Positions 1 to 43,630 of a stretch of DNA of 43,630 nt are shown piece by piece. Under the pieces are notes generated by a model. That model did not search any database. It had not been told where the DNA came from and worked only from the letters and a program-made list of their open reading frames with translations. The DNA comes from a virus. Taxonomy: Duplodnaviria > Caudoviricetes. The position numbers and the translations under genes were made by a program. Positions within the stretch are counted from its first letter, which is position 1, and the number at the start of each line of letters is the position of its first letter. The stretch covers positions 1-43,630 of IMG/VR virus record IMGVR_UViG_3300030061_001151; one strand, 5' to 3'.

Positions 1-118
1 TGAGATAGACCAAAGAAATGCAGCGAATCAAAGTTATAATCAAGTTATGCCACAACAAGGGCAACAACAAGGGCAACAACAAGGGCAACAACAAGGGCAA
101 CAACAAAGACCACAATAG
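1..118 (+). CDS. 3' end of a CDS running in from the left edge, with a Gln/Gly low-complexity C-terminus
   Basis: Frame 2 is open from the edge: EIDQRNAANQSYNQVMPQQG(QQQG)3QQQRPQ, then TAG at 116-118. It is followed by GAGG and the next ATG at 130. Confidence 0.6.
   Translation, partial: EIDQRNAANQSYNQVMPQQGQQQGQQQGQQQGQQQRPQ
53..106 (+). repeat. 12-bp tandem repeat CAACAACAAGGG, about 4.5 copies, encoding QQQG
   Basis: Directly visible in the sequence. Confidence 0.95.
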
Positions 119-129
119 AGGAATTAAAA

Positions 130-735
130 ATGAATCAGTTAGAATTAATACAAGAAGCCATAGAAAAAGCAAAAGCAGTTTTAGAAGATAGTCAATTTGC
201 TAGGCTTCATGATTCTGAAGGTGAAGAAGTAAAGGTAAAAAGACCTCCAAAAAATCCTAAAGAAGAAAAAATAGATATGCCTAAAGATGCAAACAAAGAA
301 ATGATTAAAGAAGATAATCCATTTTTAGATGAAGAAGAGGAAAAAGATACTGCTTCTAGGAAAAAGAGACTTCAAGAAAGACTAGATAATGTTGAAGAAG
401 AAATGGAATCTTATGATTCTATGAAAGATGGTAAATCAAATCAGGGATATAGAAGACTATTATCCGAAAGAGATAGATTAAAATCGTCTATAGAAGATAT
501 TGATTCAGAAATATACAAGTCTGTTGTTCTCAAAGGTCTACTGGCTTTACAGGAAATGACAATAAAAGATTCTAGTTCTATATTAAAATCTGACAAAAAA
601 TCAGATGTTATAAAACAAACATATGAGACATTAGAAACTATGGCTAATGACCTTCCTTATGATAATACATTTGCAGACCAATATGAAAACCTATCAAAAT
701 CAATTTTAACTTTCCTAAAGGAAAATAGAATTTGA
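130..735 (+). CDS. Acidic coiled-coil protein, probably head-associated
   Basis: 201-aa ORF in the head module, with several hydrophobic-x-K-[AS] motifs (IEKA, IYKS, ILKS, LSKS). Confidence 0.6.
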   Translation: MNQLELIQEAIEKAKAVLEDSQFARLHDSEGEEVKVKRPPKNPKEEKIDMPKDANKEMIKEDNPFLDEEEEKDTASRKKRLQERLDNVEEEMESYDSMKDGKSNQGYRRLLSERDRLKSSIEDIDSEIYKSVVLKGLLALQEMTIKDSSSILKSDKKSDVIKQTYETLETMANDLPYDNTFADQYENLSKSILTFLKENRI

Positions 736-745
736 GGAGTTAGAT

Positions 746-3367
746 ATGGCTCAAACAGGTTTAGCCTTTGAAAAAGAAAAAGATTCTTTAACACAACGGA
801 TTTTAGATTTCTTTGAACGTGCTAGGTATGCTTATCTTTCTGCAAGAGAAGACCCTGCTGAATATACATCTGAATGGAAAAAAATCATAAGAATGATGAA
901 AGAAGATTTTGATAACATCAGCAGTTTTGCAACAGAACTTAAAGAATTTATAGATGAAGATGTTTTATTTGATAATGATGTTATAGATGCAACATCTGAT
1001 GAAGCACGTAAATTATTTGAATCTATAAAAGATATGAGATTTAAATCAGATGAAATAACAGACCCGTTTGTTAAACAATTTAATAATAAAGTTATTGAAA
1101 CCTTTATAGAAAAAGAAGAAGTTTTACTTGCATTTTTACATTATGCTATGAGAAGTCATTCAAATGCACTACCGGAAAAATTGTGGGAACAATTTGAAAT
1201 GAAACCTGATTTAGTTACAAGAGGAGTTATGGGTTTAGATTTAAAAGTTCAAGATATTCCTTTGTTTGTGATAGAACATTATGGTCAAGAAAATACTAAC
1301 AATTCTAGAATAAAAGGTAAAGTAAAAGCAGGAATGAAAAAACTAGAAGAAATGTACAAAGAAATATATCCTGAATCTAAGTGGGAAAATTTACAAGAAT
1401 TAAACATTACAAAGGCGGAAAAAAGTGAAGAGGAAAAGGCAGACATTGATTTTTTAATTCCTAACAAACCAATGTACAGAATTTTTGAAATAGATGATAT
1501 GAAAGAACTAAAGGGCTTTAGTGGTGAGTGGGTTGTACAAGAAAAATATGATGGTATGAGAATACAAATTCACAAAACAGATGATATTGTAACTATTTAT
1601 TCTTATAATAAAAAAGATATAACTGATAAATGTCCTCAACAAGTTAAGGAAATGAAAAAGAAAAATTTCGGAGATTGTATTTTAGATGCCGAATTAACTT
1701 TATTTTTAAATGATGAACCATTACATAGAGCAGATACAATTTCACATGTTTTCAAAAAAGAAACAAAAGGTAGATTGGCTGCTCATGTTTTTGACATTAT
1801 GAAACATGAAGGTAAAATGGTTGCTGATGAGCCTTTGCGTGAAAGAATTAATATGTTATTTTATCAATACAGTCAACACTCCACTGAAAATTTAGCATTC
1901 CCTTCTAAAAAAGATACTCGTATAGCAGATTCTCTAAAAGAAATAGAATCCTATGCTAAAGATATTATGATGTTACCTAACTCTGAAGGTGTCGTAATCA
2001 AAGACATTGAATCTACTTATTTAATAGGGAAAAAGAAAAACCCAAAGTGGGTCAAATGGAAAAAATTTATTGATTTAGATGTAATAGTATTAGATGATAA
2101 AAAGACTAAAAGTAATTTACATAGTTATACTATGGGAATTGGGCCTGTAACTGCTGAAGTTGCTAGAAAATACAAAACGGTAGAATTAGAAGATAAAGCA
2201 TATGTGCCTGTAGGTAAAGCACTAAATACAAAACAAAGTGTAAAAATAGGAGATATTATTAGAGTCAAAGTTGATGAAGTAAAGAAAACTAAGGACGGAT
2301 TTAGTCTATATTCTGCTAAAGTAATTGAATTACCGGAAGTAAATGAGTCTGATAATATTATTACATTAGAACAACTTGCAGGTAAAACTAAAAAATCTTT
2401 ATCTGATTTTGTAGAGTTTGTGGCAGGTAGAACATTAGGCGGATTATTTAGAGTAAGTAGCGGACTTTCTGATACAGTAACAAATGGTAAAAAGAAAAAG
2501 AAAAAGGCCGGAATAAAGAAATCATATTATATTACTGATGATATACATGGAACTGCTGAAATTATATTAAAAGAAGATATTGATGGATTCACTATTTATG
2601 GATTTGAAGGTGATTCTCTTATGCAGAAAAATGCACTATACAACATAGATTTATGGAAAGAACAACTTACATCAATTTTGAAAACGAAAAGGTCTGAATT
2701 ACGAGTTGCTATTCGTAATGATATTATAGAGTATGGTGATAGCCCAAAACCTTTTGATAAAATATTAGATTTTGTTGTTAAAAATTATAAAGAACAGTAT
2801 GAAGAATTATTTGATGGTAGAGAAGAAAAATTAATGTCTTGGATGAAAAAACAAGATGATATACGATATATACATCCTAATAAATTTCAAGCAAGAGAAG
2901 ATATTTTAGAAAAAGATATTGATGACTTACAAAAAAAAGTAAAAGAAGCGAGTTTTAAAATATACCAACGTGAAGATGGTAATTTAGATTTTGTTATATT
3001 AATCGAAGATGAGAAATTAGCATGGACTATTGACATAGAAGATGCTGAAGATATATACAATTTGTTTGGTAAGTCAGGTAAGTTTCCTGCTGTAGTAGCA
3101 AAACAAGTTGATGAAGATGATTTATTAGATAGTGGTAAATTAATTTTAGGTGTTCAAAAAGATGGTTATCACGAATACAAATTAGAAGGAGATAAATTTG
3201 ATACAAGAATGCATCTTAGAGTTGTACCATTAAATGAGAAAAATACTTGGATAGCATGGACAGGAAAAAAGCAAGAAATGTTAGACAATAAAGACAATGA
3301 AAATTTATGGGATATAAGAGAAGATAAGTATGCAAAATTACAATTTCCTCCTAAAAGTGGCGACTAA
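746..3367 (+). CDS. lig: ATP-dependent DNA ligase with long N- and C-terminal extensions
   Basis: Motif I QEKYDGMR, III ILDAEL, IIIa HVFDIM, IV EGVVIK and V WVKWK, followed by an OB-fold-like region. GAGGAG SD upstream. Confidence 0.9.
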   Translation: MAQTGLAFEKEKDSLTQRILDFFERARYAYLSAREDPAEYTSEWKKIIRMMKEDFDNISSFATELKEFIDEDVLFDNDVIDATSDEARKLFESIKDMRFKSDEITDPFVKQFNNKVIETFIEKEEVLLAFLHYAMRSHSNALPEKLWEQFEMKPDLVTRGVMGLDLKVQDIPLFVIEHYGQENTNNSRIKGKVKAGMKKLEEMYKEIYPESKWENLQELNITKAEKSEEEKADIDFLIPNKPMYRIFEIDDMKELKGFSGEWVVQEKYDGMRIQIHKTDDIVTIYSYNKKDITDKCPQQVKEMKKKNFGDCILDAELTLFLNDEPLHRADTISHVFKKETKGRLAAHVFDIMKHEGKMVADEPLRERINMLFYQYSQHSTENLAFPSKKDTRIADSLKEIESYAKDIMMLPNSEGVVIKDIESTYLIGKKKNPKWVKWKKFIDLDVIVLDDKKTKSNLHSYTMGIGPVTAEVARKYKTVELEDKAYVPVGKALNTKQSVKIGDIIRVKVDEVKKTKDGFSLYSAKVIELPEVNESDNIITLEQLAGKTKKSLSDFVEFVAGRTLGGLFRVSSGLSDTVTNGKKKKKKAGIKKSYYITDDIHGTAEIILKEDIDGFTIYGFEGDSLMQKNALYNIDLWKEQLTSILKTKRSELRVAIRNDIIEYGDSPKPFDKILDFVVKNYKEQYEELFDGREEKLMSWMKKQDDIRYIHPNKFQAREDILEKDIDDLQKKVKEASFKIYQREDGNLDFVILIEDEKLAWTIDIEDAEDIYNLFGKSGKFPAVVAKQVDEDDLLDSGKLILGVQKDGYHEYKLEGDKFDTRMHLRVVPLNEKNTWIAWTGKKQEMLDNKDNENLWDIREDKYAKLQFPPKSGD

Positions 3368-3368
3368 C

Positions 3369-3376
3369 TTATATAG
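3369..3376 (+). promoter_or_regulatory. Putative archaeal TATA box for the protease/capsid operon
   Basis: TTATATAG lies in the only intergenic gap here, 24-31 nt before the GTG at 3400. This spacing fits a (near-)leaderless archaeal transcript. Confidence 0.5.
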
Positions 3377-3399
3377 TAAAAGTTGAAGGTGCTTGTTTT

Positions 3400-4596
3400 G
3401 TGCTTATGGCAGAATCCCTTTTAATGAAGGCAGATAGTAATCACGAATTTAGTATTCTAAAGTCTGATGATTTAGTCATTGGTGGATATGCTTCTATAGA
3501 AATTGTAGACAAACAAAATGATTTAATTACACTTAAGGCATTAGATGAAGCCGTTCAAAAATATATGAAAGAAACAAAATACAGAAATGTAATGTCAAAC
3601 CATTCTAATGTACAGGTTGGAGAAGTTGTAGAAAAATACCGAGATAGTAATGGTATACTACATAAGACAGGTGTAGATGATGTTGGTTTTTATGTTGTTA
3701 TTAAATTAAGAGATGATATAGAAAAGGCAAAAGAAATTTCAAGAGGTATTAGGAAAGGAACTCTTCGTTCCTTTAGTATTGGTGGACAAGCAATATCTAA
3801 GAAACAGAAGACAAATGATGAATATGGAGAGTATAACGAAATAGAAAAGTTAGAACTTCATGAAGTAACCATTTGTGAAAAAGGGATAAATCCCGAAGCG
3901 AAATTCGACATTTTAAAACAAGATGTTGGAGGTAATAAAATGAGTGAAAAACTGGAAAAAGCACTTGAGGAGTTAAATGACTTGATGAAACAAGTTAACT
4001 CTTCAATTGTCGAAAAAACTGAAGATAATACGACAGATGCCACCCTTGAAACAAAGGGCGATATGGAATACATGGATTCTGATAAAGAAATGATGGATAC
4101 AGATGACAAGGACATGGATGATGACGACATGGATATGGAAGAGAAGGCTCTTGATGAAGATTCAACAAGAGACTACGAAGCCGGAGAAGAGGTTGTTAGT
4201 GGTGGAACACCAAAAGCAACACCTGCTGGATTAGATGTTGTTAAAGGTCTAGAAGATTCTGATTTCTCAACTCTTAACTTGAGTGCAGAAAATGTTGAAA
4301 AAGCATATGAAGCATTCAAAGCAGAAAGAATGGAAAAGATTGCATACGATTCTCTAAGCAAGCAATTTGAAACAAGACTTGCTGAAGAATTAGAAGTTAA
4401 GAAAGCAAGTGCAGAAGCAGCAGCATATGATGCTCGTTCTGATGTAATTGCTTTGAAAGAAGAATTTGCAGAACTACGCAAATCTTTAACTGCACAAAAT
4501 GATGAGATTGTTAAATCGCAATCTGTAGAAATTCCTAGTGATGTAAGTAACCTATCATGGAATGAGATTGCTGATATAGCGAGGAAATATAATTAA
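3400..4596 (+). CDS. HK97-type prohead protease fused to an acidic coiled-coil scaffold
   Basis: Motifs IGGYAS..VDKQND, catalytic-type NH (MSNHSN), SFSIGG and LELHEVTI..GINPEAKF. Acidic coiled-coil C-terminal half. Directly upstream of the capsid gene. Confidence 0.88.
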   Translation: MLMAESLLMKADSNHEFSILKSDDLVIGGYASIEIVDKQNDLITLKALDEAVQKYMKETKYRNVMSNHSNVQVGEVVEKYRDSNGILHKTGVDDVGFYVVIKLRDDIEKAKEISRGIRKGTLRSFSIGGQAISKKQKTNDEYGEYNEIEKLELHEVTICEKGINPEAKFDILKQDVGGNKMSEKLEKALEELNDLMKQVNSSIVEKTEDNTTDATLETKGDMEYMDSDKEMMDTDDKDMDDDDMDMEEKALDEDSTRDYEAGEEVVSGGTPKATPAGLDVVKGLEDSDFSTLNLSAENVEKAYEAFKAERMEKIAYDSLSKQFETRLAEELEVKKASAEAAAYDARSDVIALKEEFAELRKSLTAQNDEIVKSQSVEIPSDVSNLSWNEIADIARKYN

Positions 4597-4609
4597 GGAG
4601 TGATAAAAA

Positions 4610-5962
4610 ATGAGTGGATATATAAAAACAATGAAAGATTTAGAAGCGGCATCATACGGTCTAAGAGGCGGTAATGGTAATGCTTTGTTGAAGGCTGCCG
4701 GAGTCGTTGGTGGATTAGGAGGAGTAGGACACGATTTACAACCTGCTTTTAGTGGTGCATCAGGACTAACGGATTTATACAATGTTCTTTACGGACAGAA
4801 AGTATGGTCAATGCTTAACCAAGAGGTTAATGCTTTGTCAATGATTGCTAAGAGGCCATATACCTCAAGTGGTTGGAGAGTTCTAAAGAGCCGACCTCAA
4901 GGTGGTAGTGGTTCTGCTTTCGCACTTGGTAGTGGAGCAGCAGGAAGTGCTGCACCTAAAGCATCAGTAATTGGTGGAGTTGCAGAAAATGCTTCTCTAA
5001 GTAGTATTACTGCATTAGCCCCTGAATACACAAAACTGAATGTAAGCCCTAAAACAATAGCACACAAATTCGAGTTCTCTGAACTTGCAATGGAACTTGC
5101 TGCTATTGATGATGGTGTTGGTGATATACGTGCTATAATCCGTGAGGATATGGGTAAACACCACGCTGAAGTACAGAACAAGATGTTATTAACACCTCTT
5201 GAAGTATATTCAGAAACAGGAACAGGAGATATTGTTAACAACTATACATCTTTGTATAAGGTTGTAGCAAGTGCTGAAGAAATTGGTCAAATGTACACTG
5301 ATGATTTAACTGACTTAGGTGCAGGTGGTACTAATGAAGCCCTTGAAGATACATTAGTAAGAATCTATGGACAAGATAGAGGAGTTACAGTTAGTACTGA
5401 AACTATTACAGTTGTATCTGATTTCTTGGATGCTGAAGTTGACTTCGGTGCAAGTTATGCAGCAGGTTCTACTAGAGTATTAACTTTAACAATACTAAAT
5501 GACATGATTCGTAGAATCCGTCAAAATGGTGGAAACCCTAAAGTTATCTTAACAGGATACGATACTATACAACATATCTCTGACTTGCTACAAAGCCAAG
5601 AGAGATTTATGGATAGGAAAGAAGTAGTTCCTACACATAACGGTGTTCGTGGAGTTAAAGGTGCTGAAGTTGGTTTCAGAGTTGCAACATACTATGATAT
5701 ACCAATTATCCCTTGTAAGGATATGGGTTCAACAACTGCTGCCGGTGTAACAAATGGATTAAGTGATATCTTTGTCTTAGATACAGACCATCTATGGCTA
5801 TCAGTTATGAAGCCTACAGAATACTTCGAGGATGGTATTTCAAATGGAAACCCATTCGGTGTTGGAACTTTAGGAAATCAAGCAATGTACAGAACCATTG
5901 GTGAAGTATGTTGTTCTTTCTTTAAAGGTCAAGGTAAGATAACTAACTTGAAGAGTGCTTGA
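4610..5962 (+). CDS. Major capsid protein (HK97 fold)
   Basis: 450 aa, follows the protease, strong SD (AAGGAGTGA). Capsid-like segments PKTIAHKFEFSE, YYDIPII and C-terminal QGKITNL. Confidence 0.85.
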   Translation: MSGYIKTMKDLEAASYGLRGGNGNALLKAAGVVGGLGGVGHDLQPAFSGASGLTDLYNVLYGQKVWSMLNQEVNALSMIAKRPYTSSGWRVLKSRPQGGSGSAFALGSGAAGSAAPKASVIGGVAENASLSSITALAPEYTKLNVSPKTIAHKFEFSELAMELAAIDDGVGDIRAIIREDMGKHHAEVQNKMLLTPLEVYSETGTGDIVNNYTSLYKVVASAEEIGQMYTDDLTDLGAGGTNEALEDTLVRIYGQDRGVTVSTETITVVSDFLDAEVDFGASYAAGSTRVLTLTILNDMIRRIRQNGGNPKVILTGYDTIQHISDLLQSQERFMDRKEVVPTHNGVRGVKGAEVGFRVATYYDIPIIPCKDMGSTTAAGVTNGLSDIFVLDTDHLWLSVMKPTEYFEDGISNGNPFGVGTLGNQAMYRTIGEVCCSFFKGQGKITNLKSA

Positions 5963-5974
5963 GGTGATTAAGTA

Positions 5975-6310
5975 ATGGCACATACTGTCACACTTATTGC
6001 TGACCATAAAGGATTTGCTGCTCCTAAAGTATCAGGAGATGAATATGTTGTTGATGCACACATTAACATCACGGCATATGTTCAAGGTGGAATAACTGTA
6101 ACTGCGTCTTCTTTGGGTCTATCTTCTGTACACTGTGTTTTAGTAACAGGTATGGAAGAAATAGGCCAAACAGCAAGACCAATAGTAAGTACAACTGGTG
6201 CATATGAATCAGGAACTAGTTTCAAACTAATTCTTTCAACTGGTTCAGCCCAACTCAGTGGTACTGCTGATGAAGGTATGGTTAGAGTCCGTGTTTACGG
6301 AAACCTCTAA
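5975..6310 (+). CDS. Small beta-rich virion protein (capsid decoration candidate)
   Basis: 111 aa, immediately after the capsid gene, GAGGTGA SD, and before a strong hairpin. Confidence 0.55.
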   Translation: MAHTVTLIADHKGFAAPKVSGDEYVVDAHINITAYVQGGITVTASSLGLSSVHCVLVTGMEEIGQTARPIVSTTGAYESGTSFKLILSTGSAQLSGTADEGMVRVRVYGNL

Positions 6311-6336
6311 ACAGTGAATAATGGAATAAACATAAA

Positions 6337-6379
6337 ATAGTAGTCTTCGTTCTGAGACAATCAGAACGGGGGCTACTAT
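6337..6379 (+). terminator. 19-bp RNA stem-loop (terminator, attenuator or mRNA stabiliser) after the capsid genes
   Basis: ATAGTAGTCTTCGTTCTGA-GACAA-TCAGAACGGGGGCTACTAT gives 16 Watson-Crick pairs and 3 G-U pairs on the + strand. Confidence 0.7.
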
Positions 6380-6404
6380 CCCCTTATTAAAAGGAGAAAA
6401 ACAC

Positions 6405-6812
6405 ATGACACAAGTAACATTAACGAACCAAGCAAGACCAAGAGATATTAAAATCGGTGGAGTAATATACTCCATACATTATAATCAACAAACAACTGTA
6501 CCTTTAAGACATACCGTATGTTTCTTAGGTGCGGAAAATATTACATTCACATTCGATGAAACGGACAAAAAAGATATTGAAAATCTTAATGACTATAAAT
6601 TTAATGAATTAATTAGATTAACTGATGAACTAAAAGAAGGCGATACACGTAAACAAGCCCAAAAAATATTATTTCCTACAAAGGTAAAGGCATCTCCAAA
6701 ACCTAAAGCAAAAAGAGCACCTGCTAAGAAAGCACCTGCTAAAAAAGCAAAAAAGGTAGAAACCCCTAAGAAAGAAGTACCTTCAGAAGACAATAAGGAA
6801 GTGAGAGAATAG
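6405..6812 (+). CDS. Hypothetical protein with a Lys/Ala/Pro-rich tail (PAKKA repeats)
   Basis: 135 aa, AGGAG SD, tail KPKAKRAPAKKAPAKKAKK. Confidence 0.7.
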   Translation: MTQVTLTNQARPRDIKIGGVIYSIHYNQQTTVPLRHTVCFLGAENITFTFDETDKKDIENLNDYKFNELIRLTDELKEGDTRKQAQKILFPTKVKASPKPKAKRAPAKKAPAKKAKKVETPKKEVPSEDNKEVRE

Positions 6813-7087
6813 GTTCTAGTGGTAGTGGAGTACAGACGGCTGATGCATTGGTTTTCAAAGGTAAGTGTAAACTTATGAGTGTACACGGTTGTAATGCTTC
6901 AGGTTCAGCAGTAACTATTTCTGTTTATGATAGTGATGATGCTTCTGCATCCGGTGATGTAGAAGTCTGTAGAATGGTTTTAGCCTCTAATGGTTCTTTT
7001 GAATACGATATGCATGGTAGATTTTGTGCTAAAGGTCTTTTCGTTGATATAACAGGAACAGGTCATTACTCCCTAGAGTGGAGTTGA
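6809..7087 (+). CDS. Small beta-rich virion-type protein; start uncertain (ATA 6809 or TTG 6848)
   Basis: The frame is open back to 6797. Composition resembles the other small structural proteins. Confidence 0.6.
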   Translation: MGSSGSGVQTADALVFKGKCKLMSVHGCNASGSAVTISVYDSDDASASGDVEVCRMVLASNGSFEYDMHGRFCAKGLFVDITGTGHYSLEWS

Positions 7088-7092
7088 TTATT

Positions 7093-7518
7093 GTGCCAAG
7101 CATAGATAATGATACAAGATTAGTAATGACTATTCTTTTTGTTGGAGCAGTTAGCGGAGTAAATGTTTACTTCTATGCACAATATGGAGTAGGTTTTCCA
7201 TATACTGTTGAAGCACACGCAATTTTATTTGGTATATCTACAATAGGTGGAATCATGATAATGAAAGCAGTATTTGATTTAATTGCTAATGATTATATTG
7301 AAGAGACTTTATTACAAAGACGGATTGATGCTTATTGGAATCGTAGAGCGAGAGAAGAAGAGAACCGTAAAAGAGTTCGAGAATCTTTTAGGAATTTCCA
7401 ACAAACATGGAATAATACAGTTCAATCTCCTACTAATGTTTATGGTGATGGTAATTTACCTACCATAAAAGGAAATACAGAAGGAGTAAGTCCTTCCTTT
7501 TTAACAATAGAACAATGA
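7093..7518 (+). CDS. Membrane protein: two transmembrane helices plus a charged coiled-coil tail
   Basis: Hydrophobic LVMTILFVGAVSGVNVYFYA and AILFGISTIGGIMIMKAVF, then RRAREEENRKRVRE. A GGAGTTGA SD favours GTG 7093 over 7078. Confidence 0.75.
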   Translation: MPSIDNDTRLVMTILFVGAVSGVNVYFYAQYGVGFPYTVEAHAILFGISTIGGIMIMKAVFDLIANDYIEETLLQRRIDAYWNRRAREEENRKRVRESFRNFQQTWNNTVQSPTNVYGDGNLPTIKGNTEGVSPSFLTIEQ

Positions 7519-7531
7519 TTGAGGTGAGATA

Positions 7532-7756
7532 GTGGTTGGAGAAATCCTAATGGGTTTTGATGAAACCGCTATGGCTTACGATTTACAAAGAGCACATTCT
7601 GCTGACATTTGGTTCTTGAGAGCAAGATTTTGGATATGGGGAATTGTGTGTTCAATTGGAAGTTTCTTTCTTGGACAAACATTAGCAATATTTGGTATTA
7701 ATACAATGTCAATATTGTGGAATGGGTTAGTGGACTTTTGGCATCATTTGTGGTGA
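7532..7756 (+). CDS. Small Trp-rich membrane protein
   Basis: 74 aa, GAGGTGA SD, transmembrane segment FWIWGIVCSIGSFFLGQTLAIFGI and amphipathic C-terminus LWNGLVDFWHHLW. Confidence 0.75.
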   Translation: MVGEILMGFDETAMAYDLQRAHSADIWFLRARFWIWGIVCSIGSFFLGQTLAIFGINTMSILWNGLVDFWHHLW

Positions 7757-7760
7757 TAAC

Positions 7761-8432
7761 TTGTCTGTAATGGCAGGGTTTGCTATTTTAATGGTGGAGG
7801 GATTGAATAAAGTATATCAAAGATTACATTCAATACCCTTTGGTGTATATGGTGCGAGCAAAGCAGGGAAAACAACATTACACCACCAATTGAGAACTAG
7901 AGGAGAAGTACCTGATATAATGGAAAGAACTGTAGGTTTAGAAAGAGCCACAAGAAAATATATCAAATTAGATGGTAATGCACACACTGTCAAAACTGCT
8001 GATATTGGTGGACAAACTATTTATTGGACAGAATGGATAAAAGATATGAAAGAGCGTAGAACAAAATATATTATTTTTTTAATTGATGATAGACATATGG
8101 ATAAACACTATGATATTGAACAACAATTGTGTTGGACATTTTTAGTAGATACTATTTGTGCTAGTCATTGGAATGTTAAAAACAAATTAAAAAAGAAAAA
8201 AGACCATGATTATCCTATAGCAGTGGGTGTTTGGGCAAACAAATATGATTTATGGAAAGACAAATATGAACATGAAGGAGAAATAGAAAAGCATCCTATT
8301 TTTGATGCATTTAGAGCAGGAATGCAAAAATTAAATGAAAAGGGAATTCCTTGTTTTAAATACATTGTTAGTGCCAAAACTGACTCAACTATGGTATATA
8401 GAGGAATCTTAACAATGATAAAGGACTACTAG
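7761..8432 (+). CDS. Ras-superfamily small GTPase, Arf/Sar-like
   Basis: All five G motifs in order: G1 GASKAGKTT, G2 RTVG, G3 DIGGQ, G4 WANKYD, G5 VSAK. Hydrophobic/amphipathic N-terminal helix. Confidence 0.9.
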   Translation: MSVMAGFAILMVEGLNKVYQRLHSIPFGVYGASKAGKTTLHHQLRTRGEVPDIMERTVGLERATRKYIKLDGNAHTVKTADIGGQTIYWTEWIKDMKERRTKYIIFLIDDRHMDKHYDIEQQLCWTFLVDTICASHWNVKNKLKKKKDHDYPIAVGVWANKYDLWKDKYEHEGEIEKHPIFDAFRAGMQKLNEKGIPCFKYIVSAKTDSTMVYRGILTMIKDY

Positions 8433-8434
8433 GT

Positions 8435-9121
8435 GTGAAGACCATGACGATGAACTATCAGCCACCTAATTTAATTGGTGCAACTACTACATCTGTAGCG
8501 TCAAATGCCTTCATGGACAGGCATGACCAAGCAAGAGCAGCAGGTACAGTAATGTTGTACGAATTTAAGAATATAAAACCGAAAAAACAATTGAAAGAAA
8601 TAACTAAGATTCTTTTACCTGAGAAAAAATCTTTTCTCAAAATACCCTATAGTTTCAAATATAACATGAAAGATAGATGTGTTGTATGTGGAACACAAAA
8701 AGTTTGGGAATCAAGTGATAATCTTAGACCTCCTTTACCACTACATAAGGTTCGCAAAGGATATCCAATGAGAGGAACATATTGTGAGAAACATGCTCAA
8801 ATACATAGACAATATGAAATGTTAGAACAACAGATATTAGCGGAAGAACATGGATTGTCCTATAGTGCGTATATTCCTAAAATGCCTAATTTGAATCCAC
8901 TATCTAGTGGGCCATTAACAAGTTTAAAACAAGGAGATATACAATCTCTTGCGGGTCTAGGTTGGACAATTAAACCTCCTCAAGCAAAGAGTGAAAGTAG
9001 AGAAGAAGAATTATTTAGACTATTAATAGAAAATGAATCTAATACCAAAAGAGTGAAAGTCTTATTGACCGAAGGCGTTAAGGTTACAAGTGGAAGCGTA
9101 CAGGCGGAGAGTGAGAAGTAA
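8435..9121 (+). CDS. Hypothetical protein with a putative Zn finger (CxxC...CxxH); start may be ATG 8444 or 8450
   Basis: CVVC and YCEKH motifs. Its stop overlaps the next start (TAATG). Confidence 0.7.
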   Translation: MKTMTMNYQPPNLIGATTTSVASNAFMDRHDQARAAGTVMLYEFKNIKPKKQLKEITKILLPEKKSFLKIPYSFKYNMKDRCVVCGTQKVWESSDNLRPPLPLHKVRKGYPMRGTYCEKHAQIHRQYEMLEQQILAEEHGLSYSAYIPKMPNLNPLSSGPLTSLKQGDIQSLAGLGWTIKPPQAKSESREEELFRLLIENESNTKRVKVLLTEGVKVTSGSVQAESEK

Positions 9122-9807
9122 TGGGATTATTCGGAACAAGCAATTCACAATTGGCTACTAGTATATCTAATAGTCAACAAACACAATTTAAAACAATGAA
9201 CAATTTATTAACATTACAAGAGAATCATGTAGAAGATTTTTTTCAATATCATGGTGAGGCTTTTCTCTCTAGTATGGAACAATTAATTGAAGATGTAGTT
9301 GCTAGAGTAGTTGGAGATATGTTATCAAAATTGGAATTTAATACATCAAGTGGTGGTTTTGTTTTAAATACAGATGTTAAAGAACAATTTCAACAAATTA
9401 CTGATGCTAACATAGAATTAGATTTACAGAACTTATTGAATTCAGCAATAAATTCAGAAGTTATTATGCAACGTAGAATGGCTAAAGCACAATACTTGGA
9501 GTCTCAAGGATTCGGTGGACAAGCAGCCGCTACACAACCCCAACTTAGCAATCCGATGGGAATGAACCCACAAAATATACAAGGTAGTAATATGGGAACA
9601 GGAATAAATAATACTATGATGCAGCAACAAATGGCTATGAATAATGGTAGTGGATATCCTGTTCCTCCTGCCGGATACGATAATATGAATAATGCATATT
9701 GGATAGACCCTAATACAGGTCAAATGACATATACACCTCCTGCAAGTGGATTAGGTTTAGGTGCGGCTATAACCAAAGGCGTTGCTTGGGCTAAATGGCT
9801 TGCATAA
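9121..9807 (+). CDS. Hypothetical protein: helical N-terminal half, Q/N/M/G/P low-complexity region, amphipathic C-terminus
   Basis: Begins MGLFG and ends GLGLGAAITKGVAWAKWLA. Translationally coupled to the upstream gene. Confidence 0.75.
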   Translation: MGLFGTSNSQLATSISNSQQTQFKTMNNLLTLQENHVEDFFQYHGEAFLSSMEQLIEDVVARVVGDMLSKLEFNTSSGGFVLNTDVKEQFQQITDANIELDLQNLLNSAINSEVIMQRRMAKAQYLESQGFGGQAAATQPQLSNPMGMNPQNIQGSNMGTGINNTMMQQQMAMNNGSGYPVPPAGYDNMNNAYWIDPNTGQMTYTPPASGLGLGAAITKGVAWAKWLA

Positions 9808-9820
9808 GGTGGTTTGATGT

Positions 9821-11824
9821 ATGGGCGAAATGACAATACCTGCTGACATAGTTCCTAATACAGAACAAGACGTTGTATTAGATACTAAAGAACTAAGTCA
9901 GAATTTTGATGCATTGAGTTCTCAAGATAATAAGAACCCTATTCCATTAAGTATGTTAGCATATATCTTTTCTAGAGTTATGCGTTCTAGTGAAAGAAGT
10001 GATAAAATGAAAGAAGTAAAAACACAGTTAATAAGTCTGTTACAAAAAGATGATGCTGATTTTGAAATGTTGCGAAGAAGAGAAGAGGGATTAATTGACA
10101 AAATTACTGAAGCAGAAATAGATAGACATTTTAGACATTATTTAGATAAAATAGAAGAAACAGATATATTGAACTTGATAACTGCATTAAAAGAAAATGA
10201 CTATATAGATAAAATTAGTTTTGACCTCTTAGATGATGATAAATTAAAAAATTTTAAATTATCACAATTGGATAATCAATCTGCAATAAATAGATTAATG
10301 AGTGTAGTTGAAAGAGGAGAAGATGTATCATCTGAAGATGAACCTGAAGATGAACCTGAAGATGAGGATGATGATTTTGAAAGAAGTGGAAAATTAATGA
10401 GTGCTATTGATAGTTCTAAACCTATACTGTATCCTATGATTACACAGTACATAAAAGAGAAAGGAGAAGGATTTGAAATAGATACTAAAGAATATATGAA
10501 CGAAGTCTTTGAAAAAGAAGGATTTGGTTCTATTGATAGTGAAGATTTTCCTTTTAAAACAGGTTTGCTTGGAGGTAAATTTAAGCAACAAAAAGGTGAA
10601 GAACAGGGTGAAGAAAAAGGAATTCCATTATTACATTTGAAGTTAGTTGGCAAAAAAGGTGTAGGGAGATATGAAAAAGGTGAAGATAAATTTCTTCTTG
10701 AAACCTTTGAAGGTAGTAAAAAATTTGACACATTGGAAGATGCATATGATGGTATAGAAGATTTTATGAAAAAAACACTAAGCAGCAAAAATTTTCTTGA
10801 TAAGATAATACTTAAACAAGACAAACATCCCTTGAAGAATATTCTTTTAAAATATTTAACCGCAGAAAGAAGAGAATTAAGATTAGGTAACATAAGTGTA
10901 GATATAGAAACAGATTTTGTGAAAGAAAAAGAAAAATGGGTAGCAAGTATGGAAAAGAAATTTAATTTAGCGGGAGGTATAGATGTTAAATTAACTCGTA
11001 AAGATAGAACAATAGCAAAAAATATATTTCAAATTATGTCAAAGTTTGAGAACTTCGATGGTGAATTATTACAGTCTTTAGTAGATAATGAAGTACAGGG
11101 TCAAAAAGATGCAAATGACATTATTTTAGACTATTATGGTGTATCTGAAGCAAAGGATGCTGCTGAAGACACACAAAATGAAATAGAAGATAATAACAAT
11201 AACTGGTCTGAAATTGAAACTCCATATAAATTATTAAAAGAAAACGATGAAGTGCCTGTTAATTTGATGGATATTTTAGATGAATATAAGGCATTACAAA
11301 CTAAAAATGAATTTGATTTTGAAAATGTTATGCTTTATGTAAAAGATTTTGCCAGTGGAGGAAAGGGAAAGGCGGGATATGTACAAGGAGCAAGTAGAAT
11401 ACCAATAATTACTGCTGATGTAACATTTAATATGTCTACGCTTCTTGATACTAGACCTAAAAATTATCAAATGTTTATTCGCAAACCTAGAGCCGCACGT
11501 AATGTTAGTAGAGGTAAAAAACAAAGAGAAGGTAGATTTAAGGAATTAAGACAAAAAGAGGAACGATTCAAGAATCCTAAACTACGAGCAAAGTATTTAG
11601 GTCCATTTAATCTTAGTGATGAAAAAATTGATGCTTACTTTGAAGGTCGCTATGAACCACTATCAGATGAAGAAAGAGAAGAATTTGAAAATCTTACTGA
11701 AGAGTTAAAGAGGGAAGAAGAAAAAGAAACAGAACAACCATTTGATATAGTTAAAATTCAGAAAGATTTTTTAAATGTTAAAAGAGCCTATAACAGTCTT
11801 AAGGCAATAGTAGGAGGTAATTAA
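9821..11824 (+). CDS. Large acidic, charged hypothetical protein
   Basis: 667-aa ORF with no recognisable motif. Contains a short EDEP tandem repeat near 10334-10363. Confidence 0.75.
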   Translation: MGEMTIPADIVPNTEQDVVLDTKELSQNFDALSSQDNKNPIPLSMLAYIFSRVMRSSERSDKMKEVKTQLISLLQKDDADFEMLRRREEGLIDKITEAEIDRHFRHYLDKIEETDILNLITALKENDYIDKISFDLLDDDKLKNFKLSQLDNQSAINRLMSVVERGEDVSSEDEPEDEPEDEDDDFERSGKLMSAIDSSKPILYPMITQYIKEKGEGFEIDTKEYMNEVFEKEGFGSIDSEDFPFKTGLLGGKFKQQKGEEQGEEKGIPLLHLKLVGKKGVGRYEKGEDKFLLETFEGSKKFDTLEDAYDGIEDFMKKTLSSKNFLDKIILKQDKHPLKNILLKYLTAERRELRLGNISVDIETDFVKEKEKWVASMEKKFNLAGGIDVKLTRKDRTIAKNIFQIMSKFENFDGELLQSLVDNEVQGQKDANDIILDYYGVSEAKDAAEDTQNEIEDNNNNWSEIETPYKLLKENDEVPVNLMDILDEYKALQTKNEFDFENVMLYVKDFASGGKGKAGYVQGASRIPIITADVTFNMSTLLDTRPKNYQMFIRKPRAARNVSRGKKQREGRFKELRQKEERFKNPKLRAKYLGPFNLSDEKIDAYFEGRYEPLSDEEREEFENLTEELKREEEKETEQPFDIVKIQKDFLNVKRAYNSLKAIVGGN

Positions 11825-11825
11825 A

Positions 11826-12926
11826 ATGGGCAAAGTTTCATCCCCTAGTGATTTTACAAATATAAATGTGGATTATTCAGCAGGTAATGGACATTATACT
11901 ACTCATACAGATATTTCTAATTTATTACAAATAAGTTCGTTTAGTGCAAATACAACTCCTAATCTTTCTGAAATAGGTAAACTAATAAAAAGAGCAGAAG
12001 AAAAAATTGATGATTCTATTAAAACATCATACAGACCTATTATTTACAAAGACGAATTCCATTCATTTGATAATCTAAGACAACGTGCATATCCTATTAG
12101 ACCATACAAAGACTATGTAGGATTTATTCAGTTAAGTTATCCTAAAGTACAAAAGTTGGTTAGATTAGAAGTATATCAAGGCGATGTATGGAAAGATTTG
12201 GCTTCTGCTACTGCAACATTAACAGTTCCTAATTCTGCAACTACAAATGATTGGACAATAACATTAACTGTAGGTAATCCTACTACCTATACTTTTGAAA
12301 TTAAAAACTTAGCAAATAACAGTGTTAGACATTTTTATGATAATTTTGGCCCTAAGACTACGGCAAGTCAAATAGTTGATGCTATTAATGAAGTGTACCC
12401 TATGAAAACTGCTAAGTTTACAGGAGAAACTGCACCTAAATCTATTACTGCAAATGGTTCTACTACTGTACATGTTTCTGATTTCTTTTATGCTACTTTA
12501 GATAGTGAAGATAAAACAACCATAGTAATTAGTTCATTATTAGATGGAGAAGATGGAACATTTTGTACATTATCTTCTACATATGGTTCAGTATCTTCCT
12601 TTGATGATAATCAAACTTCAGGAAGAGATGATGATTATTGGACTATAAATGATGAAGGAAAAATTTTCTTTAGACAACAATACCCATATAATCAACACCA
12701 TTCAATTAGAGTTACCTATGTTGCAGGTGAAGGTAGAGTACCTGCTCCTATACATGAGGCAGCCACAAAACTTGTAGCGGCTGAAATAATTAGACATGAT
12801 GATAATTCAATATTAATTGCTGAAACAGGTTCTAATATTGATTTGAAAGCCAAACATGATATATTATTGGAAGAAGCAAATGCAATCTTAAATGGGAAGA
12901 AAAACCTTGTTCATTTTATATCGTGA
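11826..12926 (+). CDS. Head-tail adaptor (neck) protein
   Basis: N-terminal YTT..DI..LL and C-terminal IRVTYVAG..RVPAPIHEAATKLVA, as in gp6/gp15-like adaptors. Position between head and tail genes. Confidence 0.7.
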   Translation: MGKVSSPSDFTNINVDYSAGNGHYTTHTDISNLLQISSFSANTTPNLSEIGKLIKRAEEKIDDSIKTSYRPIIYKDEFHSFDNLRQRAYPIRPYKDYVGFIQLSYPKVQKLVRLEVYQGDVWKDLASATATLTVPNSATTNDWTITLTVGNPTTYTFEIKNLANNSVRHFYDNFGPKTTASQIVDAINEVYPMKTAKFTGETAPKSITANGSTTVHVSDFFYATLDSEDKTTIVISSLLDGEDGTFCTLSSTYGSVSSFDDNQTSGRDDDYWTINDEGKIFFRQQYPYNQHHSIRVTYVAGEGRVPAPIHEAATKLVAAEIIRHDDNSILIAETGSNIDLKAKHDILLEEANAILNGKKNLVHFIS

Positions 12927-13114
12927 TTAATATGGAAGATGTTATCAAATTGTTTAAAGAAATTGTTGCAATTCAGCAACAGCGTAATGATATGTTAAAG
13001 GATAGTATATATGCTGAATTTGCATTATCTGATGAAGCAGTTATAGAACAAGCCCACAGTGTATTTGATAAAGCGTTTGCAAAAAGAATAGAAGAAGAGG
13101 TTGCTAAATTATGA
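12923..13114 (+). CDS. Small helical hypothetical protein
   Basis: 63 aa, overlapping start/stop with both neighbours. Confidence 0.6.
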   Translation: MINMEDVIKLFKEIVAIQQQRNDMLKDSIYAEFALSDEAVIEQAHSVFDKAFAKRIEEEVAKL

Positions 13115-13659
13115 TGGATGAAGTAACTTTTCTTATACGCTTATTATCTGATAGATGGGATGCCGCAGTTACTTCTTTAGGTAGTCAATTACCTACAAAC
13201 CATAGACCTCTTTCTACAGGTAATAGTGCTTCTATTAAAATTTTAGATATACGTTCATTAGAACCAAAAGAAGGAAGAAGAGTTGATGTAGATTCTCATT
13301 CAGTGCTTTTAGTGTTTGAAGATGGTATGTCTCAAACAAATCCAACTATTGATACAGTGGTTAGAAATGAAACATTTAACATGACAATACATATGAGAGT
13401 ATTACATAGAAGAGACTTTTCTTCCCTTACTGATTCTAGAGATAGACTACAAAGTATTTATCGAATCACCCGATACATTTTAGAGAATAATGCTCGTAGC
13501 CCTACCGTGTATCAAGGAGGCGGAACTTCGGGAACTGTTGAAGAATCTGCTGAATTAATTACATTCACAGGTAGAAGTGAAGCCAATGATAGGGGCAAAA
13601 GGTTATTGGGCTACAAACTATCGGTAGAGATTAAGCGGTTCGGGCGAAGTACAGTTTAG
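13111..13659 (+). CDS. Putative tail terminator/completion protein
   Basis: 182 aa, directly before the major tail protein. Call rests on synteny and size. Confidence 0.5.
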   Translation: MMDEVTFLIRLLSDRWDAAVTSLGSQLPTNHRPLSTGNSASIKILDIRSLEPKEGRRVDVDSHSVLLVFEDGMSQTNPTIDTVVRNETFNMTIHMRVLHRRDFSSLTDSRDRLQSIYRITRYILENNARSPTVYQGGGTSGTVEESAELITFTGRSEANDRGKRLLGYKLSVEIKRFGRSTV

Positions 13660-13669
13660 GTGAGAAAAA

Positions 13670-15196
13670 ATGGTAAGTAATGAGATATTTGTAGGAGCAG
13701 GAGTAACTGCTAGTTTAGCACCGGAAGCCCGTATATTTCTAGGTGATGATGTTCAAACTGCTGCTACTGATACAACAAATAATAGTAGTACTGTTACATT
13801 AGATTCATACGCAGCAGGAGATATAGGGATAGATTTAGTTCCTAATCTATATGTTGGTTGTTTTATAGAAATAGAATTGGCGGCAGATGCCACTAAAAAG
13901 AACATATATCTTATTGAATCTAATACTGTAAGTACTATAACAGTTACAGGAGATATAAGAGGAGATATGGGTGCAACTACAGATGTTAAAGCAACAATAC
14001 AATCCTTTGGAGCACCTGTTCCTACGCCACCTGTTAATTCTAAAACAACTATATTATCTGACAATTGGTTAGGTCTTGTTAATACTTTTACACCACCAAA
14101 CGTAGAAGTAGAAACAGGTGAATTAAATTTAGTTGCAGGTGGTTCTAGAAATTTAGGATTTCAATTTACTAAAGGTGAAACAGTTAGTGGTGGAAGTATT
14201 GAGTTTTCAATGAATAATCCAATGTGGTTATACTATACATTAGGAAGTATGAGTTTTACTATGTCTAGTCCTACTAGTACAGATACATCGGGAATAACCA
14301 TAGATACAGATGGAACTAATAGTGCAATCATTAGAAGATTAACAGATTCAGGTGCAGGACACCATGCATATCCTGACCCTACACCTACAGGCGTTGCTCT
14401 TGCAGATGGTACTCATGGTTTAATACATGCAAGTAATCCATTTGTTTATACTATAAGTGAAAATAATAAAGGAACATTACCTTCATTTGCTCTAGATGTT
14501 GCATATGCAAAAGGTGGTAAATCGGGTGCAGACTATTCAGTTCAAACAGTACAATCATCTAGTACACCTGAAGAAGAAGTATACTCTAGAATCTTTACAG
14601 GGTGTCAAGTTAATTCTCTAAATATACAATTTGATGAAGGACAAGAAGTGAAAAATTCAGTAGAATTAGTAACTCGTAGTGCATTCGATGCACCACAAAA
14701 TTATTCACCACAAAGACAGGTAACAGACATAACATCTTTTGCAAATTATTCAGAGAATAAAATACCATACTTATTCCATGATGGTACAATTGAAATATAC
14801 GGTCAAACATTCGCTAGAGTAAAATCCGGTAGTTTAACAATAAATAATAATATTGTAGGTCAAAGATTTATTGGTAATTATAACAATCAAATTATGTCTA
14901 ACCATACTGCCGGACAAAGACAATATGAATTATCTTTAACACTTCTTATCACTGATACAAAGGTTTGGGATTTAATGAGAGAAGGTGGTGAAGATAATAC
15001 CAACATTCTCAAACTAAGATTTGAAAGAAGTGCTACTGATTTTGTAGACTTACAATTTAAAGATTATATTACTCGTTCTGTTTCTGTACCATATCCTGAT
15101 GATAAAGGACCAATTGAAGTTGAACTTACAATAAGCCCTAGAACATTACACAGTTGTACTTCACAAAGTAGATGGGCTATATTCAATGTTGATTAA
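13670..15196 (+). CDS. Major tail (tube) protein with accessory domains
   Basis: Tail-tube-like segments RIFTGCQVNSLNI and VKSGSLTINNN. Precedes the chaperone and tape measure. AGGTGA SD. Confidence 0.7.
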   Translation: MVSNEIFVGAGVTASLAPEARIFLGDDVQTAATDTTNNSSTVTLDSYAAGDIGIDLVPNLYVGCFIEIELAADATKKNIYLIESNTVSTITVTGDIRGDMGATTDVKATIQSFGAPVPTPPVNSKTTILSDNWLGLVNTFTPPNVEVETGELNLVAGGSRNLGFQFTKGETVSGGSIEFSMNNPMWLYYTLGSMSFTMSSPTSTDTSGITIDTDGTNSAIIRRLTDSGAGHHAYPDPTPTGVALADGTHGLIHASNPFVYTISENNKGTLPSFALDVAYAKGGKSGADYSVQTVQSSSTPEEEVYSRIFTGCQVNSLNIQFDEGQEVKNSVELVTRSAFDAPQNYSPQRQVTDITSFANYSENKIPYLFHDGTIEIYGQTFARVKSGSLTINNNIVGQRFIGNYNNQIMSNHTAGQRQYELSLTLLITDTKVWDLMREGGEDNTNILKLRFERSATDFVDLQFKDYITRSVSVPYPDDKGPIEVELTISPRTLHSCTSQSRWAIFNVD

Positions 15197-15200
15197 GGAG

Positions 15201-15285
15201 GAATATCAGAAATATAAGATATTCTAGTATTTGAAATTCCACCAACAATCCGTTTGTTTGTTTGTTGGTTATAAGTTAGGTGGAA
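15201..15285 (+). promoter_or_regulatory. Structured intergenic leader of the tail chaperone gene
   Basis: Pairings GAATATC/GATATTC (15201-07/15218-24), ACCAACAA/TTGTTGGT (15241-48/15262-69) and TTCCACC/GGTGGAA (15237-43/15279-85, covering the SD). Confidence 0.5.
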
Positions 15286-15289
15286 GAAA

Positions 15290-15658
15290 ATGAATAAAGA
15301 AGTAGTAAATGATAAGAGTGTGCTATTTGCACTAAATGAAACAACGATGCATGAATTAAGAGTAAGTCCAAACTCTGAACAAATAATGAAAGTTTGGGTT
15401 AAAGAACCGACATGGCTTCAGGTAGAACAAGCCCTGTCTTCTGTAATGGATTTAAATCAACAGACCCAGTCTATGAATTTAGATTTAAATAAAATGTACA
15501 GATTTATGGTAGAGAACTTTATAGAGAAAACAGAGCCTTCTCTCAATACTTTAGAACTCTTGAAATTAAGTCCTTATATTGGTAGTCAATTAAAGGAAGT
15601 ATTACCAAACCCATTCAATGATATGATAACGGAGGCTGATACGGGAAAAGAAAATTAA
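15290..15658 (+). CDS. Tail assembly chaperone (lambda gpG analogue)
   Basis: 122 aa between the tail tube and tape measure genes. Ends in a slippery heptamer. Confidence 0.75.
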   Translation: MNKEVVNDKSVLFALNETTMHELRVSPNSEQIMKVWVKEPTWLQVEQALSSVMDLNQQTQSMNLDLNKMYRFMVENFIEKTEPSLNTLELLKLSPYIGSQLKEVLPNPFNDMITEADTGKEN

Positions 15659-15867
15659 TACGAAAAGCATTAGAGGGAAAGGAAGTTTCTCCCTCTATTG
15701 GTTTACGTGTTTTATTATACTCTTATTGTAAAATATTTAGTGTAAATCCCAATGATGCAAGACATACATCAATAAAAGACATGTTAGAAATGATATCAAT
15801 ACACACAACAGTAGAAGAAATGAAAGCGGATGAAATGGAGAAATATAGAAAAAAAATGGAGAGATAA
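15643..15867 (+). CDS. -1 frameshift extension of the tail chaperone (gpGT analogue)
   Basis: G GGA AAA at 15643-15649. The -1 frame is open for 74 codons (GKRKLIRKALEG...KKMER) to TAA 15865-67, 3 nt before the tape measure start. Confidence 0.8.
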   Translation, partial: GKRKLIRKALEGKEVSPSIGLRVLLYSYCKIFSVNPNDARHTSIKDMLEMISIHTTVEEMKADEMEKYRKKMER

Positions 15868-15870
15868 GTT

Positions 15871-17187
15871 TTGACAGATGCATATGAGTCTACTACTAAT
15901 CTTGGTAAGGCATTAGGTCTTATAGAGACTCAAACACAAGGGGTTGCTACTGCTTTTGGAGATGCGGCTGAAAAAAGTAAGGTTTGGAATATTGCATCAA
16001 GACTATTATCCGGTTCAGGTTTATGGAAATTACAAAATAAAATTAGAGCGATAGGTAACGTAGTGTTTTTGTATAATAAAAATTTATCCGGTCAAGAAGA
16101 AGCCCAACGTAAAGCACTAGATGCTCAAGCAGAAATGGGTAGAACCCTACAAAGTTTGTCTACTGATTTACAAAATGCACAAAATTTTTCGGGGGGTTTA
16201 TATGAACAATTTTTGGCGTTTGAAAATTTAAAGAATCCTATGGGTGGAGTATTGAATGAAATTAATGCTCAAGAAAAAGCAGTTAAAAAATTAGAAATGG
16301 CACAGACTGGTCTAAACAAAGTTATGCAAAAACAAGCCGATTTAGAACGATACGGAAAGGTTGGTGCTTTTTTAAAAGATAAAGGTTTAGGTAAAGATGT
16401 AAATGTTTTCAGTAGAAAATTTGCAATGGATTCTGCTGCTTCTGCCATAGGTGGAACTAAAGACGTAGTTAGAACATTAACAAAAACTGTTTTAGGAACA
16501 ATTGCTTTAGTAAAACCTTCTAATTTAATAGGGGCATTTAAAAATCTTGGAACAACTAAGTTTGCTCAATTAACTACTTTAAGTTTATTTGCTTTTTCAA
16601 AATTGTTATTATTTGCCTCTATTGGAACTATATTGTTTGGTGTTCTTTATCGTAGTTGGCCTACAATTCAAAAGGCATTAGAATCTGCTGCACCACAATT
16701 TAGAGCCGCACTTGATAATGTAATAAATATTCTAAAAGGTTTATTTGTTTTCTTTAAAGCATTATTTGAAGGTAAATTGAAAACGGCACTTATGGATGGA
16801 TTACTTCCTGTTCTAACTAATTTCTTAGGCTTATTGAAGAATATACTATTCGGATTGGGTAAAATAATAGTCAACCTTATCATTGCAGGAGCAAAAGCAC
16901 TCTATAATAGAACTTTTGGTAAATTACCTTTCTTTGCTAGAGGTGGTATCTCTAGTGGAGGAATGGCGGTTGTTGGAGAAAATGGGCCTGAATTAGTTAC
17001 TTTACCATCAGGAGCAAGAGTACATTCAAATCAAGCATCAAGAGGTATGGGAGGCAATGTCATTAATGTACACGTTAATGGTAGAGTAGGTGCTAGTGAT
17101 GCAGAAATAAAAGATATTGCAAATAAAGTTGCAAGAGAAATAAACTTACGCATGAACAGAACAGGAGCATCGGCAGGTAGGTTTTAA
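15871..17187 (+). CDS. Tape measure protein (short)
   Basis: Helical Ala/Leu/Gly-rich protein with hydrophobic stretches and a typical C-terminal FARGG...VVGENGPEL motif. Synteny agrees. Confidence 0.8.
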   Translation: MTDAYESTTNLGKALGLIETQTQGVATAFGDAAEKSKVWNIASRLLSGSGLWKLQNKIRAIGNVVFLYNKNLSGQEEAQRKALDAQAEMGRTLQSLSTDLQNAQNFSGGLYEQFLAFENLKNPMGGVLNEINAQEKAVKKLEMAQTGLNKVMQKQADLERYGKVGAFLKDKGLGKDVNVFSRKFAMDSAASAIGGTKDVVRTLTKTVLGTIALVKPSNLIGAFKNLGTTKFAQLTTLSLFAFSKLLLFASIGTILFGVLYRSWPTIQKALESAAPQFRAALDNVINILKGLFVFFKALFEGKLKTALMDGLLPVLTNFLGLLKNILFGLGKIIVNLIIAGAKALYNRTFGKLPFFARGGISSGGMAVVGENGPELVTLPSGARVHSNQASRGMGGNVINVHVNGRVGASDAEIKDIANKVAREINLRMNRTGASAGRF

Positions 17188-17882
17188 TGAGTGGCGAAAA
17201 TTTTAGTGAGTTTAGAGTATTTTTAGAATTACAAAGACGGAATGAAATAGATGGTTCTTCTGCTCAAGTAAATAGAATACCTCTGTTTGTTTCAGAGATT
17301 GGTGTAAGCACTAATAAAACTGTAATGAATATGGGTGTTCCTTTTGTTGGTATGGTTAGAGGTGAATCACTTAAACTAGCATTCGATGTTGGTATGTCAG
17401 AAAAAACAATCAACATATCAGGCACACTTTTAGGACAAAGTATTGCTAAAGATAAAGGTGGTGACAATCTTAAACAAGTAAATCTAACTTCGTTTGAGAT
17501 GGCTCAATTGATTCATTCCTATACCGATGCTTCTACATTACAAGATGACCAAAATATTGCTAAGATAGTTTTCTTAATTCCCAGTCGTGCTAATCATAAT
17601 TTTGAATATCATACTGGTGTTGATGAAAATACAGATATTAATGACCTACCATTAATTCCATTTTCTTGGAAAAATAGATTATATGATAATGATTTTGCAG
17701 TAGGTGTTGGAGATGGTAAAGCACACTTTACACCTTATTCTGATAATACCAGTGCAACTGTTGGTATGACAGGCTTTATCCGTAGTTTTTCTACACAAAT
17801 AAATGCACAGGATTTTCCTGCAATAGCATTTAGTTTAGATTTTGAAGAAGCGTTGGTCATAGGAGATAATCCATTCGATTGA
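17187..17882 (+). CDS. Putative distal tail/baseplate protein
   Basis: 231 aa, coupled (TAATG) to the tape measure gene. Call rests on synteny. Confidence 0.5.
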   Translation: MSGENFSEFRVFLELQRRNEIDGSSAQVNRIPLFVSEIGVSTNKTVMNMGVPFVGMVRGESLKLAFDVGMSEKTINISGTLLGQSIAKDKGGDNLKQVNLTSFEMAQLIHSYTDASTLQDDQNIAKIVFLIPSRANHNFEYHTGVDENTDINDLPLIPFSWKNRLYDNDFAVGVGDGKAHFTPYSDNTSATVGMTGFIRSFSTQINAQDFPAIAFSLDFEEALVIGDNPFD

Positions 17883-17891
17883 GGTGTTATT

Positions 17892-19019
17892 ATGGTTAAT
17901 GCTTATTCGGGTGAAGCCTACAGATTAGTTTTTCCTATTCTGTCTAATGGTTATTTATTGTTAAATTATGATGAAACTGTTACACAAATAGAAGGAACTA
18001 CGGCTACCGTAGGAGGCTCAGGAGATGATACAAATACACCTACCACTGATACAACAACTACTACAAGAGAGAGACAAATATGGGGTCATAAAGATTCATT
18101 TACATTAGAAGCCATTGTTACTCCGTATGATGTTAATGGGCTTGCTAATAGAGCATCAGGACATGGTGTATTAGATTCAACTAAAACTCCTCCATTTCCT
18201 AATGAGTCTTTAAGTAACCGAAGTACTACATATGAAAGCGTTAGTGTATTACATGATAGTAATTATACAACACAAAAGATGATGTTATTCTATAATACTA
18301 ATTTAAAATTCTATTTACAAAATACAACTGAAAGTTCATACAATCAACCTGCGGAATATAAATTGGTTGCAGAAATGACTAGTGGTGGAGTTACTAAAAC
18401 TATATCTTCTGATGTTGTTATTAGTGCTACAAGTACTTTACATAATTACTATGATGCAGATGGATATTACACTGGAAATAGTACTAGTTTTAAGAAACTG
18501 TCTAGTAATGCAACTAATGGTACTGGTGGACAGGCTGCCGCTAGAATAGAAATTCAAACAGGAGAAGCAGATGGATTAGTGGGTAAAGGTACAAAAATAT
18601 ATGATGCTAATTTAAATTTAATTGGAGAAACAAATGATGTAAATAGTAATGTAAGCCGTGATAGAATCACTCTAAAGGCAGATAGATTAACTACGACTAC
18701 GAGTACTGTATATGTTCCTCAACTTAAAGAAGCAATGTATTTAGAACAGACGTATAAGTTTTCATTAGTATATCTAAAACAAGGAGTTGTTGAATTATAT
18801 GTTGATAATGGATTAGTAAAGAGAGAACAATTTAGTATGGAAACTCTACAATTAGATGCAAGTGATTGTCAAATTGGTAGAGGCACATCAAATCAAGAAC
18901 AATTTTATGGGGAACTATTTGAAATAAGTATGCATACAAGTAAAAAACCTTGTCCAACTTACAAGACATTAACCCCTAATTACAATAATATTCTTTTCTA
19001 TTATGCATTTGGGGTCTAA
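17892..19019 (+). CDS. Tail protein with a LamG/concanavalin-like domain
   Basis: SFTLEAIVTP ... VELYVDNG ... CQIG ... FYGELFEISM pattern. Confidence 0.6.
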   Translation: MVNAYSGEAYRLVFPILSNGYLLLNYDETVTQIEGTTATVGGSGDDTNTPTTDTTTTTRERQIWGHKDSFTLEAIVTPYDVNGLANRASGHGVLDSTKTPPFPNESLSNRSTTYESVSVLHDSNYTTQKMMLFYNTNLKFYLQNTTESSYNQPAEYKLVAEMTSGGVTKTISSDVVISATSTLHNYYDADGYYTGNSTSFKKLSSNATNGTGGQAAARIEIQTGEADGLVGKGTKIYDANLNLIGETNDVNSNVSRDRITLKADRLTTTTSTVYVPQLKEAMYLEQTYKFSLVYLKQGVVELYVDNGLVKREQFSMETLQLDASDCQIGRGTSNQEQFYGELFEISMHTSKKPCPTYKTLTPNYNNILFYYAFGV

Positions 19020-19021
19020 AT

Positions 19022-22000
19022 ATGGCAGGTAAAATCACATATCCAGTTAACGCAGGAATATTAGATTCTGCGGTAGTCAGTGATTATGATGATAGACTTA
19101 CTGAGTTTAATAATAATAGAGCCTTTAGTAATGTATCTGTTAATCCTGTATTAAAAACAGTAGATATCAATGAGGAAAATTCTGCTTCTGCTGCCGCCTT
19201 TGTTAATTCTGCTATCTTTACAGAAATAAGAAAGAGTTCTCATACAGGAAGTATTTCTAATGATGCAGTTTCTAGAATAGGTAATAGAATACTACCTGTT
19301 GATAGTAGTCCTAGTAGTAGTGACTTAGCAGTATATGCTACTAATAAAGAAGAGACTCATGGATTTAAAGTTAAATTGTATGATAGTTCTATTAGTTCAT
19401 CTACAACAAATAGACAATTTAAATTTTCTACAACTGATTATCCTAGTTCTGATTTTGTTGGAATAGATATAGATAATTATGATTACTTTATTTTAATTAA
19501 TCCTGATATTGTAAGTGTAGGAACAGATAGTGTTAGACCGCACTTTGCAAAGATTACAGGTATTGTAGGTTTTGATGTATTTGGAGATGGATTAGAGTTT
19601 AGCCCTAGTTATCCTACAGGTGTTCCTAATGATGCTAAAGTTGAGATATTCAAAGGGCCAGCAAAAACAGATACAGATGTTGTAGCAGTAAGTTATGGAT
19701 TAAGAGGTGATGCTAATGCTAGTACACCTAAATATGATGTATTCAATATAGCAAGTAGACCTACTTTCTATTTTTACAATGATAGATTAGATGAAGATGA
19801 CCAATTAGATTATACAACAAAATATACTGTAACTGTATTACGTTGGTGGAATTATGGAACAACTATTACAGGAACGACAGTGTATGCTCATTCTCAATTT
19901 GACGAAGGTTTAGAAAATCAATCACAAAAATCTATGATAGTTTCCTCTAGTGATTATGATAAATTAACAGAAGGTATGTCTTTATTCGATACTAATGGAG
20001 TTTATTTAGGTAACATAGAAGGTTTGTTTATTAGTGACCCAACGGGTTCTGCTACCTATCGTTTGTATTTGGATTATGCTAGAGTTGCTATATCTGCTGC
20101 TTCTAATGTTACATTAAAAATAGGTAAAACAATTCAAAATATTGTATTTAGAACAGAGTCTAAGTTTGGAGATACTATTCAGAATATAGGTAAACATAGG
20201 TTAGATGCAGTGCTTGTAGATGCAAATAGAGATTTAGATGATGCAGGTAAACAATATAATTTTGCAGTGGAAGATACAGGTGTTTTAGTAAATGGTGCGT
20301 TAAATGCAGATGCAGGAGTAAATATTACTGTAGATACTGTAGATGCAACTACTAAATTTGCAATAGGTGATACAGTATATGATGATGCTGATGCAGTTGT
20401 AGGAGTTATTAGTGCTATTACTTCTACACAAATAACATTACTAGCAAACAATGTAGTGGCATTAGCAAACAATGAAAATCTCAAAAGACATGTTCCTGAT
20501 TTTAATCCTATTAGATGGCATAAAGCATTTCCTAGAATGCATAGACAGGCTGCTAATCTTCTAGTTGTAAGTAGTGCCGTAGATGGTGGAATGACAGGTG
20601 CAAGTAAATATTTAACATTTGAAAAATCTGAATTAAAAAATGATAAGATACCATTAGTACAGGGTTCTAATTTAAACAATCCTAAGAATAAGATGACAAA
20701 GATAGCACAAGTAACTTATTTAGATAATAGCGGTATTGGACATAAGAAAATCAAAGAAGATGAAATACTCAAAATGCGTAAGACTACTTTTATTGATAAC
20801 TTGGAGTTCAAACCAATACAAGGAAGAACTACTATAGTTAGCAACGTATTTAGAATAATGGATTTAGATAGTAATTATGATTTGAAAAGTATTCTCGCAG
20901 CAAATTCTATTGTTAAGATTAAAGGATATTATTACGTTGTTGATGCTGTCGCTACGAAAGTCAGAGACTCAGCAGGAGATTATCAACAATTTACTATAAA
21001 GGCTAAAAGAGAAGAAACCGCTAATACATGGACAGTTAGTTCTACACCTGAAGCAGCAGCAGGTAATAATCACCCAATTTTAGTTGCAGGGTATACACAT
21101 GTTCTAAATGTAAAATTTGAGGCTGATACAGAATATGACATTAATCAAACTAGATTAACACTGAATGGTAGAACTATAGATAAAGAAGATGCTAAATTAT
21201 ATAATGCAAGATGTACATTTAAAACATTCAATGCTCATGAAAACAAAATTGATTATATCGACAAGGTGCATAAAGTAATAAAGTTACAAAATGAAGATAC
21301 TAAGTTTTACCAAAGTACAGGTAGAAGATTAAATTATTATAATGGAGGATATGCCATACATGAAGAAGTATTTAGTGGTGTAATAGAAGATATACAAACT
21401 ATGACTGAGAATGGTGTAAATGCTATTACAGTTACAGGTAGAGATGATGTATCTAAGTTCTTATCTAAAACGATTAACAGAAATTTAGTTTCTAGTGATG
21501 ACTTAGTAATGAGTACTATGTCACCTTATACAGGAACAGTTGAGGCGTTTAAGAACGGAAGCGGTACAAGTCTAACTGGTAATAGTAGTAATATGTTGGT
21601 AGGTAAAGTTGTAAAATTAAATGCTACAGGTGGAGTTGTTAATAAATATGAAATTATAGTAAATCAAGCCGGAGAACTATTAGGAGAAGTTGTTAGTATT
21701 GATGGAACAGATATTACTTTGGCTCATACTATTTGTGAAACACCCACTACATCAACTACTGCAATAAAACATTATGACCCCTTTGTAGATAATACTCGTT
21801 TAATATCATTCAAATCATTACAGTCTAATTCTGCTCATACTGATACAATTAATGATTTTGCCTCTTTTAGTGAGAAAGGATTAATATTCGATAAGGCAAT
21901 TAAATTAGATGGGAGAGTTCCTAGTCACACTATTGTGGATGTACAAGGTTCTTCTAATACAGGAGACAACTTCGATGACAAGACATTAGGCTATGATGTT

Positions 22001-25000
22001 AGTTCGATAAGAAGTGCTTCAACTAATGATGCTGCTCATGCCTTTTTTATTGGAAACGAAGATGGTATAGTTAATGAAATAACAAACTATAATTCTTTAA
22101 ATTCAGAATCTTTTGCCGTAGTGGAAGTAGATGAAAAGAGTGAATCTGAAACAGTAATATCTATTGCTCCTAAAATGCCTATTGTATTAGGAAGAATAGA
22201 TACAAATACATCTGACACTAGAGGTAATACTCATATCTATATGGTAAATAATAATATTAATACGGGAGGATATATACATCGCTTACCTGATACCTTTGAC
22301 GGAATATATCATCCAAAAGAAACAATTAGATATTGGGATTTACAGACTTTTGAAGCAGGTACTTTAACAAGGACATCTGATACCATTTATAGTGAAGGAA
22401 TCAAACCACAAAAAATACAAGGTTATGCAGTAGGATATGGTACAACAGTTACAGGTACGGTTACTGACCCTGCTATAACAGCAGATAACAAACCTATACT
22501 CGGTAGTAATACTATTAAGAATTATACACAAAGAACAGCCTTCTATGGAAATCATGACCTAATAGAATCATATCAATATAACCAGTCACATGGTAGTAGT
22601 GGTAATACAGTAAAAGAGTATGATATTATGTATGATGTGTTTGAACAAATAGACCCTAGAACTATTCCATATGAACTAATGGCCGTAGGTGATATATACC
22701 CATTGTCTAAATTAAGATGGAATAATTTAGGGTTTCACACACTTAGTTATGACCAATTTGCTATTTTATTAGAATCTACTCCATCTGTTACAAGTTCAAC
22801 AAATCATCAATTATATGATGGTACAACTAAACAAACTGTAAAAACAGAAAATATGTTTGAAACAGGACAAATACAAAGTGCAACACAGACTACAAATCAA
22901 CTTAGAAGATGGGGTGTTATTAAATTAGTAGAAGCAACTTTTGATTGGCACTTTAATCCTATAGATTTTGAGTCTTTGAAACCCTCTGAACAAATACCAA
23001 CAATTCCTTATTTTGATTATGTAATGTTTGATACTCCAACCGCAGATACAGGTACAATACAAATAGGGGAAAACGGTGAAATTGATAGTGAATCTTTGAC
23101 TGAAAGTGAAGGGGATGTGTTTTATGATGAACAGGTTATAGGGGCTTATCCATCTACAGGAGACAATGTGGCTAGTGGATATGCCGTTGTTTCTAACGCT
23201 AGTGGAATAGTCGTTCCTACTGAATCAAATGGATTAATTGTAAAGCATGATGGTAGTGTGTTTAGACCTAATGCTGCATTTGATGATGATGGGTTTACAA
23301 CTCTATATGGAAATACATCGGGTAAAGATATGTTACGATTTGATGGTAATTCTGCGGTAGAAGGAGTAGAAAGATTCAGAATACATAGAACAATTGATTA
23401 TATGATTGATAATTTAGATACTACTACTGATGCTAATTTTTTGACAGACCGAAGAGATGCATTAAAAAATATAAGATGGACAGATGTTTTCTTTACTAGA
23501 AGAGGTAGTAAAGCAAATGCTAATTTTAAATTTGGTAGATTATCTGATGGTGGTGATGAATATGAAGCACCAAATGTTATATTACCAATAATTGCAGAAG
23601 AGAAAGTAAACACTGGAAATAATGAAGACCGAATATTTAGTCCATTTATTCATGGAACTAATTGGGGTTCAGGAACAAGACATTTCCTTCATATGTCAAG
23701 AGTAATTGCAGCATTAGTTGAAAGGTACAAAAGTAGTAATACATATTTTAGTATATTAGATAAGTATGGTATGGGGTTAACTGATACTAATTCTGCTACC
23801 TTTGCTCATCCATATCAAAATTGTATTGGTGTATTCAAGGATATTAGACAGGCTGAGTCTGATAGTACAGTGCGACTAGATACATTATCTATTTCTTCTG
23901 CTCCGCTAGACTTAGATACTGATTCTAATTATGCGGATTATATAGATGGGGTAGGTAATACATTAGACCAACATACACGTACTTCTTTTATACAATCTTA
24001 TCCCAGTAGTACAACCCTTTCTATGATTGGCACAAGAACTGATGGAGATTTTCTTGGAGACAAGAAGGCTATTGCCAGTGGACTTAATGCAACTCATGCA
24101 GCATGTAATTCAGGAGATGGAATTGTTTGTTCTGCTCAAATGTTAGTTAAACCTGTTTTTAATTTAACACATGGTAGTGGTGGGGTTACTGTATCTAATG
24201 CTCAACTAACCTTTGTACTGAATGCAGATACAGGACATGCTTGGTTAAGTTTTATGCCTAACTTAACAGGTTATTATATTGTATCTGAGTCTCTTACTGA
24301 TGTTTCATTATCTGCTAGTGCAGTAGCAGGAAGTCTAAGAAAAGACCCTGATAGTGCTTATCCTGCTGACATTCACAAAATAATAAGCCACACTGTTTCT
24401 ACACTACCTACTACATCCAATATTGAAACTCATACTATTACGGTAGATGCTAATTTAACAATAGACAGCAATAATAAAAAATATAGATTAATGAGAATTT
24501 CAGAAACCACCTTTGATGGTCACGAAGATAAAATAGAGTTCAATGTAATGAAGCCACAAGAAGTAGCATTTAATTGGAAAAGAGGAGGACAAGATGATGA
24601 TAATCTACAATACCAAGAATCTGTATATGAAATGCATTTACTGTTAGACATAGACAATGCCTCAACATTTATTGAAAGAAGAACTAATACTGCTATAGAT
24701 GACCATTTTACTGATGGTGAAACGATAGAAACATATATCACTGATGGAAATAATTCACAAAGAAAAACATTAACAATCGCTACTACTAGAAAGAAAGGTA
24801 GTTCTGATTCTAAAACAACCGCAGGATTAGTAATGTCATTTAGTGGTTCTCTTACAGGTAATGGTGTTGTATCTTTTGGAGAGATATTTGATGTAAAACT
24901 AGGACAAAGACCCAAAATAAAAAATATAAAACATTGTCATATAGGTAGTTCGTATAGGATTGGAAGTAATGTAGAAAAAGAAGTAGAAAATATTGTGAAA

Positions 25001-26101
25001 GATGCAGGATTAATATATGATAATTCTAAGAGTTTTTCAGAATTTACAGGGAATGTTGTTAACAGTGTAAATAGTTTAACTATTACATGTCTTGAAACTG
25101 TTACAAATATAACTGCCGGAGATATATTATATTCAAAGGATGGACATTTAATAGGTAAGGTAGCCTCTACGAGTGGTGCTACTGTTGTTATTGACACACA
25201 GTTATATTATACACCAACACAATATGATGAATTAATTAGAATAAATAAAAGAACATTTATTTCATCTTTAAACTTAGAAGATATAGATGTATTTACTGCT
25301 CTTAATACATTGGTAAACAAGAAAGGACTAGATTATACATTAAAAGATAAGAAAATTATAACAAGAAATCTAGATGATATTAGTAGTTTAAGAAAGTATT
25401 CAGTTGGGTATCTAGAGGCTAATAGATTAATTAGTGTAGAAAGTAATACTTCTCTGTTTGATAAAGCAAACAAGGTTATAGTTGTTGGTGATAAAATAAG
25501 AACAGAAATAACTAGCCCTGTAAAAGGAACTGATAAGGTAATTAGAATAGTAGATTCTTCTATTAAAGATATAACTGAAGCAAATCAAATTGCACAAGAA
25601 ACATTGAATGTACATAATGGTGAAAGTAGAAAGATTACTTTAACATTAGATAAAAAAGGATTAGAGTTATTAGAAGCAGGTGATATACTAACTTTGAATT
25701 TCCCACAACATAATATTCCTAAAGCAGATTATCAAGTGTTTGAAATTGAAAATGTATTAGCAGGTGTAATGAAAATAACAGTTGGAACGTTTGATAAAAC
25801 AATTGCAGAAAGACTTAGTGAGATATCATTAGAACAAAAGAAATCAAATATCAGTTTAATGAAAAAAGATGCACTAATTGTTAGTGCAGGTTTAGCATTA
25901 TTTGATTCTATTAATATCAATTTCATTGACGTAAGTTATGAAATTACTAGTACAGTTGTAGAAAATCCAAACTTAGGATTTGATGATGTAGTTGGGTTTA
26001 CTGAGACCGTAAACTTTGATACACAGACTACCCTCAAGTCGAGTTATGATGATGGTGTGATTGAGAGAGCAGAAAAATATACGGACATGATGGAGGATTA
26101 A
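19022..26101 (+). CDS. Very large tail tip/baseplate hub protein
   Basis: 2359 aa. Tal-like segments (VFSGVIEDI..ITVTGRD; NKVIVVGD; LLEAGDILTL) separated by large beta-rich insertions. Confidence 0.7.
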   Translation: MAGKITYPVNAGILDSAVVSDYDDRLTEFNNNRAFSNVSVNPVLKTVDINEENSASAAAFVNSAIFTEIRKSSHTGSISNDAVSRIGNRILPVDSSPSSSDLAVYATNKEETHGFKVKLYDSSISSSTTNRQFKFSTTDYPSSDFVGIDIDNYDYFILINPDIVSVGTDSVRPHFAKITGIVGFDVFGDGLEFSPSYPTGVPNDAKVEIFKGPAKTDTDVVAVSYGLRGDANASTPKYDVFNIASRPTFYFYNDRLDEDDQLDYTTKYTVTVLRWWNYGTTITGTTVYAHSQFDEGLENQSQKSMIVSSSDYDKLTEGMSLFDTNGVYLGNIEGLFISDPTGSATYRLYLDYARVAISAASNVTLKIGKTIQNIVFRTESKFGDTIQNIGKHRLDAVLVDANRDLDDAGKQYNFAVEDTGVLVNGALNADAGVNITVDTVDATTKFAIGDTVYDDADAVVGVISAITSTQITLLANNVVALANNENLKRHVPDFNPIRWHKAFPRMHRQAANLLVVSSAVDGGMTGASKYLTFEKSELKNDKIPLVQGSNLNNPKNKMTKIAQVTYLDNSGIGHKKIKEDEILKMRKTTFIDNLEFKPIQGRTTIVSNVFRIMDLDSNYDLKSILAANSIVKIKGYYYVVDAVATKVRDSAGDYQQFTIKAKREETANTWTVSSTPEAAAGNNHPILVAGYTHVLNVKFEADTEYDINQTRLTLNGRTIDKEDAKLYNARCTFKTFNAHENKIDYIDKVHKVIKLQNEDTKFYQSTGRRLNYYNGGYAIHEEVFSGVIEDIQTMTENGVNAITVTGRDDVSKFLSKTINRNLVSSDDLVMSTMSPYTGTVEAFKNGSGTSLTGNSSNMLVGKVVKLNATGGVVNKYEIIVNQAGELLGEVVSIDGTDITLAHTICETPTTSTTAIKHYDPFVDNTRLISFKSLQSNSAHTDTINDFASFSEKGLIFDKAIKLDGRVPSHTIVDVQGSSNTGDNFDDKTLGYDVSSIRSASTNDAAHAFFIGNEDGIVNEITNYNSLNSESFAVVEVDEKSESETVISIAPKMPIVLGRIDTNTSDTRGNTHIYMVNNNINTGGYIHRLPDTFDGIYHPKETIRYWDLQTFEAGTLTRTSDTIYSEGIKPQKIQGYAVGYGTTVTGTVTDPAITADNKPILGSNTIKNYTQRTAFYGNHDLIESYQYNQSHGSSGNTVKEYDIMYDVFEQIDPRTIPYELMAVGDIYPLSKLRWNNLGFHTLSYDQFAILLESTPSVTSSTNHQLYDGTTKQTVKTENMFETGQIQSATQTTNQLRRWGVIKLVEATFDWHFNPIDFESLKPSEQIPTIPYFDYVMFDTPTADTGTIQIGENGEIDSESLTESEGDVFYDEQVIGAYPSTGDNVASGYAVVSNASGIVVPTESNGLIVKHDGSVFRPNAAFDDDGFTTLYGNTSGKDMLRFDGNSAVEGVERFRIHRTIDYMIDNLDTTTDANFLTDRRDALKNIRWTDVFFTRRGSKANANFKFGRLSDGGDEYEAPNVILPIIAEEKVNTGNNEDRIFSPFIHGTNWGSGTRHFLHMSRVIAALVERYKSSNTYFSILDKYGMGLTDTNSATFAHPYQNCIGVFKDIRQAESDSTVRLDTLSISSAPLDLDTDSNYADYIDGVGNTLDQHTRTSFIQSYPSSTTLSMIGTRTDGDFLGDKKAIASGLNATHAACNSGDGIVCSAQMLVKPVFNLTHGSGGVTVSNAQLTFVLNADTGHAWLSFMPNLTGYYIVSESLTDVSLSASAVAGSLRKDPDSAYPADIHKIISHTVSTLPTTSNIETHTITVDANLTIDSNNKKYRLMRISETTFDGHEDKIEFNVMKPQEVAFNWKRGGQDDDNLQYQESVYEMHLLLDIDNASTFIERRTNTAIDDHFTDGETIETYITDGNNSQRKTLTIATTRKKGSSDSKTTAGLVMSFSGSLTGNGVVSFGEIFDVKLGQRPKIKNIKHCHIGSSYRIGSNVEKEVENIVKDAGLIYDNSKSFSEFTGNVVNSVNSLTITCLETVTNITAGDILYSKDGHLIGKVASTSGATVVIDTQLYYTPTQYDELIRINKRTFISSLNLEDIDVFTALNTLVNKKGLDYTLKDKKIITRNLDDISSLRKYSVGYLEANRLISVESNTSLFDKANKVIVVGDKIRTEITSPVKGTDKVIRIVDSSIKDITEANQIAQETLNVHNGESRKITLTLDKKGLELLEAGDILTLNFPQHNIPKADYQVFEIENVLAGVMKITVGTFDKTIAERLSEISLEQKKSNISLMKKDALIVSAGLALFDSININFIDVSYEITSTVVENPNLGFDDVVGFTETVNFDTQTTLKSSYDDGVIERAEKYTDMMED

Positions 26102-26103
26102 AA

Positions 26104-26463
26104 ATGATAGTAAATGCAGGAAAGGATGAGATAGCAGTAAGTTATGTTGCGGTAAATTATAGAACAATAAAAGTAGGAACAGGTGGAGATGATACTGCTG
26201 CATCTCAAACAAAATTAGACTCTATTATCACACAAACTAATGGTAGTGAATTAACTAAGACTGTTATACCATCAGTAATAGGTTCACAGTTAACATGGAC
26301 AGTAAGTTTTACAGGAACAGAATTAGGAACACAAGGAGTTGCAGAACTAGGTATATTCCATTCTACATCGGATAAACTCTTGAGCCGAGTTACATTCGCT
26401 AACACCGGAGTCGTACCGTCTACAGATACGGTTACGTTTCAAATAACATTGGAGGTGAACTAA
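26104..26463 (+). CDS. Small baseplate/tail-fibre attachment protein
   Basis: IKVGTG..AASQTKL and VAELGIF..LLSRVTF resemble tail-fibre N-terminal attachment domains. Confidence 0.55.
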   Translation: MIVNAGKDEIAVSYVAVNYRTIKVGTGGDDTAASQTKLDSIITQTNGSELTKTVIPSVIGSQLTWTVSFTGTELGTQGVAELGIFHSTSDKLLSRVTFANTGVVPSTDTVTFQITLEVN

Positions 26464-26464
26464 A

Positions 26465-29400
26465 ATGGTACAAAATAACCCTGATTTTCTAAGTACTATG
26501 AGTACAAATCCTAATGTTAGATTAGCCGATGGAGCAGATAATATTCACAGTTTAATATTTGCTCAAATGAATATTGCTACTTCTGATAATAGAGTTATAG
26601 ATGGATTTAATATTACTCAAAATACAAGTGGTACATATACTACTTATGCAGTTAGTTTGGGTTCAATATTTAGAGATGGTTTATTAGTTTCTATCGCTGC
26701 TACAACTTCTAATTTAACTGTTGAAATTGCTCAAAAAACTTTTGATTGGTATGGTGTATTAGTAATTAATAGTTCAAATGCATTTGCTATTAGAACAGGA
26801 GCATCTAGTGGTTCTTCTGCAAAAGTTTCTACATTATCTGCCGGAGATATACCGATAGCAGTTATTAAATTCGCTGCAAATCAATTAGGAGTAGAGAATC
26901 AAATACAATATTTGGCTTATGGACAAACTGTTAGAGAACTTTCTATTGTAAATGAAGCAGGTGGTGTTCCCTCAGAAACACTAAGAATAAATAAAACAGG
27001 TACAATATCTAAAATTTCATCAGGAAGTGTTGCAGGAACACTAACATTACCTGATGCTACAGGAACTATTGCTCTAACAAGTCAAGCATATACTCATCCT
27101 AACCATAGTGGTGATGTAACTTCTAATGCAGATGGTGCTACAACTATTGCTAATGATGCCGTTACTTATGCTAAAATGCAGAATGTATCTGCTACTAATA
27201 GAATATTAGGAAGAGATTCTTCGGGAGCAGGAGATGTAGAAGAAATTACACCTGCTAATTTGCGTACCATGATTAATGTTGAAGATGGAGCAACTGCTGA
27301 CCAAACAGATGCACAAATAGAAACTGCATATAATAATCAAGTTGCAGCAGTTAGTTCACAAGAAAGAACAGATGGAACTGTAACTGCCATTAGAAGATTT
27401 ACTCCTGCTGATATTCATAGTATGATTGATACACATGCTTCAGATACTAATACAGATGTAGATGTTTCAATTGCTAATCTAAAAACTAAATTAAACAGTG
27501 ATTTTGGTGGAGACTTTACAATAGGTAGTCAGAATGATGATACTGCAACGATTAGTGGTCATCTAACTGTTGGTGGTAATTTAACAATTCAAGGTAGTAC
27601 AACTACTATTAATACTGAAACAGTTTCTCTACAAGATAATATTATTTTATTGAATAGTAATTCTGCTAATACTCCTAGTGAAAATGCAGGATTAGAAGTA
27701 GAACGTGGTAATTCTAACAATGTAAAATTAAGATGGAACGAATCTACAGATAGGTGGCAATTTACAAATGATGGTTCTACTTACTTTAATTTACCAACTA
27801 CCGCAGAATTAGCAAACCCATATACTCACCCTGATAGTGATGTTGCTAATTTAGATACAAGCGGAGCAGAAGTATTAGATACATTAGTGACTAATGCTAC
27901 TGGTCATATTACTGCTATGACAAAGAGAACATTAACTAAGGGAGATTTAGGATTAGGTAATGTCGAAAATACTGCTATCTCTAGTTTTACAGGTACAAGT
28001 AATATTGCAACTGTAGGAACTATAGGAACAGGAACATGGCAAGGCACTGCAATTGCAACCGCTTACATAGCAGATGATGCAATTACTCAGGCTAAATTAG
28101 CAGATGATGCAGTAGGTGCTGACCAATTAGCATCTAATGCAGTAGTTAATGCCAGTATTGCTTCTAATGCTGCCATTGCACAAAGTAAAATAGATGGCCT
28201 ATCTACTTCTTTATCCGGTAAAGAACCTAGTCTTACAATTGGTCTTGGGTTAAATAGAAACAGTGCAACTCTATCTCTAGATATAAATTCTTTAACAAAT
28301 GAAAATGCTATTCATAGAACTAATGATACTTTAGCCTTTTATGATGCTGATGGTAATACAACTAAATTAAGAAAGGTAACACTAGAAAATATACTAAATA
28401 AACTAACTTCTGCTGATATTCCTGCTGATGCTATTACAGGAGCAAAAATCGCTGACGATGCAGTTGCAGCAGAACATATAGCAAGTAATGCTATTGTAAA
28501 TGCTTCTGTAGCAAGTGATGCAGCAATCACTGCTGATAAATTAGCAGATGAAAGTGGTACTAATTCTTCTACAAAAAAGATATTTACATATGGTGAACAA
28601 CAAAAACTTGCAGGTATTGCTGCAAATGCAAACAATTTCTCTTTAACAAGTAGTTCAGTTACCAATGCTCATCTAGCAGGAAGTATTGCAAATTCTAAAT
28701 TATCTAACTCTTCTGTTACAGTTAACAGTAATGCAGTAGCATTAGGAGGAAGTATTACATTAGATACAGATGATATTGGTGAAGGTAATAATAAATACTA
28801 TACTGATGAAAGAGTAGATGACAGAGTTAATGCTTTAATTACGGCAGGAGAAGGAATAGATACTTCATATGATGATAGTTCTAATGCTTTGACCATATCA
28901 ACTGAAGATGCCACAAGTTCCAATAAGGGAGTTGCTTCTTTTGCTAGTACTGATTTTGATGTTAGTAGTGGTGCAGTTTCTATTAAAGCAGCAGGTGTAA
29001 GTAATTCACAATTGGCAGGTAGTATAGCACAAAGTAAAGTAACTAATTTGGTGTCTAATTTAGCAGCCAAAGCACCAATAGCAGACCCTACCTTCACTGG
29101 TGAAATAGGAATAGGTGACGTAAATGTAAGTGAAACAGAATTAGGTATCCTAGAAGGGGCTACTCTTACAACAACAGAATTAAATTATGTAGATGGGGTT
29201 ACATCTTCTATACAAACTCAATTAAATTCTAAGTTATCTTCATTATCTGTATCAGGATTAAGTGATGTTTCTTCCGGTCTAATTCAGAGTATAACTAATG
29301 GTTCAACATCAGATACAATACCGAGTGCAGCCGCCGTGTATAGCCTAGTACAAGGTGCTTCAAATATAACTAGGTTATATGAGGTTGATTTTGCTGATGT

Positions 29401-32400
29401 ATCGGGAGATGCTAATAGTAAGAAATTAATTCTATCTTCAAATCAAGGCGATACCAATGATGTTGTTTTTCAAGCAGGAGATGGGATTAGATTAGTAAAG
29501 AGTGAAAATAATCAAGGTTTACAGATTGAGTCTCTTAATTATAATGATATAATATCAAGTGCAGCCTTTAGTGAAGGTGTACTTACCTTAACTCAAAATG
29601 ATAGTAGTACATTAACTGCAACACTTCCTGATGCTACAACTTCTGCTCATGGTTTAATGACTGATACTCAGTTTGACCAATTAGCAGCAAACGTATCTAA
29701 ATTATCAGGAATAGAAAGTAATGCTACTGCTGACCAAACTGCTGCTGAAATTAGAACATTAGTTGAGTCTGCTTCTGATTCTAATGTATTTACTGATGCT
29801 GACCATTCTAAACTTAATGCAATAGAAGCGAGTGCAGATGTTACAGATAAAGCAAATGTTTCTTCAGTATTAGCATCTTTAAATCAAGATGATACTTTAC
29901 ATATAGGAGATACAGGTAATGATACAACTGTTAGAGTTAGAGGTAATCTATTTGTTGATGGTACAACTACAACAGTAAATCAAACTGCAATTAATGTGCA
30001 AAATGCATTTGTCTTTGAAGGTGCAACAGGAAATGATTTTGAAACAACTCTCACTATTACTGACCCTACCGCAGACAGAACTATTACATTACCGGATATA
30101 ACAGGAACTCTAATTACAACAGGAGATACAGGTACAATATCAAGTGGTATGATTGCCTCTGCTGCGGTTACTAGTGCTAAATTAGGAACAAGTTCTGTTT
30201 TAACTTCTAAGATAAATTCTAGTGCCGTAACAACTGCAAAGATTGCTTCTGATGCAGTAACAGGTGCTAAGATTGCAGATGATGCAATTGATTCAGAACA
30301 TTACACTGATGGTAGTATAGATACTGCACATCTTTCTGATAATGCAATCACTACTGCTAAAATAACTGATGCTAATGTTACTACTGCTAAAGTAGCAGAT
30401 GATGCAATAACATACGCAAAGATTCAAAATGTTTCTGCAACAAATAGAATACTAGGAAGAGATAGTAGTGGTGCGGGAGTAATAGAAGAAATAACTCCTG
30501 CAAATTTAAGAACAATGCTTAATGTTGCAGATGGTGCAACTAGTGTTTCAACAGAAGATATTCAAGATATAGTAGGTGCTATGTTTAGTGGTAATACTGA
30601 AACTAACGTAACTGCTACATATGAAGATTCTGATGGAACAATTGATTTAGTTGTTGCCGGTACAATCACAGGTAATGCTGGAACTGCAACTGCGTTAGAA
30701 ACTGCAAGAACTATTGGTGGAGTTTCTTTTGATGGAACTGCTAATATTAATTTAGCAGGAGTAAATATTGCAGGTAATCAGGATACTAGTGGTAATGCGG
30801 CTACTGCAACATTAGCAACTAATGCTACACATGTAACTGTTACAGATAATGAAAATACAGATGAAAATAATTTAATTACTTTTATTGAAGATGCATCTGC
30901 TACAGGAAATGTAGGTTTAGAATCTGATGGTGATTTCCACTATAATCCAAGTACAGGAACAGTTACCGCTACAATATTTTCAGGTGCTCTATCAGGAAAT
31001 GCAACTACTGCTACAGGTCTTTCTGCAACTTTAGCAATTTCTAGTGGTGGAACAGGGGCTACAAATAGTAATGCTTGGTTAAATAGTAGGATTACTACAA
31101 ATGCTGATGGTTCACTTAACTATGATGCTACAGGTGCTACGGCAGTAAATCACGATAGTTTAGCAGGATTCGTAGCAGCAGAACACTATAGATGGGATAC
31201 TGATATAAGTAGCACTGCTACAATTAATGCTGCTAATATCCCTACATTAAATCAGAATACAACAGGAAGTGCTGCTACACTAACAACTGCTAGAACAATT
31301 AATGGAGTTAACTTTGATGGTTCTGCTAATATAACTGTAACTGCTGCTGCTACAACTTTAACAGGAACTAGTTTGAAAAGCACAGTAGTTGGTTCTTCGT
31401 TAACATCTGTTGGTTCTTTAACTTCTTTAGATGTAAATGGTGATACTACAATATCAGGTACTCTTTCATTAGATGGTTCTGCTAACGAATTAAGATTTTA
31501 TGAAGGTTCTAATTATGTAGGGTTTGAAGCCCCTGCTTTATCTGCTAATCAAATATGGGTATTACCTGCTGCTGATGGTAGTGCTAATCAAGTATTGAAA
31601 ACAGATGGTAGTGGCAATTTAGCATGGGGAACTGCTGATGGAACTGCTTCTTCTACAGTAGTAGTATCTGATAGTACTGCAAATACAAACTTCCCAGTAG
31701 TATTCCATGATGAGTCTAATGCTCTATTGGATGATACAGGAGCATTAAGATATAATCCAAGTACAGGAACTTTACTTGTTCCTAATCTTGTTGTTGCAGG
31801 AACTACAACTACTGTTGATACTGTTACAATGGAAGCGGCTAATGCAGTAGTGTTTGAAGGAGCAACTGCTGATGCTTATGAAACTACATTAACTATTACA
31901 GACCCAACTGCTGATAGAACAATTACTTTACCTAATGCAGGAGGAACAGTAGCAGTATCAGCATCCGCAGGAATAGCATTATCTGCGGCAGGAGATATTA
32001 CTGCTAATCTATCTGCATCCCATATTCCTAATTTAGCAACAAGTAAAATTACTTCCGGTACATTTGCAGATGCAAGAATAGCCGCCTCTAATGTTACTCA
32101 ACATCAAGCCTCTATTACTGCTCTTGGAACTTTAACCGCACTTACAGGTGGAACGGGTGATTTAATTTGGGATACAAATACTTTAGTTGTTGATTCATCA
32201 GCAGACCGAGTTGGAATAGGTATTACTGCTCCCGAATATAAGTTAGATGTTCAAGATGGTTCAATTAGAATATTACCTACTATTTCATCCAATGCAGGAA
32301 CGGCAATTAGAGTTGGAGCAAGAGATAATGATAATGATATTACTTTAATTAGAGTAGATGGAAATGGTTCGGGAGAAGGAACAGGTAATACCGGAGAATC

Positions 32401-35332
32401 TAATGATAGTAATTATGGTTTCTCTATGAAATACATGGGTAGTGGTAGTGGTGATAGAAATAGATTTGGATTGATTATGGATAATCAAGCCGGTGTTCCA
32501 TATGAAGCACTTACTGTTTTACAAAATGGTGAAGTTGGAATAGGTAGTACTGACCCTCAATCTCAATTAGAAATTCGTGCTGGTGCTGGTGCTGCTGGTA
32601 CTCTTACATTATCAACTGGTGAAACAACAGTAGTTGATGGTGACAAACTCGGTAGGATTAACTTTAATGCACCATTAGAAGGAAGTGGAACAGATGCCAT
32701 TCTAGTTGGTGCTTCCATATGGGCAGAAGCAGATGCTGAATTTGCGTCAGACAATAATAAAACATCATTGGTTTTTGCTACAGGTGCTTCAGAAGCGGCT
32801 GCTGAAAAAATGAGACTTACATCAACAGGACAAATACTTCTAACAGGTGGTACATCAGCAGCAGTAGCAGCAGGTAGTGTAGGTATAGTAGAAGATGGAG
32901 ATACAGTAGAGATAAGAAATCAACATGGTGTCATCAACATAGGTTCAACAAATACATCTTATGCACACATTACAACCGATAGGTCAAGATTTTACTTTGA
33001 TGAAAGTTTGGTAGTTAATGATGGTATGGTATCATCATATGACGAAGATTTAGAACTAAAAAGAGCACAATCAGATGATGAGAAAATTGTTGTAGGAGAT
33101 GACTCGATGACATTTACTTCTGCCGGAAATGATGTAATGCAAATTGATGGTACTAATACAAGAGTAGGAATAGGAACAGGTGCAACAGTAGATGCTACAT
33201 TACATGTAGAAGGTAGTGTGTTAATTGATGCTTATGGAGCAGGAGCAGGGGCAGGTTTGTTTTTCCGTGATGGTTACTTAAATACTAATCAACCTTCAAT
33301 TACAGTACAAGACCATAATGGTTCTAATCCTGATGGACTTGCTATATCTGCTTACGATGGTATATCATTCCTATTAGATGCAACAGAAAAAGCAAGATTT
33401 GATAGTGCGGGTAAACTTGGTTTAGGTACTACTGCACCATCTAATAAATTACATCTTGCTTTATCTATGGCTGATGGTGATGATGGAATACTTCTAACAA
33501 GAACTGATAGTAGTACAAGTCAAAATGATATTCTTGGTGGAATTGGTTTTGATTCTTCTGATGGTAATATTCCTAGTACAATAACAGAAGCATCAGTAGC
33601 GTTAGTTGCTAAAGCAAGGGAAGACCACGGAACAGGAGATAAAGGAGGCTATCTTGACTTCTATTATACACCATCTGATGACGATGATGATACAACTTCC
33701 CGTATAGGTATGCGAATGATGCAAGGGAAATTATCAGTTGGTGGTCAAAATAGTGATGTAGGCGACCCAATTAATTCATTAGTAGTTGAACATGCAGGTA
33801 GTGATTGGCATAATGGAATACTCGTTCTTCGTGATGATACATCAATATCAGAAGGCGATTTACTAGGTGCAATTGGTTTTGATGGTAAAGATGGAAATAA
33901 CCCAAGCAGTGTCCTAGAAGCATCAGTGGCTCTTGCTGGTTACGCTTCTGAAGACCACGGAACAGGAGATAAAGGTGGGTATCTTTCTGTATTACTTACT
34001 GAAACTAATGACGATGATGATACAACAAGTACAGAAGTTATGAGAGTATCTACTGTTTCTGCGGGAACATCTTCAACTTTAACAATAAAGAATGGTAACG
34101 TTTCAATGCCTGATGATACTAAATATGCGGCAATTGATTTCCATAATGTAGATAGTAGTGGAGCAGGAGTTGGTGCTTCAATAAACGCTATGTCTGCTGC
34201 TAGTGGAAGAGGTGGATATTTAGAGTTCCAAACAGGTACAACCGGAGGAAGTCAAGCCACTAGAGTAACAATAGATTCAGCAGGTAGTGTAGGAATAGGC
34301 ACTACAACTCCTTCTGAAAAATTAGAGGTTGCAGGTAATATATTAGTTAACAATAATGGCTCAATAAAGGCAAACGGAAGTGGGTCTTTACTGCTTGGAA
34401 ATACAAATAGTGGTCTTATCAAAGTTCATGGTGATACAAGTTCATCTATTATAGAAGGTCATGGTAACGCCTTAGTTTTACAAACAGTACGTGATAGTGA
34501 CGATATTAAATTTAATGTAAACAAAGGTGGTACTGATTCAGATGGAACTGAAGTAACAGTAATGAAAATAGATGGTGAATTAGGACATGTAGATATACCT
34601 ACTGATAATACAAGATTAAGATTTGGTGCAGGTCAAGACTTATCTATTTATCACGATGGTTCTAACTCTTATATAGATGAAGAAGGAACTGGTTCTTTAA
34701 TTATTAACTCAACTCAAGTTGCTCTGAAAGGAGGAAGTGATGCCGCAGAAAATATGGCTACATTTATGGATAATGGAGCAGTAACTCTCTATCATAATAA
34801 CTCGGCTAAGTTTGCTACAACTGCTACGGGTGCAGAAGTTACAGGTGAAATTAAAACTTCGTTAGGTAACATTAACAGTTGTGTAACATTTGTGTATAAC
34901 AGAAGTGATATGAATAGTGGTGCAGTAAATCTAAAAGCAGTATCAAATGATTACGGTTCAACTCAAAATCATTGGGGATTTATTATGCCTAAATCGGGAA
35001 CAGTAAAATATTTAACATTAAACACTAGAAATCATACAGTTACAAGTACAAACGTACAAACTTGGAAAATAAATAATAATAATGATAATGGAACTTCGGG
35101 GGAATTTTTTGCAATTGATGTAGCAAAAGGTGCAACTCAAGATAATACAGGAGTGAGTGGAGATGCTACAATGGAATTAACACAATCTTCTCATTCAAGT
35201 ACAATATGGAGAGGTTCAGTGGTTGTAAACCACACCTTTGATGCAGGAGATGAAATTAGAATACAAAGAACAAATGCCAACAGTGTTGATATGGGAGATA
35301 CTACGGGTGTTTTATACGTGGAGTTTGATTGA
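26465..35332 (+). CDS. Giant modular tail fibre/adhesin
   Basis: 2955 aa, A/T/S/G/D-rich. Repeated AVTxAKIADD units, TARTIxGVxFDG, and VGIGTTxPxxKL fibre motifs. GGAGGTGA SD. Confidence 0.85.
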   Translation: MVQNNPDFLSTMSTNPNVRLADGADNIHSLIFAQMNIATSDNRVIDGFNITQNTSGTYTTYAVSLGSIFRDGLLVSIAATTSNLTVEIAQKTFDWYGVLVINSSNAFAIRTGASSGSSAKVSTLSAGDIPIAVIKFAANQLGVENQIQYLAYGQTVRELSIVNEAGGVPSETLRINKTGTISKISSGSVAGTLTLPDATGTIALTSQAYTHPNHSGDVTSNADGATTIANDAVTYAKMQNVSATNRILGRDSSGAGDVEEITPANLRTMINVEDGATADQTDAQIETAYNNQVAAVSSQERTDGTVTAIRRFTPADIHSMIDTHASDTNTDVDVSIANLKTKLNSDFGGDFTIGSQNDDTATISGHLTVGGNLTIQGSTTTINTETVSLQDNIILLNSNSANTPSENAGLEVERGNSNNVKLRWNESTDRWQFTNDGSTYFNLPTTAELANPYTHPDSDVANLDTSGAEVLDTLVTNATGHITAMTKRTLTKGDLGLGNVENTAISSFTGTSNIATVGTIGTGTWQGTAIATAYIADDAITQAKLADDAVGADQLASNAVVNASIASNAAIAQSKIDGLSTSLSGKEPSLTIGLGLNRNSATLSLDINSLTNENAIHRTNDTLAFYDADGNTTKLRKVTLENILNKLTSADIPADAITGAKIADDAVAAEHIASNAIVNASVASDAAITADKLADESGTNSSTKKIFTYGEQQKLAGIAANANNFSLTSSSVTNAHLAGSIANSKLSNSSVTVNSNAVALGGSITLDTDDIGEGNNKYYTDERVDDRVNALITAGEGIDTSYDDSSNALTISTEDATSSNKGVASFASTDFDVSSGAVSIKAAGVSNSQLAGSIAQSKVTNLVSNLAAKAPIADPTFTGEIGIGDVNVSETELGILEGATLTTTELNYVDGVTSSIQTQLNSKLSSLSVSGLSDVSSGLIQSITNGSTSDTIPSAAAVYSLVQGASNITRLYEVDFADVSGDANSKKLILSSNQGDTNDVVFQAGDGIRLVKSENNQGLQIESLNYNDIISSAAFSEGVLTLTQNDSSTLTATLPDATTSAHGLMTDTQFDQLAANVSKLSGIESNATADQTAAEIRTLVESASDSNVFTDADHSKLNAIEASADVTDKANVSSVLASLNQDDTLHIGDTGNDTTVRVRGNLFVDGTTTTVNQTAINVQNAFVFEGATGNDFETTLTITDPTADRTITLPDITGTLITTGDTGTISSGMIASAAVTSAKLGTSSVLTSKINSSAVTTAKIASDAVTGAKIADDAIDSEHYTDGSIDTAHLSDNAITTAKITDANVTTAKVADDAITYAKIQNVSATNRILGRDSSGAGVIEEITPANLRTMLNVADGATSVSTEDIQDIVGAMFSGNTETNVTATYEDSDGTIDLVVAGTITGNAGTATALETARTIGGVSFDGTANINLAGVNIAGNQDTSGNAATATLATNATHVTVTDNENTDENNLITFIEDASATGNVGLESDGDFHYNPSTGTVTATIFSGALSGNATTATGLSATLAISSGGTGATNSNAWLNSRITTNADGSLNYDATGATAVNHDSLAGFVAAEHYRWDTDISSTATINAANIPTLNQNTTGSAATLTTARTINGVNFDGSANITVTAAATTLTGTSLKSTVVGSSLTSVGSLTSLDVNGDTTISGTLSLDGSANELRFYEGSNYVGFEAPALSANQIWVLPAADGSANQVLKTDGSGNLAWGTADGTASSTVVVSDSTANTNFPVVFHDESNALLDDTGALRYNPSTGTLLVPNLVVAGTTTTVDTVTMEAANAVVFEGATADAYETTLTITDPTADRTITLPNAGGTVAVSASAGIALSAAGDITANLSASHIPNLATSKITSGTFADARIAASNVTQHQASITALGTLTALTGGTGDLIWDTNTLVVDSSADRVGIGITAPEYKLDVQDGSIRILPTISSNAGTAIRVGARDNDNDITLIRVDGNGSGEGTGNTGESNDSNYGFSMKYMGSGSGDRNRFGLIMDNQAGVPYEALTVLQNGEVGIGSTDPQSQLEIRAGAGAAGTLTLSTGETTVVDGDKLGRINFNAPLEGSGTDAILVGASIWAEADAEFASDNNKTSLVFATGASEAAAEKMRLTSTGQILLTGGTSAAVAAGSVGIVEDGDTVEIRNQHGVINIGSTNTSYAHITTDRSRFYFDESLVVNDGMVSSYDEDLELKRAQSDDEKIVVGDDSMTFTSAGNDVMQIDGTNTRVGIGTGATVDATLHVEGSVLIDAYGAGAGAGLFFRDGYLNTNQPSITVQDHNGSNPDGLAISAYDGISFLLDATEKARFDSAGKLGLGTTAPSNKLHLALSMADGDDGILLTRTDSSTSQNDILGGIGFDSSDGNIPSTITEASVALVAKAREDHGTGDKGGYLDFYYTPSDDDDDTTSRIGMRMMQGKLSVGGQNSDVGDPINSLVVEHAGSDWHNGILVLRDDTSISEGDLLGAIGFDGKDGNNPSSVLEASVALAGYASEDHGTGDKGGYLSVLLTETNDDDDTTSTEVMRVSTVSAGTSSTLTIKNGNVSMPDDTKYAAIDFHNVDSSGAGVGASINAMSAASGRGGYLEFQTGTTGGSQATRVTIDSAGSVGIGTTTPSEKLEVAGNILVNNNGSIKANGSGSLLLGNTNSGLIKVHGDTSSSIIEGHGNALVLQTVRDSDDIKFNVNKGGTDSDGTEVTVMKIDGELGHVDIPTDNTRLRFGAGQDLSIYHDGSNSYIDEEGTGSLIINSTQVALKGGSDAAENMATFMDNGAVTLYHNNSAKFATTATGAEVTGEIKTSLGNINSCVTFVYNRSDMNSGAVNLKAVSNDYGSTQNHWGFIMPKSGTVKYLTLNTRNHTVTSTNVQTWKINNNNDNGTSGEFFAIDVAKGATQDNTGVSGDATMELTQSSHSSTIWRGSVVVNHTFDAGDEIRIQRTNANSVDMGDTTGVLYVEFD
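33620..33975 (+). repeat. Exact 26-nt direct repeat marking a 330-nt tandem domain duplication in the fibre
   Basis: GAAGACCACGGAACAGGAGATAAAGG at 33620-33645 and 33950-33975. Confidence 0.9.
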
Positions 35333-35553
35333 TTATGGTGACTGAAGCAGAATGGGATTATTTGAGGCAAGATAGAAATAGTGCATTAAGAGTGATTGAT
35401 AAATATCAACTGACATTAGTGTATAAAGATTTAACAAGTTCACAAAAAACAGAATTAGCAACATATAGAACTGCTTTACTACAGTTGCCACAAACTTTTG
35501 ATACTCCTGAAGATTGTTATGCTAATTTTCCAACAAAACCTTCTTGGATTTAA
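35329..35553 (+). CDS. Tail fibre assembly chaperone
   Basis: LRQDRNSAL...YRTALLQLPQ...FPTKPSWI pattern. Directly after the fibre gene. Confidence 0.75.
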   Translation: MIMVTEAEWDYLRQDRNSALRVIDKYQLTLVYKDLTSSQKTELATYRTALLQLPQTFDTPEDCYANFPTKPSWI

Positions 35554-35627
35554 TTCTTTTTTCTAAGAGCCAACCATACAAAGAACTTATTTGATAAAGT
35601 CCAAAATGCTTTATCTATTTTGTTCAT
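35550..35627 (-). CDS. Micro-ORF, 25 aa, basic amphipathic (MNKIDKAFWTLSNKFFVWLALRKKN)
   Basis: Hand-translated. Last member of an overlapping micro-ORF chain. Confidence 0.4.
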   Translation of the reverse strand: MNKIDKAFWTLSNKFFVWLALRKKN

Positions 35628-35691
35628 TAATCATACCTTCCAATATTACTTCCCAATAATCCCAATTAATATTATCGGGATTTTTAGTCAC
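35611..35691 (-). CDS. Micro-ORF, 26 aa (GTG start; MTKNPDNINWDYWEVILEGMINEQNR)
   Basis: Hand-translated. AGGTGG SD upstream; overlaps its neighbours. Confidence 0.4.
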   Translation of the reverse strand: MTKNPDNINWDYWEVILEGMINEQNR

Positions 35692-35845
35692 GATTTATAT
35701 TCCACCTATAAATTACACTACCAACAATAATACTCATTGTAACAACAAATAAACCTAATTTTAATAAAGGGGAATCTAAAGAAGACATATCTACGATAAT
35801 ATCACTTTCTAGAAATTTCATTGTATTATCTATATTTATTTTCAT
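35684..35845 (-). CDS. Small single-pass membrane protein, 53 aa
   Basis: Hand-translated, with transmembrane segment LGLFVVTMSIIVGSVIY. ATGA overlap with the upstream micro-ORF. Confidence 0.55.
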   Translation of the reverse strand: MKINIDNTMKFLESDIIVDMSSLDSPLLKLGLFVVTMSIIVGSVIYRWNINRD

Positions 35846-35937
35846 TCTTCCCACTCACTAAATGTCTCTTTCATGAAATCTTTCATCCACTTACAAGAAC
35901 CATTATGATGTTTTCTCGGTTTCGGCTCGGCAGACAT
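35842..35937 (-). CDS. Micro-ORF, 31 aa (MSAEPKPRKHHNGSCKWMKDFMKETFSEWEE)
   Basis: Hand-translated. First ORF after the AT-rich intergenic region. Confidence 0.5.
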   Translation of the reverse strand: MSAEPKPRKHHNGSCKWMKDFMKETFSEWEE

Positions 35938-36119
35938 TAGTGTAGAAAGTAAACCACTAGTATTTTATCTTTGCTTAAAGTAAAGAAAATCCTGATTTTT
36001 ATTTTTTACGGAATTTAAATACTCTCAAAGTCGTGATTAAAACTAGAAATAGTTTATTCTTAATCTACAATTCTATAAATTCATTATTCGTAATTAGAAA
36101 AAAATCGCTATTTGAGAAG

Positions 36120-36152
36120 CGGAAAACCAAAAAATTTTTGCATAAAAAAAAG
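36120..36152 (-). terminator. Oligo-T tracts, probable archaeal-type terminator of the replication operon
   Basis: Runs of T8 and T7 on the - strand about 20-45 nt after the stop at 36171. Confidence 0.5.
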
Positions 36153-36170
36153 CGACCTTGCAGCCACAAG

Positions 36171-36308
36171 TTATTCTTGTGACCACAAAGCCTTACATTC
36201 TCTACATTGCCAAATAAAAATTGATTCTGCCGAACCGACATACTTGCCTTTTATTCTCTTAGGTATTGTTGTTTTGTTACAAAATTTGCATAATTCAGCG
36301 AGAGCCAT
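36171..36308 (-). CDS. Small Zn-ribbon protein, 45 aa
   Basis: Hand-translated MALAELCKFCNK...IWQCRECKALWSQE (CxxC...CxxC). GAGGAG SD. Confidence 0.7.
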   Translation of the reverse strand: MALAELCKFCNKTTIPKRIKGKYVGSAESIFIWQCRECKALWSQE

Positions 36309-36456
36309 TCCGACTTCTCTCCTCATCAATTAATTTCTCCATGTATTCATCAATGTTTGATTCGGAATATTTTGAACCTCCGAATGCTGCAAAGAATAAC
36401 AATGAAAGAAAGCAAAGAAAGACAAACCAAACAATCCATTCAAATGTTGTTGCCAT
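36295..36456 (-). CDS. Small single-pass membrane protein, 53 aa
   Basis: Hand-translated MATTFEWIVWFVFLCFLSLLFFAAFGG...; starts 1 nt after the exonuclease stop. Confidence 0.7.
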   Translation of the reverse strand: MATTFEWIVWFVFLCFLSLLFFAAFGGSKYSESNIDEYMEKLIDEERSRNGSR

Positions 36457-37050
36457 TTACCATTCCACTCCTAAATCTAGTGTTTCCTCTTGTTCTAACG
36501 AGAACCCCTTTACCATTTTATTGTTTTGCCCATATTGCCATAAATCATATACAAGTTGACAGTCTTTCAAACAATATTCTGCAACTTCTGAATATCCACC
36601 GGATTTCCAAACAGTTGGTGCATCAGCACTATCCATAATTTTATTTTCACCTAATGTATTCTGTACTAAATTATTCAAACTATATCTTTCACCATGTTCT
36701 TTGTTGATTAACATACTAGTATCAATATATGCTTTATCATCAAGATATTTTTTAATACAATAAATATCCATTGCATTTTTCATAACAGGTAAATCAAAAC
36801 CTACAATATTATGACCTAATAGAATCCCACCACTTTTATGAAATTCATCTAAGTCGAACTTTAAATCAGATAGAGGTTTGATTATAACATTACTTTTCTT
36901 TAAATCATCTACAGATTTATCTATGTATATTGTACCTACATCTCCATTCCATGTACAAACAGTAGAAACCTGAAACATATGGGTATTATTCCAACCACCA
37001 ATTTCATGTGCAAAGTTTTTAGTTTCTATGTCAATAGCCATTACACTCAT
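36457..37050 (-). CDS. DEDD/DnaQ-like (RNase H fold) 3'-5' exonuclease
   Basis: ExoI AIDIET, ExoII GHNIVGFDL, ExoIII EYCLKD. Confidence 0.85.
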   Translation of the reverse strand: MSVMAIDIETKNFAHEIGGWNNTHMFQVSTVCTWNGDVGTIYIDKSVDDLKKSNVIIKPLSDLKFDLDEFHKSGGILLGHNIVGFDLPVMKNAMDIYCIKKYLDDKAYIDTSMLINKEHGERYSLNNLVQNTLGENKIMDSADAPTVWKSGGYSEVAEYCLKDCQLVYDLWQYGQNNKMVKGFSLEQEETLDLGVEW

Positions 37051-37316
37051 TTTTTGCCACCGCTTTTGGGTTTTGTTTCTTCTTCAACAGAAGACCAAAG
37101 TGCGGCTATTTCACTTTCTTTAGATTTAACAGGGTCAGGAGCATGTATAGTATTACTCTTACTCATCCATGCAACTATGTGTTCTCCATTACCTACTGTA
37201 ATCATTGTAGTTAATTGCCAACCTTCTCTTCCTGAAGCATTTAATGCTTCATTAATCACTCTTGGGCCATCTTCAACACTAAATACTAAGTATTGATGTT
37301 CATATATCTCACTCAT
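37047..37316 (-). CDS. Small DUF4177-like protein
   Basis: YEH..LV...LNASGREGWQL pattern. Overlaps both neighbours. Confidence 0.6.
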   Translation of the reverse strand: MSEIYEHQYLVFSVEDGPRVINEALNASGREGWQLTTMITVGNGEHIVAWMSKSNTIHAPDPVKSKESEIAALWSSVEEETKPKSGGKK

Positions 37317-38799
37317 TCATTTCACTTCCTTTTATTTTTATGTATACGCTTCTTCCTATTTTCTTTTCTTCAAAATTATGTTTGATGTCTCGATACCAAC
37401 GGTATACACTTGGTTGAGCCTTGTGGGTAGTTTTTCTAACTTCCTCTAATAATGCCGTTTTATTCACGTAATCATCATCCTTCTTTTTCATTTTAAAATA
37501 TAATTCTCTAAATGTATTCATGTTTGCTTTGTCTTCCAAACTACTCTGCTTAACCTTCAATGCAGTGTCAAGCCATGATACCAATGATTTATAACATTGT
37601 CTAACAAGAAATGATGCCTGTCTAACATGTCTGTCAGTTACAATAAACCGTTGTTCTTTCTGTAAACTAGGTGCTTCGGCAATACAAGATAACACTGCCA
37701 TCTTTACCATAGTACCGTTTAATCTAGTAATAAAGTTACTAGCGATACCAAATACTTCAGGTCTACTACTAGCAACATAGTTTCTCATTTTCCAAGACTC
37801 ATTCTTGATAGCATCAGTAATACCTCTTCCAAATTTGATTGTTTTCAATGGGTCTCCATCTCCTTCATCAAAATGTTTCTTTAATGTTTCATACATCAAA
37901 AGAAAATTATTTGCAAACTTAGTTATCGGTAAATCTCTATTGATAATAGTTCCTACTTCATCAATAATAGAATCTCTTAATTCATCTTGTATATGTTGTG
38001 GAACTTCTCTAATGTAGATTAAGGTTCTTTGCATAACTCCTTTTTCTGCAATAACTGTTGTAAGCATAGTTGGAATATATGTAGTGGCAAAGGTAGACCT
38101 TTGACATCTACACTCAATAGTATCTCCGTCTTTTAGTTTCTTAGTAATAATCCAATTTTCTCCATGTAAAGAATTCATGAATGTATTCAGATACATAATA
38201 ACATTTTCTTTATGTTGACTTTGTTTAAAGACACCTGAATATTCAAACTCATCATATGCTGCTAAACCTGCACCTTCTAATGCTCCCATTATTTGTACAG
38301 GTTGTTTGATTCTTGTTACATTACCTTCATCATCTACATCTTCAACAAACTCTTCTCCCATAGAACCTACTAATGCAGCATCAGTAGTATCTTTAATTGA
38401 AAAGACATCAAAATTTGTTTTGTGTTTCTTGTTGATTAATTCAAAGGATAAATCAGAAACAGGGCCAAAAAAGTCATACAATGTTGATTTGCCTGTTCCT
38501 GAAGTCTGCATCCAAATGAAGTGTACTCTTGTATCATCTATTCTTCTACCACTAGGTATGGCTACCATGTCTTTACATATCTGTCCTAGTAACACATAGA
38601 AAGATACTGCTGATGGTACTTCATTGTATTTTGATACTTCTGTAGCACTCTTAACATAAGCCTCAACTACCTTCGGTAGATTGCTTCTGTTTGGTGTTGC
38701 TCTATCTTTCAAACTAAGTATTGGGTTTGAATCATATAACTGTTCAAAATATAGTCTATCTTTTTCTGCTTCAATATAATCATTATCATTATTATCCAT
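37309..38799 (-). CDS. AAA+ ATPase, divergent MCM-like helicase candidate with a C-terminal winged helix
   Basis: Walker A TSGTGKST, TTDAALVG segment, Walker B AAYDEFE, late ITR and VTDRHV motifs. Confidence 0.7.
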   Translation of the reverse strand: MDNNDNDYIEAEKDRLYFEQLYDSNPILSLKDRATPNRSNLPKVVEAYVKSATEVSKYNEVPSAVSFYVLLGQICKDMVAIPSGRRIDDTRVHFIWMQTSGTGKSTLYDFFGPVSDLSFELINKKHKTNFDVFSIKDTTDAALVGSMGEEFVEDVDDEGNVTRIKQPVQIMGALEGAGLAAYDEFEYSGVFKQSQHKENVIMYLNTFMNSLHGENWIITKKLKDGDTIECRCQRSTFATTYIPTMLTTVIAEKGVMQRTLIYIREVPQHIQDELRDSIIDEVGTIINRDLPITKFANNFLLMYETLKKHFDEGDGDPLKTIKFGRGITDAIKNESWKMRNYVASSRPEVFGIASNFITRLNGTMVKMAVLSCIAEAPSLQKEQRFIVTDRHVRQASFLVRQCYKSLVSWLDTALKVKQSSLEDKANMNTFRELYFKMKKKDDDYVNKTALLEEVRKTTHKAQPSVYRWYRDIKHNFEEKKIGRSVYIKIKGSEMNE

Positions 38800-39483
38800 T
38801 TATATCACCTGTTTTTCTTCCGAGTTTAATACCTCTGAAAGCCTTTTTGCTAACACTTTTCCGAATCCGTCTAGCATAGCAATCTCTGACGGTTCTGCTT
38901 CTCCTATTTCCATAATAGAACCAAACTCCTTGATTAAAAGTTTAGCCTTCTTTTCACTAATACCTTTTACAGTCATTAGCACATCAATCCTTAAATCAGA
39001 TGTACTTATTTTACGTTGTTTAATTAAACGAGGATTGTATACATCTCGATTGATAGGTTGCATTTTACAAACTACGGCAATTAATTGTGCCGCAATTTTT
39101 TCGTTAGGAACAAATAATATATTACAATCTAAATCTAATATTATTTTTCCCATTGCTCCATAGAATTTATTTTTAACCATACCATATGGTGATTTACCAT
39201 ATTGTCTATATTCTTTGTAAGCATCTTGAAAAGAACCATAAACAATAACTAAATTATTGTCAAAGGCTCTATCCATATTATCTAGTTGATTCCAAAGACG
39301 TTTATTCAAAACTGATAATAAAAAATCGTATGCAGATTTTGCTTCAAAACATACATCATTAAATGTATAGTCTCCGATTTCTAACCATTCTTTTTCAAAT
39401 TGAATATTCATTTCATGACATTTAATTAATACTTCATCTGTCAATTTTGAATCTTCACGACTATCAATTAATAGTTTATTCAT
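38800..39483 (-). CDS. ERCC4/XPF-family structure-specific nuclease with tandem HhH
   Basis: IDSRE, LEIGDY, FEAKS..D, plus HhH motifs VKGISEKKA and LDGFGKVLA. Confidence 0.88.
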   Translation of the reverse strand: MNKLLIDSREDSKLTDEVLIKCHEMNIQFEKEWLEIGDYTFNDVCFEAKSAYDFLLSVLNKRLWNQLDNMDRAFDNNLVIVYGSFQDAYKEYRQYGKSPYGMVKNKFYGAMGKIILDLDCNILFVPNEKIAAQLIAVVCKMQPINRDVYNPRLIKQRKISTSDLRIDVLMTVKGISEKKAKLLIKEFGSIMEIGEAEPSEIAMLDGFGKVLAKRLSEVLNSEEKQVI

Positions 39484-40463
39484 TCAGTGTACCTCCAACA
39501 TTTACCTACACAATATCCTTGTGGGATTAATACAGATTTACAACCTGCGGCATTGTATCCTTTTCTAACAATTCCTGACACATAGCCCCTAGTTTTAGAG
39601 GCATCCCAATCCAACCAAATATCTTCTCCACTGGCAATTAATTCTAATTCTGTCATAATTGCTTCAATGATTTCTTCTTGTTTTTGAATTCCTATATGTC
39701 TATCACCTAATGATAACAAATCTCTATACCATTGAATCAAATAAACTCTAGCATAATGACTAGGGTTTTCAACTGTAATTGCATTATGTAAACAAGGTAG
39801 TAATGGTAATCTACCAATAGGTTTTGGTATTTCTACTTCTACATCAGAAAGTTCCATTGATTTTACTACAGGCCATTTTATCAAACCACCTTCAATCCTA
39901 GAAGAAACTAGATGTGGTTTTTTGGCTAGGTCTAGTATTGTATCTAAATCATATTTCTTATCTAGTGGAATACAAAAATATCCATCACTACTTAGATTCA
40001 TCGAATTAGGTAATCTACGAAGTCTTTTAGTTTGTATACCTGTTCTATCAAGGGTAGGATAATCAATAGCCATCTTGGTATAATACTGTTGAATGCGTCT
40101 GATATCATCTACAACTTCACCATAGACTATCATGTGAAAACCTTTTCCACTAAAGAAAGAATCAAACTTAATTTCTTGGTCGATATAATAATCTCTTAAC
40201 TTGTCATAATCATTGTATGCTTCTATTAAGGGTTTATCATGAGCATCAAAATCTAAAAACATTCTGTCTAGTATAACACTGTGGTCTAGTTGTATTGACT
40301 CTGAATATTCTGCAAAATCATACACCGTAGTATAACAGTTCATTATACCGTTATGTAAATTAAACCATTCGATAAATTCACTTTTTGAGTGCATCACTCT
40401 TCTTGGGAACTGTCTTGCTCCTTTTAGATGACTTCCCGACCAAACTGTTCTTGGAAACTTCAT
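39480..40463 (-). CDS. Archaeo-eukaryotic primase: PriS catalytic domain fused to a PriL C-terminal Fe-S-like domain
   Basis: FLDFD, SGKGFH and RLRRLPNS, then LPCL...HYAR...C..L...C...C. A GGAGG SD favours the MKFPR start. Confidence 0.85.
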   Translation of the reverse strand: MKFPRTVWSGSHLKGARQFPRRVMHSKSEFIEWFNLHNGIMNCYTTVYDFAEYSESIQLDHSVILDRMFLDFDAHDKPLIEAYNDYDKLRDYYIDQEIKFDSFFSGKGFHMIVYGEVVDDIRRIQQYYTKMAIDYPTLDRTGIQTKRLRRLPNSMNLSSDGYFCIPLDKKYDLDTILDLAKKPHLVSSRIEGGLIKWPVVKSMELSDVEVEIPKPIGRLPLLPCLHNAITVENPSHYARVYLIQWYRDLLSLGDRHIGIQKQEEIIEAIMTELELIASGEDIWLDWDASKTRGYVSGIVRKGYNAAGCKSVLIPQGYCVGKCWRYTE

Positions 40464-40836
40464 TATTCTCAACCTCCTTATTGAAATTTATATTTGCATT
40501 CATTAATTGTTCTTTCAGTACATTTGCTATTGTTACATCTAAATGTTCTGATACTGTTCTAGAAAATATATCTTGAAATTCCCAACTATCAGGAATAATA
40601 TTTACCATGAATGGTGGGTTTATAGCAACCTTTTCATTATTTATTATTTGTTGACTAACTTCTATAGATTCAGGAGAATAAATAGATTTGTTAAATATAA
40701 ATTCTAACTGTTCTCCTATTGTCATTGAATCTTGTAATTTTAATTGAAACTCGTCAATTATACCTTGCATATCTTGAAAGTCTGCAAATGTCCATTTTCG
40801 TTCTTTTAATAATTGTTTAATTTTTTCTTCTATCAT
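40378..40836 (-). CDS. Hypothetical protein
   Basis: 152-aa ORF with a GGAG SD. Its 3' end overlaps the primase start. Confidence 0.65.
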   Translation of the reverse strand: MIEEKIKQLLKERKWTFADFQDMQGIIDEFQLKLQDSMTIGEQLEFIFNKSIYSPESIEVSQQIINNEKVAINPPFMVNIIPDSWEFQDIFSRTVSEHLDVTIANVLKEQLMNANINFNKEVENNEVSKNSLVGKSSKRSKTVPKKSDALKK

Positions 40837-40873
40837 TTTTTATTTCTCCATAATTTTGTATTTGATATTATTC

Positions 40874-41032
40874 TCATAACATAACCAACCCATAATATCC
40901 ATTACCTCTAATTGGTAAGCCCATATACATAGCATAACATTTTTCAGAACAAAATACTCTTGTTCCTACGGCTAAATTTTCTACTATGTATTTTGCTTTT
41001 TTATCGCACATTGTACATTCGTTTCCCATCAT
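40874..41032 (-). CDS. Small TRASH/FCS-type Zn-finger protein, 52 aa
   Basis: Hand-translated MMGNECTMCDKK...VFCSEKCY. ATGA overlap with the Cas4-like gene. Confidence 0.65.
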   Translation of the reverse strand: MMGNECTMCDKKAKYIVENLAVGTRVFCSEKCYAMYMGLPIRGNGYYGLVML

Positions 41033-41913
41033 AACCAACTCTCCGTATTAGCCGCATCGCATATTCCAAAAAAACTACAAGAAGCACAAGTTCTTGCAAA
41101 ATATTTAGTGGGGAATACTCCGTGTTCATATGCGTATATCAATTCTGCGATTCCTTTCTTTACTGATGTAACACTACTAGGTTTCATCTTTTCCATATGT
41201 AAATAATTAGATGCAGGGTAATACCATCCCCAATGAGTAATTGGTATATTTCTGTCTAAGTTTGCACTTTCTAATAATTCATCAGAGGCGTTCTCGAATA
41301 GTAATTTGTAAAAGGCCATTTCCTTTCTCATCATTGTTGTTTTGTAATCTTTCCAAAGACCTGTTTTTAATTCCATAGGGATATATGAACCGTCTTCATA
41401 AAACATACGGTCAATAATACCTTGAAGATGTACAGTGTAATCTCTTTTCAGTGTATACTTTGGGTTATCGTATTGACCTACAGTAATCTTAGCATCTAGT
41501 AATACTTCATTAACAACAGGAATAAAATCATCTAACGTATTTTGTTCTTTGGCTTCTATAAATCTATTAGCCTCAAAGATAGCCATAGTTTCATACATCT
41601 CCGTATAGTCATCTATAGGGTGTAGGCTAAGACAATAATTAATTAATTCTGAATGTGACATATCTTCTGCTTTAGCAATGTCAAAATCATCAAAGAATGC
41701 TTCTCTAGCATTGTGAATAATAGTACCCTTATACATTGCTTCAGTTGTATCTTGAGGTAATCTTTCGATATATGAAAATTGATATTTTTTAGGACACCAT
41801 TGGAAAGAACCAAATGATGATTTAGTTATTTTTAATATTGGTAAATCTTCATCACCATATGTATCTGCTACCCATTGATATGTATATTCATTTGTATTAC
41901 TACTTCTTGTCAT
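41029..41913 (-). CDS. Cas4-like PD-(D/E)xK nuclease with an Fe-S cluster motif
   Basis: WCPKKY, GTIIH, GIIDR, ELKTG and CASCSFFGIC. Start placed at ATG 41913 (TAATG overlap with the PolB fragment, GAGGAG SD). Confidence 0.85.
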   Translation of the reverse strand: MTRSSNTNEYTYQWVADTYGDEDLPILKITKSSFGSFQWCPKKYQFSYIERLPQDTTEAMYKGTIIHNAREAFFDDFDIAKAEDMSHSELINYCLSLHPIDDYTEMYETMAIFEANRFIEAKEQNTLDDFIPVVNEVLLDAKITVGQYDNPKYTLKRDYTVHLQGIIDRMFYEDGSYIPMELKTGLWKDYKTTMMRKEMAFYKLLFENASDELLESANLDRNIPITHWGWYYPASNYLHMEKMKPSSVTSVKKGIAELIYAYEHGVFPTKYFARTCASCSFFGICDAANTESWL

Positions 41914-42815
41914 TAAAACCACTCCTCTAAATCTTTTTGATTGTTGTCTTTTGTTATATTCGCAGTTGACCAACCCATTGCTAAATAAACTGGTTCTGCT
42001 TTCTTCACTACAGTATTGGCATAATAAAACCAATCAATAGAACTACGTGAAGATTTTAAAAATAGTTCTATTTCTTTTTCGTTATTTGCAGAATACCATG
42101 TTGTTATGATAGTCTGTTGAGTAACAGGATGTAAAAACTTATTATTACTGTTTTCTTTTATTTTACAATATAAATATGAATCAGTAATAGGAGAGTTATT
42201 TGGAAGATTATTATAAAATAACACACCTGCAATCCCTGCTCCTACTGTAACATTTTTACCTTCTGTTGTTTGTAATTTAGGTAAACTACAACAAGGATTC
42301 ATTACTAATTCATTTAGATTAGAATTTCTTTTACATGTTTTACATTCTACTTGAAATCTAACATCTCGATATCTACTTCTTTTCGTAATTTCTGACAAAG
42401 GTACATTTCCATTTAATACTTCATAATACTTATCATTAAGATAAGAACTAATCTCTTCTTCAGTTTTACTTTCTGCCCACATTCTTAGTACAGTAAGTTG
42501 CACTTCTTTAGATAACTTCGTTTCAGAAACTCTTTTTGCAGTAAATCCTGTCATAGTAAATTCCATTTCTTCTAAGTCTTCACCATCTTTCCATGTTATT
42601 AGTCCTGCATTCCTATTCTTAGTTACACCTACACCAAGACTATGAAAATACTTTTCAAATTCTAGAACAACAGGGTGTTCTTCTAAATTTAGAATATTGG
42701 GAAAACTTTTCCTAACGTGCTTGTTTAGAACGTCTAATGTTTTTTTAGATTCTTCTATACTATCTATTTGTACATAAATAGAATCGGTATGTCCATAAAC
42801 TACTTTCAAGGCCAC
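41913..42815 (-). CDS. polB: Family B DNA polymerase, C-terminal fragment of a split gene
   Basis: Starts at the motif C variant YGHTDS, followed by LEFEK, KNRNAG and thumb region. There is an in-frame stop just before the start, and no exonuclease domain or motifs A/B. Confidence 0.88.
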   Translation of the reverse strand: MALKVVYGHTDSIYVQIDSIEESKKTLDVLNKHVRKSFPNILNLEEHPVVLEFEKYFHSLGVGVTKNRNAGLITWKDGEDLEEMEFTMTGFTAKRVSETKLSKEVQLTVLRMWAESKTEEEISSYLNDKYYEVLNGNVPLSEITKRSRYRDVRFQVECKTCKRNSNLNELVMNPCCSLPKLQTTEGKNVTVGAGIAGVLFYNNLPNNSPITDSYLYCKIKENSNNKFLHPVTQQTIITTWYSANNEKEIELFLKSSRSSIDWFYYANTVVKKAEPVYLAMGWSTANITKDNNQKDLEEWF

Positions 42816-42946
42816 TCAACTCCATCTTGAATAATCTTATATGTTGTACGCACGTTTTCTAGTAGAATATATCCTACACATATTAAAAAACCTAAACCTG
42901 CACAACACGCACCGTACAATAATAAATCTATACTTTCAATTGTCAT
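42806..42946 (-). CDS. Small single-pass membrane protein, 46 aa
   Basis: Hand-translated MTIESIDLLLYGACCAGLGFLICVGYILLEN...EWP. Overlaps both neighbours. Confidence 0.6.
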   Translation of the reverse strand: MTIESIDLLLYGACCAGLGFLICVGYILLENVRTTYKIIQDGVEWP

Positions 42947-43172
42947 TTCTTTTAATCCCCCAATTCTTGTAAGTTAAACCTTGTAAAGCAACACCTGTAA
43001 ATAATCCAATAGTAATATCTGTTACGGTAATAAACATAAATCCTAACAATATAAGTGAAGACCATATCCAATGATGTAAGTGATATTTCTCTGTTTTCAA
43101 AGAAGGTACTCTAGGCACTGCCCATTTTGCTAATGCAAACCCACCTATTACAGATAAACTATACATTAACAT
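42936..43172 (-). CDS. Small multi-pass membrane protein with an HLHHW motif
   Basis: Start placed at ATG 43172 (TAATG overlap with the Rep-like gene). Three hydrophobic segments. Confidence 0.65.
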   Translation of the reverse strand: MLMYSLSVIGGFALAKWAVPRVPSLKTEKYHLHHWIWSSLILLGFMFITVTDITIGLFTGVALQGLTYKNWGIKRNDN

Positions 43173-43516
43173 TATTCTTCCTCTCCTTCTATTTCGTTCA
43201 CCCAAACACCTAGTTCCCAAGGGCCATCAACTCTAGTTGACTCTTTCATACAGTAGTTTCTTGCCTGTTCTCTAGTTCCATAGCGGAAACTGTACCACGC
43301 CCTACCCATTGTTTCTTTCACATCCATGAATTTTACTTCTCCTTTGAACTCGACATAGCCTTGAATGTGTTCTATAGTCTCCTTTTCGAGTTGATAGACT
43401 AGGTAAGACACTCTATCATCTGTTAGGAGTTTGTGCATCCCACCTATTTTCGGATTGTTAACAGTAAATACAAAACCAGTATGTTTTTTTGACATTCTTG
43501 CAGATTTTGACAACAT
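43172..43516 (-). CDS. rep: CRESS-DNA-virus-type Rep HUH endonuclease domain, stand-alone with no helicase
   Basis: Rolling-circle motif I FVFTVNNP, motif II EHIQGYVEF, motif III ARNYCMKE, then TRVDGPWELG. Confidence 0.85.
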   Translation of the reverse strand: MLSKSARMSKKHTGFVFTVNNPKIGGMHKLLTDDRVSYLVYQLEKETIEHIQGYVEFKGEVKFMDVKETMGRAWYSFRYGTREQARNYCMKESTRVDGPWELGVWVNEIEGEEE

Positions 43517-43517
43517 G

Positions 43518-43610
43518 TTACTTACTCCACTCTATAAAATAATGATGATAACATTCACCATGCATAAACATCGCTTTGTCACAACCTTTTCTAGTACACT
43601 TTCTTATCAT
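43518..43610 (-). CDS. Micro Zn-finger protein, 30 aa (Cx4C...CxxH)
   Basis: Hand-translated MIRKCTRKGCDKAMFMHGECYHHYFIEWSK. GGAGG SD. Confidence 0.6.
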   Translation of the reverse strand: MIRKCTRKGCDKAMFMHGECYHHYFIEWSK

Positions 43611-43630
43611 TTTTTTTCCTCCTTCTTTCT

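Follow-up and report, generated by a model that had tools for sequence, protein, structure and literature searches.

Small GTPase systems and their viral counterpart

Prokaryotic small GTPases may operate with a dedicated neighbouring regulator, as MglA does with the Roadblock protein MglB. Virus-encoded examples are the Ras/Rab/Ran GTPases of giant eukaryotic viruses. The Arf family is defined by a nucleotide-driven interswitch toggle that frees the N-terminal helix (bioRxiv 10.1101/2024.02.28.582541). In Haloferax, the ArvA-ArvB-ArvC operon encodes an archaeal small GTPase, which has an amphipathic helix at its N-terminus, together with its operon partners; according to the account in PMC10927574, ArvA drives vesicle formation and a zinc-binding partner is proposed to act as a GAP. 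With regard to virus exit, holin-endolysin cassettes and the putative holins of Adrikavirales (PMC11706807) feature small transmembrane (TM) proteins in a late operon with a possible timing role, and a review describes holins as diverse and the lysis proteins of tailed archaeal viruses as uncharacterised (PMC10791045).

The viral block described here consists of five genes, A, B, G, C and D, and resembles each of these systems in part. Its GTPase, G, also has dedicated neighbours like those of MglA, but no Roadblock Pfam family is found among the 32 ORFs of the analysed stretch. The Arv operon is cellular and comprises three genes, whereas the viral block adds two predicted TM proteins and a Gln-rich protein; the zinc-binding partner in that operon (PMC10927574) finds a parallel in viral C, which has a predicted zinc site. 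The Pfam domains of ArvB (DUF2073) and ArvC (DUF2072) gave no match in A-D, nor in 30 homologues of C at E<=1. The GTPases of giant viruses belong to eukaryotic hosts, are 10-20% identical to G and have no known A-D partners. Unlike holin-endolysin cassettes, the block is centred on a GTPase, is highly conserved and lacks any holin or endolysin family match.

Organization of the block

The stretch of DNA analysed in full (the window; 43,630 nt, IMG/VR record IMGVR_UViG_3300030061_001151) comes from a magrovirus-type tailed archaeal virus, having the halovirus-like major capsid protein (MCP), the ligase within the structural module and the archaeal-type replication genes (Pfam, PHROGs) that are described as magrovirus traits (PMC5434244). 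Judging from the magrovirus literature, the hosts of this virus and its relatives are probably Marine Group II archaea. The HK97-type MCP (4610..5962, + strand), which is 25% identical to that of halovirus HCTV-1, is followed by three small ORFs, the five-gene block, a 667-aa ORF, a head-tail adaptor (11826..12926, + strand; phrog_442, E 6.5e-8) and a tail tube (13670-15196).

All five genes of the block reside on the + strand: A (7093..7518; GTG start, 141 aa), B (7532..7756; GTG start, 74 aa), G (7761..8432; TTG start, 223 aa), C (8444..9121; ATG start, 225 aa) and D (9121..9807; 228 aa), the last beginning at the ATG inside a TAATG overlap. The gaps A/B, B/G, G/C and C/D measure 13, 4, 11 and -1 nt, and the tight packing from 7093 to 9807 described in an earlier note on this DNA is thus confirmed, with no gap above 13 nt and a single overlap. 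The flanking gaps are equally tight, at 5 nt upstream (7087 to 7093) and 13 nt downstream (9807 to 9821). Because these are as short as the internal ones, it is synteny rather than spacing that bounds the block. As the note had also stated, Roadblock, holin and endolysin families are unrecognisable among the 32 ORFs (Pfam and PHROGs), in a window that is 47% complete and with holins too diverse to be excluded by such searches.

G is an Arf-like GTPase

The GTPase has intact versions of the G1-G5 motifs of the Ras superfamily, all on the + strand within gene G: G1 (GASKAGKT, 7851-7874), the G2 Thr (T57, 7929-7931), G3 (DIGGQ, 8001-8015), G4 (NKYD, 8238-8249) and G5 (SAK, 8370-8378). Residues G31/G36/K37/T38, T57, D81/G83/G84, W92, N160/K161/D163 and S204/A205/K206 are invariant in 16/16 aligned clade I rows, and G1, G3 and G4 are kept in all 18 of the G rows among those listed. 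The small-GTPase fold is evident from the AF2 model (pLDDT 86) and its VIA and Foldseek matches. The best VIA match is Arf6 (Z 18.2, rmsd 2.5, 162 aligned), followed by SR-beta (Z 17.8), an Asgard RagA-like protein (17.4) and Sar1 (17.4), which tie within 1 Z unit; Foldseek matched Rab6 at E 2.5e-10, with Rab and Arl chains ranked together. The best true sequence-profile matches are Asgard ArfR 8OUN (E 3.8e-7), Arl8A, 8OUM and Arl5. G of the window scores 23.7 bits against Pfam Arf (cut-off 22.3), and 37 G members searched at E<=0.05 matched Arf (12), Roc (17) and MMR_HSR1 (17). The earlier identification of a genuine, Arf-like small GTPase is supported by its motifs and by its structural and profile matches. 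A first AF2 model built from a shallow alignment (pLDDT 60) was poor, and its matches to G-alpha were discounted.

G shares with Arf6, Arl8, Sar1, SR-beta and ArfR (8OUN/8OUM) the fold, G1-G5, a DxGG..W switch II and a helix before the P-loop. The helix, at residues 2-22 of the AF2 model, opens with 12 uncharged residues and continues as an amphipathic, basic segment; among the 13 clade I rows scored, its first half is hydrophobic and its second half amphipathic (KD15 1.3-2.0, moment 0.5-1.0). The N-terminal amphipathic helix typical of the Arf family is thus present by both the model and the hydrophobic moment. G differs from these proteins in its low identity (~14-20%), in a longer and more hydrophobic N-terminal helix, in a basic insertion near residues 139-150 and in being virus-encoded with four orphan partners. 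The Gly2 myristoylation signal of eukaryotic Arf, which Arl8 and ArfR also lack, does not occur in G, where S2 is invariant in clade I. The catalytic Gln of switch II is present in the window and is often replaced elsewhere: the position holds 5 Q and 11 E in 16 clade I rows, 51 Q, 23 E, 5 D and 1 H among 80 of clade II, 8 D and 5 Q among 13 of a third tailed lineage, and H in the group-D-like contigs discussed below. With no Gly2 and with this Gln often E/D/H, G belongs only partly to the Arf family proper.

Among viruses, no homologue of G was found in 50,697 phage records (tblastn, E<=1), nor in the related halovirus HCTV-1 by profile search, whereas all of the best 50 matches listed from a viral structure library are giant eukaryotic virus GTPases. 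MglA and ArvA do not appear among the best 50 VIA matches listed, which does not exclude them as relatives. A cellular origin is not supported by the genomes searched: the sole GTDB match for the clade I pattern is a full magrovirus structural locus in a bacterial MAG, read as mis-binning, and 400 other genomes of that phylum yielded 0/400 matches at E<=1e-6. The tree of G took in no eukaryotic or Asgard Arf, and three partial proteins were left out of it.

The dN/dS of G is 0.02-0.10 in 5/5 pairs, compared with 0.25-0.30 for MCP, and in 52/52 MCP-anchored loci identity is higher for G than for MCP. By these measures, G is under strong purifying selection, and the constraint on it is tighter than that on the capsid protein. 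The dN/dS values and the synteny counts given below mark the five-gene block as more than a chance arrangement.

A and B, small predicted membrane proteins

The + strand of the late operon has no small TM ORFs other than A and B. In A, a hydropathy scan predicts two TM windows (residues 10 and 43), beyond which come a charged helix and then a tail of variable sequence that ends in PxFL. B has one predicted TM helix (window at residue 38, same scan), a strongly conserved polar N-terminal motif at residues 8-33 and a Trp-rich C-terminus. Along with the CxxC/CxxH pattern of C, the two-TM and Trp-rich TM descriptions in the earlier note agree with the hydropathy scan and the alignments. The coiled coil of A was judged by eye.

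Both proteins are orphans, A lacking any Pfam or PHROG family. The A homologue of other lineages occupies the same position with a weak HHalign match (E 0.003), and the A protein of a bridging lineage is matched by both A profiles (E 9e-4 and 2e-20); for B, the comparison with the clade II gene gave E 0.0012 at 19% probability. By HHalign, cross-lineage homology of A and B is weakly indicated.

C and D, orphan partners without predicted TM helices

No TM windows are predicted in C or D. Homologues of C begin M-x-M/N-Y-Q and contain a predicted zinc site, formed by C78xxC81 and C113xxH116 (numbered from 8447), which is invariant in 21/21 sequences, row L020 having been left out of the alignment for internal stops; the second Cys/His pair is lost in one lineage. 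C aligns with its clade II counterpart (HHalign E 9e-11, probability 97%), finds neither a PDB match nor a Pfam family above cut-off, and is considered a candidate regulator or effector.

A zinc protein beside an Arf-like GTPase calls to mind ArfGAP, a CxxC-x16-CxxC zinc finger with an invariant Arg. This assignment was rejected: the spacing in C is CxxC-x31-CxxH, 30 members gave no ArfGap Pfam match, and the Arg after the second pair varies as R/K/M and is gone in clade II. Nowhere in C is an Arg invariant. Prediction of a complex between G and C(25-200) with GTP and Mg gave 0.00, 0.34 and 0.00, which offers no verdict either way. Atlas leads for C, consisting of unnamed viral clusters and sub-0.9 portal-family leads with a low recognition score, were likewise rejected.

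D displays a conserved helical core, a Gln/Met/Gly-rich middle and a short hydrophobic C-terminal motif, AWAxWLA, that is invariant in 22/22 sequences. It is an orphan that aligns with its clade II counterpart (HHalign E 4e-9, probability 96%) and is a candidate coat or scaffold. The amphipathicity of its C-terminus was judged by eye.

Conservation and mobility of the block

Counting only loci with room for the block, the A-B-G-C-D order is kept in 91/91. In MCP-anchored loci of the window lineage, both the order and the position in the structural operon are kept in 46/46; the order recurs in 74/74 loci of clade II, 11/13 of the third tailed lineage, 4/4 of the group-D-like contigs and 4/5 of a fifth lineage. 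The check on conservation and synteny proposed in the earlier note thus finds the order kept across divergent lineages, and the block is common to at least five of them, at differing genome positions. A complete 107-kb virus has it ahead of the terminase and portal genes and ~20 kb away from MCP; the group-D-like contigs have it after a thermosome gene. Placement inside a capsid-to-neck operon accordingly holds for the window lineage and fails elsewhere, and the description of the system as late-expressed derives from that lineage's operon position alone, since the block sits elsewhere in the others. Carriers examined are all large (67-118 kb where long contigs exist). As far as comparative sequence analysis can establish, the five genes form a unit that is both conserved and portable among large Marine Group II-linked viruses. 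A single RNA run with a 0.06 share, seen on contigs only with scattered cover, says nothing on expression or its timing.

Two readings other than virus release bear on this distribution. It could be that the module builds or anchors a viral factory, or a site of assembly, bound to the membrane, in which G recruits C and the condensate-prone D to patches of A and B and so serves replication or assembly rather than lysis. The Gln/Met/Gly-rich composition of D, the terminase/portal or thermosome genes that adjoin the block in other lineages, and the large size of all carriers examined fit this scheme, which would also explain sharing across virion types; yet replication genes are not linked to the block at any locus examined, and HCTV-1, of similar size, assembles without the module, so that we regard a factory as rather unlikely. 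Conceivably, the module could instead serve host takeover, blocking division, altering vesicle release or cell size, or excluding superinfection, through imitation or override of a small-GTPase pathway of the host. Genes of this kind are usually patchy in distribution, whereas the block is never missing where room existed and is embedded in the structural operon throughout the 46 loci of the window lineage. These points make takeover rather unlikely as well, even though a constraint on G stronger than that on the capsid protein is expected of a host-interface protein, the position of the block is free to move, and ArvA/B/C influence both cell shape and vesicles in Haloferax, as described in PMC10927574.

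The block in group-D-like contigs

Four contigs (G003, G004, G407 and G408) display traits of magrovirus group D, which is defined by PolB, thermosome, resolvase and the lack of a head-tail block (PMC5434244): thermosome is present in 4/4, PolB in 3/4 and resolvase in G003 and G004. Profiles for TerL and HK97 MCP matched 0/4 of these contigs while matching the control, and no portal match was obtained either. What they do encode is an FtsK/HerA-type, sphaerolipovirus-like packaging ATPase, which in a set of 50,697 phage records matched SH1, HHIV-2 and HCIV-1 alone (E 2e-3 to 8e-3; weak but specific), and two conserved jelly-roll capsid candidates without PDB, PHROG or phage-record match. The contigs, linear fragments of 33-79% completeness, represent viruses that are likely tailless.

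With its occurrence in these contigs, the system is not confined to tailed viruses. The earlier note would have been refuted by neighbours of G that proved to be ordinary neck or capsid proteins; a block retained without terminase, HK97 MCP or portal matches speaks against such a role and in favour of a function at the host membrane. A reading in which the GTPase is a passenger and its neighbours are standard proteins of head, neck or decoration is thus highly implausible and largely refuted already: location within the operon and the sub-0.9 portal-family leads for C would speak for it, but no block gene has a PHROG structural match, the true portal, adaptor and tube genes are identified separately, and the five genes move jointly to unrelated sites and to non-tailed contigs. 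A further proposal is that the virion carries the proteins and that they function during entry as an ejected membrane channel with a GTP switch. The TM proteins and the low-complexity protein resemble ejection proteins, and the block lies between head and neck genes in the window lineage; its position is not kept in clade II, however, and it recurs in contigs whose packaging module is of another, sphaerolipovirus-like kind, making an entry role improbable.

A possible GTP-switched machine for virus release

A module common to different virion types must serve something that they share, such as exit from the same host. We tentatively favour the reading that the block is a GTP-switched host-membrane machine, most likely one that opens or remodels the membrane for progeny release. 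A mechanism modelled on Arf/Sar1 and haloarchaeal ArvA would place A and B in the cytoplasmic membrane, where they would mark or load G; once GTP-bound, G would contact the bilayer with its N-terminal helix; D may oligomerise as a coat or scaffold that touches the membrane by its C-terminus; and C could time the cycle as a GAP or effector, providing the catalytic residue that is often missing in G. The outcome late in infection would be either membrane rupture or the budding of virion-filled vesicles. Not every tailed archaeal virus requires such a module, as HCTV-1 lacks the GTPase.

A broader proposal, which we consider possible but somewhat doubtful, is that an Arf-type, GTP-timed machine is the common exit system of large Marine Group II viruses, exchanged across realms between tailed (HK97) and tailless (jelly-roll) forms. 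If so, a eukaryote-like trafficking switch would have been turned into an archaeal lysis or budding device. In the searches made, the five-gene system matches no described system, the switch itself being a known fold; no paper describing it was found in the published literature, many paper supplements lying outside the scope, and "GTP" is absent from the main texts of PMC11706807, PMC5434244 and PMC10160649 and was sought in supplements only in two small files of PMC11706807. How tailed archaeal viruses leave cells that lack peptidoglycan is an unanswered question (PMC10791045), for which the block names five testable genes in very common ocean viruses. The block also connects the enigmatic group D with the tailed magroviruses, and a membrane-linked Arf-like switch in prokaryotic viruses bears on the origin of eukaryotic-type membrane trafficking.

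Two observations sit less comfortably with release. Outside the window lineage the block is not beside head-neck genes, and next to thermosome its expression could be early or middle. The very strong conservation of the block is also unlike that of holins and fits an enzyme-like or host-interface role equally well.

Conservation of the block in the window's lineage

Five plus-strand genes at 7093-9807 of the window encode a two-TM protein (A), a one-TM protein (B), an Arf-like small GTPase (G), a Cys/His protein (C) and a Gln-rich protein (D). The ORFs, spacing and motifs described here by an earlier note were all borne out on re-reading the sequence; for C the most probable start codon is ATG 8444. 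Because the gaps to the flanking genes (5 and 13 nt) are as tight as those inside the block, it is delimited by synteny rather than by spacing.

Searches with G matched 112 and 185 viral contigs, and the best 80 of each yielded 106 distinct loci, among which the order A-B-G-C-D is kept in all 91 that have room for it. The major capsid protein (MCP) served as a second anchor (best 80 of 596), which avoids selecting loci on G. G is present in 61 of these 80 contigs, the other 19 stopping within 1.8 kb of the MCP, and all five genes occur in 46 of 46 MCP-anchored loci with at least 4.3 kb. Gene order, the check that the earlier note had proposed, is retained here and, in most loci, in other lineages. 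In all 52 MCP-anchored loci compared, G shows higher identity than the MCP (76.9 vs 71.3%). Over five pairs, dN/dS ranges are 0.02-0.10 (G), 0.06-0.15 (A, C and D), 0.05-0.28 (B) and 0.25-0.30 (MCP). One relative (L020:7105-7779) has internal stops in C, from a frameshift or assembly error. In a bacterial MAG, GTPase genes of magrovirus type, three in all, lie on three contigs (L192, L265-L267); these are likely mis-binned viral contigs, since the GTPase gene examined sits in a full magrovirus structural locus.

Directly after D is a 667-aa acidic ORF (9821-11824) that is hypervariable, in contrast with its conserved neighbours: identity is 22-54% where it is detected and 100% in one near-identical record, and the ORF is much longer in some relatives.

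An Arf-like GTPase

The G1-G5 motifs of G are intact. Its predicted model (37-row alignment; pLDDT 86) has a helix at 2-22, and at the N-terminus 12 uncharged residues precede a basic, amphipathic stretch. Among 48,161 PDB representatives, the model best matches Arf6 (Z 18.2, rmsd 2.5, 162 aligned), then SR-beta (17.8), an Asgard RagA-like GTPase (17.4), Sar1 (17.4) and Gi-alpha (16.9), while Rab6, Rab4 and Arl1 head the Foldseek listing. With P-loop-only repeats (e.g. RecA fusions) set aside, Asgard ArfR 8OUN (E 3.8e-7), Arl8A, 8OUM and Arl5 come out ahead of Rab33 and KRas in the search with the family profile. These Arf-side matches, set against a Pfam Arf match in only 12 of 37 family members, the absence of Gly2 from G and a variable switch II Gln position in the family, mark G, on sequence and modelled fold, as an Arf-like protein in a family of its own and no more than a possible member of the Arf family proper. 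Two clusters carry the automatic label 'GTPase SAR1 family protein', and in a viral structure library all 50 matches listed come from giant eukaryotic viruses. More distant Arf-like proteins lie on short contigs (P0036, P0046, P0064, P0067, P0068, P0072); their nearest non-viral look-alikes in the Atlas are bacterial Arf-like clusters and one Asgard cluster.

Other tailed lineages

A profile search of 1.84 billion representatives returned 72 matches, with sister clades at ~30% identity. In the GTPase tree, into which no cellular Arf was taken and from which three partial rows were dropped, the window's lineage, the tailed clade II group and the group-D-like set each form a starred clade. Among the 145 contigs of clade II, a divergent tailed lineage (best 80 used), all 74 loci with room keep the five-gene order, and 18 of these carry an insert between G and C. 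In a third tailed lineage, of 13 contigs, 11 carry all five, and TerL is present in both contigs checked. C and D are clearly homologous between the window's clade and clade II (HHalign 97% and 96%); A and B align weakly (10% and 19%), and their homology draws support from their position, from the TM pattern and from a bridging lineage. A sixth gene (L110:11314-11571 and equivalents; 77-105 aa, two TM helices) usually follows D in clade II and also occurs in the P0013 lineage; the window's lineage lacks it.

G002, a complete genome of 107 kb that encodes a thermosome and helicases and is group-A-like, has its block upstream of terminase and portal, ~20 kb from the MCP. The earlier placement of the block inside the capsid-to-neck operon therefore stands for the MCP-anchored loci of the window's lineage (46/46) and fails in G002.

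Group-D-like contigs and a fifth lineage

All five genes directly follow a thermosome gene in four group-D-like contigs, all fragments (G003, 110 kb; G004, 46 kb; G407, 65 kb; G408, 71 kb). TerL and MCP profiles matched none of the four, while both matched the control G002, and portal, protease and tube queries likewise had no match in the four. Each contig encodes an FtsK/HerA-type ATPase and two conserved orphans of ~203 and ~314 aa, with an Arg/Lys-rich protein between these orphans in G003. Against 50,697 phage records, the sole matches to the ATPase, weak ones (E 2e-3 to 8e-3), were SH1, HHIV-2 and HCIV-1, which are tailless sphaerolipoviruses. The 203-aa family was found in none of four TerL-positive genomes checked, and a jelly-roll fold was confirmed for none of the candidate capsid proteins of these contigs. 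Group D as published, in the excerpted text of PMC5434244, has PolB, thermosome and resolvase and lacks the morphogenetic block.

A candidate block for tailless-virus assembly in group D (L277:3747-12133 in G003; also in G004, G407 and G408) comprises the ATPase, a long protein with Arg/Lys repeats and hydrophobic helices at its C-terminus, and conserved orphans of 203, 294, 314 and 406 aa; relatives of the 203-aa family number 71, and the contigs that bear them reach 143 kb. A fifth, metagenomic lineage (11 loci, 5 analysed) has the order A-B-insert-G-C-D-E in 4 of 5, and two of these loci also have a gene resembling resolvases and one homologous to that of the 314-aa protein. In one lineage a ~250-aa gene lies between B and G (L308:9229-9999, L317:9217-9999), and C has lost its second Cys/His pair.

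Since all five genes move together from one genome position to another and, as is likely from gene content, from one virion type to another, the block is not a component of the head-tail particle. Entry proteins borne by the virion, which could account for predicted membrane proteins beside capsid genes, are thus an improbable reading, and ordinary structural genes, which the operon position in the window's lineage would fit, are a far more improbable one.

A putative membrane module

The combination of two predicted membrane proteins with an Arf-like switch suggests the host membrane as the site of action, and a GTP-switched module acting there is quite probable. On its plus strand the late operon has no small TM ORFs other than A and B, and family scans recognised no lysis family in the window; release is the role that we favour, tentatively. 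A and B would provide the anchor or loader, G would be the switch, D would form a coat or scaffold, and C would act as timer. A membrane-anchored factory and host takeover are the alternatives, each rather unlikely next to release. HCTV-1 lacks the GTPase, so the module is not a universal exit of tailed archaeal viruses, whose lysis proteins are described as uncharacterised, with use of the host GTPase only speculated, in the excerpted text of PMC10791045.

The closest analogue in function, as far as the portion of PMC10927574 consulted describes it, is ArvA/B/C, but the block genes do not match the ArvB and ArvC partner families. The block likewise lacks the features of MglA/Roadblock systems and of ArfGAPs. 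Literature searches and the magrovirus papers yielded no description of the module, although annotation supplements may name the GTPase. The five-gene module is real, strongly conserved and undescribed in the literature searched; its function is what we infer.

Affiliation and further features of the window

The 43.6-kb linear record, 47% complete, encodes a ligase, prohead protease, HK97 MCP, adaptor, tail tube, tape measure and PolB fragment. The closest named relatives of its MCP are haloviruses HCTV-1 and HVTV-1 (23-25%), and this gene content and these relatives fit magroviruses. Two features, a ligase gene set within the structural module and the lack of a thermosome in G005, a complete relative, suggest group B, as far as the excerpted text of PMC5434244 delineates it; the host is presumed from the same source. 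PolB is apparently split, as reported for group B1 (PMC5434244): its 300-aa C-terminal part is accompanied by a separate 3'-5' exonuclease ORF (41913-42815 and 36457-37050 (-)). Two very large tail-region ORFs (19022-26101 and 26465-35332; 2359 and 2955 aa) are almost without family match. Although this is a tailed dsDNA virus, a 114-aa ORF beside the PolB fragment (43172-43516 (-)) strongly matches Pfam Viral_Rep (PF02407, E 4e-17), which typifies small circular DNA viruses.

Follow-up and report, generated by a model that had tools for sequence, protein, structure and literature searches.

Introduction

Among the described systems closest to the locus studied here, the Asgard ArfR proteins (GerdArfR1, 8OUN/8OUM; HodArfR1, 8OUK) combine an N-terminal helix lacking Gly2 with a DxGG motif, a switch II Trp and, in some members, SAK at G5, as given in the accessible portions of bioRxiv 10.1101/2024.02.28.582541 and PMC11914678; the latter also names Leu-Asp at G1 positions 2-3 as an Arf feature. 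In the euryarchaeal ArvA/ArvB/ArvC system, as presented in the available part of PMC10927574, vesicle formation is driven by a small GTPase whose N-terminal helix is amphipathic and whose operon also encodes a zinc-ribbon protein, and deletion of ArvA in Haloferax alters vesicle output and cell shape. Group 1 MglA proteins carry a conserved Arg beside the G2 Thr, which is the site of the intrinsic arginine finger of MglA (PMC4316618, available text). Small GTPases are also found on mobile elements and viruses, as in the Arf GTPases of an MGE-like region of Atabeyarchaeia (PMC11529989, available text) and the Arf and Rab proteins of giant viruses; these cluster with host-type Arf or Rab, whereas the tailed-virus clade described in this study is deep and conserved and has its own cassette.

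The gene under study was introduced in a preliminary description, made from the sequence, as a complete eukaryote-like GTPase of the Arf/Sar type in an archaeal tailed virus, whose origin would bear on the evolution of Arf-family proteins. The present analysis finds a conserved five-gene cassette around this gene, left out of that description, to be a stronger result than the Arf-like GTPase itself.

The virus and its relatives

The window, namely the whole stretch of 43,630 nucleotides analysed here (IMG/VR record IMGVR_UViG_3300030061_001151), is a 43.6-kb linear virus record with an estimated completeness of 47%, and it encodes a prohead protease, a capsid protein, a tail tube protein, PolB and an exonuclease. 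The best annotated relatives of the major capsid protein (4610-5962, plus strand) are those of the haloviruses HCTV-1 and HVTV-1, at 23-25% identity, and an ATP-dependent DNA ligase gene (746-3367, plus strand) lies within the structural module, an arrangement that PMC5434244 describes in magrovirus groups A and B. Because the capsid protein is halovirus-like and the ligase is inside the structural module, the window is called magrovirus-like here, and the full magrovirus set of these two features together with PolB and an exonuclease is present. This gene set agrees with the archaeal tailed virus of the preliminary description, whereas the host, Marine Group II (Poseidoniales), is one that we infer; the same host was inferred for magroviruses in PMC5434244, which reports that they rank third in abundance among marine virus groups.

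Relatives of the GTPase were confirmed at 546 (clade 1), 145 (clade 2) and 4 (clade 3) IMG/VR loci, near-duplicates included, the second clade lying at about 30% identity. Of 80 loci fetched by means of the capsid gene, 54 have at least 2.6 kb of sequence on its downstream side, and all 54 carry the GTPase gene there. A profile search of 1.84 billion representatives returned 88 matches, consisting of the viral clades followed by uncharacterised G-domain proteins at 17-28% identity, and in the ESM Atlas bacterial clusters make up most of the nearest non-viral ones (0.93-0.95), with an Asgard cluster (0.92) ranking behind them. By these searches and the careful tree described below, the nearest relatives outside the magroviruses are uncharacterised prokaryote-type G-domain proteins and not ArfR. 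Among INPHARED phages, tblastn gave no match to the window GTPase or to P0213, and no relative was seen in cultured haloviruses; the P0129 query found no IMG/VR locus, and the P0207 query found only itself.

Scanned with clade-1 patterns, GTDB yielded two loci from a single MAG labelled as bacterial; these loci are read as viral contigs because both are flanked by ligase, protease and capsid genes. Three contigs of this MAG (G001), namely L081, L082 and L447, carry the viral GTPase family, and the two that were checked are likely binned viral contigs. Across 401 genomes of the same phylum, a broad profile found no close relative beyond G001, and the remaining matches were weak (E 1e-8 to 1e-6) and came from longer ORFs. 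As separate observations, giant-virus records in IMG/VR (L195-L247) contain many intact Arf-like GTPases, most of them with Gly2, and a 2.2-kb metagenome contig (L278/L279) carries two Asgard-type ArfR genes, C-terminally extended and pointing away from each other.

In the open literature, with subscription papers and bioRxiv supplements outside the search, we found no published description of a magrovirus GTPase cassette. The string 'GTP' is absent from the main text of PMC10160649, PMC11706807 and PMC5434244, and 'GTPase' is absent from the supplements of the same papers, which for PMC11706807 means a part of the supplement, with the annotation tables perhaps outside it.

The GTPase gene

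The GTPase gene (7761-8432, plus strand) encodes 223 aa from a TTG start, with Met4 at 7770 as an alternative start; at the codon matching this TTG, related loci have ATG in 66, TTG in 13 and GTG in 3 of 82 cases. All motifs quoted in the preliminary description are present on the plus strand: the G1/P-loop GASKAGKT (residues 31-38, 7851-7874), the G2 Thr with its adjoining Arg (Arg56-Thr57, 7926-7931) as part of RTVG (56-59), G3 DIGGQ (residues 81-85, 8001-8015), YWTEW (88-92), IIFLID, G4 NKYD (8238-8249, with ANKYD at residues 159-163) and G5 SAK (residues 204-206, 8370-8378). The small-GTPase motif set, consisting of G1 GxxxxGK[ST], the G2 Thr, G3 DxxG, G4 NKxD and an SA-type G5, is thus complete in the window protein. 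Among the best 120 of 370 homologues, G31, G36, K37, T57, D81 and A205 are each conserved in 119, and G83, G84, W89, W92, N160, K161, D163 and S204 in all 120, which bears out the earlier reading of an intact G1-G5 set.

Other details quoted as Arf-like belong to the window protein more than to its family. Asp81 is invariant and DxGG near-invariant in the deep alignment, and DxGG is present in 120/120 of the best homologues, but the catalytic Gln read at the end of DxGGQ is not a family feature, since residue 85 is Glu in 82 and Gln in 38 of those 120 (best of 370) and Glu, Asp or His in many relatives; in the deep-family alignment (n=30), this position holds Q in 13, E in 13, H in 3 and A in 1. 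TVG in switch I and SAK at G5 likewise occur in the window protein but in only 10/30 and 11/30 deep-family sequences, respectively, and are confined to part of the family.

Arg directly precedes the G2 Thr in 120/120 of the best homologues and in 29/30 deep-family sequences. This is the place of the intrinsic finger in group 1 MglA, and Arg56 is a candidate built-in arginine finger, which would explain why Glu or His is tolerated at G3. The viral protein differs from MglA in its DxGG rather than TVPGQ at G3 and in its N-terminal helix, its neighbours have no roadblock (MglB-like) Pfam match, and MglA is absent from the trees described below.

The dN/dS of the GTPase against seven close loci, not all of them independent, was 0.024-0.095, and its mean identity to the window over loci L009-L080 was 77%, versus 69% for the major capsid protein. 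Three JGI homologues carry the automatic annotation 'GTPase SAR1 family protein', and the 7998 candidates that were scored included no longer, fused form, a weak piece of evidence. Judged from its sequence, the reading frame at 7761-8432 encodes a real and probably active GTPase of the Ras-superfamily fold.

An AlphaFold2 model built from 57 sequences (mean pLDDT 72.9, with switch-I residues 42-53 below 50) places the G domain after a helix at residues 2-22. The N-terminal helix (residues 2-23, 7764-7829, plus strand), a predicted membrane anchor, agrees with the hydrophobic helix of the preliminary description, but it has two parts: residues 1-12 are hydrophobic and non-amphipathic (H 1.04, moment 0.24 vs 0.20 for shuffled sequences), whereas residues 12-23 are amphipathic (moment 0.59 vs 0.29). 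Residues 4-21 (H 0.56, moment 0.37, charge +1) fall within the ranges used in the accessible text of PMC11914678, and the family mean helix H of 0.67 exceeds its range. As had been stated, the myristoylation site Gly2 is missing, being found in 0/121 sequences. A basic insertion (residues 134-151, 8160-8213, plus strand), whose net charge ranges from +2 to +10 in 30 members of the family, may provide a second membrane contact. Taken from the model, the N-terminus is likely to be membrane-binding.

The five-gene cassette

The GTPase gene is the third of five plus-strand genes separated by intergenic gaps of 0-13 bases. The first (7078-7518, probably starting at GTG 7093, in line with the starts of its homologues) encodes two predicted TM segments and a charged C-terminal part, and the second (7532-7756) encodes a 74-aa protein with one predicted TM segment and a C-terminal amphipathic helix. 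The fourth gene (8435-9121) encodes a Cys/His protein in which C82 and C117 are invariant and H120 is near-invariant, and the fifth (9121-9807) a protein whose N-terminal core is conserved and whose tail is rich in Gln, Asn, Met and Gly.

In loci with enough flank, and with one minus-strand locus left out, the four partners were found beside the GTPase in 108/108, 109/109, 98/98 and 93/93 cases in clade 1, in 75/75, 79/79, 81/81 and 70/80 cases in clade 2, and in 4/4 cases each in clade 3. Homology across clades was seen with clade-1 profiles for the Cys/His gene (74 matches at E<0.01) and the Gln-rich gene (10 matches). The membrane genes of clades 2-3 were chosen by position and hydrophobicity; the clade-1 profiles reached best E values of 0.36 and 0.013 against these clades, with the syntenic ORFs ranked top among 4404, and the cross-clade correspondence of the two membrane genes is positional only.

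The tblastn search of 84 clade 2-3 loci gave no match to any window gene except the GTPase, and seven such loci read gene by gene had different neighbours, for example a chaperonin. The cassette therefore behaves as a unit, since clade 2-3 loci share the GTPase block within other surrounding genes. In clade 1, it lies between the capsid/head genes and the head-tail genes, in the late structural region, and in the window a head-tail adaptor-like gene (11826-12926, plus strand) follows downstream.

For the partners, no convincing family or fold match was obtained with Pfam, PHROG, NCBIfam, Foldseek or VIA; no cassette gene has a PHROG family, and NCBIfam gave only small_GTP, below its cut-off. 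The model of the Cys/His protein had a best Foldseek E of 3.0 and a best VIA Z of 4.4, values that do not show a new fold, and the predicted complex of this protein with the GTPase, GTP and Mg scored 0.31 against a mark of 0.32, which weighs neither for nor against such a complex. A sigma-70 promoter scan found fewer sites than in shuffles, with a consensus ill-suited to an archaeal virus. An ArfGAP-like identity of the Cys/His protein, considered from its Cys pattern, was unsupported.

Three further features of these loci were recorded. In clade-2 cassettes (L110:7735-7992, L115:9214-9456, L150), the Gln-rich gene is immediately followed by a sixth small gene with 1-2 predicted TM segments, which is absent in the window. 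Clade-3 cassettes adjoin a chaperonin gene (L190:4250-5782, and upstream of the cassette in L193). In the window, the cassette is followed at 9821-11824 by an acidic 667-aa ORF, highly variable in length and sequence and detected in 25/54 loci.

Proposed function of the cassette

The reading that we favour, with slightly more doubt than belief, is that an intact, conserved GTPase of its own viral clade is a likely membrane-bound switch of the five-gene module, most likely timing or driving the exit of progeny. Exit is favoured because of the late position of the cassette in the window, its movement as one block and its membrane anatomy, and because the egress of tailed archaeal viruses is unexplained and a euryarchaeal GTPase operon drives vesiculation, as the available texts of PMC10791045 and PMC10927574 respectively state. 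In the accessible part of PMC10791045, a 2024 review, the egress players of tailed archaeal viruses are called 'still completely uncharacterized'.

According to this proposal, the cassette would be co-expressed with the late genes, as its gene order and short gaps suggest, and the GTPase is predicted to be kept on the host cytoplasmic membrane by both parts of its N-terminal helix (hydrophobic residues 1-12, amphipathic residues 12-23) together with the basic insertion. The GTP-bound form may then bring the Gln-rich protein together with the products of the two membrane genes in an assembly that deforms or breaches the membrane. Hydrolysis would be carried out with the GTPase's own Arg56 and not with a fixed G3 Gln, by analogy to MglA, and the Cys/His protein is a candidate regulator of the GTPase, by analogy to ArvC.

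The ArvABC operon resembles the viral cassette in its euryarchaeal setting, in a GTPase with an amphipathic N-helix and in a zinc-type operon partner, as far as the accessible text of PMC10927574 describes it. The viral cassette differs in having two membrane genes and a Gln-rich gene, and ArvA is likened to the viral GTPase by description, not by sequence. No Pfam match to ArvB (DUF2073) or ArvC (DUF2072) was found at E 0.01 in the Cys/His and Gln-rich genes, where remote homology is possible.

Several points speak against exit. The place of the cassette between head and head-tail genes in the window fits a role in the virion equally well, the nearest named Atlas clusters of the Gln-rich protein are, weakly (0.83-0.84), ejection proteins, and the cultured haloviruses, which lyse their hosts, have no relative of the GTPase by tblastn. 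To our knowledge, holins and the known lysis systems need no GTPase.

In an unlikely alternative, the cassette would serve entry: the Gln-rich protein and its partners would be packaged inside the virion and pass through the host membrane at infection, with the GTPase gating their loading or release. The clade-1 location between capsid and head-tail adaptor genes suits such a role, and Gly/Gln-rich low-complexity tails are common in ejection proteins. The nearest Pfam-named Atlas clusters of the Gln-rich protein are P22 gp7 (0.84, 13% of members) and T7 gp14 (0.83, 16%), although scores below 0.9 are leads only, shuffled proteins reaching 0.8 in a third of cases. The cassette has other neighbours in clades 2-3, however, and integral membrane proteins would be unusual cargo for a lipid-free tailed capsid.

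The membrane anatomy and conservation that speak for exit would serve equally for a remodelling of the host without lysis, through a block of division or superinfection, a diversion of vesicles, or the membrane anchoring of replication or assembly. The changed vesicle output and cell shape of Haloferax lacking ArvA (PMC10927574, in the part available) are consistent with this, as is the chaperonin gene that adjoins the clade-3 copies, which the available text of PMC5434244 places in the replicative cluster. We consider it improbable, given the clade-1 cassette within the late structural region and neighbours that have no ArvB or ArvC Pfam domain.

Returning to exit, a more far-reaching version of this reading, which we regard as doubtful, would make the cassette the means by which the most abundant tailed archaeal viruses of the ocean leave their hosts. 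It would be a GTP-switched lysis system in which a membrane-anchored viral GTPase with its own arginine finger, from a separate deep Arf-like lineage, times and carries out the breach of the host membrane. If true, this machinery would be unlike holins, pyramids or ESCRT budding. The exit of tailed viruses from archaeal cells that have no murein wall is an open question, as the accessible text of PMC10791045 presents it, and the cassette offers five small genes whose expression and assay do not require culture of the host.

Relationship to the Arf family

Whether the GTPase is a true Arf protein is a question separate from the function of the cassette. It is quite unlikely, in our estimate, that it is a true ArfR/Arf member derived from an Asgard or early eukaryotic lineage and using the Arf interswitch toggle, although both structure and profile comparisons show why this was proposed. 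The predicted model matches solved structures of the small-GTPase fold with best Z values of 14.9-15.0 (rmsd 2.7-2.8 A over 158-159 residues), led in VIA by Arl1 (15.0), Arf1 (14.9), Arf6 (14.9) and SR-beta (14.7), followed by Asgard Rag (14.5), ArfR (14.0), G-alpha (13.8), Sar1 (13.7) and Rab5 (13.2). The eukaryotic Arf, Arl, Sar1 and SR-beta proteins are therefore the top fold matches (Z 13.7-15.0), but Asgard Rag is tied within 1 Z, and the viral protein has neither the myristoylation Gly nor a conserved catalytic Gln; Foldseek alone favours G-alpha and Rab.

With a virus-only profile, the best GTPase in the PDB was the Asgard GerdArfR1 8OUN (E 2e-5), followed by Arl8 (5e-4), Rab33 (0.013) and SR-beta (0.02), and Arf-family chains make up nearly all of the best 60 matches of a broader profile. 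RecA rows in the virus-only search were summed P-loop repeats and not relatives. Pfam Arf does match the window protein, but marginally (23.7 bits against a cut-off of 22.3, residues 29-123 only), and among 57 members it matches fewer (22) than MMR_HSR1 (52), SRPRB (39), Roc (31) or Ras (23).

In the Arf signature, the G3 Asp is followed by Arg at +8 and Trp at +11. The Arf-like Trp reported after switch II stands, being at +11 in 18/18 viral sequences together with the conserved DxGG, but position +8 holds Arg in 1/30 and Trp in 26/30; counts of this pattern in the references are circular, as these were fetched with it. SAK, also quoted as Arf-like, is the commonest G5 in both the Rab (13/20) and the Asgard-type ArfR (7/18) references and is not Arf-specific.

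The remaining details set the viral protein apart. Leu-Asp at G1 is present in 0/18 viral sequences versus 19/19 Arf and 16/18 ArfR references, the family having AT (67/120) or AS (51/120) at these positions among the best 120 of 370 homologues. The interswitch, from the G2 Thr to the G3 Asp, is 24 in clade 1 and 32-38 in the other clades, compared with 19 in 36/37 Arf/ArfR references and a Rab mode of 23. The residue before the G2 Thr is Pro in 19/19 Arf and 16/18 ArfR references, whereas it is Arg in the viral family, and the G3-to-G4 distance of 76-84 exceeds that of ArfR (57-69) by about 20 residues. In addition to these differences and the variable G3 residue, the viral GTPase has about 20% identity to Asgard ArfR, and its mean identity is equal to Arf (21%), ArfR (20%) and Rup1 (20%).

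The reference sequences of the two trees, collected by motif, comprised giant-virus Rabs, Rup1-like proteins of bacteria, two Era-like outgroups, Arf-like genes on contigs of giant viruses and metagenomes, and Asgard-type ArfR from metagenomes, the last labelled by likeness to the 8OUN alignment and not by taxonomy; MglA, Rag, ArfL, ArvA, Sar1, SR-beta and G-alpha lie outside both. In the quick tree (105 rows, 167 columns), the viral and uncharacterised proteins form one group (SH-aLRT 98) outside ArfR+Arf (96), as its sister (SH-aLRT 82). The careful tree (57 of the 105 rows, 159 columns), from which the Rup1-labelled row L448 (in fact Rho-like), some sequences of each reference group and 11 'unk' rows that were long or unstable had been dropped, supports the viral cassette clade at 100/94 and puts the group outside Arf+ArfR+Rab+Rup1 together (89/88), next to the outgroup, a position that is probably long-branch pull. 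The clade was thus distinct in both trees and nested within ArfR/Arf in neither, with the sister relation of the quick tree lost in the careful one.

AU tests gave p 0.154 for the Arf side, 0.204 for the sister of Arf and 0.144 for the Rab side, rejecting none of the three. As far as these alignments go, the viral GTPase is a distinct, long-branched lineage forming its own clade, with the three placements equally retained. Membership in the Arf family, as claimed in the preliminary description, is not supported, even though the fold and profile searches tend towards Arf/Arl/ArfR, and the Arf label denotes resemblance, not membership. Since the placement is open among the three positions, nothing follows yet for Arf evolution, and the present data are uninformative on the origin of Arf proteins, contrary to what had been suggested. 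The cassette GTPase stands for a deep lineage of helix-bearing small GTPases in prokaryote viruses, which ought to be sampled in further trees of the Ras superfamily.

Minor alternative and observations

In a very improbable reading, the GTPase would time or chaperone the morphogenesis of head or neck, and its N-terminal helix would bind a partner protein and not lipid. Its fixed place downstream of the capsid gene in clade 1 and its conservation above that of the capsid protein are set against a linkage to two hydrophobic genes that persists when the block moves and a helix whose hydrophobic pattern is preserved while its sequence varies.

Other features of the window were noted in passing. 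The tail region contains a giant ORF of 2359 aa (19022-26101) with no Pfam or PHROG match, and another of 2955 aa (26465-35332) with weak structural and tail-fibre matches. On the minus strand, a 114-aa ORF (43172-43516) near the PolB gene of this tailed dsDNA virus has a rolling-circle Rep domain (Pfam Viral_Rep, E 4e-17). The PolB ORF itself (41913-42815, minus strand) comprises the C-terminal 300 aa only and is possibly the split PolB of group B magroviruses mentioned in the available text of PMC5434244.

Follow-up and report, generated by a model that had tools for sequence, protein, structure and literature searches.

A CRESS-type HUH endonuclease gene as an optional cassette between the split polB halves of a likely Poseidoniales tailed virus

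How does a Rep endonuclease of the circovirus/nanovirus type come to lie in the genome of a tailed double-stranded DNA virus, and what might it do there? This question is raised by one gene in a 43,630-nucleotide stretch of viral DNA (IMG/VR record IMGVR_UViG_3300030061_001151, positions 1 to 43,630), referred to here in its whole length as the window.

The HUH gene and its predicted fold

The HUH (Viral_Rep, PF02407) gene at 43172..43516 on the minus strand has an ATG start and a TAA stop, and encodes an endonuclease-only protein of 114 aa. RCR motif I (FTVNN, residues 17-21; 43454..43468, minus strand) was located from the sequence and by alignment to a nanovirus Rep. Motif II (HIQG, the HUQ metal site, residues 50-53; 43358..43369, minus strand) and motif III (YCMK, with the predicted catalytic Tyr88 and Lys91; 43244..43255, minus strand) were placed by the nanovirus Rep alignment and by an alignment of 121 rows. 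GPWELG occupies residues 98-103. A preliminary description of the window had assigned these motifs to the circovirus/nanovirus type and proposed an HMM search with PF02407. The search bore this out: PF02407 was matched over profile positions 3-82 of 82, with an E-value of 4.4e-17 and 62.6 bits against a cut-off of 26. No other Pfam family was matched in the Pfam profile search, and no family for the protein was found in PHROGs. The top solved structure by sequence was the nuclease domain of the faba bean necrotic yellows nanovirus M-Rep (E 1e-14). The gene had also been described as stopping right after the nuclease domain, without an SF3 helicase, and as coupled to the next gene; indeed, the protein stops after residue 114, and its stop codon overlaps the downstream ATG (TAATG). 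Homologues begin at the second Met of the window protein (residue 8). The GC3 of the gene was 0.36, compared to 0.16-0.22 in three neighbours.

The AF2 model of the protein, made with the 121-row alignment, had a pLDDT of 85. It aligned with 6h8o (nanovirus M-Rep) with TM-scores of 0.76/0.90, an rmsd of 1.4 Å and 37% identity, and the Reps of PCV2 and duck circovirus ranked after it. An HUH fold is thus predicted; the model leans on CRESS Reps because such Reps sat in its input alignment. Smacoviruses are reportedly tied to archaea via CRISPR spacers, and the preliminary description had raised this link for the window gene. The match of the smacovirus Rep 8fr5 to the model was far weaker (E 0.011, 18%), so that fold similarity gives this link no support. 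E44, H50, Q52, Y88, K91 and P99 were invariant in all 121 rows, which included family members and CRESS-type Reps, so that the catalytic His and Tyr are kept as first described. The window gene is predicted to encode an active single-strand nickase.

The split polB locus and the optional cassette

The gene had been placed in a dsDNA archaeal virus. Profile matches (Pfam and PHROGs) identified prohead protease, capsid, tail, ligase, ERCC4, PD-(D/E)XK and polB genes in the window, and eight of the nine best phage records for the capsid protein were haloarchaeal tailed viruses. The archaeal-virus setting is supported by these capsid matches and by the tail, ligase, ERCC4 and polB genes. A previous report, in its available text, gave a polB split in the catalytic domain as a hallmark of group B magroviruses (Aoguangviridae) (PMC5434244). 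Both a polB split in the catalytic domain and a halovirus-like MCP were present here. The window virus is therefore likely a group B magrovirus, an assignment resting on these gene features, and its host is likely Poseidoniales. No named magrovirus was among the matches when the capsid protein was searched against the phage collection. Among the other genes, an 873-aa ATP-dependent ligase (746-3367, plus strand) precedes the prohead protease and far exceeds the length of the catalytic domain, and a 223-aa head-module protein (7761-8432, plus strand) had weak small-GTPase (Arf/Roc) matches. Two very long ORFs follow the tape-measure gene (19022-26101 and 26465-35332, plus strand; 2359 and 2955 aa); almost without family matches, they are likely tail or adhesion proteins.

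A contig that runs past the window end, L001, was 99.8% identical to the window over 9877 bp. Its order is polB N-half, several mini-ORFs, HUH gene, two hydrophobic mini-ORFs and polB C-half. The C-terminal half of the split family B DNA polymerase, identified by Pfam and by comparison with L001, begins ...YGHTDS at 41913..42815 on the minus strand, and the 551-aa N-terminal half lies outside the window at L001 3134-4789. The motif YGHTDS is common to this split polymerase and to an unsplit polB on another contig (L006 7254-9659). In the gap, the ORF list and locus comparison gave a 46-aa hydrophobic mini-ORF (42806..42946, minus strand). Locus comparison also gave a 78-aa hydrophobic, likely membrane ORF (42936..43172, minus strand), which is TAATG-coupled to the HUH gene and present with or without it, and a 30-aa Cys/His-rich mini-ORF just upstream of the HUH gene (43518..43610, minus strand), conserved in L083-L086.

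A survey of the same locus in relatives, as had been proposed, showed that the HUH gene is optional and lies between the split polB halves. Eighty polB-C loci were kept from 202 matches, with both polB halves visible in 74. By tblastn and a six-frame profile search, the HUH gene was found in one locus (L082, the same contig as L001) and was missing from the other 79, including relatives with 94-96% identity. Four loci with an empty site, L083-L086, have polB halves 87-99% identical to those of the window lineage. What these loci lack is a 344-bp cassette (43173..43516, minus strand) between the upstream mini-ORF stop and the next ATG. Compared to L085 and L086, the insertion measured exactly 344 bp, from the ATG of the HUH gene to the base preceding the next ATG. 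Alignment to the empty loci revealed a 5-nt direct repeat, ATGTT. Its left copy (43512..43516, minus strand) is the start of the HUH gene, and its right copy (43168..43172, minus strand) is the start of the downstream gene and overlaps the TAA stop. No long repeats were found to bound the cassette.

The cassette-bearing and empty forms were found together. In run X1, the contig depth was 126.4 for the carrier unitig and 126.6 for the empty-form joint, with 273 for the common upstream unitig; X1 may be the run from which the window itself derives. In run X4, the two forms had depths of 3.8 and 6.4 and shared one upstream unitig. Locus and unitig comparison showed that the short upstream flank (43517..43531, minus strand) resembles the L085/L086 version in the window, and that it differs between carrier and empty forms in X1 and X4, where the empty form has 14 other letters. 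The differing flank is only ~14 nt long, a weak sign of co-conversion. Both runs also had unitigs in which the polB C-half follows the N-half almost at once (L001 4785-6118; 4 letters between them in X4). These joints may come from coexisting relatives whose gap is empty or whose polB is unsplit, or from other viruses.

A chimeric assembly, against which the preliminary description had advised a check, was ruled out because L001, L164 and X3 unitigs carry identical junctions. L164 was identical to the window in 830 of 830 letters across the HUH gene and spanned both junctions. In run X3, which belongs to a different study, unitigs bridged the junction on the left at 5366-5575 and the one on the right at 5675-6170 (numbered as in L001).

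The gaps between polB halves also change in other ways. We found 42 ORF clusters across 74 gaps, and an extra ORF in L085 and L086. HNH or endonuclease VII-like genes stood right after the polB N-half in 9 of 74 loci, a by-cluster count based on three representatives with matches among the 30 scanned of the 42 clusters. These endonuclease genes (L106 1176-1946, L158 4411-5139 and L129 4861-5523) start ~6 bp past the end of the N-half, which suggests that polB was split by endonuclease insertion. Three mini-ORF clusters without a family name (L116 5204-5572, L143 5694-5993, L154 5571-5735) occurred in 56-64 of the 74 gaps and are absent from the gap of the window lineage.

One proposed role was that of a rolling-circle initiator of the virus, using a viral helicase. 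The position in the replication module and the intact motifs would suit it, and stand-alone HUH Reps are described as working in some dsDNA prokaryotic viruses in the available text of PMC6668415. However, the gene is absent from 79 of 80 polB loci and, given the equal-depth empty form, from about half of the X1 population, which argues that it does not initiate replication. No canonical nonamer in a stem-loop was found within 1 kb of the HUH gene in six loci. The pattern ANTATTAC matched the window 35 times against 16.25 expected, with the nearest match ~1 kb from the HUH gene; its excess follows the reading frame and codons in the two long ORFs checked. TATTAC occurs ~20 nt downstream of the insertion site in both carrier and empty forms and is therefore no discriminating target. 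These results make an initiator role highly improbable.

The helicase-less family and its ancestry

The nearest relatives of the window HUH protein (P0002-P0004, P0008 and that of L163) had 68-78% identity. P0004 is encoded on L006, which has the replication gene order of the window and an unsplit polB ~30% identical to that of the window. The HUH gene stands there two genes after polB and shares 75% nucleotide identity with the window gene. L163, a 2.9-kb contig, matched the window only in the HUH gene, with 87% nucleotide identity over 290 bp. Because L163 and L006 are otherwise unmatched or divergent, these comparisons indicate that the HUH gene moves on its own, and it occupies a different site in each of the three. 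On L163, it follows by two ORFs a 314-aa phage endonuclease with three repeats (phrog_681, E 2e-43). L163 (1-2943) is a mini-ORF array with ORFs ending Glu-Glu-Glu at repeated GGAGGAAGA-stop-ATG junctions; its ORF 2380-2505 matches the C-terminal tail of P0003, which points to fusion or fission at these junctions.

A profile search added 16 clusters of 118-172 aa (P0130-P0145), and an exhaustive search three more (P0354-P0356). Together they form a family of helicase-less HUH proteins 110-180 aa long. Members occur in another magrovirus-like genome and on Poseidoniales-labelled contigs, where relatives had 36-49% identity to the window protein. A Walker A pattern occurred in 0 of 28 family rows and in 144 of 179 long Reps, for which the pattern was slightly looser. 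A C-terminal Cys3His finger with a weak DUF5763 match is typical of the family (19 of 22 rows); it is lacking in the window protein, L163 and P0140. Organism labels were available for five members: Ca. Poseidoniales/Poseidoniaceae for four of them and Marinimicrobia for the fifth. A 1.12-Mb contig carries one member, and the 69-104-kb contigs that carry family members could be viral themselves. P0274, on the 1.12-Mb contig, ends just past YCMK and is likely a frameshifted copy, and P0356 has a Cys-rich N-terminal extension of 145 aa.

Three contigs (L165-L167) looked cellular, with lipoprotein, TSP3, LDL-receptor and pentapeptide genes, and one neighbour on L166 has a member labelled Euryarchaeota archaeon. 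In all three, the HUH gene is next to an HNH gene with the same Cys3His finger; two also have a serine recombinase there, and L167 has a second HNH gene. The triad of HUH-finger, HNH-finger and convergent serine recombinase spans L165 4435-6455, L166 2684-4173 and L167 223-2408. It may be a small mobile element, or a nuclease island, of Poseidoniales. Neither element ends nor a circular form of the triad was found, and no long repeats bound it; four runs mapped on L165 covered it patchily and gave neither a circle nor an empty-site joint. No coupling protein was seen near the host-side HUH copies.

In wider searches, P0002 matched three of the 50,697 records of the phage collection, each a small circular virus that encodes a Rep, and none of the 72,556 plasmids. 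A scan of GTDB with two exact, narrow patterns gave three weak matches, none archaeal, and no Poseidoniales copy; it is no census because its patterns miss the Poseidoniales-labelled P0280 and P0328. ESM Atlas matches for P0131 were all below 0.9 and serve as leads only. Neither the family nor an HUH gene in magroviruses was found in the literature searched, in which supplementary annotation tables could list the domain, and the helicase-less HUH family is apparently undescribed so far.

The preliminary description had inferred capture from a co-infecting ssDNA virus or plasmid. All longer relatives listed were Reps on 1-5-kb contigs with 36-51% identity, most with PF00910, and the family nests among them, as such a capture would predict. 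Trees were made on the nuclease domain alone (~100 columns), with the root assumed among the long Reps, which were mostly unnamed and chosen by similarity. In the first tree (152 rows), the helicase-less rows formed one clade of 22 rows among the long Reps (SH-aLRT 97). The second tree, for which the 70 best-scoring of 179 long Reps were taken (98 rows), had the same shape, with a helicase-less clade of 28 rows (99/94). In the latter, six virus-clade rows (99/98) nested with 13 host-like rows in a 19-row set (99/95), and none of the 200 bootstrap trees united the host-like rows as one clade; this bootstrap had not settled (0.957). On these nuclease-domain alignments, the viral copies nest inside the helicase-less family, itself nested among CRESS-type Reps. 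About 20 helicase-less clusters, which have the finger in common, are closer to the window copy than the long Reps are; the copy lies inside them, and no capsid gene, helicase or origin stem-loop lies near the HUH gene. It is therefore very unlikely that the gene was taken directly and recently from a CRESS ssDNA virus in the same infection. What stands of the original proposal is a deep ancestry among helicase-bearing CRESS-type Reps. The implied presence of CRESS-like elements in the host lineage would likewise hold only as an ancient event, not as recent co-infection. The gene likely came from archaea rather than straight from an ssDNA virus, as judged from these relatives.

The gene might also be a near-neutral passenger, the relaxase or initiator of a small host integrative element (HUH, HNH and serine recombinase) that was swept into a viral gap tolerant of gene shuffling and now decays there, as the loss of the finger would show. 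A block 95.5% identical between L165 and L166 runs from 36 bp before the HUH gene through the HNH gene into the recombinase, with differing left flanks. A serine recombinase is present on L163 too (29% identical to that of L165), and PF02407 relaxases accompany an integrase in streptococcal IMEs (PMC5357655, available text). Pairwise dN/dS was 0.42 for window-L163 (Fisher p 0.02), 0.16 for window-L006 and 0.16 for L165-L166. The highest value lies on the finger-less branch, which may be under relaxed constraint. However, values of 0.16-0.42 indicate that the family is not decaying: the virus-side clade, at 68-78% identity, keeps all catalytic residues, and the pseudogene-like decay that had been named as a warning sign was looked for without finding a stop or frameshift in the five copies (window, L001, L164, L006, L163). 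The absence of element ends and of a circular form also counts against the passenger, which we consider unlikely.

The nuclease neighbours on the host side (the HNH-finger genes of L165-L167 and the second HNH gene of L167) speak for a further role, that of a weapon against small rolling-circle elements. In the host island and the virus alike, the protein would attack a satellite, plasmid or ssDNA virus of Poseidoniales by nicking or occupying its origin or ssDNA intermediates, or by poisoning its Rep. A comparable role has been proposed for avipoxvirus apvReps (PMC10193959), and small circular, possibly rolling-circle elements without a known Rep integrate in Poseidoniales (10.1101/2025.08.03.668216), according to the available text of both reports. 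The balanced two-form population would be compatible with an ecological arms race. On the other hand, PADLOC has no model that matches either the HUH protein or its HNH partner, and the oligomerisation region required for a dominant-negative effect is missing. Only a small chance is given to the weapon.

A candidate selfish nickase and its known counterparts

Taken together, the gene is most likely an old CRESS-derived nickase that settled in the mobile pool of Poseidoniales and was borrowed by viruses, where its action would be selfish or competitive. Of the roles named in the preliminary description, those of a nickase and of an anti-competitor factor agree best with this reading. The simplest order, as we infer it from the sequences, would be that a CRESS-type Rep first shed its helicase and oligomerisation regions and acquired a Cys3His finger. 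The resulting finger-bearing family would have settled beside HNH and serine-recombinase genes on Poseidoniales-type contigs. One branch would have entered virus-like genomes, where it would move as a one-gene cassette by recombination at short Shine-Dalgarno/stop/start junctions, and the finger would have been lost in the window/L163 branch. As to the role of the 344-bp cassette in this likely Poseidoniales tailed virus, we tentatively favour a selfish, homing-like nickase from the host mobile pool over an initiator, giving it not quite an even chance. It is favoured because the gene is optional and constrained, moves alone among unrelated genomes, and lies in a gap occupied elsewhere by HNH or endonuclease VII-like genes.

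In HUH enzymes, the HUQ motif binds a metal, and the Tyr cuts a single strand and stays on its 5′ end (PMC6668415, available text). In the homing-like case, Tyr88 would nick a specific sequence that becomes single-stranded during replication or recombination of a co-infecting cassette-free genome, and would remain attached to the nicked 5′ end. Repair with the carrier as template would then copy the cassette, or the rival genome would be set back. The cassette resembles a homing endonuclease gene as an optional nuclease gene near an essential gene, with cognate empty alleles. Its rarity (1 of 80 loci) and its near 50:50 share in X1, instead of fixation, count against homing, as do the cutting of single strands by HUH enzymes, the different sites of the gene in the window, L006 and L163, and the missing finger and weakest constraint (0.42) of the window copy. 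Moreover, non-nuclease mini-ORFs come and go at identical junctions, so nuclease activity is unnecessary to explain the insertion. We know of no HUH homing endonuclease. It is an improbable extension that this would be the first with HUH chemistry, a eukaryote-type CRESS nuclease domesticated in Poseidoniales, guided by a zinc finger and now spreading through their tailed viruses, and a fossil of circovirus/nanovirus-type ssDNA elements that formerly replicated in marine archaea.

The Rep captures known from dsDNA viruses (poxvirus apvReps, HHV-6 U94) come from eukaryotic systems, and their nuclease motifs are lost. Here, a helicase-less family, catalytically intact as far as its residues tell, has a new domain partner and occurs on contigs labelled as abundant marine archaea and in their likely viruses. 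This bears on whether CRESS-type replicons ever used archaeal hosts, for which the evidence so far has come mainly from smacovirus spacers. The family also offers a candidate nuclease chemistry for virus-virus conflict, with enzymes of 110-150 aa, and a PF02407 match in a marine contig need not signal an ssDNA virus.

The closest likeness is to the PF02407 Rep nucleases of nanoviruses/alphasatellites and circoviruses (6h8o, 5xor, 6wdz), which share the fold, motifs I-III, HUQ, the single Tyr and the GPWE strand. In contrast to nanovirus and circovirus Reps, the window gene has no oligomerisation or SF3 domain, capsid gene or origin stem-loop. It is found in a tailed dsDNA virus and its family on cell-like contigs, and most of its relatives have a Cys3His (DUF5763-like) finger. 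The fused SF3 helicase and the small circular genome with a capsid gene and nonamer stem-loop, features of CRESS-DNA viruses (Cressdnaviricota), are lacking here. Avipoxvirus apvRep-1 and HHV-6 U94 are ssDNA-virus Rep genes captured by dsDNA viruses (PMC10193959, available text). According to the same text, apvRep-1 is likewise an endonuclease-only Rep (100-111 aa) of a large dsDNA virus under purifying selection. It no longer has the HUH motif or the Tyr and is found almost throughout its genus, whereas the gene described here is intact and optional, with a likely archaeal host and a probable cellular reservoir.

Aeh1 is said to carry a free-standing homing endonuclease, mobE, in a split phage gene, nrdA. 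Split-gene homing endonucleases are similar to the cassette in that an optional nuclease gene lies between the halves of a split replication gene, and HNH or endonuclease VII-like genes occupy the gap of other magroviruses. The chemistry differs: here, HUH tyrosine chemistry would act on single strands, rather than HNH, GIY-YIG, LAGLIDADG or Vsr chemistry. The cassette is also not adjacent to the split point, and no split intein was seen at the ends of the polB halves. Free-standing endonucleases between split-gene halves or near essential genes are a known homing pattern (available text of PMC2677866 and PMC10448857).

Relaxases of the PF02407 type are known from two streptococcal IMEs (PMC5357655). 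These Rel_PF02407 relaxases and the pCRESS plasmid Reps share with the host-side copies a PF02407 gene in a prokaryotic chromosome beside a recombinase (PMC5357655, PMC6668415). The streptococcal IMEs encode a coupling protein along with a tyrosine integrase (PMC5357655), whereas the triad found here has a serine recombinase and HNH; all these comparisons are drawn from the available text of the two reports. Group B magroviruses share with the window virus the polB split in the catalytic domain, the halovirus-like capsid protein and a ligase in the structural block (PMC5434244, PMC11706807). The difference is the HUH gene, of which the available text of both reports has no mention (the main text of PMC11706807 does not contain the term 'HUH'). 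Endonuclease-only Reps in avipoxviruses and PF02407 relaxases in IMEs were already known; apparently new here are the helicase-less family and the HUH gene in a likely magrovirus.
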